From assembly GCA_965262715.1 (NCBI GenBank), contig OZ253553.1:1824001-1888000 (forward strand): a DNA stretch of 64,000 nucleotides. Direction: 5' to 3'. This DNA is from Bdellovibrionales bacterium (GTDB lineage Bacteria; Bdellovibrionota; Bdellovibrionia; Bdellovibrionales; JAUICD01). Under the pieces are notes generated by a model. That model was given only the letters and a program-made list of their open reading frames with translations. It ran no database searches and was not told the origin of the DNA. This document shows, piece after piece, positions 1-64,000 of this stretch. Each line of letters starts with the position of its first letter. The stretch's first letter is position 1. Position numbers and translations under genes: made by a program.

Positions 1-1282
1 CTTTATGAGCTAAAAAGGCATCTTGTTTGATGAAAAAATGAATCAAATAATAAAGATCCCAAAGGGAATTGTTTACAGGAGTTGCAGTTAAAAATAAGAC
101 ATCTTTCTTTTTACCAAAAAGAAGCTTTCTTAAAATACCTGCTCGCATAAAAGCATCTGGGTTTCTGTAATTATGGGCCTCATCCACAACAATCAACTGA
201 TATTCATCTAAATCTCTTTGTAACTTCTGTGAAGTTCTATCTGCATCTTTATTTAACTGCTTATCACCAGCAAGTTCTTCATAAGACACACATTCAATGA
301 AAAACTCATGTTCGGATTTAAATCTTTTCCAAGTATTGTCACGAAGAGCTGCAGGACAAATCAACAAAGCTCTTTGCCTTTTATTCCTATAATGTTCAAT
401 AATTTGAGCTGCTATAAATGTCTTTCCTAAACCTACTTCATCAGCAACAATAACCCCACTATATTCTTGAATAATCCGTAAGGCCCTGATAACCCCATGT
501 TTTTGAAATTGAGTTAAGAGAAACCCTTCTTCACTTTGAGAATCTACTTCAATTTCTTTTCCATAAAGTTGCCATAACACTCTTATAAAAATATCAAAAG
601 GAGTTTGAATTGTTAAAAGCTCTTCAAATATTTTGTCTACTTCAAAAGGAACACTATCTTCCCATAATTGATTAAACCAAGATTTCGCTTTAGACACTGT
701 CATTTTATCACAACGACTGGTATTTAACTCTAAATTTGTAGTCAAACCAGCTTTTGTCATATTAGAAGAACCTATAATAACACCTTCATGTTCTTCATTT
801 TCCTGTTTGATAAAAATGTAGGCTTTTGCATGGAGGAAATCTTTTTCATATCTGCGAATTTCAATATTTCCAGACTGAAGAGCTTTAACAAAAGATCTAA
901 TTTTTTTTTCACTTTGAAAATCAAAAGAGAGATGATCTCTTTCCCTTTGAAGACCTATTTCAACAGAACTTAAGCTTTCTTGTAATTGCTCTGTTTTGAA
1001 TTGTGATTTGGTCTTTTCAAGAGGTTTTAAAGGAAATAAATGTTTTGAAAAAAGCTCTGCTCCAATCAAAAGACGAACAGAATCTATATCAGCTAGCTCA
1101 TCAACTATTTGAAAAAACCCTGCTGAAGTAAAAAAAGCAGTGACAATACAAGCTTCATTATATTTTGAACCATTTATGTTGTTTTTGAGAATAGATTTTA
1201 GAGCTTCAGATAAGGTGTTTTCTCCAATATTATCAATGAGTTCAGGAAAAAATGTTTCTTTATATGAGATGTAGTCATCCAT
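1..1282 (-). CDS. PLD-family nuclease domain + SF2 (SNF2-like) helicase, N-terminal part; runs off the window start
   Basis: Not in the ORF track. My translation from ATG 1282 stays open to position 2: MDDYISYKETFFPELIDN...FLHAKAYIF...IIGSSNMTKAGLTTNLELN (PLD motif)...ADEVGLGKT (Walker A)...VVDEAHNYRN (DExH)...LTATPVNN (motif III). Confidence 0.9.
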   Translation of the reverse strand, partial: MDDYISYKETFFPELIDNIGENTLSEALKSILKNNINGSKYNEACIVTAFFTSAGFFQIVDELADIDSVRLLIGAELFSKHLFPLKPLEKTKSQFKTEQLQESLSSVEIGLQRERDHLSFDFQSEKKIRSFVKALQSGNIEIRRYEKDFLHAKAYIFIKQENEEHEGVIIGSSNMTKAGLTTNLELNTSRCDKMTVSKAKSWFNQLWEDSVPFEVDKIFEELLTIQTPFDIFIRVLWQLYGKEIEVDSQSEEGFLLTQFQKHGVIRALRIIQEYSGVIVADEVGLGKTFIAAQIIEHYRNKRQRALLICPAALRDNTWKRFKSEHEFFIECVSYEELAGDKQLNKDADRTSQKLQRDLDEYQLIVVDEAHNYRNPDAFMRAGILRKLLFGKKKDVLFLTATPVNNSLWDLYYLIHFFIKQDAFLAHK

Positions 1283-1335
1283 CTTAGATCATATTCCTTT
1301 TGAGCTTTTTAGACTTATATTATAAATTTTACTTT

Positions 1336-2303
1336 TTACTTACGATGTGGTTTTGCTAAAAGTTGTATAGACTGTTTACCCCATGATATCCCTTGTGTGT
1401 TTTCATAAAGTTTTACAAAAGGAGTTATATTGAAAAAACCATTGATCAAAATATGAGCTTCCCACAATAAACCTTGAAGTTTATTGTCAGCAAGGCTGAT
1501 TTTTAATTTAAGTTCAGAGAGTTTGTTGATTGATAAAGGGCGAGAATGCATCAAATGCTCCTCATAATTGGATAAGTATTTAACAACTTTTTTTATTTTT
1601 TCATCAGAATTTTTTTCATCTTTGAGCATATACTTTTTAAGCCAATCAGAAACCAATTTTTCTGAAAGGTTTTCTGAATCTTCACAAAGTTCTAAAAGGT
1701 CTAAAGAGTATTGCTCAATGAGTGGAATATAAACAGGTAATATTTCCGGACCTTCTTCAGCAACTTTCTTTTTTAATTTTTCAATACCGTTCTTAATTGC
1801 TCTAGAAGGAATACCATTAATTTGAGGGTCAATAGGTCCTAAAACAGCACATGGATGTAAAATGACATGATCTCCTGATAGTGCTAGCATTGTAGCTGCT
1901 GAATAAGCAGAATGTGGAATCAAGAAGTGTATATTGTTAAGTGACCTCTTAATAATTCTACAATTCTCTCTGTAGCGTCAGGCCTACCACCGGGGCTATG
2001 TAAGAGAACATCAACAACATCACTATCTTTTATTGAACTTGAATTTTTGACAGAAACGATCATATCATTAAAGCCATCTACATCAGAAAGGTCAATAAAA
2101 TTTGGAGCATCCGGTAGTGTCTTTTCTAAAAATTTTGTTGCATATATCAATAAAGGTCGTTTTCGATATTGTTCAATATCTTCATAACACTTTTTACGAA
2201 TTCTAAGTAAATCAGAATGAGTAGGGTTTTTTACAGTCAGAAAATTATACCAATCTTGAGTAGTTTTAAACCTTACCCTATTTTGTTGTTGAGTAGATGG
2301 CAT
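1336..2303 (-). pseudogene. SDH-family ClpP-fold serine protease, split by a 1-nt frameshift near 1939
   Basis: ORFs 1920..2318 (LLHSPGG) and 1336..1923 (IPHSAYSAATMLAL, LGPIDPQ, MHSRP) join as RGH-F-NNIHFLIPH if one T is restored in cac tt aac. Start taken as MPSTQ at 2303. Could be a sequencing error rather than true decay. Confidence 0.8.
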
Positions 2304-2502
2304 GAGGGTTGATCTCACAAGCTGAAGTGGAGGATGAAATAGTCTTAAATACTTTCTTTCGGCCTAAGGCAATAGCTGTTCTTTCTAAAATATCCTTGGT
2401 TTTTTGATGCTGTTTGTAAAGTTCTAATGCTTCTGTGTTTTCATACAAAACTTCTTTTGACATGATCTTACTGGACGTAAGCTCTAACTTCTTTGCTTTC
2501 AT
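2278..2502 (-). CDS. small basic hypothetical protein (74 aa) overlapping the protease start
   Basis: ORF track; GGAG-type RBS (gggagaaacta) before the ATG; 3' end overlaps the downstream protease gene. Confidence 0.6.
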   Translation of the reverse strand: MKAKKLELTSSKIMSKEVLYENTEALELYKQHQKTKDILERTAIALGRKKVFKTISSSTSACEINPHAIYSTTK

Positions 2503-2597
2503 TAGTTTCTCCCATAACCTATTATAATGGATTTTATCTTAAAAAATCAAATTATAATGATTGAGTGTTCTAATATAGTATATAATTAGGTTTTGCA

Positions 2598-5500
2598 CTA
2601 ACTATTTTTAATTATTTTTGCTTTCCATACTCTGTAATATTTTAAAACAGCTTTTAATCGAGGTTCATAATCCCACGTCCTGTGAAAAGTCTCAAAAATA
2701 TGGATGAGCTGTTTTTCAGACAGTCCATAAAGATGAGCAACAACAGCATCTAACTCATAAATCATATTGTTTTTTTCATCTACATCTAACTTGCCATATT
2801 TAACACCTACGGACTTAGCCCATTTTGCAAATCGCTCATCAGGTGATGCTAATCGGCCTGAAAGTTTAACGACTTTTTGCCACAGAGAATTACTTTTGGA
2901 AAGGCGAGGGACAGGGAAAGTATTGAGAAGAAAAAAGCCAATAGAGTTTGTAGAAATAAATAAACGAGCATACCAATCAAAAGGGATAGAGCTTAAAACA
3001 CCAAGTAAAAAGGCTTCATCTTTTTCATCTCCTCTAGAAAAAAGAAAATAAGGAGCTTTATGAACTAAAAAAACTTTAGAAGGTACAAGACTGGCATGAA
3101 TTGTCCTTGGTCTGTCTGCACTGCCAACATCTCGGAAGGCAATCCTTGGCTTAAAACAAGGCAGCGTTTTTTTGTTTCTGATATGATCACTAGAAAATTC
3201 AACATGTACACTTCTTGGACTTTTATGACTATTAAGACGTTTTTGATAAAGATAATTTATAACTTTTTCAGGGTTAGCGTAAGCATAATACTTTCCCGTA
3301 TCTTGTTGCCAAATATTAAAAGATTCTCCCGTGAAAATCTTCCAAAATCCTTCTGGACAACTCTTAGACTTTAAATCCATAAGATTTTTTTGTTGAGTTG
3401 TATGCATTTCTACATCAGTTCAAGTTATCCAGCTTTTTTTATCATTTAAACTCAATCTAGGAGATTTTCTCAGCTGAAGAAAAACATCAAAAGATTCTTC
3501 TTTTGGTAAAGAAGGTAATGAGGCAGAATCTGTCCATGATTCCACTTGATTTTTTGTGAAAAATAAAGAGCTTTGACTTTGTCTAGCTTCAAATTGCCCC
3601 ATAGACTTGAAAGGTCCTTGAATATAAATTCTCCCTTCTTTTTTGTTTTCATTTTCATCTTTTTCAAGGGATAAAATACTTATCCGAATGCCATCTACTC
3701 CTTCAAAAACCCAACCAGAGTTATTGACAAATGTGGTTATATGTACTTTTTGAGTTTTTTGAAAAATCTCTTTACGAAAATTTTCAGACCCTTTAGATTG
3801 ACAAACACTACCTTTCAGAACTACTCCAAGAAAACCGTTTTTTTCACAAATTAATTGCCAAAATCTCCAACAAAAGAATTTATATAAGTCAGAATCTCCT
3901 GAGTTTGACTGAATATAAATCATTTTTTTTAAGACACTTTTAAGCTTATTTATCTTTTCTAGTTCTGACTGGTATTTTTCCCTAAGTGCTGGGTTTTCTT
4001 CTTTTATAGTTCTATATCTCTCTTCTCTTTCTCCTTGAGAAAGCCCTCTCAATCCAGGGAAATATCTGGCCCAAAAAGCATGCTCTTCTAATTTTATTTT
4101 TTCCCAAGGAGGATTGCCAATAATCACATCAAAACCCGGCTTACCTCTTAAAAACACTTCAGGAAAAGCTAATGGGAAATGAAGAGGCTTTAAGTCTTTC
4201 AATTCTGAGAGAGCTTTTTTAAATTCTTTAGATTTACCAATGGCTTTTTTATTTCTTATCCATTCTTCAATTTTAAAAATGTTTAATTTGTCAGATGATA
4301 TCCGGTTAAAAATAGCTATATCAAACAAAGCTTTGGTATCTTTTAAAGATGTTTCTATTTCTTCTTTTAATTTTCGATTTTGTTTGACTTCTTCAGGATT
4401 TAAGTCAGCAAGTTGTTTCATATCTTGCAAAGGTTTTCTTACATGGGCAATTAACTTTTTAGTATCAATTAATTGCATAGGAAAATTTTCTACATCTTTA
4501 AATTCTTCCTGAAACTCTTGCAAAGTTCCTATACCTACCAAAGAATCTCCGCAAGCTAAATTATGATCAAAGTAAGAAAGTGGCAGCCCTGGAATAAAAG
4601 TATGAGTCCACAAAGAAAGCTTTGCTAATTGAACTGCCAACTCATTGTTATCCACTCCATAAATGCAGTGTTTTGCAATATGGCGGGCTAAGATTTTTCT
4701 ATTTTCAATAGAAGAATCATCAGACATATCTTTTAAGTTGTCTTTTACGGCTACTTTTATCTTATCCAATATATTTTGAACCCCATTTAAAGGTCTTTCA
4801 TTTAAATAGTTTGTCATTGCCTTTTCAATTTTATCCACTGCTGCTACTAAAAAGTGCCCAGATCCCATAGCAATATCTGCAACAAAAAAGTTAAAAATTT
4901 CTTTAGCAGCTTCTTTATCATCTAGCTTATCCAATCGTTCAAAATGCTTTTTTAAAGCTGGCTCTAGTGATTTTTCTAGAATATGTTCCACAATAAAGCT
5001 TTTCGTATAATAACTGCCAGAGGCTTTTCTTGCACCAGATTGATTTTGTAGGTAAACATGTCCCTTATTAATTGTGAGAGAATTTTTCTCTTTCTTTTTT
5101 TGATTTTTAGGTTTAAATTTCACTGGAATGTAAATATTTCCACTTAATGTTAAGTTTTCATCTGCTTTAACCAAATTGGACTCTAAAAGTCCTTCATAAA
5201 TAGTTCCAAATTCACTAGGGCCTAAAAAGCGAAAATCTACAGGAGCCAAATCTCTTTCCTGAGACTTCATAAGCAGTAAGTCTTTTAAAGCTGGAACAAA
5301 AAATTTATTGGCAATAGAAATCTTTGAGAGTTCTTTTCCTATCTCTGAATATATGCTGCTAAACAAACCTCCATTATAGGCCATAATTCCCCATTCTGTA
5401 TTTCCTTCATCAATGGCTTTCCAGAGACGAGCAACTTCTTGCCAATGGTTGCATTGATCTTTTGCAAAAGATCCGTTCTGATTAGAATGCAAGTCAGACA

Positions 5501-6671
5501 ATTCTTGTGCTTTTTTCTTAAGAGATCGTGCCTGATAAGCTGAATTTGTTTTATAAGGCAGAAGATCTCTATCTTCAGCATGAGCGATAAATAAGAGGCG
5601 AAACAGAACAGTCAAAGTCTTATGATAAACTTTGTCTAAATCTTGAGAGGATGGATTTTTTATTTTCATTGCGTGAATCATTCCATTGGCTATTTGAGGA
5701 ATAATCTTATCATAGATGCGGTCTTTTAAATTCTTTGCCACATTTTCCGAAAAACGTTTGGATTTTTCTAAGATTTCACTCAAAGATCCTTTTTCACTTA
5801 AAGCTTCAGCAGAGAAGATAAGCCATAAATAGCCTAAATCTTCTTCTTGAAGAAGAGATGATTGACATTCTATATAGGTTTCCGTTCGAGAATTACCACT
5901 GACTCCAGATTTTTTATCAGTGCTATAAAGTCTTATACAATTTTCCTGAACCATTAAAACCCAAGGCATAGCTTCCTGGTCTGCCTTATCCATTGCATAA
6001 GAGACAGGTGAGAGTTGATTAAAACGCTGTTGAGAGGAATAATGAGCTTCTGAAGGATCTAAAAGAACTGCTAAAGCTCTCTTTTTATCTTTGCTTTTTA
6101 AGATATAAGTCAAGTTATCTAGCCGAGTTATATAAAAGCCAAGTTCTTCCAAAAGGTCTTGTCTTTTAAAATCAGATATACTTTTAGATTTCTGCCTTGC
6201 TTTTTCCCAATCATGCCGTTTTTTAACTCCATGGATAAGGTGATGAGAGGCTAGCATACCCTTATTATTAATACCAGATATCCCTTCTACAGAAGGCAAG
6301 AAATGATGACAAAATTCCAAAGCCTTATGACGATTTGGTTGCTCTAAAGCTGTTTGGCAAAATCTCTCGACAAGCTCAAGCCTGCCTTGATAAACCGGAG
6401 GATTTTCACCAGAAGGGCCACAAAGAGAAGCTTGATTGTTTCCATGGATAACAGTCAATAGAACTGGTGAAGCTCTGTTGTTCTTTCTTTTCTTATGAGC
6501 ATTTTTTATTTTTGAGACATTTGGCTGAGTATCACTTGAAAAAACAGCTACTTCTAAGCTAGAATCCCCTTTTCCTAAAATTAATTTCTCAGGTTTTAAA
6601 CCTTGTTCTACTAATTGGAGAGGTCTTTTTGGAAAACTTTGAAGAAATTTCTTTGCAGCACTCATAATCAA
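2598..6671 (-). pseudogene. Eco57I-like / type IIG N6-adenine methyltransferase-restriction fusion, interrupted by one in-frame TGA at 3420-3422
   Basis: GSYYT, DIAMGSGHFL (motif I) and GNPPW (motif IV). ORF 3420..6671 continues in the same frame (SWIT*TDVEMHTTQQ) into 2598..3407, which carries the specificity/C-terminal region (IAFRDV...RTIHASLVP, ELDAVVAHLYGL). Confidence 0.85.
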
Positions 6672-6846
6672 TACATTCGTCTGATTATATTAAAAACTTA
6701 AGACTTTTGGTGGTCTAAAAGTATGAATGTATTTTTTATAAGTGATCTTAATTTGAATAGTTAATTTTAAAACTTGCTCTAATTACTAAGGTAGTATCAA
6801 AGTGAAACAAAACAATTTATAGGCTTCTATTTTTTCCATAAAATCC

Positions 6847-8397
6847 TTATGATCTATTTTTTTCAATTAAGTTATCTCCTGTCATCTCCTTTGGAATAGA
6901 TAGATCAAGTAGGTTTAAGAGAGTAGGTGCAATATCAGAAAGTTTTCCATTAGAAAGCCTGTAAGGTGTTTGATCAGATCGAGATATCCATATTAGAGGG
7001 ACAGGATTTGTTGTGTGTTGAGTTAAGATTTGAGATGTTTTGAGGCAAACCATCTCCTCGCAGTTGCCATGATCAGATGTGATAAAAATTTCATGATTTG
7101 ATTTTTCTGCTTGAGATACAATACGGCCTAAACATTCATCAATCACTTCTATAGCTTTAATAGCTGCTTTTTCATTGCCCGTGTGGCCTACCATATCTCC
7201 GTTTGCAAAATTAGCAATAATCACAGAGTATTTCTGCATATTTGAAATTAGCTGATCTGTAACTTCATAAGCACTCATTTCAGGTTTTTGATCATAAGTT
7301 GCGATATCGCTTGGAGAAGGAATCAAAATACGATCTTCCCCTTTAAGAGGAGTTTCTCTACCGCCATTTAAAAAATAAGTGACATGAGCGTACTTTTCAG
7401 TTTCTGCAATTCTTAATTGCTTGAGATTATTTTGAGAAAGAACTTCTCCTAAGCAATTTGATGGAATGTTTTTTGGAAATAGTACAGGAAAGTTAAAACT
7501 TTTTTTGTATTCTGTAAAAGTTAGAAGGTTGTGAGAGGATAGTTGAATTGGAGTTTCAAATTCACTAAAATTATTTATAGATAAAGATTCTACAATTTGA
7601 CGCATTCTATCTGCCCTGAAATTAAATGTCACACATTGATCTTTAGATCTCATACCTAAGCCTTTTTGCACATAAAAAGGAAGGATAAATTCATCACTTA
7701 TTCCATTATCATAAGATGCTTGAACACCTTCCAAAGCCGAGGCAAAAGTTTTATATTCTCCAGTAAAAGTTAATCCTTTATAAGCCTTTTTTGTTCTTTC
7801 CCATCTTTTGTCTCTATCCATAGCATAAAAACGCCCCATTACAGTTGAAACCACAACATTATCTAAATGAGAAATGAAGTCTTCTAATTCTAAAATATAA
7901 TTTTTTCCACTATGAATAAGTGTATCACGCCCATCCGTGATAACATGAATAGATATCTTCTTATGAGGAAATGCTTTGGTGATATCGGTTATGAGAGCTG
8001 TTAAGTGATGAAAGGAAGAGTGCACATATCCCTTAGAAACCAAACCTAGTAAATGGATGTGCCCATCTGCTTGGCCTATCCTTTGAATATCAGGCATTTC
8101 AGAAAACAAGTGACTTTCAGTAAACTTAGAGATTTTAGGAAGATCTTGTCGTAGAACTCTACCACTACCTATTGTAAGATGCCCTACTTCTGAATTACCC
8201 ATAACACCTTTAGGAAGCCCTACAGCTTCTCCTGATGCATTAAGGCTGCTATGAAGATTTTCTTTTCTGAACTTATCCAAATAAGGTGTTTTTGCGAGAA
8301 AAAGAGCATTATGTGTTTTTTTTGTAGAAAGACCTACACCATCTAAAATAAGTAATATGATCTTTTTTTTCATAAATCTAAAGCTGCTTTGTCCCAT
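6847..8397 (-). CDS. gpmI: 2,3-bisphosphoglycerate-independent phosphoglycerate mutase
   Basis: LILDG, MGNSEVGH, DGRD, GRFYAMDRD, NFRADR, AETEKYAHVTYF, DMVGHTG and SDHGN motifs. True start is probably MKKKII at 8373. Confidence 0.97.
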   Translation of the reverse strand: MGQSSFRFMKKKIILLILDGVGLSTKKTHNALFLAKTPYLDKFRKENLHSSLNASGEAVGLPKGVMGNSEVGHLTIGSGRVLRQDLPKISKFTESHLFSEMPDIQRIGQADGHIHLLGLVSKGYVHSSFHHLTALITDITKAFPHKKISIHVITDGRDTLIHSGKNYILELEDFISHLDNVVVSTVMGRFYAMDRDKRWERTKKAYKGLTFTGEYKTFASALEGVQASYDNGISDEFILPFYVQKGLGMRSKDQCVTFNFRADRMRQIVESLSINNFSEFETPIQLSSHNLLTFTEYKKSFNFPVLFPKNIPSNCLGEVLSQNNLKQLRIAETEKYAHVTYFLNGGRETPLKGEDRILIPSPSDIATYDQKPEMSAYEVTDQLISNMQKYSVIIANFANGDMVGHTGNEKAAIKAIEVIDECLGRIVSQAEKSNHEIFITSDHGNCEEMVCLKTSQILTQHTTNPVPLIWISRSDQTPYRLSNGKLSDIAPTLLNLLDLSIPKEMTGDNLIEKNRS

Positions 8398-9371
8398 AGG
8401 GACTCTAATTGGTATTTATCTCGTATATAATTGTAAAAAATATGAACAATTAAAGGGCCATAATCAACCAGTACCCAGTTTCCCTCCACAGTACCCTCTA
8501 CATTGATAGGAGAAATACAAAAATGATCTTTTACATCTTTAATAAGAATTTCTGATAAACTTTGAGTGTGTTTTCTGCTCATACCAGAAGCAATAAGAGT
8601 ATAATCTGTAATGGAACTGATAGGTGATACATAAAATGTCTTAATATTGATAGCTTTTTTTTCATCTAAAATATTTTTACAAAAGATTGTTAACTGTTTT
8701 GTGTTAACTTCATCATTTCTTGATCCTTTTTGATAAATTTGATGTTCTTTAATATACTCTTCTGCTTGTAGATCTAAGTAATGAAAAGTGGATTTGTTTT
8801 GGTAAATACGTCGTCTTAAGTAAGTGGAGGAGACGTCAATATCTTTTTCAATTTGGACAAATTCTATGGTCTTTCCTGACTTAAGCTTTGTATTTTGAAA
8901 TCCAAAATCCTCCACGTAGGGTTGAAGGCCTTTTGGAAATTCCTTTAATGATTCTGGAAAAAACCAGTTAGGCCTTGAAGTCACTATAATATTTGTAATT
9001 TGTAAAATCTCTTCATAGTCCTTCCAGTTATCGAAATGATAAAATAAATCTAAACCTATAATAAGAAATAAATCAGTATCCTTTTCATTAAGTTGCTTTA
9101 AGGTTGTGATCGTGTAGCTGACATCTTTTCTTTTGATTTCTCTATGGTCGACTTGAAGAATATCTGTATATTCTAAGCATCCTAGTTGTGTGATTTTTAG
9201 TCTTTGAACTGGAGAAGGGTCTTCTATAAAGGTTTTATGGGGTGTTTGATATGCAGGTATAATAAGAGCTTTATTTAACTCCATCTTGTGAGCAACATGC
9301 AGTATATTATTTAAATGTCCTTTATGGAAAGGATTGAAACTCCCCCCAAAAATACCAATACGCTTTTTCAT
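8370..9371 (-). CDS. nadD: nicotinate-nucleotide adenylyltransferase fused to C-terminal ribosomal silencing factor RsfS domain
   Basis: GGSFNPFHKGH, SYTITTL, IIGLD and VSSTYLR (NadD), then KKAINI...TDYTLIASG...WVLVDYG...HIF...YQLESLW (RsfS/Iojap) in one ORF. Confidence 0.93.
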   Translation of the reverse strand: MKKRIGIFGGSFNPFHKGHLNNILHVAHKMELNKALIIPAYQTPHKTFIEDPSPVQRLKITQLGCLEYTDILQVDHREIKRKDVSYTITTLKQLNEKDTDLFLIIGLDLFYHFDNWKDYEEILQITNIIVTSRPNWFFPESLKEFPKGLQPYVEDFGFQNTKLKSGKTIEFVQIEKDIDVSSTYLRRRIYQNKSTFHYLDLQAEEYIKEHQIYQKGSRNDEVNTKQLTIFCKNILDEKKAINIKTFYVSPISSITDYTLIASGMSRKHTQSLSEILIKDVKDHFCISPINVEGTVEGNWVLVDYGPLIVHIFYNYIRDKYQLESLWDKAALDL

Positions 9372-9385
9372 TATACCTCTTTACA

Positions 9386-10444
9386 CTACTTAAATTGATA
9401 TGACAAGTCCTGCCTTGTTACTTTATGTGCAAGAGGCTCTATTTGTTTAAAAAAAGATTGCAGACCAAGTCCATTTTTTGCAGAGATAGGTACGATAGAA
9501 ATATTATTCTTCTGAAATGTTGAAAGTATCTCTTTGAGTTGATTGTTTGAAATGGCATCAATTTTATTGAGTGCAATCATGTGTGGGCGTTGCAAAAGCG
9601 GCGGTAGTGTATCAACGCTGGAGACATCCTTATTTTTCTGATAACAAAGGATTTCTTTTTGAAGTGCTTTGTAGTCATTAATAGGCCCGCTTTCTGATAG
9701 GGCATCTAGTACATAGATAAGTGCTTGACTGCGATCTATATGTTTTAAAAAATTGTGCCCTAGCCCTACACCTTTATGTGCATCAACAACAAGGCCGGGA
9801 ATATCAGCTATAGTTATCGGATCTATATCTTGTCTCTGAGGTAATTGAAGAACACCTAAATGAGGGTTAAGTGTTGTGAAAGGGTAATTACCAATTTTAG
9901 GAGTTGCTTCAGAGATTTGAGAAAGAAGTGTAGATTTACCTGCATTAGGAAATCCTATTAAACCTAAATCTGCTATCAGTTTGAGTTCCAGATGAATAAG
10001 TTTTTCTTGACTTTTTTGTCCAGGTTGCGCAAAAGAAGGTGCTTGGTTTCTGCTATTTTTGAAAAAGTGATTTCCTTTTCCTCCAAGCCCTCCTTGGAGG
10101 ACGCATGTTTGGCTTGTATGAGAACACAAGTCATGAAGAACTTGTCCACTCTCATCTTTTAATAGAGTTCCCATAGGTATCTCAATAATGAGGTCCCTAC
10201 CACTTTTACCTGTTTTCTTATTGCCTCCACCAGGTTGACCATTTTCAGCACGGTATATTTTTTTTCGCACCAAGTTGAATAAAGATTTAAGGTGGGGATT
10301 GACTTTAAAGATGATATCAGCGCCTTTTCCTCCATCTCCTCCATCAGGTCCTCCTCTAGGTAAGTATTTTTCTCTATGATAACTTACACATCCAGCTCCG
10401 CCGTTGCCAGAGTGGAGGAATATTTGAGCTTCATCAACAAACAT
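9386..10444 (-). CDS. obgE: GTPase ObgE/CgtA
   Basis: MFVDEA start at 10444; glycine-rich Obg fold GGPDGGDGGKG; GFPNAGKST, YPFTT, DIPG, NKID and ISAK motifs. Confidence 0.97.
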   Translation of the reverse strand: MFVDEAQIFLHSGNGGAGCVSYHREKYLPRGGPDGGDGGKGADIIFKVNPHLKSLFNLVRKKIYRAENGQPGGGNKKTGKSGRDLIIEIPMGTLLKDESGQVLHDLCSHTSQTCVLQGGLGGKGNHFFKNSRNQAPSFAQPGQKSQEKLIHLELKLIADLGLIGFPNAGKSTLLSQISEATPKIGNYPFTTLNPHLGVLQLPQRQDIDPITIADIPGLVVDAHKGVGLGHNFLKHIDRSQALIYVLDALSESGPINDYKALQKEILCYQKNKDVSSVDTLPPLLQRPHMIALNKIDAISNNQLKEILSTFQKNNISIVPISAKNGLGLQSFFKQIEPLAHKVTRQDLSYQFK

Positions 10445-10632
10445 AATCTCTTCCTTTAATACAATTATAGTCTCTCTATAACAGAAAATTGAAAATAAGT
10501 ACATAAGTTTACATATCATTCTATGTAAATATTTAAACCTATATGAAGTAAATGAGCTATTTCTTATTGATTGTCTAAATTTCCAATGGGTTTCTTGTAT
10601 TCAAGGCCTGAAATAAAAATGAATGATAAAAC

Positions 10633-11193
10633 TTACTAAAAGAAAAACATATTTTTTAAAATAAAAGCCCTTTACAAGGGTAGTGTCCTCGCAAAGGGCG
10701 GAGATAAAAAATATCATGAAGCTTGTATCATAAAGAAGCTATAAAGGTATCACATAAGATATTAAATGATTGATTATTTATAGCTTCACATTTAAGCGAT
10801 TGATCATTCTCTAAAGTTATTTTTAGAGAGCAAGTGTAAACCCTATATTGGTTAAATTTATATTCACTGGACATATCCCCACATGCCTTTAAAAGCTCTT
10901 TACCTTTAAATAGAGCACATGATTTTTGACAAACATTGATAAAGGTTGCGTTGACATCTGTGGCATTTTCCTTTTCTATATAATCTGTGTCCGGGCTATA
11001 ATTAGCATAGAAGTAATATTGTGCAGCTTCAGTATCTTGATTTAAGTTTATTGACAAATACTTAGGATCCGCTTCTTGTTTGTTTTTATAAAACTGAAGT
11101 CTTGCATTGTTTACAAGTAATCCTAGTAAACCAATAATAACAATTGCTAGTAAGTAAAGTAATCTTCTAGGGCTTGTTTTCTTTAGCTTCATT
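10633..11193. repeat. ~560-bp direct repeat, copy 1 (gene + terminator); copy 2 at 17734..18292
   Basis: Near-identical nucleotide runs seen directly, e.g. ataaaagccctttacaagggtagtgtcctcgcaaagggcggagataaaaaatatcatgaa at both places. Confidence 0.92.
10658..10699 (-). terminator. Rho-independent terminator, copy 1
   Basis: Minus strand GCCCTTTGCGAGG-ACACTAC-CCTTGTAAAGGGC (13-bp stem with two G-U pairs) followed by TTTTATTTT, just after the stop of 10728..11210. Confidence 0.75.
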
Positions 11194-11210
11194 ATTGCTA
11201 TTTCTTTCAA
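10728..11210 (-). CDS. membrane-anchored Cys-containing hypothetical protein (paralog of 17827..18297)
   Basis: N-terminal hydrophobic helix LLYLLAIVIIGLLGLLV; six Cys in the C-terminal half; probable start MKLKK at 11192. Confidence 0.7.
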   Translation of the reverse strand: MKEIAIMKLKKTSPRRLLYLLAIVIIGLLGLLVNNARLQFYKNKQEADPKYLSINLNQDTEAAQYYFYANYSPDTDYIEKENATDVNATFINVCQKSCALFKGKELLKACGDMSSEYKFNQYRVYTCSLKITLENDQSLKCEAINNQSFNILCDTFIASL

Positions 11211-11235
11211 TCGAGGAATAACTGAAGAAGGTATT

Positions 11236-11451
11236 GTGAAAGGAAAGGTTGTAAAATTTAACGAAGAGACGGTGACTCTCTCTCAAAAAGGTCATAATGT
11301 TATTGTACCAAGAAAATCTATACCTAAAAATATTAAACTCAGGATAGGTATTGAAGCCCTTGCTATTATCAAAACAACCAGGGATATGGCATCACCTAGT
11401 CAATCTTCTCGCAGTCTAAAATCAGAAGAAAAAACAGAAAAAAAGAAGTAA
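11236..11451 (+). CDS. small hypothetical protein, possibly a fragment
   Basis: ORF track, GTG start; beta-rich N-terminal half; no recognised motif. Confidence 0.4.
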   Translation: MKGKVVKFNEETVTLSQKGHNVIVPRKSIPKNIKLRIGIEALAIIKTTRDMASPSQSSRSLKSEEKTEKKK

Positions 11452-11701
11452 TATATATTGCAAAAATAAGTCAATGATTATTATATTGCAATATTCATAG
11501 AAAAATACTTACTTTGAACATAATTAATATAAAAACCATGAACACTAGAAAAAAGATAGAAGTGCCTACTATAGAATAAACCCCATAGCTCTAGAGGTTG
11601 CTAAAAGAATCTATTTAAGGTAGTTATAAGTAACTTTGAAAAAATCATAAATATGTCTTAAAAATAGAGATTAAAAATAACACTCATCAAATAAGGAAAA
11701 A

Positions 11702-12343
11702 ATGAAGAATAATTTTTATAAACTTGTTTTAGTTACACAAAAATTAGAAAAAGATATAAATGAATATCTGACTTTCCTAAAAATTTGTATTCAAAATGGT
11801 ATTACCTCTATACAGCTAAGAGAGAAAAACTTAAGCTTTCCTGATGCATTTTCCCTTGCATCACATTTAAAAAAATTTTTATCACCTTTTAAAATTCCAC
11901 TGATTATTAATGACAATCTGAAGATAGCATTGGAGACAAATGCTGAAGGGCTTCATCTTGGCCAAAATGATGGTAATATCATCCAAGCAAGAAAACGTTT
12001 AGGGCCAAACAAAATTTTGGGCTTAACTGTTAATTCCTTTGAACAACTTATGAAAGCAAACAAACTACCTGTTGATTATATTGGTATAGGAGCTATTTTC
12101 CCTACAAAAAATAAACCGCATGTACAGAGAGTTTGGGGATGTCAAAATCTTGAAAAAGCAGTTCTGGAGTCTGTGCATAAAGTCATTGCTATAGGTGGGA
12201 TTAATTTAAAGAATGCCAGTGATGTTTTAGATACAGGAGTTCATGGCATTGCAGCTATTGATGTTTTCCATAATACTTCTAGTCCGTGTTTAACAACAAA
12301 AAAATTATTTAACTTAATTAAAAAGAGCAAGCAGTCATGTTAG
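11702..12343 (+). CDS. thiE: thiamine-phosphate synthase
   Basis: IQLREK, LIINDN, GLHLGQND, DYIGIGAIFPTKNK and AIGGI motifs. Confidence 0.95.
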   Translation: MKNNFYKLVLVTQKLEKDINEYLTFLKICIQNGITSIQLREKNLSFPDAFSLASHLKKFLSPFKIPLIINDNLKIALETNAEGLHLGQNDGNIIQARKRLGPNKILGLTVNSFEQLMKANKLPVDYIGIGAIFPTKNKPHVQRVWGCQNLEKAVLESVHKVIAIGGINLKNASDVLDTGVHGIAAIDVFHNTSSPCLTTKKLFNLIKKSKQSC

Positions 12344-13119
12344 AAGAAATCAAACAAGACCTAAAGATATTAAGAAATAAAAAACCATTAATATTGAATT
12401 TAACCAATTATGTCACTATGGATTTTATGGCCAATGCACTTTTAAGTTTAGGTGCAGCACCTATTATGTCTACCTGTAGTGAAGAAATTAAGGAACTTAT
12501 CAAAATCTCAAATGCTATAAATATTAATATTGGCACTTTAAATAAGGACTTAATTGCACTATCAATGCAAGCAGCAGTAATAGCTAAGAAACTTGGGAAG
12601 CCAATTATTTTTGATCCTGTTGGTGCAGGTGCAACAACTATTCGGACGCAAACAGCAAAAAAATTATTGCTTTATAGTAGTGTGGTAAAAGGAAATGCCA
12701 GCGAAATTCTTGCACTTTCTGGAAATGTTCATAAAACACTTGGAGTTGAAAGTATACATACCACTAATCAAGCTAAAGATGTAGCTCATAGTTTAGCATT
12801 AAAAGCAAATTGCATTGTTGTCATTAGTGGTAAAATGGATTTTATCACAGATGGCAAAGATGAGATTCGTCTTAATTTTGGGCATGCCTTAATGCCATAT
12901 ATTACTGGCATGGGCTGTACATTGTCAGCTATGATTGCTGCTTTTTGTGCAATCAACAAAGACTATTTCAAAGCTTGTAAGCATGCAGTTTCTTATTTTA
13001 CTTTATGTGGAAATATCGCAGGCAAAATAAACCCATGCCCCGGGTCTTTTCGCTCTGCTTTTGTTGATGAACTATTTAAAGCTGATTTTAAGCAAATGAA
13101 AGCGTATTATGGTCACTGA
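12337..13119 (+). CDS. thiM: hydroxyethylthiazole kinase
   Basis: PLILNLTNYVTMDFMANALL, INIGTL, DPVGAGAT, KGNASEI and ITGMGC motifs. Confidence 0.96.
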   Translation: MLEEIKQDLKILRNKKPLILNLTNYVTMDFMANALLSLGAAPIMSTCSEEIKELIKISNAININIGTLNKDLIALSMQAAVIAKKLGKPIIFDPVGAGATTIRTQTAKKLLLYSSVVKGNASEILALSGNVHKTLGVESIHTTNQAKDVAHSLALKANCIVVISGKMDFITDGKDEIRLNFGHALMPYITGMGCTLSAMIAAFCAINKDYFKACKHAVSYFTLCGNIAGKINPCPGSFRSAFVDELFKADFKQMKAYYGH

Positions 13120-14071
13120 AGCAGACATTATTCATCAGATAAAAAATAGGTTTCCTGAGCATATTGGTCATGATACGGCGGAAATTGATGTGCCAGCAGA
13201 TTCATGTTGTGTTGTGACTAAGGATCTTTTAATTGATAACATTCATTTTCGCACAGGCTATATTGAGCCAAAGAGCTTAGCTTATAAAGCTCTGCATGCA
13301 AATTTAAGTGATTTAGCAGCAAGTGGAGCACAGCCTAAATTCATTATACTGGGGTTATCTATTCCTAAATCCCAAGGGGCTTACGTTTATGAATTTATAA
13401 ATCATTTTCTAACACTTTGTAAATCTAATCAGGTAAATATTATTGGAGGTGATACCACTGCAAGTCAATCCGGTTTGTTTGTCAGCATCACAGCTATTGG
13501 TTACACCAAAAAAGGTCATAGAAAAACAAGATATGGTGCTAAAAAGAATGATTTGATTTGTGTTACAGGACCTATAGGGAGATCGCACATAGGCCTTCTG
13601 GCACTAGAAAATAAAGTTAATGGATTGCTTGAATTTAAGGAAAGCTTTCTTTTCCCAAAAGCAAAAGTACAAGAAGGCATTTGGCTTGGAAAGCAAAATG
13701 CTGTCACATGCATGATGGATATTTCTGATGGACTTTTTATTGACCTCAAGCGTCTATTAAAAACTTCAAAGGTGAATGCAGAAATTGATTTAGATAAGTT
13801 ACCACTATCAAATAATTTTATAAAGGCCTGTGAACTTTTAAAGCTTGACCCCTTCAATACGTTACTTGTTGGCGGTGAAGACTACGGTTTGTTGTTTACG
13901 ATACAAAATGAGCATTTTATAAAAACATCTCATCAATTTTTTAACAAATTTTCTTATCAATTTCATTGTATTGGTCATATTAAAGATGGCGACGGCATAA
14001 ATATTAAAAGAAGTGGCAATAAAATTAATTTATCTTTAAAACCGTTTTCTCATTTTGGAGAGGAATTATGA
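13109..14071 (+). CDS. thiL: thiamine-monophosphate kinase
   Basis: IHF, NLSDLAASGA, GGDTT, MDISDGL and GGEDYGLLFT motifs. Confidence 0.94.
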   Translation: MVTEADIIHQIKNRFPEHIGHDTAEIDVPADSCCVVTKDLLIDNIHFRTGYIEPKSLAYKALHANLSDLAASGAQPKFIILGLSIPKSQGAYVYEFINHFLTLCKSNQVNIIGGDTTASQSGLFVSITAIGYTKKGHRKTRYGAKKNDLICVTGPIGRSHIGLLALENKVNGLLEFKESFLFPKAKVQEGIWLGKQNAVTCMMDISDGLFIDLKRLLKTSKVNAEIDLDKLPLSNNFIKACELLKLDPFNTLLVGGEDYGLLFTIQNEHFIKTSHQFFNKFSYQFHCIGHIKDGDGINIKRSGNKINLSLKPFSHFGEEL

Positions 14072-14907
14072 ATACAAGTCAAGAAATGATGAATAAAAAA
14101 TGTTTATCGATTGCTGGTTTTGACGGATCAGGTGGTGCCGGAATTCAAGCAGATTTAAAAACATTCTCTGCTCTTGGTTGTTATGGGATGAATGTTCTTA
14201 CAGCCTTGCCAATTCAAAATACTTGTGGTGTTAAAAATTGTTATGATCTACCAGTAAGTGTCATAAACGAACAATTAGAGGCTATATTCGAGGACATTAA
14301 ACCTACCAGTATAAAAATAGGTATGTTGTTTTCTATAGAAATCATCCGATGTGTGGCGGATTTTTTGGAAAAACATGCAAGGGATATTCCCATTATTTTA
14401 GATCCTGTAATGGTTGCCAAAAGTGGTGATTCTTTGCTTTTGCCAAATGCTATAAATATTTTAAAAGAAAAATTAATACCCTTATCTACAATTGTTACTC
14501 CAAATCTTCCTGAAGCATATAGATTAATAGATGGCTCAAAGGAAATAGAAACAATAGCACATCAGATTTTAAAGCTTGGTTGCAAATCTGTCCTAATTAA
14601 AGGCGGACATACTGCTAAGATTCATTCTAATGACTTATTCATGGATACAGAAAACACTTATTGGATTGAATCGGAAAGAATTAAATCTAAGAACACACAT
14701 GGTACAGGATGCACTTTATCTTCTGCTATATGCGCTTTTATTGCGCATGGGTTTTCAGAAAAAATGGCGTGTGTTTATGCTAAACGATATATTTTTGGTG
14801 CTATTAAAGCATCAAAAGATATTACAGTCGGACTTGGTCAAGGACCAGTGCATCATTTTTATCACATATCTTCATATATTGATAAAATTATAGAGAACCA
14901 TTCGTAA
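14068..14907 (+). CDS. thiD: hydroxymethylpyrimidine/phosphomethylpyrimidine kinase
   Basis: IAGFDGSGGAGIQADLKT, KIGML, DPVMVAKSG, TPNLPEA, KGGH and THGTGCTLSS motifs. Confidence 0.96.
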   Translation: MNTSQEMMNKKCLSIAGFDGSGGAGIQADLKTFSALGCYGMNVLTALPIQNTCGVKNCYDLPVSVINEQLEAIFEDIKPTSIKIGMLFSIEIIRCVADFLEKHARDIPIILDPVMVAKSGDSLLLPNAINILKEKLIPLSTIVTPNLPEAYRLIDGSKEIETIAHQILKLGCKSVLIKGGHTAKIHSNDLFMDTENTYWIESERIKSKNTHGTGCTLSSAICAFIAHGFSEKMACVYAKRYIFGAIKASKDITVGLGQGPVHHFYHISSYIDKIIENHS

Positions 14908-15006
14908 AAACACCCTTATTTATTAATCAATATCTAAAAGCATGTTTTAAATACGTTAATGGGGTTACTTATTTCATATTTTATATTATAATTTATTTTC
15001 TTATTA

Positions 15007-15309
15007 TTGGTAATGTTTTATTTATGTAAAGGGATATATATTATGTTGAAAAGGTTTTTATTATTTATATTTTGCTTTGTTTTTACAGTAATGTCTTATG
15101 CTACAGTTCAAGAAGATAGTGATCAGCTTAGCATTGGTGATAAAGTTTACACTATTGATTCTCCCGGAAACAACATAGAAAGATTTCCTTTTAGAGGACC
15201 TTTTGACAGTGTCATTTTAGGTGTAAATAAAAATACAAAAAGTGTGATGGTTTTGTTTGTTGATTCTATGGCTAGCTTCTTTAGCTCAACCAGACCTATT
15301 GAGGTGTAG
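15007..15309 (+). CDS. secreted hypothetical protein, possibly truncated or frameshifted just before IS200
   Basis: Signal-like MLKRFLLFIFCFVFTVMSYA (likely start 15043); no recognised domain. Confidence 0.45.
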   Translation: MVMFYLCKGIYIMLKRFLLFIFCFVFTVMSYATVQEDSDQLSIGDKVYTIDSPGNNIERFPFRGPFDSVILGVNKNTKSVMVLFVDSMASFFSSTRPIEV

Positions 15310-15404
15310 ATGATATTGCTATAGAGTTTGATCCTAATAGTCCTTTTTAAACACTTAGTCTTAGGAGTGGCTTTGTTGCAGAAGGATTTAGATAATTGTG
15401 TTTA

Positions 15405-15950
15405 ATGTCCCTTTCGGGGATGGTTGAAATCCCTCGCCTTCAGGCGACGCTCAATTTGTGGTATAATACTCAATATGAGACAGTACAGACTTAGTTCACA
15501 TACAAAGAGCGATCTTAAGTTTCATATTGTTTGGATTCCTAAATATCGCAAGAAAGTTTTAGTGGGAGAAGTTGCTACAAGGGCAAGGGACTTATTAAGA
15601 AAGATAGCAATGGAACATGATTTGGTAGTTATTTCAGGTAAGGTAGCTAAAGATCATGTTCATATATTTTTATCCTATCGACCACATCAAAGTATAAGTA
15701 AAATAGTTCAGTGGTTAACAGGTATAAGTTCACGAGTTTTACTTCAGGAATTTCCTTATTTGCGCAAGCAGTTTTGGGGTCGTCATTTTTGGGCTAGAGG
15801 TTATCTTGTAGTAAGTTCTGGTAATATAACAGATGAACTCATCAAGAAGTACGTGGATGAACAAGAGGGTGAACAAATAGCGGATGATAGTCAATTTCCA
15901 ATTGACCCTTCTATTTGAACCCCTCGACTTCAAGTCGAGGGTTGTTCAGT
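15405..15950 (+). mobile_element. IS200/IS605-family element, tnpA only
   Basis: Subterminal hairpins cctcgcc-ttca-ggcga (~15431) and cctcgact-tca-agtcgagg (~15921) flank a Y1 transposase; no tnpB. Exact ends approximate. Confidence 0.88.
15475..15918 (+). CDS. tnpA: IS200-type Y1 (HUH) transposase
   Basis: HIVWIPKYRK, DHVHIF (HUH), FWARGY and IKKYVDEQ (catalytic Tyr); ATG at 15475. Confidence 0.95.
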   Translation: MRQYRLSSHTKSDLKFHIVWIPKYRKKVLVGEVATRARDLLRKIAMEHDLVVISGKVAKDHVHIFLSYRPHQSISKIVQWLTGISSRVLLQEFPYLRKQFWGRHFWARGYLVVSSGNITDELIKKYVDEQEGEQIADDSQFPIDPSI

Positions 15951-16124
15951 TTATGTGAGTTGTATATTTCCATTGTTAGATTTATGTTTTTCTAATCAGG
16001 GATTTGTCAAAGTTATAGCCTTTATCATAAGCTTCTATAATCTTACTGCTTTTTTCACGGAGCACATGAGATACTTTAATAGGTATGATATAACCATGTA
16101 TCTTTAATTGGTTTTGCTTTGTAG

Positions 16125-16394
16125 TCATTGATTGCTTATTGGTTGGAACTGGACATTTATAAAATTAACAATTTCGTTTTCATCAATAGCTTCTTGTATA
16201 ATACACTCATCAAAGCTTCTTAACCTTTTAGCTACAAAGTCAATAGCATGATGTTCAGAATTAAATGAAGCTAAAATGCGCTTTTCATGTATTATAAGAT
16301 GTTTGCCCTTATATTTTGGGTTTTCTAAGATTTCTTTTAAATGGTCTTTATACCATTGAGAGTTTTCTTTTTGTTTTTCGTTTAAATCCAACAT
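16125..16394 (-). CDS. small DUF5678-like hypothetical protein
   Basis: Pattern WY..HL.E...KYKGKHLIIHEKRILASF resembles DUF5678; recalled, not searched. Confidence 0.5.
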   Translation of the reverse strand: MLDLNEKQKENSQWYKDHLKEILENPKYKGKHLIIHEKRILASFNSEHHAIDFVAKRLRSFDECIIQEAIDENEIVNFINVQFQPISNQ

Positions 16395-16508
16395 AATTGT
16401 CCCCTTATGTTATTACAATAATTGCACTTTTTTTAAAGACGTACAAGCAGTTTTGCTTGACGTCAAATAGATGTAATAATTACAAGTGTGGCAATTACAG
16501 AGCTAGGT

Positions 16509-17276
16509 CTAGGCAACTAAGCCTTGTTTTTTGCTATCGAGTAACCCGTTACGCCTTGCAACCCTTTTAAGTGTTGTTTGATGCCACTTGCCCTTTTGTC
16601 TTGTTTGAATCTTAAGAGAGTTGATTTCTTTAGTGATAGCTTCCCAAGTCTTGCCACTTTTTCTTAAAACCTTAATGATAGGGACAATTCTTTGATCGGC
16701 AATCTCTCTTTTAGATTGTTTATTTGGAGCAGCTGCTTTTTTCTTAGATGTAGTAACTTTAGTTTGTTCAGCTATTTGAGCTTCTTTAGCTTGTCTTTTC
16801 TTTTCCCATAAAGCTTCTAAACCTTTTCTTACATTAGGGTTATTGTAACCGAGTGGCTTACCTTGCTTCTTAACTTCCTGCAAAGCTCTCTTTGTCCTAT
16901 TGCTGATACTCTCACGTTCATATTGTGCTATAGCACCCATAATGTTGATTGTCAGTGGGGTTGCATCGGGCATATCACATACAACAAAATTGACCTTACT
17001 TCTACCAAGTGAAGTAATAAAATGTAAGTCCCTTGAGAGTCGGCTTAATGTAGCAATAATAAGAGTAGCCTTGTTTTTCTTAGAAGTAGCTAAAGCTTTT
17101 TGAAGTTCCGGTCTATTCTTATCAGACTTGCCACTTTCTTTTTCAGTGAAGCTTTCTAGTGGCTTAATGTCTCCAAGATAGTTTTTGACCATAGTCTTTT
17201 GAGCATCTATACCTAGAGATTGTTTGTTAGTGGATACCCTGTAATAAGCAATATATTTGATTTTTTTATTTCCCAT
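16509..17276 (-). CDS. serine recombinase (resolvase/invertase family)
   Basis: YYRVST (catalytic Ser), ESGK, RPEL, LSRLSRD and ERESISNRTKRAL motifs; C-terminal HTH-like DNA-binding region. Confidence 0.93.
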   Translation of the reverse strand: MGNKKIKYIAYYRVSTNKQSLGIDAQKTMVKNYLGDIKPLESFTEKESGKSDKNRPELQKALATSKKNKATLIIATLSRLSRDLHFITSLGRSKVNFVVCDMPDATPLTINIMGAIAQYERESISNRTKRALQEVKKQGKPLGYNNPNVRKGLEALWEKKRQAKEAQIAEQTKVTTSKKKAAAPNKQSKREIADQRIVPIIKVLRKSGKTWEAITKEINSLKIQTRQKGKWHQTTLKRVARRNGLLDSKKQGLVA

Positions 17277-17633
17277 TTTACACCTCGTTTTTCTTTATTT
17301 CCTAACCTTATATATATAGCTATGACACAGTTTATTATCTATGTCAAGACATTAATACTTATTAATAAATAAACTTATTGTGTTGAATATTAATCATAGA
17401 TTAAATGTTTAATAAGAATACAATAATGATATAGATTACATATCATTAATGGTTACTTTATGTATAATATAATCACTTAGTGCCTCGATTTATCATCAAG
17501 GCCTAAAGAGATTACACCTTTATAACCCTATGGCTGTTAAAGTCCATTGAACCGGCTTATTTGTTTGAAACTCTATCATGTTGAATATTTTTTTCTTGTT
17601 TTTAATGCTTACAACAGCTCTTTTTTTGTCATA

Positions 17634-17707
17634 ATTGATAAAGAAACTGTATTTAACCAAAACACCTTCTTATATTTTCATTTTAGCAAGAAAAATTTCC
17701 TTAACAT
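17634..17707. repeat. 74-bp direct repeat, copy 1; copy 2 at 19965..20038
   Basis: attgataaagaaactgtatt(t/c)aaccaaaaca..ttctt(a/g)tattttcatt(t/c)tagcaagaaaaatttccttaacat seen at both positions with 5 mismatches. Confidence 0.9.
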
Positions 17708-17733
17708 TTTATAAAAAAATAAAGAGATACTCA

Positions 17734-18292
17734 TTACTAAAAATAAACATATTTTTTAAATAAAAGCCCTTTACAAGGGTAGTGTCCTCGCAAAGGGCGG
17801 AGATAAAAAATATCATGAAACTTGTATCATAAAGAAGCTATGAAGGTATCACACAAGATATTAAATGATTGATTATTTATAGCTTCACATTTAAGCGATT
17901 GATCGTTCTCTAAAGTTATTTTTAGAGAGCAAGTGTAAATCCTATATTGGTTAAATTTATCTTCACTGGACAAATCCCCACATGCCTTTAAAAGCTCTTT
18001 ACCTCTTAATAGAGCACATGATTTTTGACAAACATTGATAAAGGTTGCATTACTACCTATGGTATTTACTCTTTCTATATAATCTGTGTCAGGGCTATAA
18101 TTAGCATAGAAGTAATATCGCGCAGCTTCAGTGTCTTGTTTTAAATGGGTTGATAGAAACTCTTTATTGGCTTTCTGTGTATCTTGATAGAATTGTAGTC
18201 TTGCATTGTTTACAAGTAATCCTAGTAAACCAATAATAACAATTGCTAGTAGGTAAAGTAATCTTCTAGGACTTGTTTTCTTTAATTTCATT
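17734..18292. repeat. ~560-bp direct repeat, copy 2
   Basis: Matches 10633..11193. Confidence 0.92.
17757..17798 (-). terminator. Rho-independent terminator, copy 2 (end of pilin operon)
   Basis: Same hairpin and T-tract as 10658..10699. Confidence 0.75.
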
Positions 18293-18297
18293 TTCAA
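17827..18297 (-). CDS. membrane-anchored Cys-containing hypothetical protein (paralog of 10728..11210)
   Basis: Highly similar protein; last gene of the pilin transcription unit. Confidence 0.7.
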   Translation of the reverse strand: MKMKLKKTSPRRLLYLLAIVIIGLLGLLVNNARLQFYQDTQKANKEFLSTHLKQDTEAARYYFYANYSPDTDYIERVNTIGSNATFINVCQKSCALLRGKELLKACGDLSSEDKFNQYRIYTCSLKITLENDQSLKCEAINNQSFNILCDTFIASL

Positions 18298-18398
18298 GCT
18301 CTTTTATTGTTTCTGTTTTTAAATCTTTATGAAACTGTGTAGTTTCTGTTTTATCAAACAAGTAAACCCACGTTATTTTGAACATGGGTTTATTTACT

Positions 18399-18632
18399 TC
18401 ATAAAGAAACTGGTTTAATAGCTTCTCGCTTTAATTGACTGTGCTTATTTCTCTTATCTATTACATCAATTCTTTTGTTTATATTCATAAATGTTCTTGC
18501 GTTTATACGCTGTAATCCATAAAGATGTGATAAATAATGCATGCTAAACAAAGTAGACAATAAAACTGATATGATTATAGATATGAGCATTCCTAAGAAA
18601 AAACCTATCCTTAACTTAACATTCCTTTTCAT
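18399..18632 (-). CDS. small single-TM hypothetical protein coupled to the pilin gene
   Basis: Start overlaps the pilin stop (ATGA); hydrophobic GFFLGMLISIIISVLLSTLF. Confidence 0.6.
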   Translation of the reverse strand: MKRNVKLRIGFFLGMLISIIISVLLSTLFSMHYLSHLYGLQRINARTFMNINKRIDVIDKRNKHSQLKREAIKPVSL

Positions 18633-19387
18633 TTAGTGCCATCCTGTGCATTTTCTACAACTTTTGATTGATTCATGACCCATACATCTTCTTCATTTCC
18701 TCCAATATCTCCAACTGCACCTATAGTAAATGAAGGGTTATACCTATTTGTATTATTAACTTGCGCTTCTCCATTAATCCATGCTCCTGCTGTAGCAGCA
18801 TTTGAAGAATCTTTACATCCACTAGTTGCTGCGGCTGCACAATCTGTCTGATTAGTAGCTGTGCATCCAGTGTCGGTAGCACTACCCGGACCACAAGTTC
18901 CTAAAACAGCATTTACAGTTGACCACTGTACACTTACAGATGTAATCCCAGGAGCTAAGCCACATTTTGTAGCACTACCGCCAGACTTGCATAATTCAAT
19001 GGTGTCACGGTCTGTTACTGCTGATGGTAATGGTCCTCTATAGCCAGGTTCTCTAGTAGCTTTGTTAGGATTTATGATTCCAGTACCTGCTAGAGTATTA
19101 GTAGAAAATCCTACTCTGTATTGCACTAAACCATCTGGAGAAAATCCAGCTTGATCTATATTAGGTGTTGCAAACCCATGCTCTGTTGCAAAAGTAACTT
19201 CTGCTGAATAAACACCAGACATCAATCCTTTTGCCTCTGCTTGTTGTGCCTTTCTTTGGAAGCGTTGATAGTTTGGTATAGCAATCGCTGCCAATATACC
19301 AATGATCGCAACCACTACCATCAATTCAACCAAAGAAAAACCTTTTTGATTTTTCCATTTTTTAATGAATTTAAACTTCGTTTCCAT
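18629..19387 (-). CDS. type IVa pilin (PilA-like)
   Basis: Prepilin site KG|FSLVELMVVVAIIGILAAIAIPNY, then QAEAK...VYSAE; C-terminal FTIGAVG...DVW. Confidence 0.93.
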   Translation of the reverse strand: METKFKFIKKWKNQKGFSLVELMVVVAIIGILAAIAIPNYQRFQRKAQQAEAKGLMSGVYSAEVTFATEHGFATPNIDQAGFSPDGLVQYRVGFSTNTLAGTGIINPNKATREPGYRGPLPSAVTDRDTIELCKSGGSATKCGLAPGITSVSVQWSTVNAVLGTCGPGSATDTGCTATNQTDCAAAATSGCKDSSNAATAGAWINGEAQVNNTNRYNPSFTIGAVGDIGGNEEDVWVMNQSKVVENAQDGTK

Positions 19388-19425
19388 TTTCTTTCCCCTT
19401 TTATTTAATTAATTTTTAAATATTT

Positions 19426-19590
19426 TCCTTAACATGATGTAAAAGAACTAAATGTATCTCCCTTACTTAAAATGAACAGTTTTTTGAGGCAGTCAGCATT
19501 TTATTGAAGGGGATACATCCCGTAGCGTGAGCCTTCAAGCTGACTGTCCAAAAACAGCTAGAAGCTGGTTCATTTTGAGTGAAACAGCTT
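19426..19590. repeat. structured dispersed repeat (MITE/REP/ncRNA-like), copy A
   Basis: Reverse complement aligns with 63315..63463 (aagctgt.tcactcaaaat.aac ... gtt.atttt.agt ... atgttaaggaaa) with compensatory stem changes. Confidence 0.8.
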
Positions 19591-19712
19591 TAAAATAATA
19601 AATCTTTTATGTGTCTTCTTAAGCTGCTTAATTTGAAAGAAAAGATGACCAAAAATATCAAAAATGAAAGCCTTAAAAGTCAAGTCAAAAGGCTGTTTTT
19701 TAACGTAACTGG

Positions 19713-19740
19713 ACTGTAACTTACGTACATAAGTTACAGT
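19713..19740. promoter_or_regulatory. 28-bp palindromic site 1 (11-6-11)
   Basis: ACTGTAACTTA-CGTACA-TAAGTTACAGT; the arms are perfect inverted repeats. Confidence 0.7.
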
Positions 19741-19847
19741 ATTAAGTTCTTAAAATTATTACCGATATAGTTAATGGAAAGGATTTTTCATTGATGGTCA
19801 TTGGTAGGGAAAATGACCAAAAACATCAATGATTTTAAAGGTACACC

Positions 19848-19875
19848 ACTGTAACTTATGTACGTAAGTTACACT
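19848..19875. promoter_or_regulatory. 28-bp palindromic site 2 (11-6-11), spacer inverted relative to site 1
   Basis: ACTGTAACTTA-TGTACG-TAAGTTACACT; TGTACG is the reverse complement of CGTACA. Confidence 0.7.
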
Positions 19876-19964
19876 ACTAAGTAGTTGAAATCATTGAAGT
19901 ACTAGACGGTCTAGTCTAGTATTAAGACAACATTTAAGTTCAGAAAATTATAAAAACGTTGAAT

Positions 19965-20038
19965 ATTGATAAAGAAACTGTATTCAACCAAAACAATTTC
20001 TTGTATTTTCATTCTAGCAAGAAAAATTTCCTTAACAT
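19965..20038. repeat. 74-bp direct repeat, copy 2
   Basis: Matches 17634..17707. Confidence 0.9.
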
Positions 20039-20201
20039 AGTGTTAAAGAAAGAGGAGTTCCTCTTTAGTAAAATGCATCAAGCTTTCTAGGCAGTAAGCT
20101 ATTTGCCGACGGCCGTAAGAGCTGTCGGGCTTACTGCCAGAAAGTGACCAGAGGTCAGAGGCATTTTAGTGAAACAGAGACCAGTTTATTTTTAGTGAGA
20201 C
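20027..20201. repeat. structured dispersed repeat, copy B
   Basis: ctttctaggcagtaagc-tatttg-ccgacggc...gctgtcgg-gcttactgccagaaag-tgaccagaggtca; reverse complement aligns with 63319..63463. Confidence 0.82.
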
Positions 20202-20213
20202 AAAATGTTGATA

Positions 20214-20540
20214 TTAGTGCATCAATCTGCTCTTTTGTTTGTGTTTATCTCTATCATGTTGAAATTTAGCTTTATAAGGATGAGTTTTAGATAAGATCAT
20301 TTCCCACCGGTCATCTTCATTCATTGTAAAATAACCTTCCTCTGGTAACTTTTCATCCTTCATCAATAAAAGTGATTGGTCCAAACTTTTAGGAGCGTTG
20401 TTAAGCTGTAGAGAAGTTAAATTTTGTAAGACTGAATTCTTTTCATTTTGCTTAAATTCTTTAGAAAAATAGGCGCAATCAACACATTGAGCACTTACAA
20501 AAATTGGAATTAGTAAAATATAAGCTACAATATAACCCAT
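20214..20540 (-). CDS. secreted hypothetical protein, probably a truncated N-terminal fragment
   Basis: Signal peptide ending VSA-QCVDC; ends 13 bp before repeat copy B. Confidence 0.45.
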   Translation of the reverse strand: MGYIVAYILLIPIFVSAQCVDCAYFSKEFKQNEKNSVLQNLTSLQLNNAPKSLDQSLLLMKDEKLPEEGYFTMNEDDRWEMILSKTHPYKAKFQHDRDKHKQKSRLMH

Positions 20541-20728
20541 AACAAAAACCTGATAAACTAAGATTGAACAAGTATTACCATAAAAACATCAAGGGACAAA
20601 AGCGGTAAAGCCTCATTTGTTATTTAAGGGTATAACATAAAGACTTAACCTTTTCAATATAATACATAAATAAAGAAAGTAAAGCAATCTAGTAAATCCA
20701 CTTAGCTCATAGACCATATAGATGGGTA

Positions 20729-22978
20729 TTATCTGAAAAAATTAGCCATGGGACATCCTAGTGTTTTTATTTCTGCTTTATTAATAATCATTATACGAGT
20801 GGCTATCATAAAGTTTAAGACATTTTGTTGGAGGATTGAATCAAAAAAATTGTTACCTATATCTAAATCATTTCCTTGTAGGATACTATGTAGTTTTGGA
20901 TTGCAAATAATAGGGTCAAGATATTCTATGACCAAATCTTTAACCTCTTGTGGATTTTCTGGCTTTCGTCCTTCTATTAAAACAGTTTGTAGTTGATCGT
21001 AATGAGTATTTGCAGAGAAGTAATAAGATATAAGACTAAAGGTCAAATTACTCACATATTCACCTACACGAGCATTCCAGATCAAATAAGGAAAAGATTG
21101 ATCATCTTTTCTACTAGTTAGTAAATCAAAGGTTTGTCCCAATCTTAAAGCAAAGTCTTCAAGTGGAAGATTTGTCCCATCTGTTCGGGAACATTCTGGA
21201 GATTTGTCCCTTTGATCGTTGTTGTGATAGTCGTCAATCAAATCGCTGCTTGCGCAAAATAGATCTGTTCTTTTAGGTAACATACCTAAATAGCCGTAAG
21301 CAAGTGCCATTCTGTCATAAGATCCAGACACAGGTTTATGAATATTATGGGATTTCAGATAATCCATGTAAGAGTTACCGACATAACCATTTTGCGCAAA
21401 GATGCTACTTTTATGATTATGTATTAGACCTAATGAGTGCCCTAATTCATGAGTAACTATTGCCTTTAAAAGTTTCGGTATGTAGCTGTCAAAAGTTTCA
21501 TCTTCAGGCGCTAGCATTAAAGTTTGGTGATGAATTGGAAATCCAGTGAAAGACACTTGAGAGATCAAATTATAAGTACCACTGTGAAATGCTGTTAATG
21601 GAGGCCGTCTTATAACTTCATTAGCTCTGATTATATCGCTATATTGAAACCATCTTGAATACTCTTCGATGAGCCTAGGGCCTTGTATCAGGATACTTGT
21701 TGACCAAATCTGCCCTGTATTTTGGTCAAATAATAAATTGCGAGATTGTCCATTGTAGCTGTGTCTATATGTCATATCCCATTCTAATACATTGTATCTT
21801 ATATCTCCTGTAATGATTTCTGTTTGGCCATCATAATTGCCTTGAATGAATTGGTAGGTAAAAGCAGGATAACCTTTTAAAGAGATAAAAATAGTATTCC
21901 AATGATTAAAGCTTTCTCGAAAAGGTGCTTGATAGTTATCGGGGACATTTTTAACGTAGAAATGTGCAGGGTTATCTTTTGAAATATCTCTTAAAGAGAT
22001 AATATGAGTATCCTCTAAGGGAGAGTATGCTGTATGATATCCAACTCCTTCAGTAGGGGTTCTGGTCACAAAGTTGTCTCTGCTTTTACCCCATTCAAAT
22101 CTTAGAGACCAACGTGAAGTCATTTCAGGAAGAGGAGATGGGCCTGGGAAATCTAATGTTGAGATAGCATCAAACACTAAAGTGGGTTGAGAAAATCCAA
22201 CTATAGATGATCGTATGTCTTTCACTTTGAAGGGAATATCTTCGGGAACACCGTATTGTGACTCAAGTTCCATTATTCGCTCTTTTAATTGATTCCCGAT
22301 GGATGCAGGGTCAATAATTATGACTTGATGGTTCTGAGAAATACCAAGTACAGGAAGCTCTGTATAATATATGGGTTGTCCTTCATCGTTGACAACGCAA
22401 TCGTCTTGATAGTGACAGATGGCAAAGCCTAGAGAGCAACTTCCATCACTTGAGCTTATGAGCCTTGCCTGTACATTGGTTTCTACATTGGCTAGGTGGT
22501 ACCCTCTAAATATATTTTGGTAGACAGGTGTCTGATAAAAAGTGTTTCCTCGGTCTGAAAAGTGAGTAGCAACTCCAGTCATATTCATAAGTTTATTTAA
22601 AGCTGTCAGAGGAATACCCAGTAATAAAGCTTCTCTATTGTTAATAGATATTGTTATATCTTTTGAGGTTTGTTCCGGTTCTTGTTTCATATTTTGTAAA
22701 TCAATATTTTGAGCTTTCAAGCAACTCAATACATCATTACTAGATAAGATTTCCCTTTTTAATAAGACAAGTGGAGTTTGTTGATCTCCTAAAAAAGACT
22801 CTATATAGGAATCTGGTTCTCCGTTATTTTGAGCCTCATTTTGTGCTTGTCCTTGTGTATTTGTATTTTGTGTGAATGTACAATTTGTCATACTGATGAC
22901 ACAGATAAATATAAAAACAATTTTTAAAATAGGAAAACAAACATTATCGTAACTAAGTTTAAACAGAGGTGGATTCAA
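20729..22978 (-). CDS. zinc-dependent metalloprotease (metzincin, EcxA/DUF4953-like); 5' end abuts IS30
   Basis: HELGHSLGLIHN zinc motif, SYMDY Met-turn, GDIRYNVL and YDRMALAYGY. The annotated TTG start lies inside the IS30 left IR, so the real start is uncertain. Confidence 0.85.
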   Translation of the reverse strand: MNPPLFKLSYDNVCFPILKIVFIFICVISMTNCTFTQNTNTQGQAQNEAQNNGEPDSYIESFLGDQQTPLVLLKREILSSNDVLSCLKAQNIDLQNMKQEPEQTSKDITISINNREALLLGIPLTALNKLMNMTGVATHFSDRGNTFYQTPVYQNIFRGYHLANVETNVQARLISSSDGSCSLGFAICHYQDDCVVNDEGQPIYYTELPVLGISQNHQVIIIDPASIGNQLKERIMELESQYGVPEDIPFKVKDIRSSIVGFSQPTLVFDAISTLDFPGPSPLPEMTSRWSLRFEWGKSRDNFVTRTPTEGVGYHTAYSPLEDTHIISLRDISKDNPAHFYVKNVPDNYQAPFRESFNHWNTIFISLKGYPAFTYQFIQGNYDGQTEIITGDIRYNVLEWDMTYRHSYNGQSRNLLFDQNTGQIWSTSILIQGPRLIEEYSRWFQYSDIIRANEVIRRPPLTAFHSGTYNLISQVSFTGFPIHHQTLMLAPEDETFDSYIPKLLKAIVTHELGHSLGLIHNHKSSIFAQNGYVGNSYMDYLKSHNIHKPVSGSYDRMALAYGYLGMLPKRTDLFCASSDLIDDYHNNDQRDKSPECSRTDGTNLPLEDFALRLGQTFDLLTSRKDDQSFPYLIWNARVGEYVSNLTFSLISYYFSANTHYDQLQTVLIEGRKPENPQEVKDLVIEYLDPIICNPKLHSILQGNDLDIGNNFFDSILQQNVLNFMIATRIMIINKAEIKTLGCPMANFFR

Positions 22979-23066
22979 GTCGTAAGTGCAACTCCTTGCA
23001 TAGTTGTTTAAAGGGGGTTAGAGGAATACTCTAATCAATAACTTTACATAACGAAAGGAGTATTCC

Positions 23067-24020
23067 ATGAGTAAGTACACTCATCTAACCCAAAGTGATA
23101 GATACCAGATTTTAGCTCTTTTGCAAAGTGGAAAATCAATAAGTTCAATTGCTACGCAACTAGGTCGAGATAAAAGCACCATATATAGGGAATTGAATCG
23201 TAACAAAGGTTTGCGAGGTCATCGTCCTCAACAAGCCCATGAAAAAGCAGTCGATCGTCTTCAAAACTCTCATAGACATATAAAGATAACACAAAAAGTC
23301 ATTAATAAGCTTGAGAGGTTTCTTTGTGAATGTTGGAGTCCGGAACAGATATCCGGTTTTCTTAAACCAAAAGGTTTGTCTATAAGTCATGAGAGTATTT
23401 ATCAGCATATTCTTCGAGATAAGCAATCAGGAGGAGATCTCTACAAATTTTTAAGATGTCAGAGGCAACGCAAGAAGCGATATGGTACAAGTAGATTTGA
23501 TAAAAGGGGTCAGATAAAGAATAGAGTGAGCATTGATAAAAGGCCTAAGATAGTAGATAAGAAGAGTCGGATAGGAGACTGGGAAGGTGATCTAATGATA
23601 GGTAGACATCATAAAGGAGCTTTAGTCACGCTGGTAGATAGATGTTCTAAGAAGACGAGGATTGTCAAAATAGAATCTAAGAGATCTGAGGCAGTTTTTC
23701 ATGCTATTTCTAAAGCTCTTAAAGGAGAGGTTGTTCATACAATGACTTTGGATAATGGTAAAGAATTTTCGTGTCATGAGAAGATCAGTGAATATACTGG
23801 ATGTAAAGTTTATTTTGCACATCCTTACAGTTCATATCAGAGAGGTTTAAATGAGAACACGAATGGTTTAATCCGTCAGTATTTTCCAAAGAAGACAGAT
23901 TTTAGAGAAATCGCCTCTAAGGATGTAAAAAAGGTTGAGTTTTTTTTAAACCATCGCCCTCGAAAGAGTTTAGGTTTTCTAACTCCTAATGAGTTTCATA
24001 GACAAAAGATGGTTTGCTGA
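23067..24020 (+). CDS. IS30-family DDE transposase
   Basis: YTHLT..DR, STIYRELNRN, WSPEQIS, SHESIY, GDWEGD, DNGKEF and RGLNENTNGLIRQYFPK motifs. Confidence 0.97.
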   Translation: MSKYTHLTQSDRYQILALLQSGKSISSIATQLGRDKSTIYRELNRNKGLRGHRPQQAHEKAVDRLQNSHRHIKITQKVINKLERFLCECWSPEQISGFLKPKGLSISHESIYQHILRDKQSGGDLYKFLRCQRQRKKRYGTSRFDKRGQIKNRVSIDKRPKIVDKKSRIGDWEGDLMIGRHHKGALVTLVDRCSKKTRIVKIESKRSEAVFHAISKALKGEVVHTMTLDNGKEFSCHEKISEYTGCKVYFAHPYSSYQRGLNENTNGLIRQYFPKKTDFREIASKDVKKVEFFLNHRPRKSLGFLTPNEFHRQKMVC

Positions 24021-24089
24021 AGTTATTCATAGTTTATCCATTTAATTTTACTTATATATAATAACTTCTGAAAATGTTTATTTGACAGC

Positions 24090-24165
24090 TTGATGTTTAT
24101 GGCAAAGGATCGTTCTTCCGCAGAGCTTTAGCTCGAGGACTACGAGACCTTGCCATAAACATCAA
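24090..24165. other. long imperfect hairpin in the 3' non-coding part of IS30
   Basis: ttgatgtttatggcaa ... gagc-ttta-gctc ... ttgccataaacatcaa (16-bp perfect outer stem). Confidence 0.75.
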
Positions 24166-24541
24166 AATACATTCATTCAAATTAAATAATTTACTATAAT
24201 CTTTCATGATAATTAAAACTTTGTTGAAATATTAATCTTAAAATGATACAACTTTTAAAAATATCTATAAACACAGAAGAGTTGCACTTGCGATTTGAAG
24301 TTACGAGATAATATTGAATAGAATTCTTTTTTATCAAGCTGGTTTCTTTTTGAGAGTTCATCATAAACATCCTCTTTGCCAGATTATTGTTACAACTTTT
24401 GATTGTTAAGTTATAAGCTAATGAGAAATATGGGTAATAATAAAATCTTATAACAGTCATTTAGTTTTTGGATATACTATTGATATAAAGGTGATTTGTG
24501 ATTTTTTAAGAAAATGATCTCTCATTTTTATAAGAGAGGAT

Positions 24542-25606
24542 TTAGCGTGAGCCTTCTAAGCCTTTTTTGATTTGGAGGAATTGGCCTCCAATTAAGAGCA
24601 AGATGAGAAGAATGACAGCAATGATAACTAAATACTTGATGATATCCCCAAAATCCCAACTCAAACCTTCATCTTGGATAGAAGCAAATGCTTTCTTTTC
24701 TACTAAGGGAATAACTTTTTTCCTGAAAGAACTTGTAGCTCCTCGGTCAGTAGTGGAGTCTTTTGTTTGTGATGCTAGGTTGCCTTTTGCTTTTTTTGAA
24801 AGCTGTACTACGCGTGAACCTTGTATATTGCTACTGATATTTCTAGAGGAGTCTCCGGCGGAAGATGATCCACTAGCAAGAGGTGATCCGCTATCATCTT
24901 CTTCTGATTTGCTTAGCAGTATGATTCTACCTTTTCCTCTTGAATTGTTCCTCTGATTGGATAATTGTTGATTGCCAAAGGCCTTACTAGAACCTCCTCC
25001 CGTAGGTATTAGATTTTGTTGGCCTCCTCCACTTCTTATTCCTGAATTTCCTCCAGCTCCTGCGCCGCTTCTACCTTCTGCGAGGCCTTGACCTGAAGAG
25101 GCGTCCGATCCTGGGGGGGGTATATTTGCAGGTGGAGGAACTTTTGGAGGTGGGGGGATATCTGAGAGAGGAGGTATAATTGGATCTGGAGGTAGAACTG
25201 GAGGTGGAGGTATTACTGACCTTGGAGGTGTAACTGCATCTGGTACATCAATATCAGCGGTAAATACAAACGGGGGGGGAGGACATGCTCCTGCAACTCG
25301 AGTTTCAGAGCCTAATTGAGGTAGTTGCCCTTTTCTTAAAAGACATCCTAAATAATCGCGTTCTCCACTTCCGAAAACATCTTCTAAATAATTATAATTT
25401 GCCTCACTAAAAGCCTTCATAAAGGCACCCATCACAGCTAGTATTAAAACTGTTAACAGGATATATTCAACTAAGACTTGTCCATTGGCGTTATTATATT
25501 TCTTAAAAAAACGCCTTAAGACTTTTTTTCCAAAGGTTATTATAGATGGCTTATAAATAATCTTATTTGTTCTCCTAAGTTCATAGTAAAATTTGAACCA
25601 GGTCAA
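24542..25606 (-). CDS. Flp/TadE-like pilin-motif protein with Pro-rich and Gly/Ser-rich linker and C-terminal TM
   Basis: NG|QVLVEYILLTVLILAVM resembles the Flp/TadE GQxxxEY motif; PPPP repeats; C-terminal hydrophobic helix. Start probably downstream of 25606. Confidence 0.65.
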   Translation of the reverse strand: MTWFKFYYELRRTNKIIYKPSIITFGKKVLRRFFKKYNNANGQVLVEYILLTVLILAVMGAFMKAFSEANYNYLEDVFGSGERDYLGCLLRKGQLPQLGSETRVAGACPPPPFVFTADIDVPDAVTPPRSVIPPPPVLPPDPIIPPLSDIPPPPKVPPPANIPPPGSDASSGQGLAEGRSGAGAGGNSGIRSGGGQQNLIPTGGGSSKAFGNQQLSNQRNNSRGKGRIILLSKSEEDDSGSPLASGSSSAGDSSRNISSNIQGSRVVQLSKKAKGNLASQTKDSTTDRGATSSFRKKVIPLVEKKAFASIQDEGLSWDFGDIIKYLVIIAVILLILLLIGGQFLQIKKGLEGSR

Positions 25607-25829
25607 ATGCTAGAGTTTATAAAGGTTTTAGAAATAGTTTATAGTCTCTTTATCGAAAGAAATGGCTGGTTTCTTGACTCTATCTGTAAAATAGTAATGG
25701 AATGAATGTTTAACAGGAAAAAACTGAATCAATATGATTCAGGTGGTAAACAAAAAAAGAGTGTAGGATATTTAAATCAAACACTCTTTGCTATAAGGTA
25801 ATACGTCTTTTCGTAATGGCTAAAATACT

Positions 25830-26933
25830 TTATAATCCATAATATCTACCTGTACGACCAGAACATCTTAGATCGTCTTCAACCAATTGGCGTCGACGAG
25901 CTTCTGTAGAAATTGGAATACTATGTAAATCTGAGGAGGTAATATTTTCTGCCCTGCGAAGTGTCTGATATACCTCCATCAATGCAGGTAGTTTTTCAAT
26001 TTCAGGTAAGGTGGATAACCATTGATTATATTCTGCTATGACTGTTTGAGTTGCAACTGTATACTTTAACCTCTCAAATGCATAGTATGCTCCTTTAACA
26101 CGAGGATAGTTTTTCCAATCATCGGCCCATTGTTTCCATTCATTTTCATTTTTAAAATTAACAAAGTGATCATCCTCTCTAACAGGAGAGTCTTGACTTG
26201 CCACATACTCATAGTAATTATAACGGGAGCGACACATTCTTTAAAAAATATTATGGTGTCGATTTTGATATGTGAGCCATGGGTTTTTATTTTGTTGATA
26301 AATAAAAGCATAAAGCTCTATTTTGTCATTAGAAAAACCCTCTACTCCCATCATTCTTTTGATCATATCAAGAGGAGTTTCTCCATTTTCATTGGCGGCG
26401 TTAACGGGAGCATATTTATTTATCAAGACATTGATAAAATCTAAATTTGGTCTTTCTAAGTCTCTTCTTATAAGACGATGAAGAAGGTCGGAAGAATCTA
26501 TTTCAATGGCAGATGAACCTTCTATTGCCTCGTGTATGGCAAGATGAAGAGGAGTGTTACCTTCAGCATCGCAAGGTCGACCTAAGACTTCAGCATAAAG
26601 CTGTCTTCTTTGATGGGATCCTGAAATGCTATCCCAGATTCGTGAAAAGAGATTAGAATTATTTATAGCTTCACTCTCAGGAGTGGCCCATACCAAATCA
26701 TCTATAGCAGACTGAATGTCACGATAGTTTAAGTCGTAGAAATTGCTGTCAGGGTGACAGATATCTATTACTTCAAGCAACGTGTTAGTAGTTGTAGTAG
26801 GAGGACGAGCTTGAGCCTCTGCAATGTCAGCCTGAACTGAAGCAGATATTCCAAACAACATGGTTATAATAAAAGAATAAAAATAAGTTTTCATAAGCAA
26901 TTTCCTTTTAATCGAAGTAAAGCTAATTGACAA
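25830..26933 (-). pseudogene. secreted ankyrin-repeat protein interrupted by an in-frame TAA at 26241-26243
   Basis: GNTPLHLA and NENGETPLD ankyrin motifs; the frame reads HHNIF*RMCRSRY straight into ORF 25830..26237. Confidence 0.75.
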
Positions 26934-27228
26934 AGATTAAGATTGTTTTAACGCAATTTTTTATCACCACAAATCAATCACATAGGTAATCCCCAATGAC
27001 GTCGTGATAGTTTTCATAAGCTCAATCGGCATTTGTATTTTCTAAGTAGGTTAGAGAAACCAATAAGGTAAATAAAAAAGTTTTTATTATCATAGGCATT
27101 AAGACTCCTTTATTTATTTTAAAAAGATTGATTATTATTTGCAGTTATAGCGAATATAAAACATTTATGACTGTTTTGAAACTAAAATTTGACATTTTGT
27201 AAATTTTACATGCTTTATAAGTCGAAGT

Positions 27229-28544
27229 GGTCTTGTTGCACAAAGATTTAAATAGTTTTTATTTTATTTATTTTTTAAGTAAGATTGTCATTTAATATTT
27301 TTTTATCAAAGAGAAGAAGGCACAATCATCTGATTAAGGATTTTACATTTAATAAACACTTCATTTGCTTGACGATGAAATTCTCTAGAAGATAATTTAT
27401 CACCTAATAAAGTTTTAAATCTATACATAGCTGTTTCTGATATAGACCTCCTGTGATATTTATGCTTTTTTTTCCACTTCTTTCTACCCATCTTCTTGAT
27501 TTCTCTAATATAAGTATCTCTAAGAAGCGGCGATCCTCGACAATTTCCATGCCTCTTAATCACAGCATTCTTTCTAGGTGGAGCAACCAATTTTATACTT
27601 CTATCACTTGTAAACTGATAACAATTCTTACAGTCATAAGCCCCATCAACTGAAACTTGGCCTATCTCATCTTCATATCCTGTCAATAACTCTTCAAAAA
27701 CCTCATTATCCTTTACAGAATTATCACTTAAAACAGATGCCTTAATCTGGGAATTTGACTCATCTACCGCTAAATGTAGCTTCTTCCAGGTCCTTCTCTT
27801 AGAATACCCATGCTGACGGACTTTCCACTCTCCCTCCCCATAAACTTTAAGACCTGTGGAATCAATGACAATATGAGGATTCTTGTGAGAAGATAGCTTT
27901 CTTTCTAGTTTTACTGATAACTTCTGTAATCTTCTGCAAAGAGTTGTATAATTAGGTATTTCTATATCAAGACACATAAGTTCAACTAGGGATTTAGCAA
28001 AACCTTCTGTAGATCGCAATTTTAAACCAAATATGAATCTTAATATATTAAGAGTTTCAATAGCTTTATCAGAGTAAACTTGTTGACCCCCTTGCTTTGA
28101 AGAACATTTTGCATACCAAGATTTGACGATATCTGCTGAAAACCAAAAAGTGATTTGACCTCTATTGACTAGAGACTTATTATAAAGACTCCAGTTTATT
28201 TTTTTATTTTTACCCATCTCTAGCTCCTTCTGATTTAGTGATTGTGAAAGTTGGGGATGGGTAAATTTTATAATCATTAAAAACAAAAAATCAAAGTAAT
28301 AGATATATCAAACTCATAAAAGATCTTATTGCATAAAAATTTAAGAATGAGATTTGTGAAAGACTTCTGAAATAGGACTAGGCTAGCGGCTTAGGGTAAA
28401 TATCTCTTAAACTATTTTATTCTATAATAAAATCTTAAAATAATAGCAATACAAGGCGCGGGGGTTGCCTAGAGCCTATGGAAGATGCCTGACTTAATTC
28501 TCTAATCTTTTATATACTTCCTTAAATCTTTGTGCAACAAAGCC
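27229..28544 (-). mobile_element. IS5-family (IS903-group) insertion sequence
   Basis: IRs ggtcttgttgcacaaagatttaa (27229) and ttaaatctttgtgcaacaaagcc (ending 28544); no matching target-site duplication on the flanks. Confidence 0.92.
27306..28217 (-). CDS. IS5-family transposase
   Basis: NWSLYNKSLVNRG, IDSTGLKVYGEGEW, RRTWKKLHLAVD, DGAYD and YHRRSISETAMYRFK motifs; start taken as MGKNKK at 28217. Confidence 0.96.
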   Translation of the reverse strand: MGKNKKINWSLYNKSLVNRGQITFWFSADIVKSWYAKCSSKQGGQQVYSDKAIETLNILRFIFGLKLRSTEGFAKSLVELMCLDIEIPNYTTLCRRLQKLSVKLERKLSSHKNPHIVIDSTGLKVYGEGEWKVRQHGYSKRRTWKKLHLAVDESNSQIKASVLSDNSVKDNEVFEELLTGYEDEIGQVSVDGAYDCKNCYQFTSDRSIKLVAPPRKNAVIKRHGNCRGSPLLRDTYIREIKKMGRKKWKKKHKYHRRSISETAMYRFKTLLGDKLSSREFHRQANEVFIKCKILNQMIVPSSL

Positions 28545-28736
28545 ATTGACGAATACAAAGACAAAAAAGACTGGGAATGCCATAAGCATACGTAGACCTG
28601 CCGACATGATCGGTGCTACAGACTCAATGGAAATTTTAATGGCCAGCCATGTTGTTCCCCATATTAGGCAGAGGGCGATAAACAGGATCAGATGCAACCC
28701 TTTGGTCAACCAACTATTTGAAATAAGCACCCTCAA
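28545..28736 (-). pseudogene. EamA/DMT transporter 5' fragment truncated by IS5
   Basis: LCLIWGTTWLAIKISIESVAPIMSAGLR is a typical EamA N-terminus; it runs into the IS IR. Confidence 0.8.
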
Positions 28737-29403
28737 ACCCTTTTATTATTTGTGTTGTGTTTTCATATTGTAAAGATCTATTGAAAAAGAATGTCAATAG
28801 CCTATTTTTAAGTTAAGAGTAGCATACCATTATGATTTTTAGCAGAACAATCCCTGTGTTTAAAAAGGTTTAGTCTAAAGGAATAAAGCCTGCACCAACC
28901 ATTTTGGTTTGACTTACCATCCAATCATCGAATTTGCCTATAAAGGGTATGGATTCACCGACCTTTATACGGCAACAGTTTGAGGGATTTGAACAAATTG
29001 AGCATCTTCCCATCCTGTTATAAGCCTCAAATCCACCTACTCCTGAAAGCGTGCTCAAACAAAAATATCTTAAAAATCACCTTTTAATTAGAGAAATTGC
29101 TAAGGAATTTTTGTGCTCAATAAACAAAATCAGACACCTACTTTTAAAATACAAAATCCCATTAAGAGCACTTGTAAAGTGTCACCACAGAAACAAAAGC
29201 CGCACTCGTGAGGAAGAAGATGAGTAGCGTAAAACAGATCACAAAAGAAAGTTAAAAGCCACTGACACAAAGCTATCTTTCTGAAATTTATTTATGGTTT
29301 TATAATTTATAACAATAAGATTCATTAGCAAAAAGAATTTGTAACCTGATGGTCTTGTGTTAGCTATAAATAAGAACGACGATTATTTTATCAGAGGAGT
29401 CTT

Positions 29404-30090
29404 ATGACATTAGGTGATTCTTCTTGTCCTCTTGGCGAGCATTATGTAAGAAGTCATTCCCGCAGCACAAAAAGAGGAATGACACAAGTATCTGCGCATT
29501 GTCGGAAAAACTCAAAAGAAAAAGAAAACTTATTAGATGCTTCTAATCTAAGACATATTTATTATTCGAGTGGACTAAAAAAATATCCTAAACTACCAGC
29601 AATTAAAGGTTTTAGAGGTTTTCATGAGTATGATCCAATGATTCAGTTTTGGACAGAATATTGGAAAAACAAAAATGTATTACATGAACAAGTAGATCCT
29701 CTACTTATTAAGGCTCTCATTGCTACTGAATCCAGCTTTCGCCATGGAGTAAGAACTAAGGACCCTAGAAGTACAGCAGCAGGACTTATGCAAATTACAG
29801 GAAGTACCTTAAGAACTCTTAAAGGAAACCCTGATCGAACTGGTTATATTGAAGTAAAAGATTATCCTATTGATCTGGAAGAAGATGAACATTTAGATCC
29901 ATTAGTTAATATTGCTGCAGGTATTCGTTGGTTAGGACATAAGATCGATAGACTTCCAAATAGATACAAATCAAAAGATATTTCACAAAATATATTTAAT
30001 GGGTTTAAATATTACCATTCATGGGATCAAAAAGGAGAGAATCATGCAAACAAAGTTTATAGATATTACAATGAAACACTTAGCCAGTAA
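29404..30090 (+). CDS. lytic transglycosylase SLT-domain protein
   Basis: IKALIATESSF (catalytic Glu), AAGLMQI and DPLVNIAAGIRWL motifs. Confidence 0.88.
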   Translation: MTLGDSSCPLGEHYVRSHSRSTKRGMTQVSAHCRKNSKEKENLLDASNLRHIYYSSGLKKYPKLPAIKGFRGFHEYDPMIQFWTEYWKNKNVLHEQVDPLLIKALIATESSFRHGVRTKDPRSTAAGLMQITGSTLRTLKGNPDRTGYIEVKDYPIDLEEDEHLDPLVNIAAGIRWLGHKIDRLPNRYKSKDISQNIFNGFKYYHSWDQKGENHANKVYRYYNETLSQ

Positions 30091-30745
30091 ACTCACAGTA
30101 GTTATTTTTATGACCATAAGTTTTGTTTCATGTAGCCATATAGCCCATGTCGTGAATAAGGATCATATTCCTTCACAAGGTTCTGATGAAGAATACTCTG
30201 AGGCAAGTCCTTCCCAAAGGAAAAGAGAATACAAAAAAATTTATTGTACTTCAGAGGATGAAAAGAAAGGAATAAAGACAACCATTGATTATTTCCATGT
30301 TGCTTGTGGTCTTTCAAAAATTCAACCCATAGATAATAGAACTTTAGAGATCAAACGTATTGTTTTAGGCGTAGAGAAGTTAACTGTTGGTGATATGTTA
30401 CTAGGACATCATCTTTTGATTTTAAAATCTGGTAATAAAGTTTTAAAGAAGATACAAGTAGAAAAAGAGGGTTATGATCCATTTTGGAGAGAAGTTGTTT
30501 TCGTCAAAATAAGAAAAGGTGTTTATTGGCAGGACCTCAATAATGATGGATATCCTGAGTTTGCTGTACTAAAAACAGATACGGGCAATGCAGCTTATAG
30601 ATCACCGGATATATACACTTTAAAAAATAATTCTTTTTATTTTTATGGAAAAGGAAGGTATGTATGGACTACTGGAGAACATGTTCTGTTCAATTGCCCA
30701 GAATGTACAAGGCGTGATCCAGATGAATGTAAAAAATGCACATAA
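30071..30745 (+). CDS. lipoprotein of unknown function, overlapping the SLT stop
   Basis: MKHLASKLTVVIFMTISFVSC (lipobox-like) from ATG 30071; DLNNDGYPE Ca-binding-like motif; C-terminal CPEC...CKKC. Confidence 0.65.
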   Translation: MKHLASKLTVVIFMTISFVSCSHIAHVVNKDHIPSQGSDEEYSEASPSQRKREYKKIYCTSEDEKKGIKTTIDYFHVACGLSKIQPIDNRTLEIKRIVLGVEKLTVGDMLLGHHLLILKSGNKVLKKIQVEKEGYDPFWREVVFVKIRKGVYWQDLNNDGYPEFAVLKTDTGNAAYRSPDIYTLKNNSFYFYGKGRYVWTTGEHVLFNCPECTRRDPDECKKCT

Positions 30746-30746
30746 T

Positions 30747-30773
30747 TCACTGATATTTAGATCATATCAGTGA
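30747..30773. terminator. hairpin between convergent genes
   Basis: tcactgatat-ttagatc-atatcagtga immediately after the lipoprotein stop; lacks a clear T-tract. Confidence 0.45.
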
Positions 30774-30892
30774 TCTATAATAGTGTAAAAAAGATTTATT
30801 AAATTCTACTGGGTACCTCTTATTTAGCACATCTAGAGAAAATCATAAATGGACAACCTTGTTTACGTTTAAAAGGTCAAAGTAATATATCC

Positions 30893-33800
30893 TTATTTTA
30901 AAAGCCCCATTGAGCAAACAATTTTAGGTTTTTCATCTATTCTTTTGCTTTCTTTTTTATTCACAAGTGTTTCATTTCTGTGTTTTTCATAAACAAGTTT
31001 CAAAATCTCTTTATCTGGTATTTTTCTTCTGAACATTCTTTTTAAAGTTTGTTCTGCCTCATTAGAAAAAGGATAACAATAAATATCTTCTATAATCTGT
31101 TTTATTTCTTCACTTTTTTCATTCATACCATCAAGTTTTTCAAAGAGTTTTCTTCTAGGATTTCGGTTTGTTCCAAGACTTCTAGATTGAGAAGATAGCT
31201 GTTTTAGATTTTCTTCAATGGTGTTTAATCCTGCTCGAACAATTTCATAATGTTTCTCTGTTCTTTGTAATGGCTTTGTGCTCGGTTGACATTCTGCTTT
31301 TTTTAAAATAGCCATTTGATCTTCCGTTACACTCCTGCCTTCTTTATCAAGACAAAGAAGATAATTATTGATATGAGATTTTGCAAAAAGAAGAACCTCT
31401 TCATTTGACTGGCTATCTTTTACTTCTTTTGATGCATGAACAACATCTGGCATATTTTTAATCTTCTCTTCTAAGGAAGGGTCCTTTTTTATCCCTTTAT
31501 TCCATATTTCAAGGGCATAGGAAGCCAGATCAATATCTTCTGATATTTCTTTTTCGAGAGTTTTTGAGTTTTCATTGTACAAATAATCAATGAGTATTCG
31601 TTCTTCGGCCTCAAAAAACTGTTCATCTGTACCTATCACTTCTGCATTTTCCTTAAGTCTATTTTGAATACGACCTCTTAATCTAATTTGTTCTTCTAAT
31701 CCATCATCGGGCATAAAGGAATAACATAGAATTTTATCTGCTTGTTGACCAATGCGATCAATTCGTCCTACTCTTTGGATGAGTTTTATAATAGCCCAAG
31801 GCAAATCATAGTTGACAACTATATTGCAATCTTGAAGGTTTTGCCCTTCACTTAAAACATCCGTTGCAACTAAAATGTCAATTTCTAAATCATGGGATTG
31901 TTTTACATCAAAATTGTTACTACGAGGACTAAACTTATTAATAGTATTTTGTATATTATCTGTTTTTCCAGTTACAAGTGCTATGTTTTTTAAATTTCTT
32001 GTTTGTAGCTGATTTTGTAGATATTCGGCTGTTTCTCTAAATTGAGTGAAAATAAGTGTTTTCTTTTCTTTAAGTTCACTTTTTAAAAGTTCCTCTAATT
32101 TTTCAATTTTAAGATCTTTTTGAGGATTCCAGTCTTTGGATATTTTAAGAAGGTCAATAAATTGCATTGTATCTTCCTTTAAATCCTCTTTTAATTGATC
32201 TGTGAAATAAGAAGAAGAAATCCATCGTAGACTTCTGCTATTTTGTTCTTGATATTTTTTATAAACAGCTTCTGCTTTTTCATAAAAAAGTTGAAAATCA
32301 GTTAGAAAATAAGTTTCTTCTTTATTTTCATCAACATAACCTGTCATTCCGCCTTCTTCTTCATCATCAAAGGCACTAGCTATGATTTCACTGTTTTTTT
32401 CCTTGATAATTAAATCTTTTTTATTATCAATAGCATAAATAAAGATGCAGTTTCTTAGGATATGTCTCTGGACTGACTTTAAAAAAGCAAAACCACTACT
32501 CTCAAGTCTTTTAAATAAACCTATACGACAAAAACCTTTAGGATGAGCACGAGATTGCTCTAAGTCCTTAAAGATTTTTTCTTCTTCTTGTGTAAGTCCT
32601 GTTAAATTTGGTTTTTTATATCCAGATAAACCATAACGAGCCAACCTTAGGTTATTGATCATATCCACAACTTCTTGTGAAAAAAACCTTTTGTATTGCT
32701 CATGAATTTTATATTTAACAGTTTTAGCTATTCTTTCTGGGAAAAACTTTTTATCACCATCAGATCCTTTTAAATAATACCTCCCATGAGTGTCCTTTTC
32801 TCCATAATTTTTTTTGATAAAACTTCTAGTTCTTCGCACCAAAAACTGACTCATCAGTTGTTGCCAATCTTCTGAATAATGGGATTGCTCAAAGGCTTTT
32901 AGTGAGGAGCTTAATCCTGGAAAACCTTCTTGAGACTCTTTTAAAAATCTATTAGGACGAATTCCTAAATCAGTATCTGGATCAATAAATAGTCCAAGTT
33001 GGCTAGATAGATCAGTATAAATTTTATTATAGGGAGTCGCTGACAATAAAACACATTTGCTGTCATTTTGAGCAATGTAATCTTTAATGACCTGATACCT
33101 TTTACCTAAGGGATTTCTCAAATTGTGGCTTTCATCAATAATGACGATGTGGTGTCTTTGCAATTTAGATAGATTATTGAGGACCTGGCTTATAGGGATG
33201 ACTCTACCTCTTACATGATATTTTTGGATATGATCATCCCACATTTTTTCTAGGTTTTTAGGACATAAAATGAGGCTTTGCCATCCATGTTCTTCTTCCA
33301 AGATTTTGGCAACAGTGATAGCCATAAGAGTTTTTCCTAAGCCCACAACATCCCCAAGCAAAACACCGTTTTTGTGATACACATAATGGGTTGCAATGCG
33401 AACAGCCGCCGACTGAAAGTCAAAAAGGATACTTTTTAGCTCTTTAGGTATGAAAAAATCTGTTAGTCCTTTTCTAGCATCTTCTGAGAGATGATAGGCC
33501 ATCTTCATGTAGATATGATAGGGAAGTAAAAGCTCTTCTCCTGCCCAACTTTCTTCAATCAAATTGATGATATATTCTGAAATATCTAAGCTAAATTGAT
33601 CTTGCCATTTTTCTTCAAACCATTGACTTAAGGTTTCACAGGATTGTTGATCTAAAACATCTATATTAAGTTCTCCGTTTTTCTCTAATCCTGCATAAGT
33701 TAAATTGCTGCTTCCAAGAAACCCCACTTTTTTAGCAAACTCTTTTTGATTAAAAGTTAAATACAATTTTGCATGCAAAGGATGACGGGTAAAACATTTG

Positions 33801-34183
33801 ACGATAACTTTTTTGGACTTTATTTGACTAACTAGCTTTCTTAAATTTTTTTCATCTTCATTAGAAGGAACTCCCATCATTAGTTGATTTCTAAACTTTT
33901 TAATGGTTTCTTCTCTTAATTTTCTAGCTTTTTTATTGTCTATCCTTATTGATTCATCCTGCATTAACTCTCTTCTAAGCTCATCATCAGAGGCATACAT
34001 CCCTAAAAGTAGACGACACTGATGATTGTCTTCTCCGTTGTATCTATCAATAAAAGTGGCAATTTTTTTCCAGCCCCTTAGATTAAAATAAGCAGTACAA
34101 ATGTCAGATCTATGAGATCTTTCTAAGGCATCAGCAAGGCCAGATAGAAAGGAAGTATTTTTATTATCATAAATCTTTGGCAT
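30893..34183 (-). CDS. PLD-family nuclease domain + SF2 (SNF2-like) helicase
   Basis: LHAKLY...GSSNLTYAGL..NGELN (PLD), GDVVGLGKT, IDESHN, SATP, IFTQF.ETA, TDVLSEGQNLQ, NYDLPW and QRVGRIDRIG motifs. Confidence 0.93.
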   Translation of the reverse strand: MPKIYDNKNTSFLSGLADALERSHRSDICTAYFNLRGWKKIATFIDRYNGEDNHQCRLLLGMYASDDELRRELMQDESIRIDNKKARKLREETIKKFRNQLMMGVPSNEDEKNLRKLVSQIKSKKVIVKCFTRHPLHAKLYLTFNQKEFAKKVGFLGSSNLTYAGLEKNGELNIDVLDQQSCETLSQWFEEKWQDQFSLDISEYIINLIEESWAGEELLLPYHIYMKMAYHLSEDARKGLTDFFIPKELKSILFDFQSAAVRIATHYVYHKNGVLLGDVVGLGKTLMAITVAKILEEEHGWQSLILCPKNLEKMWDDHIQKYHVRGRVIPISQVLNNLSKLQRHHIVIIDESHNLRNPLGKRYQVIKDYIAQNDSKCVLLSATPYNKIYTDLSSQLGLFIDPDTDLGIRPNRFLKESQEGFPGLSSSLKAFEQSHYSEDWQQLMSQFLVRRTRSFIKKNYGEKDTHGRYYLKGSDGDKKFFPERIAKTVKYKIHEQYKRFFSQEVVDMINNLRLARYGLSGYKKPNLTGLTQEEEKIFKDLEQSRAHPKGFCRIGLFKRLESSGFAFLKSVQRHILRNCIFIYAIDNKKDLIIKEKNSEIIASAFDDEEEGGMTGYVDENKEETYFLTDFQLFYEKAEAVYKKYQEQNSRSLRWISSSYFTDQLKEDLKEDTMQFIDLLKISKDWNPQKDLKIEKLEELLKSELKEKKTLIFTQFRETAEYLQNQLQTRNLKNIALVTGKTDNIQNTINKFSPRSNNFDVKQSHDLEIDILVATDVLSEGQNLQDCNIVVNYDLPWAIIKLIQRVGRIDRIGQQADKILCYSFMPDDGLEEQIRLRGRIQNRLKENAEVIGTDEQFFEAEERILIDYLYNENSKTLEKEISEDIDLASYALEIWNKGIKKDPSLEEKIKNMPDVVHASKEVKDSQSNEEVLLFAKSHINNYLLCLDKEGRSVTEDQMAILKKAECQPSTKPLQRTEKHYEIVRAGLNTIEENLKQLSSQSRSLGTNRNPRRKLFEKLDGMNEKSEEIKQIIEDIYCYPFSNEAEQTLKRMFRRKIPDKEILKLVYEKHRNETLVNKKESKRIDEKPKIVCSMGLLK

Positions 34184-34196
34184 GATCTTGAACTTT

Positions 34197-34831
34197 TTAT
34201 TTTATGTATTCTTCTTGTATGTTATAAAAGTGTTTAAAAGTTTTTTCGCTAAATTTTCCATAAGTCATTATTTCACTTCTTGGTACTATGAGTTCCATAT
34301 CTATAAAATCAGATGCTGTTTCATACTGAGGATAATTTGTGTCCCAAACAACTTGTTTTGTATCCTGCTTTCTATATCCACTTCTAATAGGTATAATGGA
34401 TATAGTTTGAGATTCATGCCTTGATCTTGGATTTTCTGGGTATTTCCATAAAATGCCTATGTAAGCTTTTCCATTTTTAAGGGTTAATAAGACAATTTTC
34501 TTTTCCCATTCAATACACTTTTTACAAAAATTATCATGAATAGGAGGCAACACTCTTTGAATAAATTTCCATCGTACACATAAAGAAAAAATAAAAGATA
34601 TGAAAATTGCAATAAGCAATATAATAAATTTTTGCAAGGATTCACTTAAACCAGAAAAGTAATAAGTGGTTATCAATTCAGATGGCAACCAAGTGACACT
34701 TGCCATAAAGACTAGGAAAAACACATAAGGCCAACCTGATAAGTTGATGGTCGTTTCAGGTCTCGTCTATTGTAGATAAAAAGAAAAATGATGCCAGGGA
34801 CAACCCAGAGGATATTATTTAGATTCAACAT
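34197..34831 (-). pseudogene. DUF6338-like membrane protein, 1-nt frameshift near 34765
   Basis: ATG 34831 gives MLNLNNILWVVPGIIFLFIYNR; the frame then shifts to RPETTINLSGWPYVFF, matching the intact paralog 40540..41202. DUF assignment is recalled from the TM + VLLTLKNGKxYIG pattern. Confidence 0.78.
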
Positions 34832-34832
34832 G

Positions 34833-34994
34833 TTATTTCAGGACTTTTTTCTTATCAAGGCTCTTATGCCATTCAATAATTTTTTTCACTTTAGGATCCT
34901 TCCAAAGTTGTTCTGCAGTAGGCCATGGCTCTGCAACTGTGCCTTTCTTCCAAAAATACCAAATATCATCCTTTTTCTTTTCAGAGTTTGTCAT
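34833..34994 (-). CDS. 53-aa KGTVxEPW-family peptide (not in ORF track)
   Basis: MTNSEKKKDDIWYFWKKGTVAEPWPTAEQLWKDPKVKKIIEWHKSLDKKKVLK; RBS gaaggaatc before the ATG; stop 1 bp before the membrane-protein ATG. Confidence 0.78.
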   Translation of the reverse strand: MTNSEKKKDDIWYFWKKGTVAEPWPTAEQLWKDPKVKKIIEWHKSLDKKKVLK

Positions 34995-35006
34995 GATTCC
35001 TTCTAC

Positions 35007-35210
35007 TTATCTTATCTTATTTTGTGATGATTTTGGATTATTAACAATATTCTGTACTTTTTTTATTTCCTCTTGAAGTTCCTGATCTTCAAAAAGTTCT
35101 TTAGCGGTAGGCCATGGTTCTGAAACAGTTCCTTTGCCATGAATTAACCACTCAAGAAAAGTCGGCTCTTTTTTAGATTTTTTAGCATCTTTTTTTGTAT
35201 CATCAGACAT
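35007..35210 (-). CDS. 67-aa KGTVxEPW-family peptide
   Basis: ...LEWLIHGKGTVSEPWPTAKELFEDQELQEEIKKVQNIV; AGGAG RBS. Confidence 0.8.
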   Translation of the reverse strand: MSDDTKKDAKKSKKEPTFLEWLIHGKGTVSEPWPTAKELFEDQELQEEIKKVQNIVNNPKSSQNKIR

Positions 35211-35327
35211 ATAAATACTCCTATATAAAAATTTAAGATGTCATAAATCATTTTATTAATATCATTAGCACTGTAATTAGTGTTTTCAAAGTGAATTTTT
35301 CTTATACTTTCAATTATTTTTTGTATT

Positions 35328-38300
35328 TTAAGCTGCTTCTTCAGAGAAGTTATTCTTTTTAAAGGCTTCTAAAGCATATTTTTTAAGAGCTTGGAGTCGT
35401 TCTTGATTTTTTCCTGTGGCGAAGGTGCTAAGGACATACTCAAACTCTTCTAAAGTTAGGCCATAAATAGTAGCAACGATAGCGTCAATGTCTCCTTGAA
35501 TCTTCCATCGTTCATCTTTATCTGTAACCCCACCTTTTGCAATACCTATCTCATCAGCCAGCTTGTCAAATTCTTTTCCAATACAAGTGAGTTGTGCCGA
35601 TTTTCTGACCAGTATTTTAAAGTAAGGATCTTTTGCTGTAAGCCTTGGGACACGAAGAGGTGTAACATACTTTTTATTAATATTTGCAGAGACTTTTTGC
35701 CGTATAAAATAATCAATTACAAAACTATTTAAAAAAGCTTGGAGTAATAGCATATATGAATTGTCTGGTTGATATAATTTTTGAGATTGCAGTTGCCGAA
35801 AATTATTTAATTCAAAATAGACTCCATTGAGACTGTATGCTATAAAATTATTTTTTGGAATCACTGATGAAATTAGTTTTCTAGCACCTGTTGAAGCCAA
35901 TTTTCTAATAACAAGTCTATAATTTTTATAACACTTGTTCTTAAAAGGAAGTCCCTTTCCTTGAACTTTTCTTGATTCTATACTTACATAACGATTAACA
36001 GAGGAAGGGTTATAATTAAACTGAAAAGGGTTAATAGCCTTCCCCACGTAAAGAGGCAAGTCTTTCTTAGAGCTTCTTTCTTGTTTGAACAAATGAGAAT
36101 CATTTGTTTCGTCAAATTCTCTATAAAAAATAGGATTCCATAAATTTATTAATTCTTCTCCTAATTGAGAAAACCTCTGTGCTTTTCTGAGCATCTTTTT
36201 ATCTTCTGGGTTTTTAATTTCATTAATGCTCCAATCTCTGGGTGATAACTCTTTGATTTCTTTTATAGATTGTTTGATTGAGTCACTCTCAGGGAAATTT
36301 TTAAGAATTTGTAGATCTTTTTCCTGAAAACAACAGGGAAATTTATCTTGTGGTTTATCATTCTTTAAGTTCAATAATAAAAACTGAACAGTAGAACCAA
36401 CTTCTTCAAATATAGGTCTCCCTTTTCCTTGATTAACAAAAGTGATTAATCCTTCTATTTTTTTGTGGTCAAAGATATGCTTTCTAATTCCAATAGCTCC
36501 ATCGTCACAATATAGTGCCCTTGGCAAAACTGCCCCTAAAAACCCTTTTTTATTTAATAAATCAAGATATCTTTCAGTAAATAATCTATAGCTTTCTATA
36601 TCAGATGAAGTATTCCCTCTTTGTCCATTTATATGGATTACATTTGATGATTGATTATAGTAAAGTTTTGAAAAATAATTTCTTTGAAAAAGGTAGAATT
36701 CTTCTGTTTTTAGATAATCTTTCTTTATGTCAAAATCTTTTAATAAATTTTCTTTTTTCTTATTAAGTTCAGATGTTCTAATTCTTTTTTTATTAAGAAG
36801 CGAGTTATCATATTTTGAAAAAAATTCCTTATCTTCATTTTTTACCTTTTCCCATGGTGGATTAGTGATAATAATATCAAAGCCTCCCTGATCTATAATC
36901 TCATTAAAAGCAAAGTCCCAATGAAATGGTTGTAAAACTTTAAAATCATTTGCAGAGACAGGACGTTTCTTTGTATCTTTCTTTTTACCTTTAATATCTA
37001 TAACTTCACTATATTTTAAGCCTTTTTCATTACATTTGTCTGCAAGAACACCATTGAGTTTTAAGCCTTCATTTTCAACAAATATATTGATTTTACCTTT
37101 TAATTCTTCGAGCTTATCAAAAGATAAATATTGAGTTTTGTATTCATGGACCATTTTACTGTATTTATTTTTTATTTGTGTATAAGAATGTCCATCGAAT
37201 GATAACTGTTCTCCTGATGAGTCCTCTTTCAAAAACCCTATAAGGGAATTTCCACACATAATATTAAAGTCAATATTAGGTAATGGCTCTAATTCTCTTC
37301 TCTCTAAAGCCGAGGCAACAAGAGATAAAAATAACCTGAGTTTACAAACCTCTGTGGCCTCCTTCATAATATCCACACCATAGAGATTCTTTAAAATAAT
37401 GTTCTTTTTGATTCCATAAGCAATGCTTTTATGTGATCTTTCAAAATTTTCTAACCACATCTTTAAATCTCTATTGCCCAATGTTTTTATTTTTCCAATA
37501 ACAGGACTATAAATATACATTAGCCTTTTCATAGCAGAGATGAGAAAAGCTCCTGATCCCACAGCCGGGTCTAAAATAGTCAATGTGTTAAGAATGCTAT
37601 TTTCATCTGTTAAAAGCTTTTTACACAACCCAACATCTAATTTATGTAGCATCTCCTCTATGGTTTTAAATGAGTAGCCCATAGCATTGACCTTATCTAG
37701 GATACATTTATCAATAGTGCTTCGGCTTAAATAGTCTGTGATCTCATCTCTTGTATAATAAGCCCCAAGGCTTTTTTGTTGCAGTTCATTAATGTACTTT
37801 TCAAAGATATAACCTAAAACATCCGGACTAATCTCCTTATCATCTTTATTTTCTCTTTTTTCATCTTGAGTATGCCATTCGTAGTCTTGGAAAATTTTAT
37901 AAGTTTTCTCAAAAGCTTTGTCTTTGATCTTTATTTTGTCATCATATTCTTCCTCAATTGGATGACGGACAAAAAGCCCTCCATTTAAATAATCGATTTG
38001 TCCAAGCAATTGCTTGGCTTTTTCGTTTCTTTCTATTGGCTTTTTGGCAAAGCCTTCAAAAAAAAGCAGCTTCAAGAATTCACAATAGTACTTATCATTT
38101 CCTCTCTCTCTACTCTCATTAAGCTTGGTTTGGAGGTAGTTAATATCATTATTTACAAAAAGCTTTTTTTGTAAGAACCAAATAAACATGAGACGATTTA
38201 GTATAACAGAGGCATACCACTTCTTATCTTTCTCGCTAGGTATGCCTGAAATGTATTTCTGAAAATCAAAGTGATTGTTTTTAAAGTCTGTGTAAAACTT

Positions 38301-38768
38301 TTTTGTGACTCTCTCTGTATTAAAAGCTTGATCTAATTTCTCTCCTATTTCTGTGATCTTGGGATCATCTTCTATACCAAAATGAATACTAGAAAGCTTG
38401 CCAACAAGATCATCTGCATTTTGTCCTCTAAAATAGCTATGGGGTCTAATTTCTCCTTCTTTAGATAGGTAGGAGAGAGTAAAAGAATTTGCATCATTAT
38501 CATTATGAAACAAAATAAGATGTTTATTATGCTGCTTTTTTATTTCTGTATGAAGTTTTTTCTTATCAGAATCACTACAAAACGACATCTTAAATTGTAA
38601 GACAGGAACAGCATTTATTTCTGCTATATAGGAGTAAGAAATTGAACTGCCATTAATATCTAAAGCATGAACAATTCGACTATTTGGATTCTCCCAACCC
38701 AACTCATCTATAAATAGTTTTTCAAAATGAAAGTTTTTTATATGTTCCCTTAATTTTTGAATATTCAT
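35328..38768 (-). CDS. Eco57I-like / type IIG N6-adenine methyltransferase-restriction fusion, intact
   Basis: YLNGGLF, LGYIFE, GAYYT, DPAVGSGAFL (motif I), YGVDI, GNSL and TNPPW (motif IV); C-terminal specificity region. Confidence 0.92.
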   Translation of the reverse strand: MNIQKLREHIKNFHFEKLFIDELGWENPNSRIVHALDINGSSISYSYIAEINAVPVLQFKMSFCSDSDKKKLHTEIKKQHNKHLILFHNDNDANSFTLSYLSKEGEIRPHSYFRGQNADDLVGKLSSIHFGIEDDPKITEIGEKLDQAFNTERVTKKFYTDFKNNHFDFQKYISGIPSEKDKKWYASVILNRLMFIWFLQKKLFVNNDINYLQTKLNESRERGNDKYYCEFLKLLFFEGFAKKPIERNEKAKQLLGQIDYLNGGLFVRHPIEEEYDDKIKIKDKAFEKTYKIFQDYEWHTQDEKRENKDDKEISPDVLGYIFEKYINELQQKSLGAYYTRDEITDYLSRSTIDKCILDKVNAMGYSFKTIEEMLHKLDVGLCKKLLTDENSILNTLTILDPAVGSGAFLISAMKRLMYIYSPVIGKIKTLGNRDLKMWLENFERSHKSIAYGIKKNIILKNLYGVDIMKEATEVCKLRLFLSLVASALERRELEPLPNIDFNIMCGNSLIGFLKEDSSGEQLSFDGHSYTQIKNKYSKMVHEYKTQYLSFDKLEELKGKINIFVENEGLKLNGVLADKCNEKGLKYSEVIDIKGKKKDTKKRPVSANDFKVLQPFHWDFAFNEIIDQGGFDIIITNPPWEKVKNEDKEFFSKYDNSLLNKKRIRTSELNKKKENLLKDFDIKKDYLKTEEFYLFQRNYFSKLYYNQSSNVIHINGQRGNTSSDIESYRLFTERYLDLLNKKGFLGAVLPRALYCDDGAIGIRKHIFDHKKIEGLITFVNQGKGRPIFEEVGSTVQFLLLNLKNDKPQDKFPCCFQEKDLQILKNFPESDSIKQSIKEIKELSPRDWSINEIKNPEDKKMLRKAQRFSQLGEELINLWNPIFYREFDETNDSHLFKQERSSKKDLPLYVGKAINPFQFNYNPSSVNRYVSIESRKVQGKGLPFKNKCYKNYRLVIRKLASTGARKLISSVIPKNNFIAYSLNGVYFELNNFRQLQSQKLYQPDNSYMLLLQAFLNSFVIDYFIRQKVSANINKKYVTPLRVPRLTAKDPYFKILVRKSAQLTCIGKEFDKLADEIGIAKGGVTDKDERWKIQGDIDAIVATIYGLTLEEFEYVLSTFATGKNQERLQALKKYALEAFKKNNFSEEAA

Positions 38769-38871
38769 AAAACTTCATCGTCAAATTAACAATGAAACTT
38801 TATATCACTAACTAAAAATTACCATATTGAAACGTCTTACAAACTTACTCTGAATTTAAAATAATATATAT

Positions 38872-39285
38872 TCAGAGATTGTTAAGAGATACTTTAATAG
38901 CATCTAAATATTGTTCTTGAATGTCTTTTGAAGCTAGCATACATATAAGAATTGCTCTTATAGTTTGGTTTTTTAAGGTAGTTATGTGGTTTAAGCTACC
39001 CTTCCTTTTCTCTTGAAATAATTCGCCTACCTCTAGTTTATATAATAACTTAAATTGAACCCATGTATCTTTCTTAAAAAAATCATCGCCACTAAAGAGG
39101 CAAAAGTTACTATATTTTAAATTGCACCCTCTTTTCTTAGTTCTATAAGGTATTTTTTCCTTTGATGTTGTTTTATAGACAAGACAAAACTCTTTTTGAT
39201 AACTAACAATAATAATAAGCTTTTTGCCTTCTTGACTGTCTTGAAATTTGAACTTCTTATGAAACCAGACCGACCCAACTTCCAT
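38872..39285 (-). CDS. putative PemK/MazF-like toxin
   Basis: GSVWF..FKFQD...KKLIIIV...KTTS pattern; translationally coupled (TAATG) to a Panacea-like remnant. Fold assignment is inference. Confidence 0.5.
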   Translation of the reverse strand: MEVGSVWFHKKFKFQDSQEGKKLIIIVSYQKEFCLVYKTTSKEKIPYRTKKRGCNLKYSNFCLFSGDDFFKKDTWVQFKLLYKLEVGELFQEKRKGSLNHITTLKNQTIRAILICMLASKDIQEQYLDAIKVSLNNL

Positions 39286-39572
39286 TATCTAAATATTTCT
39301 TTCATCTCTTTATCTTCTCTTTCAATTTCTTCAGCTTCTTCAATCGAAATGGTATCAGAGCTTTTATTTTCTAATATATAAGCATAAGGAATAGTCCCTT
39401 GTTTTTTATTTTCATGATTATACACTCTATCCCAAAGATCATTTTTTTCATGTGTTGATTCTACCATATCTTTAGCTGTTGCCTCTTTAAAAATTTCAGC
39501 GAAACGCTTCATAATTTCCTGTTCTCTAATTGAAAAAAGTTTTTTATTAAATTTAAAAGATTTTTTAAGTGA
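39285..39572 (-). pseudogene. C-terminal remnant of a Panacea (SocA/DUF4065)-like antitoxin, fused to IS3 orfB
   Basis: FSIREQEIMKRFAEIFKEATAKDMVESTHE...W...IPY matches the Panacea C-terminal pattern (S-H-E, W, I). Confidence 0.65.
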
Positions 39573-40389
39573 AAAAACAAAACCATCTTGAATCCTAATG
39601 TATGTGATATCTGTTACCCAAAGCTGATTTGGCCTATTCACTTCAATGCCAAAGGTTAAATTCGGATAAACTCGATTTGAATGTTTAGAATCTGTGGTTG
39701 AAACTCTAAAGCCCTTGTAAATCAAAGCCTTTAAACCGTATTTTCACATAATGCGAGCAATTCTCTTGCGGTTGGCTTTAATACTCTTCTCTTGCTCAAG
39801 TTCCAATTGAATACGACGTATTCCATACATCGGATATTTACACTGTATCCTCTCAATCTGCTCTTTCAAATCAAAATCCCTTTGCTCTCGCTTTTGCTGT
39901 GAAATCTTTCTCTTGTAATAGTAGCTGCTTAAAGCTAATCCTAACGCTTTACACGTTTTTGAAATTGATCCAAATTCTTGCCAGTGATTACCGACGATCT
40001 CACGCTTTTCCCCTGCTGAAGCTCCTTTTTGGCCTTTTTTAAAAACTCGTTCTCTAGGCTCAGATGTCCTACCTTTGCCTGAAGAGCATATACTTGTCTC
40101 TCTAGATATCTCTCCCTTGATGAAGGGTTTCCCAAAGGTGTCCCCTGTTGATACTTCTTAAACCACTCTAAGATTGTCTAGCAATGAAGTTGATGCTCCT
40201 TGCAAATCTCTAACAAAGATTTGCCTTCATTGATCGATTCACAAATAGCTTCCTTGAATTCAATATTAAATCGTCTTCTTACTTTGCCCATGATCTTCCT
40301 CCTTCTTCATAGCTTTTTATAGCTAAAATTCAGGAATCACAAGTGAGTTATTTTAGCACTTAACTCTCCAGTTTATGGGGTACAGACCA
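39573..40389 (-). mobile_element. truncated IS3-family element
   Basis: End TGGTCTGTACCCC at 40389. orfA from 40291 (MGKVRRRFNIEFK...LENEFLKKA) has an in-frame TAG at ~40178. orfB has YGIRRI, NRKRIARIM and PNQLWVTDITYI, then is cut right after the first catalytic Asp region. Confidence 0.88.
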
Positions 40390-40438
40390 TTTAAAGCTAA
40401 TAATTCTTCTAAAAGCTAAAAGGTTATTAAAATGTCCT

Positions 40439-40525
40439 TTAAAGGTTACTTTCAATTGGAACTTCTAAGACATTGAAAAGGCCAGATAGAAAGGAAGTGT
40501 TTTTATTATCATAAATTTTTGGCAT
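40439..40525 (-). pseudogene. stub duplicating the first ~16 codons of the PLD-helicase
   Basis: MPKIYDNKNTSFLSGL is identical to the start of 30893..34183, then diverges and stops. Confidence 0.8.
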
Positions 40526-40539
40526 GATCTTGAGCTTTT

Positions 40540-41202
40540 TTATTCATGTTTCATCGGATAGAAGTGTTCAAAAACTTTCTCATTAAATTTTCCATAAGTC
40601 AGTATTTCACTTCTTGGTATTATTAGCTCCATGTCAATAAAATCAGATTCTTCTTCATATGGAGGATAATTTGTATTCCAGACAACTTGTTTTGTGTCTT
40701 GTTCTCTATATCCACTTTTAATAGGTACAATAGATATAGTTTGAGATTCATGTCTTGATCTTGGATTCTCAGGATATTTCCATAGGACACCTATATAGGT
40801 TTTTCCATTTTTAAGAGTTAACAAAACAATCTCATTTTCCCACTTAATACATTTTTTATAAAAATTATCATATACTGATGGAAATATCCATTCAGAAATA
40901 AACTTTACTCGAACCAATAACAACCAGAGAACGGAAAAAACAATAGCACATAATAATATTAAGATTTGTTTTAATAAGTTTTCATCCAGACCATTTAACC
41001 AATGACATGCTTTGAACCAGTCATCAAAGGTCGATATGACAATTAATTTAGATGGGATCCAAGTTAAAGTAGCTATAACAACAATAAAAAATACATAGGG
41101 CCAGCCAGATAAACTAATGCTTTCTTGTGGTCTATATTTATTAAAGAAATGAATAAAAAGAACTCCAGGTACAACCCAAAGAATATTTTCTAAGTTTAAC
41201 AT
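40540..41202 (-). CDS. DUF6338-like membrane protein, intact paralog
   Basis: About three N-terminal TM segments; cytosolic-type domain IVLLTLKNGKTYIG...IVPIKSGYR...TNY...IIPRSEI. Confidence 0.8.
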   Translation of the reverse strand: MLNLENILWVVPGVLFIHFFNKYRPQESISLSGWPYVFFIVVIATLTWIPSKLIVISTFDDWFKACHWLNGLDENLLKQILILLCAIVFSVLWLLLVRVKFISEWIFPSVYDNFYKKCIKWENEIVLLTLKNGKTYIGVLWKYPENPRSRHESQTISIVPIKSGYREQDTKQVVWNTNYPPYEEESDFIDMELIIPRSEILTYGKFNEKVFEHFYPMKHE

Positions 41203-41208
41203 ATTTAA

Positions 41209-41379
41209 TTAAGATTTAGATTTATTTTGAGTTGTTTTAACAATTTTTTGTACTCTTTTTATTTTTTTCTGAAGTTCTTTATTTTCTAGAAGTTCTTTAG
41301 CAGTGGTCCATGGCTCTGCCACTGTCCCTTTTTTCCAAAAATACCAGATATTATCCTTTTTCTTTTCTGAATTTGCCAT
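41209..41379 (-). CDS. 56-aa KGTVxEPW-family peptide
   Basis: MANSEKKKDNIWYFWKKGTVAEPWTTAKELLENKELQKKIKRVQKIV; GAGGAG RBS before ATG 41379. Confidence 0.8.
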   Translation of the reverse strand: MANSEKKKDNIWYFWKKGTVAEPWTTAKELLENKELQKKIKRVQKIVKTTQNKSKS

Positions 41380-41385
41380 GATTTC

Positions 41386-41487
41386 TCCTCTCATTTTGTG
41401 ACAATTTTGGATTGTTAACAATATTCTGTACTTTTTTTATTTCCTCTTGAAGTTCTTGATTTTCAAAAAGTTCTTTAGCGGTAGGCT
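41386..41487 (-). pseudogene. 3' remnant of a fourth KGTVxEPW-family peptide
   Basis: Encodes PTAKELFENQELQEEIKKVQNIVNNPKLSQN, near-identical to the C-terminus of 35007..35210; 5' part missing next to the tRNA. Confidence 0.75.
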
Positions 41488-41510
41488 ATAGCGATGAATT
41501 ATATCTAAAA

Positions 41511-41587
41511 TGGTAGGCCCACGAGGATTCGAACCTCGGATCCTCCGGTTATGAGCCGGATGCTTTAACCAACTAAGCTATAGGCCT
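41511..41587 (-). tRNA. tRNA with CAT anticodon, most likely tRNA-Ile2 (lysidine)
   Basis: AGGCCTATAGCTTAGTTGGTTAAAGCATCCGGCT-CAT-AACCGGAGGATCCGAGGTTCGAATCCTCGTGGGCCTACCA; position after rpoD matches the dnaG-rpoD-ileX arrangement. Confidence 0.93.
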
Positions 41588-41599
41588 AATTCTTAGCAA

Positions 41600-43603
41600 T
41601 TAAACATTATTGTTATTATTGTTGCTCTCTAAGGATTCTAAAAAATAGCTTAACTCCTTGAAACGAGAAGGATGACGTAATTTTCTCAAAGCCTTGGATT
41701 CTATTTGACGGATCCTCTCTCTCGTCACATTAAAATCCTGCCCAACCTCTTCTAGAGTATGGTCATTTTCTTCTCCAATTCCAAATCGCATACGTAGTAC
41801 TTTTTCTTCCCTCTCTGTTAACGTTACAAGAACCTTACGTATCTGCTTAGCTAAATGTATACTTGATACAGCGTCAGAAGGATTGATCACTTTCTTATCT
41901 TCAATAAAGTCTCCAAGATGAGAGTCCTCCTCCTCTCCTACAGGGATCTCAAGGCTAATAGGCTCTTTTGCAACTTTTAAAACCTTCCTAACTTTATCTA
42001 CTGGCATATCCATCTTCTCTGCTATCTCTTCTGGTAATGGTTCTCGGCCTAACTCTTGAATTAAAGCCCTAGATGTCCGAATCAACTTATTAATAGTTTC
42101 AATCATGTGTACAGGTATCCGGATTGTACGCGCTTGATCTGCAATAGCGCGTGTAATAGCTTGCCTGATCCACCAAGTAGCATAAGTGGAAAACTTATAC
42201 CCTCTTCTGTATTCAAACTTTTCAACAGCCTTCATCAATCCAATATTTCCCTCTTGAATAAGGTCTAAAAATTGCAAGCCTCTATTGGTGTACCTTTTAG
42301 CAATAGAAACAACAAGTCTTAAATTTGCCTCTACAAGCTCAGATTTAGCTTCATCTGCTGCCTTCTCGCCTTTCCAAATAGATAGATAAGTATCATTCAG
42401 CCAATCGTAATTCATTTGAGTTTCTCTGATTAAACGTTCTAGCCTATTATGAGCATCTATAGCCTGACGAAAAGATACTTTATATGCTTCAGGAGAAATA
42501 CCACCAGCACTAACAAGTAATTTGCCATTATTTTTCTTGTTAGAAAAATATTGAGCTTGCTCAACAAGATGTTCAAAACTATTTGAACGTGTAAATTCTA
42601 TAGCTCGTTTTTTACGTAACCGCAACTGAGACATACGATACACAAGGTTCTTAAATTTGATAACAATACGATTAATTATTTTTCGATTGAAATTAACCTC
42701 TTCAAATTGCTTCGTTAGTTCTTCATTTAATTTAGCTAGATTTTTTTGTGAAGCCTCTCTTTTAGCTATATCTCCATATTCATCTTTCAATGTTTTAAAG
42801 GAAATAGCAGCCTTCTTTCTATAGTTTTCTACAAAACCAATGAGTTGATGGATTTTTTTAATGTGATCTTGTTCATCATATTGTGTATCTTCGTCCTCAA
42901 GCCCTCTAAAAATAGACTTAACCTTAATACGACCTTCATTAAGTCTTTGATCTAATTGAATGAGCTCTGATGTACCAATAGGAGAGAGTAACATAGCGTA
43001 TACAATTCGTCTTTCTCCTTTTTCAATCCTTTGTGCAATTTTAACCTCTCCTTCTCGAGTGAGGAGAGAAACCCCTCCCATCTTTCGCAAATACATACGA
43101 ACAGGGTCATTAACCTTCACATCTTCTATAACATCATCAAGATGATCATCTTCATCTTTTCCAGAACCTAATTCAAACTCATTGGTAGTTGTTAACTTGA
43201 TTTTTTCATTTTCACTGCTAATAATTTTAATCCCTTTTTTTGCAAGAGTGAGCATTAAGGAATCTAAAAGAATAGGAGATTGAATCTCTGAAGAAAGAGT
43301 TTCATCAATTTCGTCAACTGTTAAATATTGCCTATTTTCTAAATGCTTTAGCAGTGTAGGCATCTCTTCATTAAACAGTTCTTTTTGTTGATGGAAAGAA
43401 AACTTTTTAATACCCTTGGAATTTAGTTTTGTGTGTGTGAAATGAGATTTTGATTGAACATTAACTTGAGAACTTTGTTGATCTTTTAACCCTTGACTTG
43501 CTTTTTGCTTTAACTTCATTTTATTTTGATTTTTTTGACCTTCGTGATCAGAAGATAAACTCTGGCCTGTTTTTTGATTGCTGTGATCTGATACTTTTTT
43601 CAT
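41600..43603 (-). CDS. rpoD: RNA polymerase primary sigma factor RpoD
   Basis: [46 protein letters not shown] and TRERIRQIE motifs. Confidence 0.98.
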
Positions 43604-43870
43604 TCTTAAAACCTCTTCACTTTATTTATTTATATTCGGCTTAAACATCATATTCTTTTACTGTTTCAATCATTAAATTAATACAATATTTTTATGCCAA
43701 ATGAAACCCTCTTATTTACAGTAAAACTCATGATTTATATCATGAGCAGCTTATTTTTACACTTGGTCTCTTAGGTGCTTTTATGATTCAACCACCTAAA
43801 CTTCCATAAGTTATCATACTTTTAACATAAATCCTTCACCATTCATATTATTTCAACCAATTTAAAGGAT

Positions 43871-45766
43871 CTATTTTTGACTCCTTGCTAACTCTAAGCG
43901 GTGCTTCCTTTTTTGAATCTCCATAAAATGTTTCAAGTCACTTACATTTACATTGCTACTAACACGATCAATAGCTGTCCTTGCTTGTTCTTTCAAAAAG
44001 TGTTCCTTTATTCGGATTATGCCATCTTCAAATAGCTGGTCAATTTGAGATAAGTCTTTCTCATTTCCAATAAACACAATAGATTCAATAAGTTGTACAT
44101 CTAGGCTTTGGATTTCTAAAGGCGATAATTTGTCATTTTGTACCAGCAAATCTGTTATTAGAGTATCTGGTTTTATTGCTTCTTGTCTACTAAGACCTTG
44201 TATTTTTTTCAAAAACCCTATAATTTTTTCAGAGGAAAACATGTCTAATACATGCTCTGTTTCTAATATTTTCAGATATTGTGGGTAATTTGCTATAATA
44301 GCTGCAACAATGAGTTCTGCTTTTGAAGTGGGTTTTTCTATTTGTTTCTTGAAAACCTGTTCCCTCTGCATTTGCCAGTTGTTCTTTTTTTCTCCTTTCA
44401 AATTATCCGCAAATCCCCTTAGAGACCTTTTTTGAGGTAAAAGATACTGGCGAATATGCTCCGGAGTAAGCCTTAAATGCTCTGCAAGACTTTGAATATA
44501 CAAGGATTTTAACCTTCTATCCTGTGCTGGTGTGATAAAAATGCCCATATTATCTAAGACCTGCAGTTTCATAGAGGGGCTAAGCATTTGCCCTTTAGTG
44601 TACCGTCTTAAGATATTTTCAAATAAATCTGAGGCTTTCAGTAGTTTTTCTTGAAATTTTGCTTTTCCCCATTGTTTGACCACACTGTCAGGGTCTTGTC
44701 CCTCTGGCAACTCCACAGAGCGAGGATAAAGACCTGCCTTGAGAACAATAGGCAGAGTTTTCTCTGAGGCTTTTTGCCCTGCTGCATCTGAGTCAAAGAG
44801 CAAAATAATATTTTTTGTGTATTTTTTCAGTAAGTTGGCATGATCTATTGTTAAAGCTGTTCCTAAAACGCCTACCGTATTTTTAAATCCATTTTGATGT
44901 AACGTGATCACATCCATATAGCCTTCTACTATAATGACTTGATCTAAAGAGCGTATATGAGTGGCAGCCATCTTGAGACCATAAAGAACTTGGCTTTTAT
45001 GAAAAATTGGAGAATTTGAACTATTGATGTATTTACCTTCTCTATCTGACTTAACAAGGCATCTTCCTCCAAAGCCTACTACTTCCTCTTTGACCGTCAC
45101 AATAGGAAACATAATCCGATCCCTATAGACATCATAATAATTCTTCATCTTAAAGGAATGGTTTTGAGCTGAGGAAGTTTGTTGCCTGATAAGTCCCAGC
45201 TGGCACGCTATGTTCCTTTCTTTAAGTAATTTTTGCGACAAAAAAGACCAATTATCAGGGGCATATCCCAATTCAAAATCTTGAATAGTTTTTTGGGTTA
45301 ACCCTCTTTTTTCTAAATAAACTCTGACTGGATGATCTTTTTTACATGTTTCCAAAACATTTTTGAAAATATTTTTGGCTGCTAAGTTGACTTTAAAGAA
45401 GGATGTCTTTTTTTGAGAAGATGCGGAACTTGAATAACTTAAGTGCTTATCTGTTCCGTCATAAGCAGGTGGATTTAAGCCTGCTTTTCGAGCAAAATAC
45501 TCTAAAGACTCCTTAAAAGAATGCCCCATCACCTCCTGGGCAAAAGTGAAAATATCACCTCCTTTGTGGCAACCAAAGCAATAATAAAATTGCATAGAAC
45601 TGTTAACATTAAAACTAGGAGTCTTTTCTATATGGCCAGGTAAAGGGCACAAACCTTTTAAATTCTTACCATTTGCCTTTAACTGGGTGAATTGAGAGAT
45701 AACATCAACAATATCTGTCGCCTGCCGAACCTGCTCCTTAAAATCACTAAATAGTGCATTAGACAA
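43871..45766 (-). CDS. dnaG: DNA primase
   Basis: CHC2-like Zn finger CPLPGH...CFGC, RIMFPI, GFGGR, KYINS, VEGYMD and FDSDAAG motifs. Confidence 0.97.
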   Translation of the reverse strand: MSNALFSDFKEQVRQATDIVDVISQFTQLKANGKNLKGLCPLPGHIEKTPSFNVNSSMQFYYCFGCHKGGDIFTFAQEVMGHSFKESLEYFARKAGLNPPAYDGTDKHLSYSSSASSQKKTSFFKVNLAAKNIFKNVLETCKKDHPVRVYLEKRGLTQKTIQDFELGYAPDNWSFLSQKLLKERNIACQLGLIRQQTSSAQNHSFKMKNYYDVYRDRIMFPIVTVKEEVVGFGGRCLVKSDREGKYINSSNSPIFHKSQVLYGLKMAATHIRSLDQVIIVEGYMDVITLHQNGFKNTVGVLGTALTIDHANLLKKYTKNIILLFDSDAAGQKASEKTLPIVLKAGLYPRSVELPEGQDPDSVVKQWGKAKFQEKLLKASDLFENILRRYTKGQMLSPSMKLQVLDNMGIFITPAQDRRLKSLYIQSLAEHLRLTPEHIRQYLLPQKRSLRGFADNLKGEKKNNWQMQREQVFKKQIEKPTSKAELIVAAIIANYPQYLKILETEHVLDMFSSEKIIGFLKKIQGLSRQEAIKPDTLITDLLVQNDKLSPLEIQSLDVQLIESIVFIGNEKDLSQIDQLFEDGIIRIKEHFLKEQARTAIDRVSSNVNVSDLKHFMEIQKRKHRLELARSQK

Positions 45767-46075
45767 ACTTTACTCCTATTTTATATCTTTATCTTTAGCT
45801 CATATTTAGAGCCTAATAGCCATATCTTGCATATTATTGCTGTAACTACAACTTTTTTACGCCTTCTTACATGTTTTAAAGCCAAAACCAAGCTTGACAT
45901 TAGGCTTTTTGAGTATATATTTAATATGATACTAACTGGTTCATAACTCCAATATACAAGCCGATTATTACTAATAAACACATGAATACTATGTTAAAAT
46001 AAGTTAAGTAAGTATTATAATGAGTATTTAGCAATTATCCAGCTATAATACACAGTAAAAATAAGAGGAGGAGCA

Positions 46076-47002
46076 ATGGCTATATTTAAACGTATTTCAG
46101 TATTTTTAATGGTCAATTTTCTTGTCATTCTTTCTTTATCAGCGATTTATCTGATAATATCCATGTTTTTACCTGTAGGGTTTTTCTCAGAAGATATTGG
46201 AATGGGCATTCCTCCTGCTTTGATTGTATTTTGCTTAGTGTTTGGCTTTGGAGGTGCTTTTATTTCCTTATGGATGTCAAAGTTTTTAGCTAAAAAGTTA
46301 TGGCGTGTTAAAATCATTGATGAAACCTCTCCTCAACACGGATGGATTGTTAACACCACTCATAGACTAGCAAGAAAGGCTGGCTTAAAAAAAATGCCAG
46401 AGGTTGGATATTATGAAAGCCCTGAGGTAAATGCTTTTGCAACTGGCCCTAGTAAAAACAACTCTTTAGTTGCTGTCTCTGCAGGGCTTTTACACCACAT
46501 GAACAAGGATGAGGTAGAAGGTGTTCTAGGACATGAGGTAGCTCATATCGCTAATGGTGATATGGTCACAATGGCTCTTGTTCAAGGCATTGTAAACTCT
46601 GTTGTTATTTTAGCTGCTCATATTATAACTAATATCATTGAAAATTTCTTTAGAGATGAAGAAAGTGGGCATGGTGGACTTGGTTTTTTTGCTAGGTTTT
46701 TTATCTATCAAGCAGTATATAGTCTTCTTGCTTTTGCTGCTATGCCTGTAGTTGCTTTTGTCTCCCGCATGCGAGAATACCGTGCAGATGCTGGAGGAGC
46801 TACCCTTGCAGGTAGAGAAAAAATGCTTGCTGGTATCAAAGCTTTAAAAAATTGTCTAATAGATACACAACATGAGTCTTTCGCAACTTTAAAGATATCT
46901 AATAAACCTAAAGCATCTTTATTGCGTTTTTGGAGCACACATCCACCTCTTGATGATCGTATAGCACGTTTAGAAAGAGGGGCTTACCGTAATACTTTGT
47001 AG
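46076..47002 (+). CDS. htpX: membrane zinc protease HtpX
   Basis: NAFATG, HEVAHIANGDMVT, SRMREYRAD and STHPPL motifs. Confidence 0.96.
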   Translation: MAIFKRISVFLMVNFLVILSLSAIYLIISMFLPVGFFSEDIGMGIPPALIVFCLVFGFGGAFISLWMSKFLAKKLWRVKIIDETSPQHGWIVNTTHRLARKAGLKKMPEVGYYESPEVNAFATGPSKNNSLVAVSAGLLHHMNKDEVEGVLGHEVAHIANGDMVTMALVQGIVNSVVILAAHIITNIIENFFRDEESGHGGLGFFARFFIYQAVYSLLAFAAMPVVAFVSRMREYRADAGGATLAGREKMLAGIKALKNCLIDTQHESFATLKISNKPKASLLRFWSTHPPLDDRIARLERGAYRNTL

Positions 47003-47062
47003 ATCTTTTTTACTTAAACTTAAGCCAAAATAAAAAAAATAGATGATATCTATTTCTAAGAA

Positions 47063-47151
47063 TGGTGCCCAAGGCCAGACTCGAACTGGCACGACCGTTT
47101 AAAGTCCCAGGATTTTAAGTCCTGTGTGTCTACCAATTTCACCACTCGGGC
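47063..47151 (-). tRNA. tRNA-Leu(TAA)
   Basis: GCCCGAGTGGTGAAATTGGTAGACACACAGGACT-TAA-AATCCTG, long variable arm, GTTCGAGTC...GGGCACCA. Confidence 0.95.
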
Positions 47152-47588
47152 TTCACACAATAATCATTATTATATAGATAGTCATAAGAATAAATCAACA
47201 CGTTTAAAACTATTAGAAAAAGGTTCATGACACTTTAAGCTCTTTTTGTTCCAGAACTTAGGCAATCTGAAAAACCGGTAAATTGTACCTGGAATTATAA
47301 GATATGGCATCGGTATTTGAACTTTCGCATCTAACTTGATTCCACTCAAAAATAAATCAATGATGTAAATTTTACACACTTTATATGCATTTATGATTGC
47401 TATTTGTCCAAATAATTCGATATTCACCTTTAATTTCTATACAATTAGAAAATACGCATTCCATATATTTTTATTACAAGTGCATCAAAATTCACACCTT
47501 TCCATACAACATTTATATTGATTTGAGTTTAACTTAATGGTAAATGATAGAACTTCATTATTTTAAAAGCTCTTATAAGAAGGAATAA

Positions 47589-48587
47589 ATGGATACATTC
47601 AACTTAAAACTACATTTAATCTACAAAGCAAAAAGTGTTTTTATATTTTTTATCTTACTTTTACTGACTACAAATATAGCTTTTGGAAAAAACTTACTCA
47701 CAGCAGTTGCTGAAAACGATTTAAATAAAGTTGTTGAATTACTAGAAAATGGAGCTAATCCCAATATAGTTTTCAAAGGAAATAGCAATGTATATTTTAC
47801 AAGTACAGTAGAAGGTGTAAGTTTAGATCATCGTTTTATAAAACATGGAGCCACACCGCTACATATTGCTATTCATGACTCTGGAGGAAATGGGCAGGAA
47901 GAAGGCTCAGTTCCATTAGAGATTCTTGACATTTTATTGAATAAAGGAGCTAACCCTCATCACTTCCCTATGCCTTATATAAAAGACTGGGACAGTCCAC
48001 TGCGAATGGCTATTGACTTAAAAAGACTAGAGGCCACTAAAGCCTTATTGAAAGCAGGAGCTCTTCCTCATCACTTACTTAGAGCTACTCAAATAAGCAG
48101 TTTAGAAATAGTTAAAACTTTATTGGAAGCTGGAGCTAACTCTGAAAATTCTCATTTATCTGCAGCCATTCAAAGAAACCATTTAGGAATAGTTAAGGTT
48201 TTATTGAAAGCAAAAGCTCCTCCTAATAACTCTAACTTATCCGAAGCTGTTCAAAACAATAGCTTTGGAATAGTTAAAACTCTATTAGATGCTGGAGTTG
48301 ATCCTAACTTTAGCCCTGAACCACTATTAATATTAGCCATTCAACATCGAAGTTTAAGGATGGTCACAGCCTTATTAGATGCTGGAATTGATGTGAATCA
48401 AAAAGATGAACAAGGCAGAACAGCGTTAAAGGTGATTGTTGAATATAAGTTGACTACTTATAGTTATGAATTTCATAATACTTATTATCATAATGATCTC
48501 AATAGAATAAAAACTATTGTAGAAAAAGCAGAAGACAAAGCTTGCGCGCAATCTCTTTTAATAACTCACCTTACGCAACCTTTATAA
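47589..48587 (+). CDS. secreted ankyrin-repeat protein
   Basis: Signal-like N-terminus; GATPLHIA, DSPLRMA and repeated LEIVKTLLEAGA units. Confidence 0.9.
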   Translation: MDTFNLKLHLIYKAKSVFIFFILLLLTTNIAFGKNLLTAVAENDLNKVVELLENGANPNIVFKGNSNVYFTSTVEGVSLDHRFIKHGATPLHIAIHDSGGNGQEEGSVPLEILDILLNKGANPHHFPMPYIKDWDSPLRMAIDLKRLEATKALLKAGALPHHLLRATQISSLEIVKTLLEAGANSENSHLSAAIQRNHLGIVKVLLKAKAPPNNSNLSEAVQNNSFGIVKTLLDAGVDPNFSPEPLLILAIQHRSLRMVTALLDAGIDVNQKDEQGRTALKVIVEYKLTTYSYEFHNTYYHNDLNRIKTIVEKAEDKACAQSLLITHLTQPL

Positions 48588-48875
48588 TTTTAAGAGGCTT
48601 GTTGTTTACTAATTTATTTAAGTTACATCACTGTTTAATATCATTTCTGGGCTCCGGGAATCTATCAGTCTGGCAATCCGGCAATCTGTATCAGGCAATT
48701 GGTATCCGTTTCGAATTTTTGCATCTTAAAAATTTACATGAATCCATGAAAAAAATATTCCTACTTGCAATTTTATTTTTTTTTCGATTATTTTAACGCA
48801 GGTTTAAGACAACTTGAAGCCAGTGGGTTTTGAATGTATAACATGACAGAGTATAAAAACATATTAGGAGTTATT

Positions 48876-49496
48876 ATGAAACAACTTACAAAAATGATAT
48901 GTGGATTGAGCTTTTCTGGCTTATTTTTAATGATATTTGTTGGAACACATCAGATAGTGTTTGCTCAAGCATCCACTATCAATACCAATGAAAGAGTTAT
49001 TGAGATATGTGATAGGACGCTTGCCGTTCAAAAAGAGATCCTTCGACAAGTCAATGATGGAACATTTGCGCCTGATAAACCTTGCAATGAGGTCACAGAT
49101 CAAGATTTCCAAAAGGTGACTGAAATGTATCTACGGAATAAGTTAGAAGAAATACAACCACAGGATTTTGAGAGATTAACGGCCCTAGAGATTGTTGACA
49201 TTTCAAACAATGAGTTAAGAACATTGCCAGATGGGTTTCTTTTAAATGCTCCTGCTTTAACACGATTTGATGCTTCCCATAATGCTCTAGAGGCATTTCC
49301 TAATGGCTTTCTTGAAAATTCTTCTGCTTTAGAGTGGTTTTCTGCTACCAAGAATGCTTTAGAAGCATTTCCTGACGACTTTCTTTTAAATGCTCCTGAT
49401 TTAGTGTGGTTTTATATTGGAGAAAATCCGGTAAGAACAAAAACTACTTTGCAAGAAGAGTATCCTGATTTATATGAGCGATTTTTCATTAGGTAA
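48876..49496 (+). CDS. secreted leucine-rich-repeat protein
   Basis: AGGAG RBS before MKQLTK at 48876; signal peptide; ICDRT...C.EVT cap; 24-aa LRRs (S.N.LE.FP.GFL). Confidence 0.88.
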   Translation: MKQLTKMICGLSFSGLFLMIFVGTHQIVFAQASTINTNERVIEICDRTLAVQKEILRQVNDGTFAPDKPCNEVTDQDFQKVTEMYLRNKLEEIQPQDFERLTALEIVDISNNELRTLPDGFLLNAPALTRFDASHNALEAFPNGFLENSSALEWFSATKNALEAFPDDFLLNAPDLVWFYIGENPVRTKTTLQEEYPDLYERFFIR

Positions 49497-49843
49497 GCCA
49501 ATATCCTTTAAGGTAATGGCTATCTACCAATAAAATATTTTTTGCTTACCATTTTATTTCTTTTCGATTACTTTAAAGAAAGTGCATGCTATCAACTTAA
49601 AGTCAGGAGAGATATAAATGAAAAATACACCATTTCTAACTTTACTACTTTTATTTCACCTCAACATTGCCTTAGCGGCAGGACAACAAAATCAGCAACG
49701 AGACTCACAGGTTGTAGAATCTAACCCAGCCAGTTCAAATAGGGAGTCTCGTATGATTCAAAATAGGGCTTTATTTGATACCAGTCTTGATTCTCAGATG
49801 ATCACAGCAGATGAAACAACAAAAACATCAAAGGCTTATCGCT

Positions 49844-51250
49844 GAGGTTGTCCCATAGATCGGTGAAATTTTCTTATAGAAATTAGAAGAAAGTAGAGCT
49901 CCCGGCTATCCTAAGTGGTCTAGCCGTTGTTTACTGTTTTTATTTTATCAGGAAATAGATAACAGAAAGGAGCTATTATGAAGAGTAGTAAGAATGGTTA
50001 TTCAATTCAAGTTTTATCATCTGAGTCAAATGAGATTCGAGAGATCCTAGAGCATCGCATGAGATCAATGGTTATTAATATGATCCATGATTTCTTTGAG
50101 GATGAGTTATTATCACTGTGTGGTAAGCGTCATGTTCGTGGTCGTGATACAAGATATTACAGAGCGGGTAGTGATTCTGGGAGTGTTCTTGCACAAGGTC
50201 AAAGGCTTCAGGTGAGGAAGCCTAGGGTGAAGGAGAAGGGAGGTTCTGATATTAAGCTGCGGTCTTATTCAGTGCTTCAAAAGTATGACATACTTTGTGA
50301 TAAAGTTTTGAGTCATGCTATGAGAGGGGTATCTTGTCGTAATTACAATGAACTTCTTGATGATATTGTAGGAGGAACGGGTCTTTCTAAGAGTACAGTG
50401 AGCAGAGTCTTTAATAAGTCATCTAGGAAGTTTCTTGAATCTTTAAATGGTCGTGATCTGAGTAAGGATAAGTTTTCATCAATTATGATTGATGGTGTTG
50501 TTTTTGGATCAAGGACAGTGGTTGTAGCTCTTGGCATCACAGTTGAAGGTAAGAAGTTAGTTCTGGGTCTTAGAGAGGGTCATACAGAGAACTGGGAAGT
50601 TTGCAAGGACTTATTAGAGAGTTTAATAGCAAGAGGTCTTTGTTCAGATAAGCCTTACCTTTTTGTAATTGATGGTAGCAGATCTTTAAGGACAGCTATT
50701 AATAGAGTTTTTGGTAAGAGAGCAGTAGTTCAACGCTGTATTCACCACAAGGAGAGGAATGTTTTAAGTTATTTACCTCAGGAACGTCATTTAGAGTTTA
50801 AGCGTCGCTGGAAGATGGTGCATGGTTTTAATGATTATGATTCTGCTCAGAGAGAATACAATAAGTTACTGAGTTGGTTAAGCAGGATTAATTATGCAGC
50901 ATTGGCTTCACTTAAGGAAGCAAAGGAGGAGACACTGACAGTTATCAAGTTGAAGGTATCTCCACTGCTAAGGAGAACCTTATCTTCTACAAATCCTATT
51001 GAGTCTGCCTTTTCTATTGTAAGAGATAAAGTCAGCAGGGTTAAGAACTGGAGAAGTTCTCCAGATCAGGTTATGAGATGGGCTGCTGCTTCTTTAGTTG
51101 AAGCTGAAAAAAAGTTTAGAGCTATTAAAGGGTATAAAGATTTAAATACAATGGAAGAAAATTTAAACCTATTGACTAACAATAGAAACAGGCGTAGCAA
51201 AACATCAAGCTCTGCTTAACTTCAATTTCACCGAAACGTGGGACATCCTC
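49844..51250 (+). mobile_element. IS256-family insertion sequence with 9-bp target duplication
   Basis: IRs gaggttgtccca..atcggtgaaatt and aatttcaccga..tgggacatcctc; TSD CTTATCGCT at 49835..49843 and 51251..51259. Confidence 0.96.
49978..51219 (+). CDS. IS256-family (Mutator-like) transposase
   Basis: GVSCR, MIDG, VIDG, QRCIHHK and STNPIES motifs. Confidence 0.95.
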   Translation: MKSSKNGYSIQVLSSESNEIREILEHRMRSMVINMIHDFFEDELLSLCGKRHVRGRDTRYYRAGSDSGSVLAQGQRLQVRKPRVKEKGGSDIKLRSYSVLQKYDILCDKVLSHAMRGVSCRNYNELLDDIVGGTGLSKSTVSRVFNKSSRKFLESLNGRDLSKDKFSSIMIDGVVFGSRTVVVALGITVEGKKLVLGLREGHTENWEVCKDLLESLIARGLCSDKPYLFVIDGSRSLRTAINRVFGKRAVVQRCIHHKERNVLSYLPQERHLEFKRRWKMVHGFNDYDSAQREYNKLLSWLSRINYAALASLKEAKEETLTVIKLKVSPLLRRTLSSTNPIESAFSIVRDKVSRVKNWRSSPDQVMRWAAASLVEAEKKFRAIKGYKDLNTMEENLNLLTNNRNRRSKTSSSA

Positions 51251-52206
51251 CTTATCGCTACCATGGATTTATAGATAAAGTTCTTAATTCATTTAACAGC
51301 TCATTAAATTTATTTAATCAACTGGCAACCTATCATAATTTCAATGATATGGAACGATTGGAATATCTGAAATACTGGTTAGATATGGGCCATGTACCTT
51401 TACCACCTTACATAGATTTGCCTAATTATTTTGAGGTGACCCATGATTCTCATGAAACTTTTCCTCAGGTAGAGGACATCATTAATTTAAGGGATATATG
51501 TCGTTCCACTTCTGGATGTAATCCTTCTCCTGTTTCGTTTGTAAGGTTAGCTCTCTTCACTTCTTCTAGGGAATCCGGTCAGAGAGTGATAACTTATGCA
51601 GACCTTCTCAGTTTATCTGCCACTTTAGGTTACACTCCAGAAGATTTGACTTTCAACGACTTGATAGCACTAGGCCAACTTGCTAAAACCCTTAACTATA
51701 TACCGCTTTGGCCTCATTTATTAACTCAAGAACGTTATATAAGAAATGTCACAGATGATAATTTTCAAGAGGAAGTTTTAGATGCGAGTGAGGACGGTCA
51801 GCCAATAATTGTCTATTTTTATGCATCCTGGTGTTCACCCTGTCACACCATGGGCCCTATAATGGAAGATCTCGCCATAGAGTTTGAAGGTGCTTTTACT
51901 TTAGCAAAAGTATATTTTGATGGAAACTCTGAAGCAAGACAGGCTTTATCTCAAGACTCTGTTCCAGCTTTGCTTTTTTATAAGGATGGTCGTATAGTTT
52001 TAGAAGACTTCGGCTTTTTTGTCCCGCTAGAGAACACTTCGTCTTCATTAGAAATGTCTCAACAAGCTCTCAGATATCTCATAAATACATATCTTCGAAG
52101 GTATTATGAATAGTTATCTTAAAAAATTAGAGAGTGAAAGTAATTAGATAAAGTTATGAACCGCTAACAATGGTTATCAAACTTCTATTTTTGAGACCAG
52201 TACTAA

Positions 52207-52468
52207 TCATAATAATTGATTTTTCCAAAGCTTGTTTAAGAAAGACTTCCATGGTAAAACATGGATTTTGTCATTTATAATACGCTCGTTTGTATCTAAT
52301 GAAACAACAATGTACTTTTTTATAAGTTTCTGGGTGAAGCAAATCGTACACTTTTGCAGAAGAAAATGTCTTATGTAATAAAGTGGTCTTTCCCGTAGAA
52401 CGAGGTCCAAATAGAAAAAACGACTTCTTTCTTAATAAATTCAAAAGATTTAAATGCCTCTTATACAT
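52207..52468 (-). pseudogene. AAA+ ATPase (AAA_14/DUF4143 type) collapsed by a large internal deletion
   Basis: N-terminus SFFLFGPRSTGKTT joined out of frame to a typical C-terminus IHVLPWKSFLNKLW. Confidence 0.8.
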
Positions 52469-53062
52469 CTTAACCTCTAATAATACGGCAACCTTCCATA
52501 GTATTCAAGTTATATAGTGCAGATTTTTCGGCTTTTTCTGCAGGATAATTGCAGGTTTTGCATAAAGTTTCTTAAAAGAGGGACTATGAGTTTACAGTGC
52601 ACGCTTGTCTGTTTAGTGCGGACCCAGTAAGGTTACAACAAAGGAGCGTTGTTTAGTTCTTTGAAATATATAAGTAAGAAATAAGAACTAAAAAAGATTT
52701 TTGGCAAAAATAATAGGCCTCCACAATCTTATAGATATATCTCTAATGAATTTGTTTTTTAGCTATTTTACTATAAGTAAAGGAAGGTATACAAAAACAG
52801 CTTTAGAATGCAATTTTTATACGTAACTTCAAATCTTCAGGACATGTAGAACAGATTTTAAAAGATCTTTAAAGAGATTCTTATATACTTTTCATTTCTC
52901 AGTTTATGAGAGTTTTATCCTAAGATAAAAGACAAACTTTATTCACAATTAAAAAGTGTTACCTATTGCCTTATAGAATCTGTTACCGAAGTCCCTTGTA
53001 GTACACTTTAACAGCTTTGACATAGCCTCTTATTTCAATTCAATAGGTTATAAAAGATATTT

Positions 53063-53638
53063 TTAGGGTATGGTGATTTGATTTTGATCCAATTGCTCCA
53101 TGAAATAAGCAAAGCTAGGAGAGTTTGCAATGGCTTTGTTTTTTCGTATAATTTTAAAAAATTGAGGTCCATGTAATGTTTTGTTATATTTTTTCAAATA
53201 TCTTTTAATAAGGGCTTCCCCATTTTGACCATCGTATTTCTTATTAATAACCTTTTGTTTGATCAAATCAGAATGTTTCTTCTGTATTTGTTCAATGTCA
53301 GCAACCAACCAGTTTTCAAACATAATATCTGCAATAACCACAACAAATCTTTGGTCATGCTCTTTTAAGATAATTTGACTGATTTTTCGACTTATTTCAG
53401 AGACATCCTCTTTTCTTTTTTCTCTATCCAATACAATAAATGTCAATTGACAATACGATAAGGCTCTTAATAGTAACAAACATTGATTGGCTATACGCTC
53501 TAAAGGTACATTTTTTCCATTTAAGTTACGTATCCTTATAACAAATTCATGATTCGTTCTATTTAATCTTTTCCGAAAAGCTTCTTGTTCAGTACGTCCC
53601 TCAACTAAAAAACCAATTTTTGACTTACTCATCTTCAA
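53063..53638 (-). CDS. DUF4276/RloB-like TOPRIM-fold protein
   Basis: FLVEG.TEQ, LDRE, FENWLVAD, YNKTLHG and NSPSF motifs. Confidence 0.75.
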   Translation of the reverse strand: MKMSKSKIGFLVEGRTEQEAFRKRLNRTNHEFVIRIRNLNGKNVPLERIANQCLLLLRALSYCQLTFIVLDREKRKEDVSEISRKISQIILKEHDQRFVVVIADIMFENWLVADIEQIQKKHSDLIKQKVINKKYDGQNGEALIKRYLKKYNKTLHGPQFFKIIRKNKAIANSPSFAYFMEQLDQNQITIP

Positions 53639-55001
53639 TGCCTCCCATACTCCAATAAGTCCCTAACCCAAAACCCCCAGCATCCAATTCCTTCTTGAGT
53701 GTCTGAAGATTTTTTGGAGCTATGTATTTTGTCCCCTTCTCTTGAACAGTTCTTTTTGATATAATCACTTCGTTAGGATTACATTGGTTTAAAACTGTTT
53801 CAGAGTGTGTGGAAATCAAAAACTGTACATTTCTTTCTGCTACTTGTTTTCGCATCAGCTTAAATAAAAACTCAATAGCTTTTGGATGTAAATAATTTTC
53901 TATTTCCTCAAGATGTAGAAAAGAATAACTACGAATAGATATGGCCAAACATAAAGCTAAAAACTTTAAGCTCCCATCCGATAGATGTTGAACACTATAA
54001 AAGATGTCATTCTCTTTTAAATGCTCCTCTTTAAATCGAAGTTTGATTTGTGTAGAATCAATTTCCTCTGTTGTTTTAATCTCTTTTAGAAAAGGAAGTA
54101 TGTATTGATAAGAATCCTTAATATTATTCATTATTTCTTCTTTCATTTCCTTAGAATAAAAACTAGAGATATATATACCAAACCCTGGTTCACTTTTAAA
54201 TAAAAATGGAAAGAATATCTCCTCATTTCCAGTTATTTCTGATAAGTTTTTCCAAACTTGAGAAAAGTTTTCTCCATTATATTCTAATGTTTTAGGACTG
54301 CTATAATCAGATGTTTTTCTGAGAACCTCTGGTTTAAAGTTAAATCCATTAATACAACCAAATATCCACAAACATTTTTTTATAAGATCCATTTCTAATT
54401 TTGTTTTATTTTTATGTTGAGGTTTTATTTCTCTTTTTGTATCCTTATTATCCAAGCCTAAGCTTAACTTAAATTTGTTACTAAACATTATTTGTTCAAA
54501 TGCTTTTTTGATAAATAAATAATTTTTGTCATAAATATGTCTTTCAATCTCAAAATTTTCCCCCATTAAATTTTTATTAGGGATATCAAATAAAATATTT
54601 TTACAATTGCTATCCTTTCCATAAGAAAAAGATTCTTTGCTTATCAATAAGTTGCTATTATCAAGTTTAATAGCAAAACTATAACAAACATAATAAGGAG
54701 ATATTAAAAATTCAAAATAATCTTTTTGTATTTTATCTATCCTAAATAAAATGGAAAAAGAACATTCATTGAACTTTTTGTCTTCTTCTTTGGTGATCCT
54801 AAAAACTTGATCTAATCCACCAGCCTCTTGAATGGCCCTCATCGGTGAACTTGTAATACATTCAGATATAAATTTCAATGCCAACATAATATTGGTTTTT
54901 CCTGTACCATTTTCTCCAATCAAAACCTTTAAAGATGTGTCAAAAATAACATCTCCATCTTTTATGGATCTAAAGTTTTTTATGGTAATTTTTTCAATCA
55001 T
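53625..55001 (-). CDS. ABC-type AAA ATPase (AAA_15/AAA_21 type)
   Basis: IKNFRSI, GENGTGKT, LSDG signature, LEEIENYLHP and STHS motifs. Confidence 0.9.
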   Translation of the reverse strand: MIEKITIKNFRSIKDGDVIFDTSLKVLIGENGTGKTNIMLALKFISECITSSPMRAIQEAGGLDQVFRITKEEDKKFNECSFSILFRIDKIQKDYFEFLISPYYVCYSFAIKLDNSNLLISKESFSYGKDSNCKNILFDIPNKNLMGENFEIERHIYDKNYLFIKKAFEQIMFSNKFKLSLGLDNKDTKREIKPQHKNKTKLEMDLIKKCLWIFGCINGFNFKPEVLRKTSDYSSPKTLEYNGENFSQVWKNLSEITGNEEIFFPFLFKSEPGFGIYISSFYSKEMKEEIMNNIKDSYQYILPFLKEIKTTEEIDSTQIKLRFKEEHLKENDIFYSVQHLSDGSLKFLALCLAISIRSYSFLHLEEIENYLHPKAIEFLFKLMRKQVAERNVQFLISTHSETVLNQCNPNEVIISKRTVQEKGTKYIAPKNLQTLKKELDAGGFGLGTYWSMGGIEDE

Positions 55002-55020
55002 TTTAGCTTCTTATTTTTTT

Positions 55021-55791
55021 TCAAATGGATTCGGCTTGAAAATCTTCTGGTGTAACAATAAAAATTTTATCAAAATCTTTTTTATAAGATGTGTTTTTTT
55101 TGATAACTTGTTTACAGTCGCTGATAAATTTACTCCAAGTTTTTTTATTTTCTTCTGCTCTATGATCTTTTTCAAAATAACGATAGGCTCCTGTTGTAGC
55201 TCCAATAATTAAACTATTGTGTTTGTTTTTTGATCTTGTTGATTTTTCCTCTACCTCTTTTAATCCTTGCTTTACAAATTCTAAGCAAGATTTTAATATT
55301 TTCACACTCGTTTCAGGAGTCTCTTCAAGTTTAAAAAATCCAAATTTTTCCATAATTTTTTCTTGTGAAAGAAGTTCCTTTTCATCTTTAGGAAAAATAA
55401 CTTGTAGATGAACTTGTTCCCCCTTCCCTCGCTTCTTGGCTTTACTTCCTCTCTTTTTCACTTCCATTGTGGCAAAAACACTGTAAATATGATCCTGTTG
55501 ATCCGCTAATTCCGGTGTTTTAAATTCAATCCATGAGTATTTATCAAAATTATGTCTGAAAAAAATATACAATGCTAAAAGCTCGCTCATTAAACATTGA
55601 ACTTGTCTCATTTTGCGAATTTCAGATTTATTGATCTGATTCTTGTGTATGAGTTCATTGATCTGCTTTCTTATTCTTTCATAAAACCTGCAAAAGTTTT
55701 TTGGTGAGTCGCTCTTTTGTAATTCATGAATGCTTTCAATGACCTCCTCCATAGCTTCCTGATGGACTTTCAAAGACTTTTTTTTACCCAT
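55021..55791 (-). CDS. hypothetical protein co-oriented upstream of the ATPase
   Basis: 256-aa ORF with a purine-rich RBS region; ends 19 bp before the ATPase start; no recognised motif. Confidence 0.6.
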   Translation of the reverse strand: MGKKKSLKVHQEAMEEVIESIHELQKSDSPKNFCRFYERIRKQINELIHKNQINKSEIRKMRQVQCLMSELLALYIFFRHNFDKYSWIEFKTPELADQQDHIYSVFATMEVKKRGSKAKKRGKGEQVHLQVIFPKDEKELLSQEKIMEKFGFFKLEETPETSVKILKSCLEFVKQGLKEVEEKSTRSKNKHNSLIIGATTGAYRYFEKDHRAEENKKTWSKFISDCKQVIKKNTSYKKDFDKIFIVTPEDFQAESI

Positions 55792-56078
55792 TATCCTACA
55801 TATCTCCTAAAAATTAATGACTCTTTCCCTTCAACACTTCAGAGCTTTGGTGCATACATATATAACTATTTCTACCCTACAAAATACCCATCTGTCAAAC
55901 AAGTCTTCAATCAAAGTCATTTCTCAAAAAAAGCTAAAGCAAAAGCTTCAACTAGCTTGTTTTAAAGCTCTTAGAGCCATGTAGCCATATTATTTCAAGG
56001 AGGTATAATATCAACTAAAGGAAATTTTTACACTAGGACCTAATACTACATTGGCACATTGATTTTTTTATATATTTA

Positions 56079-57183
56079 GTCGAGTAGAATAGAGGAATTT
56101 CACCTCTAAGCTCTCACAGAACCGTGCGTGACAGTCTCCCGTCACACGGCTCTTATCACTCCGCTTATCAAGATTCCACTTCCTTACTCTTCTACTTATT
56201 GATCGCTTTGAACGACTACTTACCGCTGGTAGAAAACCTGTGAATATTTTACCTGTTTTCCCCTTGGCTCCTCGAGAACGATAAGTGTATCCAAGAAAAT
56301 CAAAACTGATCTCCTCTTTTATCTTCCTCCCCTTGTAGTGTCTTCCACAATAAACAAGTTTGGTCTTCTGTGGGTGAAGGTTCAATCCTAATCTCTCTAA
56401 CCTCCGACCTACAGTCTCTCTCACTTCCTCTGCTTCTGATCTCGTCTTACAGTGGATTATACCATCGTCCGCATATCTTACTATACGGGTCTCTGGATAA
56501 TGTTCTGACATCCAACGATCAAATGCATAGTGTAAGAATAGATTGGACAATAAAGGACTGATCACTCCGCCTTGTGGCACTGCTTTGTAAGCTTGCCATA
56601 CCTTCCCTTTCGAAATATCTTCAAAAGGTTTAGCTTGCTCTGTTGCTTTTGCCTTCTTACTTGTTCTAGTTGTGGCTATCGCTACAGATGAATGATGTGA
56701 TCCCTTCGCACGAGTTGCTATTACTCCTCTCGTATCGCTACTACGAATCACTCCGCCCCTTAAATTGACCTTGGTACTCTCGCTCTTTGAGGTATCCTCA
56801 TTTGTAACTTCTCCCTTTACTTTCAATTTAAGGTTCTCAAGTTCCTTGCTATGGCATAGATAGAATTCATGCCACCTTAGTGCCAGATGCCGCTTAACCG
56901 GTAAACAGGTAACCGTTAAGCTCGTCATGGATTCGGCTTCTTATCCACTTTTGGCTATCTCCTCTGTGGTTTTGACAGATCTACAGTGGTTCATTTACAT
57001 TCATCTCTTCTATCCTCACTTGACGATTCTTATTATCGCCTTTTCCTCGTTGGCTTCCCGTTGAACTCCTTAGAATTCATCCGTTACGAGGTGGTTTCAA
57101 ACCCGCTCCTATAAGCCGATCTCGAGGCGACTACCCTCTTCCTTTGCAAAGCATGGAAACTGTTTGTTTCCTTCTTGACGCCC
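56079..57183 (-). mobile_element. group II intron (class D-like) with an internally deleted RT/maturase ORF
   Basis: 5' GGGCG (canonical GTGCG) at 57183; domain V GAGCCGTGTGACGGGAGACTGTCACGCACGGTTC at 56119..56152; DVI ending CTACTCGAC at 56079; ORF remnants KPF...VWQAYKAV, PQGGVISPLL, RYADD and FDFLGY. Confidence 0.9.
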
Positions 57184-57315
57184 GAAGCCTGCCAAACTCT
57201 AGATCACTACATTAAGGTAAATTCAAATAGTAGACCTAGCATTTTTAAGACCATTTCTAAAAGAATTTTATTTCAAGGATTGAGTTTTGATTTGCAATTT
57301 TATAGATGTGTAAAT

Positions 57316-58107
57316 TTAAAGATTTGCAAGCTCATAAATTCTCCGCCTAGCTCTCTCCAAAGCTTTTTTTATAAGACCTTCAAGATTTGAATCTTTAAAT
57401 TCCTCTAAAGCCTCATAAGTAACTCCCTTTCGAGATGTGACATCCTCTCTAAGACGTTCAAAAGACTTCTCAGATTGTTCCATAAGTTTTGCAGAACCTA
57501 AAAATGTATGAATGATAACGTTTCGTGCCAAGCAAGAAGGAATACCTATATCTTTAAGATCTTCCTCCATCAATCTAGCCAATTCAAAAAGAAAGGCTGG
57601 ACCTGAACCACTGATAGGCGTCAACTTATCAATATCTTCTTCTTTATCGACCAGGAACAAATGAGAAATAGCTTCAAAAGCTTTTTCCAAATAAGATTTA
57701 TGTTCCGAGATAATCTCATGACTTGTTGAAACAATGTTCACTCCATGCCCCACTACAGAAGGAGTATTGGGCATCATGCGAAAAATAGAAGGCAGTGTCA
57801 ACATTCTGGTGATAGTAGTTATTTTTACACCAGCTAAGATTGAAATAATAGTCTGCTCACTATGAAGACCTCCTACACTATAACAGAGAGCCTCAAATTG
57901 CTGAGGCTTGCAACCAAGAAAAACAAGATCAAAGGAAGACAAGTCTTTCATATCTTCTAGAACTCTTCCATCAGTTGCTTTAGCTAAGGCCTCCGCCCTA
58001 ACTCTTGATGGAGTATATGTCCAAATTTCTAATTGATGATCAAATCTTTTCATGGGGATAATAAGGGCAGAGGACATTGTGCCACAACCTAAAACAGCCA
58101 TTTTCAT
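57316..58107 (-). CDS. proC: pyrroline-5-carboxylate reductase
   Basis: LGCGTM, CKPQ, SILAG, RMMPNTP, SGSGPAF and VTS..G.T motifs. Confidence 0.95.
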   Translation of the reverse strand: MKMAVLGCGTMSSALIIPMKRFDHQLEIWTYTPSRVRAEALAKATDGRVLEDMKDLSSFDLVFLGCKPQQFEALCYSVGGLHSEQTIISILAGVKITTITRMLTLPSIFRMMPNTPSVVGHGVNIVSTSHEIISEHKSYLEKAFEAISHLFLVDKEEDIDKLTPISGSGPAFLFELARLMEEDLKDIGIPSCLARNVIIHTFLGSAKLMEQSEKSFERLREDVTSRKGVTYEALEEFKDSNLEGLIKKALERARRRIYELANL

Positions 58108-58288
58108 TATTTAAGCCTCCTTAATGGTTTACAATATTGGCAGATGCAATTCAGTTTTTTTTGCGATCTGGCGGATACCATGACCTGCAAACAAAGCATT
58201 CCGGCAAACTATTTTCAGAAACAGCTTGCCAAATTACCGTTTACCCAACTGCCTGAATGCATCATCTTTTTAAAGTGATTTGATTTCA

Positions 58289-61234
58289 TTACCGAGATTG
58301 CATTTTATCAATATGCTCAAAGATAAGCGGCTTATTATCTAAAAAGTCTCTTATACCTTGCCCAGATTGTTTTGCCTCTAGAACTTGGTTTCTCGTTAAA
58401 AGACCTCTTTGTTGCAATTGGCTCAAATAAGCATCCGATACACCATATAACTCTTCTTTATAGAGTTCACTGATTAATAATCTATGTACATCTGAATTAA
58501 AATTTCCTGCAACTACAGAAGTCAACTCTGTCAAAAAAGATACATCTTTTGGAAGAAACCCTAAACGTCTTAACTGAGAGTAGGCGACTAAAGATTGCCT
58601 TGGGTCTGCCTTAGCTCCTTGTTGATAACTCTCGTAAAAACTCTTAAGACCATTATACCATGGGCAAAAAGGATGATTGATCACTGCTCGAAAACAAGAT
58701 GTAGAATTTTCTTGAAATAGATGAGTGATAGCATCTTGTTTATGGTCCTCATTGTAAAAATGCCGAGTGATTAAGGAATAATTAATTATATCATAAACTG
58801 AAACACTCTCATCTAAGAAAAACGCTCTATCCGCTCCAAAAGTCAGCTTTGGATGCTCAAGGGTATGATAACCTAATGGATTTGTACTTCCAAAATGAAG
58901 AGAGGTTTTTTCATTTGTTAACTCCAAAGCCTTTATGTTCAAAAGATGGTTGACACCAACTGTCTCATTAACTGCTGTGACAAAAGACTCATTGAATCTT
59001 CTTCGAACAACAGCATTAGGTTGACCTAAGTCTGAGAAAGGGGTGAGCTTAGCTAAAATAACAAGATCACTACCAATTGTATAACTTTTTACATAAGGAA
59101 AAACAGTAGATATATTGTTAAAAATCATTTTTATAAGATCTAAGTTCATAGAGTATGTATGAAACCATTGGCTTAAAACCCCATCATGATTGAGTTTTCC
59201 AGCAACAGACTTATAAAACTCTAAAGCAAATAAGTTTTCAACTCCAACAACCCAAGGATTGCTCGCCTCTGAAGCAATCAAATCATAACGTGTTTTCGAA
59301 TGTGTTAAAAACTTAAAAGCATCGTTTTCTATCACTGATACTTTAGGATTCTTACTTAAAAGAAAATTAACAGAGTCAAAAAGAGGATGCCTCTTTATAA
59401 GCACACTCGAAATTTCAATTGCTTGAACATCTTGAACATCAGCAAATCGCCCTAGAGAACCAGCTGTGATTCCTGTTCCAAAACCAATAACAGCAGTTTT
59501 AAGTTCTCTCGAGCTTGGAGCATAAAGGTAAGGAAAAAGGGCAGTCCCCCAAACAGTTGGAAAATCTCCCCAAGAGCTTCCATCTGACTTTCCATTAACA
59601 ATAATAGATAATATTTCATAATCAGGACCTGGAATAATAATTGAAGAAGAAATCCTCTTTTCAGAACCTCCTCTTAAAACAGAAATAGTTGAGTTTGGTC
59701 CATCTTCAAGAAAAACAGGGTCTCCTCCGTAAGACCGTGGTAAAAACCATGATTTAAAGTGATAATTTTCCATCTCGTGATTTCTAAACAAACCTACATA
59801 ATGATGACGACGATTCCATTGAGGCATAATAAACATGAAACATAGATAAAATATAATAAAGGTTGTAAGGAATCCTTTTAATTTAGAATGTTTTAAACTC
59901 CAAAAATCTTGAATCACAGGCACAGTAAGACTTAATATAACACCCATCATTAATACAGTGTAAAAGCAGAACTTGAATATTTCCTCTATAGAATAAAAAT
60001 GCAACAGCCAATATCCTAAAATAACAGCACCAACCAAAGCTCCTACTGTATTAAAAAAGTAAAGATACCCGCAGACTCTACCATAGTTCTTTTGATTTTT
60101 ATCAATCATGCAATAACTTAATGGCAGAATTCCACCTAGAAAAAAGAAAGCCGGTATCAGAGGAATACTGAAAGTTACAAAGATAAGACCCAAATAGACA
60201 AATTGAGTTATTGGTATTGTCGTGAGAGAAACTCTTATATGATTAACAACAGAGGGCAGATAAGGAACAGACCAAAAGAAAAAAGCAAGAAACAAAGAGG
60301 AAAACACTAAGCTTTTTAAAATAAATGTGAGATAATGAGATCTCTTTGAATGGGCAGAGGCTAGCTTATTGATTAAGCGGTTGATACGCAAGCTCCCCAG
60401 TCCAATCCCTAAAACAACAATAGCAAGTACCGTAGGAAAAACATAAATATTAAAGCCCATGGTTAAAGCCAACACACGGATTAAGATAATCTCTAATCCA
60501 ATAGTGATCGCGCCTATAACAAAAACAAGGGCATAGCAAAGAAAATTACTCGTTGCATGAGCATCTTCAGTCTTATCAAAACTGTCATGGCTCCGACGAG
60601 ATTGTGTGATCAATCGTCCTGAAAGAGCATTGAAGATATAGACAAAACTCACTAAAAAATTCAATGCCCCCATTGCAAACAAACTGTAAGGTAATCCTAA
60701 CATTGGAATTAATAAGTAACCACCACCTAAACACCCTAAAAAAGCCCCTATAGTATTTACACCATAGATTTGCGCATGAAAGGCATCAATTTCTCTATCT
60801 TTTTGCTTATCTTTTGATTGTGGAAAAAGCGTAGTCATTAAAGGGATTGTTGCTCCCATAAAAATTGTTGGTAGCAAAATAGCAATCACAATGATCAGCA
60901 TGTCAAAAAATAAATTGTTTGGCCCATTAAAGCTTATCTTCTGAAGAAAAATAAAATAGTTTGGAAAGATCACAACATAAGCAGCTGTAAAGAATTCAAT
61001 CCAACCATAAAACTTAAGTAACCCTTTTCGTGTACTAATGTACTTCTGCTCTGTTAAATAACCAAAAAGAAAATAGCCCAGACTTAAGCCTAAAAGGAAA
61101 ATAGCAACAACTAAAGCTGCTGATCTTGCTTCACTGCCAACCAAAATGGCAAGATACCTCTGCCAAACCATTTGATAAACAAGACTAACCATCCCAGTAA
61201 GGAAAATACAAAAAAGTAAGAAATTTTTATACAT
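58289..61234 (-). CDS. multi-TM membrane domain fused to spermidine synthase-like SAM-binding domain
   Basis: SLVYQMVWQR, YGVNTIGAFLG, VNGKSD, IGFGTGIT, DAFKFL and SEASNPW motifs. Confidence 0.88.
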   Translation of the reverse strand: MYKNFLLFCIFLTGMVSLVYQMVWQRYLAILVGSEARSAALVVAIFLLGLSLGYFLFGYLTEQKYISTRKGLLKFYGWIEFFTAAYVVIFPNYFIFLQKISFNGPNNLFFDMLIIVIAILLPTIFMGATIPLMTTLFPQSKDKQKDREIDAFHAQIYGVNTIGAFLGCLGGGYLLIPMLGLPYSLFAMGALNFLVSFVYIFNALSGRLITQSRRSHDSFDKTEDAHATSNFLCYALVFVIGAITIGLEIILIRVLALTMGFNIYVFPTVLAIVVLGIGLGSLRINRLINKLASAHSKRSHYLTFILKSLVFSSLFLAFFFWSVPYLPSVVNHIRVSLTTIPITQFVYLGLIFVTFSIPLIPAFFFLGGILPLSYCMIDKNQKNYGRVCGYLYFFNTVGALVGAVILGYWLLHFYSIEEIFKFCFYTVLMMGVILSLTVPVIQDFWSLKHSKLKGFLTTFIIFYLCFMFIMPQWNRRHHYVGLFRNHEMENYHFKSWFLPRSYGGDPVFLEDGPNSTISVLRGGSEKRISSSIIIPGPDYEILSIIVNGKSDGSSWGDFPTVWGTALFPYLYAPSSRELKTAVIGFGTGITAGSLGRFADVQDVQAIEISSVLIKRHPLFDSVNFLLSKNPKVSVIENDAFKFLTHSKTRYDLIASEASNPWVVGVENLFALEFYKSVAGKLNHDGVLSQWFHTYSMNLDLIKMIFNNISTVFPYVKSYTIGSDLVILAKLTPFSDLGQPNAVVRRRFNESFVTAVNETVGVNHLLNIKALELTNEKTSLHFGSTNPLGYHTLEHPKLTFGADRAFFLDESVSVYDIINYSLITRHFYNEDHKQDAITHLFQENSTSCFRAVINHPFCPWYNGLKSFYESYQQGAKADPRQSLVAYSQLRRLGFLPKDVSFLTELTSVVAGNFNSDVHRLLISELYKEELYGVSDAYLSQLQQRGLLTRNQVLEAKQSGQGIRDFLDNKPLIFEHIDKMQSR

Positions 61235-61375
61235 AGCTCAAATATTATAGTATAAATATATAAAGTCATTTATTATATTCTTGACCTTAATGCATATTGT
61301 CATCTTTTTTGTTTTTTACAACAACTTAAGCACTTATGAATAAATATGACGGAGGTAACTTAAAGGTATCGCATC

Positions 61376-63334
61376 ATGAAAATAAATTTTTATTTTTTCC
61401 TTATAGTCCTTTTGCAATTTGTATTTTTAGTAGCATGCTCTACTCAACCAGAACAAAAAATGCATCCTACTTCAATTTCATCTTCTCCTCAACAATCAAA
61501 AGATTTTAAACGCATCAAAGACCTACATGCAAAAGGAGAGATAAAAGCAGCAATCAACTTATTAAACATATTTATTGAGAGACACCCTAGTGACGAAGCT
61601 TATTTTCTGCTTGGAACTCTTTATTATCAACAGAAAAAATATAAAAATGCTTACACATTCTTTAGAATCATTCGACCAAATAGTAACTACGGCAACCAAG
61701 CAAAAATTCAATCAGCTTACTCTTTATCTCATTTAGATATAGCTAATAAGAAAAAATCCTATCAATTAGTCAAACAGATTCTTAACAACTTAAAATTATC
61801 TGATACAGAAAAAATTCGTGTCTATAAACTTAAAGATATTTTATTAAAATATATTGATGATGAGATTATTCAGCAGCTAGAGACATATACTCAGCTTTAT
61901 CAATTAATTCAAAACCCAACATTGAAAGAAAAATATAACTTCAAAGCAGTGTCTTTATTACAATCAAAGTTAAATGAAGATCAACTTAAACAAGTTATTA
62001 AACATAACTCTCTGAAAACTCTAAAAAGTATGGCATTTTTTCAGCTAGGTTCTTTATATTTTGATCAAGGAGATTTCCGGCAAGCCAAATATTACTTTAA
62101 AAAAGCGCTTTATTGGCGATTAGATGAAGAATACAGAGATCAAGCAGAAAAAATATTAGCGCAAATAAATACAAGGCATAAAGTCAACGCTAATACAATC
62201 GGTGCTATATTACCATTAACTGGCAAAGATGCAGCCTTTGGGTATAAAGCCTTAAGAGGACTACAGTTAGCATTAGAAATTTATGATCATACTTCAGCAA
62301 GTGACTTACGCCTGGCTGTGATTGATAGCAAAAGTGATTTGCTTGTTGCGAAAGATGCGGTCCAACGCCTTGTTTTAGAAGATCGAGTCATTGCTATTGT
62401 TGGCGGCTTAATGAGTAAAACAGCGCATTCCATATCTTCTTCTGCTCAAAAACTCTTAGTTCCTAATATTGCTCTTTCACAAAAAAACGACATTACTGAA
62501 ATAGGGGATTATATTTTTCAAAATGCTTTAACTGGCCAGATGCAAGTGGACTTTTTAGTAGAAAGATCTATGCAAAAAGGTCTTAAGAACTTTGCCATTT
62601 TATATCCTAATGACAGGTATGGTATTGAATATGCTCAGCTATTTTGGGATAGTGTTCTAGCAAGACAAGGACAAATTGTTGCTGTTCAAACATATACAAA
62701 AGAAGAGACTGACTTTAGAGAGCAAATTCAGCGCATGATAGGAACTTTTTACAAAAATGATAGGCAAGCAGAGTTTAACAAAAAACTTAAGTTGTGGAGA
62801 AAGAAATTTCCAAACTCTCGCAAGAATATCCCAAATAACTTACTTGAACCTCTCGTTTTTTTTGATGCTCTTTTTATTCCAGATGGAATAAAAGTGCTTG
62901 GTCAAGTAGCACCCATGTTAGTTTATAATGATATAGAAAATATGATTTTATTAGGAACAAATTTATGGAATACTCCTCTACTTTCACAGAGAGCTGGGCA
63001 ATTTTTAAGATCCTCTATTTTTGTAGATAGTTTTTCTATGTCAGACGAAAATTTTATTTCTTCTGATTTTTATAAAAACTACATAAAAGTATTCAATCAA
63101 AAACCGCATATACTTGAACTACAAGCTTTTGAAGCCGGGTTGATCTTAAAGAAAGTTATTGAAGAAGGAGCAGATACACGTCAAGAAGCACAGAAAATGC
63201 TAACCACCATCAACCTAGATGGAGTACTTGGAAGCCTACAAATGACAGAAAAAAGACAAGTCAGGAGGCCAATGGCACCTTTAACTTATGATCAAAAGAC
63301 AAAACAAATTTCTAAGCTGTCTCACTCAAAATAA
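61376..63334 (+). CDS. TPR + periplasmic-binding-fold lipoprotein (LpoA/LppC-like penicillin-binding protein activator)
   Basis: LVAC lipobox, TPR-like repeats, IGAILPLTG, FDALFIPD and LLGTNLWN motifs. Confidence 0.8.
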   Translation: MKINFYFFLIVLLQFVFLVACSTQPEQKMHPTSISSSPQQSKDFKRIKDLHAKGEIKAAINLLNIFIERHPSDEAYFLLGTLYYQQKKYKNAYTFFRIIRPNSNYGNQAKIQSAYSLSHLDIANKKKSYQLVKQILNNLKLSDTEKIRVYKLKDILLKYIDDEIIQQLETYTQLYQLIQNPTLKEKYNFKAVSLLQSKLNEDQLKQVIKHNSLKTLKSMAFFQLGSLYFDQGDFRQAKYYFKKALYWRLDEEYRDQAEKILAQINTRHKVNANTIGAILPLTGKDAAFGYKALRGLQLALEIYDHTSASDLRLAVIDSKSDLLVAKDAVQRLVLEDRVIAIVGGLMSKTAHSISSSAQKLLVPNIALSQKNDITEIGDYIFQNALTGQMQVDFLVERSMQKGLKNFAILYPNDRYGIEYAQLFWDSVLARQGQIVAVQTYTKEETDFREQIQRMIGTFYKNDRQAEFNKKLKLWRKKFPNSRKNIPNNLLEPLVFFDALFIPDGIKVLGQVAPMLVYNDIENMILLGTNLWNTPLLSQRAGQFLRSSIFVDSFSMSDENFISSDFYKNYIKVFNQKPHILELQAFEAGLILKKVIEEGADTRQEAQKMLTTINLDGVLGSLQMTEKRQVRRPMAPLTYDQKTKQISKLSHSK

Positions 63335-63924
63335 ACCAACCTCTGGTTGCTTTCTGGCAATGACCCTGACGGCTAATGCCCTCAGCAAATAGGTCATTGC
63401 CTAGAAAGTCTGTTTATTTTGAGTAGGAATATCTCCTCGTTCTTTTATAAAATGTTAAGGAAATCATTTATGTCCTTACCCTATCTCTTATTTCCTCCTC
63501 CTACAAATCACCTCAAATCTTTTCATGGCAACTAGGATTTGATATTTTAAGCCAAAGATGAGGTATTCCACAGAGAAATCGCTATTGGCAATTTCCCGAA
63601 GGCTTAATTGCTCACTCAAAATAAACTGACCTCTGGTTGCTTTCTGGCAATGACCCTGACGGCTAATGCCCTCAGCAAATAGGTCATTGCCTAGAAAGTC
63701 TGTTTATTTTGAGTAGGAATATCTCCTCGTTCTTTTATAAAATGTTAAGGAAATCATTTATGTCCTTACCCTATCTCTTATTTCCTCCTCCTACAAATCA
63801 CCTCAAATCTTTTCATGGCAACTAGGATTTGATATTTTAAGCCAAAGATGAGGTATTCCACAGAGAAATCGCTATTGGCAATTTCCCGAAGGCTTAATTG
63901 CTCACTCAAAATAAACTGACCTCT
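63321..63924. repeat. 290-bp tandem repeat (2 full units + partial), each unit starting with the structured dispersed repeat
   Basis: Units start ctcactcaaaataaac at 63321, 63611 and 63901; units 1 and 2 differ only at caacc/tgacc. Confidence 0.95.
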
Positions 63925-64000
63925 CGAAGTGAGCCTCTCAAGGTGAGCCTCTAGCCATTTTTAAAAAACAATAACTAGAAAATGGACTGAAAGGATAAAC

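Follow-up and report, generated by a model that had tools for sequence, protein, structure and literature searches.

A two-gene module, in which small peptide genes directly precede the gene for a membrane protein with three predicted transmembrane helices and a soluble domain modelled as Sm/LSm-like, is present at two loci (A and B) of the window, i.e., the whole stretch of 64,000 nt of Bdellovibrionales DNA analysed here. The module is real and undescribed and belongs to none of the named systems. Probably, it serves in defence, with a membrane protein restrained by the peptide, which would bring it close to toxin-antitoxin (TA) and abortive-infection pairs if this inference holds. As had been proposed in the initial annotation, peptide and membrane protein form a conserved unit, and a peptide homologue, when sought upstream of homologous membrane genes, was found in 33 of 33 loci from Bdellovibrionota. 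The relevant features of the window are compiled in Table 1.

Table 1. Peptide genes, membrane genes and flanking features at loci A and B of the window.
Feature	Position	Strand	Remarks
PLD-nuclease/SNF2 helicase	30893..34183	-	downstream of locus A; Pfam PLDc_2, SNF2, Helicase_C; PADLOC HKD+Snf2 E 1e-46
Membrane gene A	34197..34831	-	3 TM and Sm-like; frameshift near 34750; probably dead
53-aa peptide gene	34833..34994	-	locus A, directly before membrane gene A
67-aa peptide gene	35007..35210	-	locus A, extra copy, upstream; 13 homologues at E<=1e-6
Type IIG restriction-methyltransferase (Eco57I-like)	35328..38768	-	upstream of locus A; PADLOC REase_MTase_IIG E 9e-99; Pfam Eco57I
IS3-type element	39572..40360		between loci A and B; IS3 match; 10 other genomic copies at 94-95%
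Helicase stub, first ~20 codons of PLD-SNF2 gene	40463..40525	-	88% identity over 58 bases to 34121-34178
Membrane gene B	40540..41202	-	intact, 220 aa; three predicted TM helices, Sm/LSm fold (model) at ~residues 108-208
56-aa peptide gene	41209..41379	-	locus B, directly before intact membrane gene
Headless remnant, 67-aa-type peptide gene	41381..41490	-	behind tRNA, locus B
tRNA (CAT anticodon)	41511..41587	-	edge of variable region

All three complete peptide genes initially predicted are present on the minus strand, each with a GGAG/AAGGA-type element ahead of its ATG, and share the core GTV[AS]EPW[PT]TA. The spacing between this element and the ATG amounts to only 3 nt in the 53-aa gene, and the 56-aa gene appears in the list of open reading frames with a start 14 codons earlier, at a TTG. 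In agreement with this assignment, a profile search in six frames of the whole 2.94-Mb genome returned only these three peptides (E 2e-26 to 2e-18) and a remnant (E 2e-7). Two peptide genes had been placed before the membrane gene at both loci, which is correct for locus A with its two whole copies, whereas locus B possesses one whole copy and a headless remnant. This remnant, which shares 95 of 105 bases with the 67-aa gene, is devoid of a start and of the GTVxEPW core, its sequence setting in immediately after the tRNA-Met. The 56-aa gene is indeed a chimera, as confirmed at the DNA level: in its head, 45 of 51 bases are those of the 53-aa gene (20 of 51 for the 67-aa gene), and in its tail, 42 of 54 are those of the 67-aa gene (25 of 54 for the 53-aa gene). 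Hydropathy analysis revealed no hydrophobic segment in any of the peptides, and scanning them against Pfam gave neither a match nor a DNA-binding domain. The model of the 56-aa peptide shows two helices (residues 27-32 and 34-55) and an extended core of lower confidence; it had no match in Foldseek, and searches with the peptide gave no usable match in the Atlas and nothing below E 0.77 among PDB sequences. A role of the small genes as ribosome-arrest leaders was discarded, since the conserved motif occupies a central position and 20-30 variable residues come after it.

The membrane gene of locus B is the only whole one in the window. At locus A, where a whole membrane protein had been assumed, the gene is frameshifted, and the "175-aa GTG ORF" that ends at 34197 represents the 3' part of it. 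This frameshift is not a slip of one assembly, since contigs from two studies (X1 and X3 belonging to one sample, X5 to another) have the identical sequence at this site without gaps. In a contig of a related strain (run X6), the stretch corresponding to 34490-34773 is locus A-like at both ends and locus B-like in the middle of the membrane gene, representing another allele or a recombinant.

AlphaFold2 (103 sequences) models the intact protein with three long helices at the N-terminus, followed by a beta domain, at a pLDDT of 88.6, the latter comprising a helix and a five-stranded bent barrel (residues 108-208). With this domain, Foldseek retrieved archaeal SmAP2 (E 8e-4) and VIA an LSm chain at Z 9.3 (rmsd 2.2, 71 aligned). 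In total, 19 of 48161 chains reached Z>=8 in VIA, and the 18 listed with Z of at least 8.0 bear, almost without exception, Sm/LSm or spliceosome titles; Hfq chains are also in the match list and Edc3 structures follow at Z 6.4-7.5. Going by the model, the soluble domain of the membrane protein is thus of the Sm/LSm fold. Three helices followed by an Sm-like domain are also typical of MscS-type channels; MscS was absent among the listed structural matches of Foldseek and VIA, which does not exclude families beyond those listed. Three membrane segments are supported by hydropathy, the first one marginally. On average, 2.8 K+R residues are counted in loop 1, compared to 1.5 in loop 2, which is acidic and 10-45 residues long, and 3.1 after helix 3, so that, by the positive-inside rule, loop 1 and the Sm domain are predicted to be cytoplasmic and the N-terminus to be outside. 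Being devoid of a hydrophobic segment, the peptide would share the cytoplasm with the Sm domain.

Sm proteins contact RNA via the motifs D-x-x-x-N (Sm1) and R-G (Sm2). In the alignment of the membrane protein family, KYPENP and I-P-R-S-E-I are found at these sites instead, hence, the canonical RNA-contact motifs are not kept, and the R of P-R is not conserved in the distant branch of the family. Residues K134, Y136, P160, S163, G164, R166 and Y179 are conserved in the family, with K134 and S163 being invariant, and a conserved hairpin with S-G-Y-R and T/N-x-Y is specific to the family. A Ser-Lys peptidase, as might be deduced from the two invariant residues, was considered unlikely, as both can be interpreted as structural positions of the Sm fold.

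In the window, the tRNA is followed by the remnant, the 56-aa peptide gene, membrane gene B, the helicase stub, the IS3 element, a broken TA-like pair, the type IIG gene, two peptide genes, membrane gene A and the PLD-SNF2 helicase gene. An attR-like repeat of the tRNA 3' end was not found down to 12 bases; therefore, integration targeted to the tRNA is unsupported. The stretch 38872-39725 (minus strand) holds a 137-aa gene without family match behind an ORF whose first approximately 50 residues are IS3 transposase, while the rest weakly resembles the SocA/Panacea antitoxin (E 0.006), and is probably a TA pair with the antitoxin cut by the insertion sequence. The stretch 29404-30745 (plus strand) contains a gene for an SLT transglycosylase and, overlapping with it, a lipoprotein-like ORF of 248 aa that weakly resembles PliI (E 0.04); the two may encode a lytic enzyme together with its inhibitor. 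Elsewhere in the window, a second Eco57I-type methyltransferase (3423-6671), an AAA_21 and DUF4276 pair (53066-55001) and a reverse-transcriptase ORF (56071-56928) are encoded. The promoter scan, with 40 sites compared to 33.8 +/- 6.0 in shuffles, was uninformative.

Homologous loci were collected via the membrane protein alone, resulting in 33 loci from 25 Bdellovibrionota genomes, the named ones being uncultured; of 401 genomes sampled from the phylum, 8 were found to contain the membrane gene. With a peptide profile made up of 13 protein-search homologues and the query, one seed being identical to the peptide of L045, a peptide homologue was detected directly upstream of the membrane gene at every locus and in none on the opposite strand, with gaps between the two genes of -4 to 16 bases where the start was matched. 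Pooled over 22 disjoint pairs, and omitting the fused copy of L037 and the broken copy of L043, dN/dS is 0.46 for the peptide core, with values below 1 in 22 of 22 pairs, and 0.78 for the flanks. The peptides are thus real genes, with a core under purifying selection. Peptide and membrane protein distances are correlated (Mantel r 0.70 over 30 pairs), which is not taken as proof of co-evolution because linked genes share their history. L014 (at 10345) and L042-L045 harbour a membrane protein subtype of 266-270 aa in which the profile matches the membrane part twice, corresponding to extra helices, and which is accompanied by its own peptide type. In L037 (5504-5992), two peptide copies are fused in one 162-aa frame, the second one retaining its own ribosome-binding site. 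Fusions of peptide and membrane protein were found neither among the stored proteins nor among 8000 longer candidates, which is weak evidence; scoring of the latter gave one peptide-peptide fusion and one peptide joined to a transposase piece.

The defence-type setting suggested for the window is borne out in part of the family, as the module is located between whole type IIG and PLD-SNF2 helicase genes in 7 of the 33 other loci, exactly as at locus A, and stubs of one or the other gene lie by the module in L014, L031 and L034. This would be in line with the module being a guard or accessory of the neighbouring IIG/PLD-SNF2 pair that is released on attack, as RonA is by HsdMS in the Ronin system, a membrane effector tied to a methylase (accessible part of bioRxiv 2023.04.06.535777). 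According to the same source, however, Ronin is always linked to hsdMS, whereas in 21 of the 33 loci neither IIG nor helicase was matched within the examined stretch and the distant phage and plasmid members are likewise without both genes. We therefore regard a guard function as highly improbable.

When the two closest ORFs on either side are inspected, a restriction, TA, Fic or TIR gene is encountered in 18 of the 33 loci, while the nearest four are free of defence-type genes in the other 15, several of which are situated amid housekeeping genes. Restriction, TA, Fic and TIR genes account for 28 of 122 nearest neighbours (Pfam scans covered 107, and tblastn gave a name to 12 of the remainder) versus 4 of 42 ORFs that lie in the window but outside the region. 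The enrichment is modest and its control weak, as the latter is a single window and the loci are kin. A RAMA-domain gene (175-270 aa) adjoins the module in L014, L019, L020 and L043. The 15 loci without defence-type neighbours would also suit a role outside defence, for example, as a membrane-anchored Sm ring that binds RNA or serves as a small channel and has the peptide as its regulator, the tandem copies being neutral debris. The fold as found in RNA-binding Sm/Hfq rings points in the same direction, as does a DUF6338 operon of Pseudomonas stutzeri which, in the accessible part of the report, expresses three small proteins without phage (PMC10433244). On the other hand, patchy presence, frequent decay and carriage by prophages and plasmids are unlike a housekeeping gene, and the Sm RNA-contact motifs are replaced by KYPENP and P-R. 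Such a non-defence role is thus considered very unlikely.

Decay is unequally distributed over the two genes. The 33 loci contain 39 membrane gene copies, 28 whole and 11 broken, compared to a single interrupted copy among 44 peptide genes. This asymmetry fits the antitoxin role that had been envisaged for the peptide, and the breakage of 11 of 39 copies is at most an indirect hint that the larger product may be toxic. The asymmetry is suggestive only, because the membrane gene is three times longer and equal per-base decay would predict about four broken peptides versus the one seen; moreover, broken short genes are harder to detect, which weakens the peptide count. All 28 whole membrane genes have a peptide upstream, as would be expected for any obligate partner and not only for an inhibitor. 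Intact peptide genes lacking a membrane gene are found in L020, L043 and L117, and these orphans keep strong ribosome-binding sites. In L117 (1483-1690; genome G334), where the locus is devoid of a membrane gene, the intact orphan lies downstream of an ORF that looks by eye like a TIR gene. In L020 (5799-6953), an intact membrane gene is preceded by a peptide with a damaged core, and a whole peptide follows just downstream.

Extra peptides followed by short membrane-gene stubs were found in L018 and L031; in L016, in L031 and at locus B, the module is succeeded by a helicase stub. Based on these membrane-gene stubs and the helicase stub of locus B, tandem peptides appear to be mostly the remains of repeated modules minus the effector; no membrane-gene stub lies behind the 67-aa gene of locus A. 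Hence, of the expansion and shuffling that had been postulated to widen specificity, shuffling is real, as it is seen in the 56-aa gene and with heads and tails again in L018, while an expansion that widens specificity is not supported, most tandem copies probably stemming from repeated modules in which the effector was lost.

In RexA-RexB-type systems, a sensor works together with a membrane effector. Similarly, the peptide might be a positive partner, i.e., a sensor, adaptor or assembly subunit, which binds a phage product or builds the active membrane complex. Fixed pairing and the hotspot setting would be equally expected in this case, and variable, shuffled heads and tails on a constant core would suit a swappable sensor; the distance correlation (r 0.70) is compatible as well, though linkage alone suffices to explain it. 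The persistence of intact orphan peptides and the more frequent breakage of the membrane gene, as for a costly effector with a protective peptide, argue against a positive partner, which we consider unlikely.

Distant relatives of the membrane protein, 24-32% identical over the matched stretches, are encoded in temperate phages and on plasmids. In a P2-like Klebsiella phage, the gene is located between gpA and the portal gene, in phage SEN5 after gpA at the genome end and in phiES15 beside int and attP; others are found on Salmonella, Pantoea and Vibrio plasmids, and homologues are also present in E. coli. The window protein matches phrog_3630 at E 4e-13 with its soluble domain only (residues 122-214), compared to E 1e-98 to 2e-44 for the hotspot proteins. 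A gene of 58-82 aa lies just upstream in 6 of 7 phage and plasmid loci, the seventh beginning at the record end. Likewise, a small gene touches the start in 40 of 40 P2-like loci with upstream room, which, being 78-100% identical to one query, represent one lineage, and 5 of 6 distant Bdellovibrionota loci also have one upstream, the overall size range in the distant branch being 54-82 aa. Homology between these genes and the window peptides was not detected (best E 0.12; hhalign probability 0.1). From the distant loci and the P. stutzeri DUF6338 operon it appears that the superfamily repeatedly involves small partners, in some cases more than one. Confirmed loci were obtained neither from JGI metagenome contigs, searched with the membrane and peptide alignments, nor from viral contigs, for which the near alignment and two of the distant proteins were used; the alignment of the distant members has no part of sufficient conservation for such a scan.

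The gpA-gpQ slot of P2 is a defence hotspot (accessible part of PMC9122126), so that the distant members also conform to the presumed defence-type setting. As temperate-phage cargo next to int and attP or in the P2 slot, however, the relatives could also serve entry or superinfection exclusion without killing, where the membrane protein blocks entry of incoming phage DNA or its development and the small protein spares the carrier, just as Esc bypasses SieB of P22 (accessible part of PMC12197685). The locus A fragment has a weak SieB (PF14163) score of 15.8 bits, but this is below the cut-off of 26 and no match is obtained for the intact copy. In addition, the conserved part is predicted to be cytoplasmic, whereas the outer loop is variable (10 to 45 residues), and searches of viral contigs with the patterns employed gave no member of the near family. 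Exclusion is accordingly judged quite unlikely.

A costly membrane effector combined with a protective peptide would explain fixed gene order, loss asymmetry, orphans and genomic settings alike. The chances are about even, in our view, that the module is a TA- or abortive-infection-like pair in which the peptide restrains a membrane Sm oligomer. It would then be a mobile two-gene defence or addiction unit with the layout of a type II TA or abortive-infection system. The first gene would provide a soluble peptide of 53-80 aa from the same operon and the second an inner-membrane protein with outward N-terminus, three helices and a cytoplasmic Sm/LSm domain. By means of the Sm domains, the latter might assemble into a membrane ring whose helices could damage or depolarise the membrane, while the W-x-x-G-T-V-x-E-P-W-P-T core of the peptide and the following helices would bind to the cytoplasmic face and keep the effector off. 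Upon phage infection, the peptide may be lost, degraded or displaced, the effector would be freed and the cell would stop. Spare and orphan peptides, outlasting effector decay, may neutralise incoming cognate effectors, and recombination via the conserved core could generate new head and tail combinations. Counting against this TA-like reading are the missing catalogue match, the 15 of 33 loci without defence neighbours, the damaged-core peptide ahead of an intact membrane gene in L020 and the lack of a detectable DNA-binding domain in the peptide.

Going further, the module might represent a new class of immune effectors in which an Sm/Hfq ring serves as membrane pore and the peptide caps the ring-forming surface, with the whole phrog_3630/DUF6338 superfamily working alike through lineage-specific peptides and with spare peptides as a recombining key library against incoming islands and prophages; this extended proposal is rather unlikely. 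Sm/Hfq folds are known as RNA chaperones, and a membrane-anchored, peptide-controlled version would, if true, be a new kind of effector. In any case, a widespread orphan family, as the membrane protein profile reaches 1139 clusters at E<=0.001, is provided with a predicted fold, a partner and a testable mechanism. Its distant members fill a proven anti-phage slot and are not among the tested systems found. The partner of 53-80 aa belongs to the system. System 43, which is listed as a single gene in the accessible tables of PMC9122126, illustrates that experiments may be unsuccessful or misleading if only the annotated gene is cloned.

In comparison with catalogued systems, none of 5 window module proteins and none of 21 distant proteins was matched in PADLOC 2.0, and neither near nor distant members exceeded a cut-off in NCBIfam. 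The literature covered gave no description of the module; subscription papers and bioRxiv supplements were outside its scope, so that a homologue in a large screen, such as the library of bioRxiv 2023.04.06.535777, could be missed. In the main text of PMC13069673, the terms LSm, Sm-like, Hfq and DUF6338 are all absent. The closest entries are the uncharacterised systems 43 and 57 in Table S5B of Rousset et al. 2022 (PMC9122126), the accessible rows of which share the family motifs K-x-Y-x-G and P-x-x-S-G-Y-R by eye and bear no note of an Sm fold. System 57 occurs 75 times and couples the membrane protein to a small protein of 78 aa, whereas the family motif was not found in the accessible tables of tested systems of the same article, as compared for entries of up to 400 letters.

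The partner had initially been described as DUF6338-like (PF19865), a family which also combines a membrane N-terminus with a soluble domain. This does not hold for the window protein, as no match was obtained at E<=1, nor any in its genome, and the cut-off of 26.5 bits was missed; judging by the scores, it is only remotely linked to DUF6338 and not a member. Among the distant relatives, 15 of 76 match DUF6338 at E<=0.01 and 4 of 76 exceed the cut-off, and in the Atlas, rows 2 and 3 carry DUF6338 on 32% and 26% of their members, respectively. The DUF6338 gene of P. stutzeri is placed by prediction in one operon together with small proteins of 36-47 aa, detected by mass spectrometry, which, according to the accessible data, are proline-rich and unlike the window peptides in sequence (PMC10433244). 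An echo of these is found in L046 (2040-2261; genome G026), where a true DUF6338 gene is followed by a proline-rich ORF of 73 aa that contains the repeat G[YF]QP three times, located downstream and not upstream, and then by a gene that looks by eye like TIR.

With Sm, LSm and Hfq proteins, the window protein shares the barrel fold, differing by three fused membrane helices, by long insertions and by RNA-contact motifs that are not kept; the LSm domain of Edc3 is known for binding short helical peptides. Like type II TA systems, the module consists of two abutting genes with the small one first (33 of 33 loci). Most type II antitoxins carry a DNA-binding domain, which is common but not universal. 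An obligate linkage to a methylase as in Ronin is not found, IIG and helicase flanking the module in only 7 of 33 loci, and in the accessible parts of the papers found none of P4 gop-beta, Ronin and SieB-Esc is described with an Sm fold. Nevertheless, the general design of P4 gop-beta, Ronin RonA-HsdMS and P22 SieB-Esc is the same, namely a small operon on mobile DNA that encodes a membrane protein together with a dedicated restraining partner, the role which the peptide would play in the window module.
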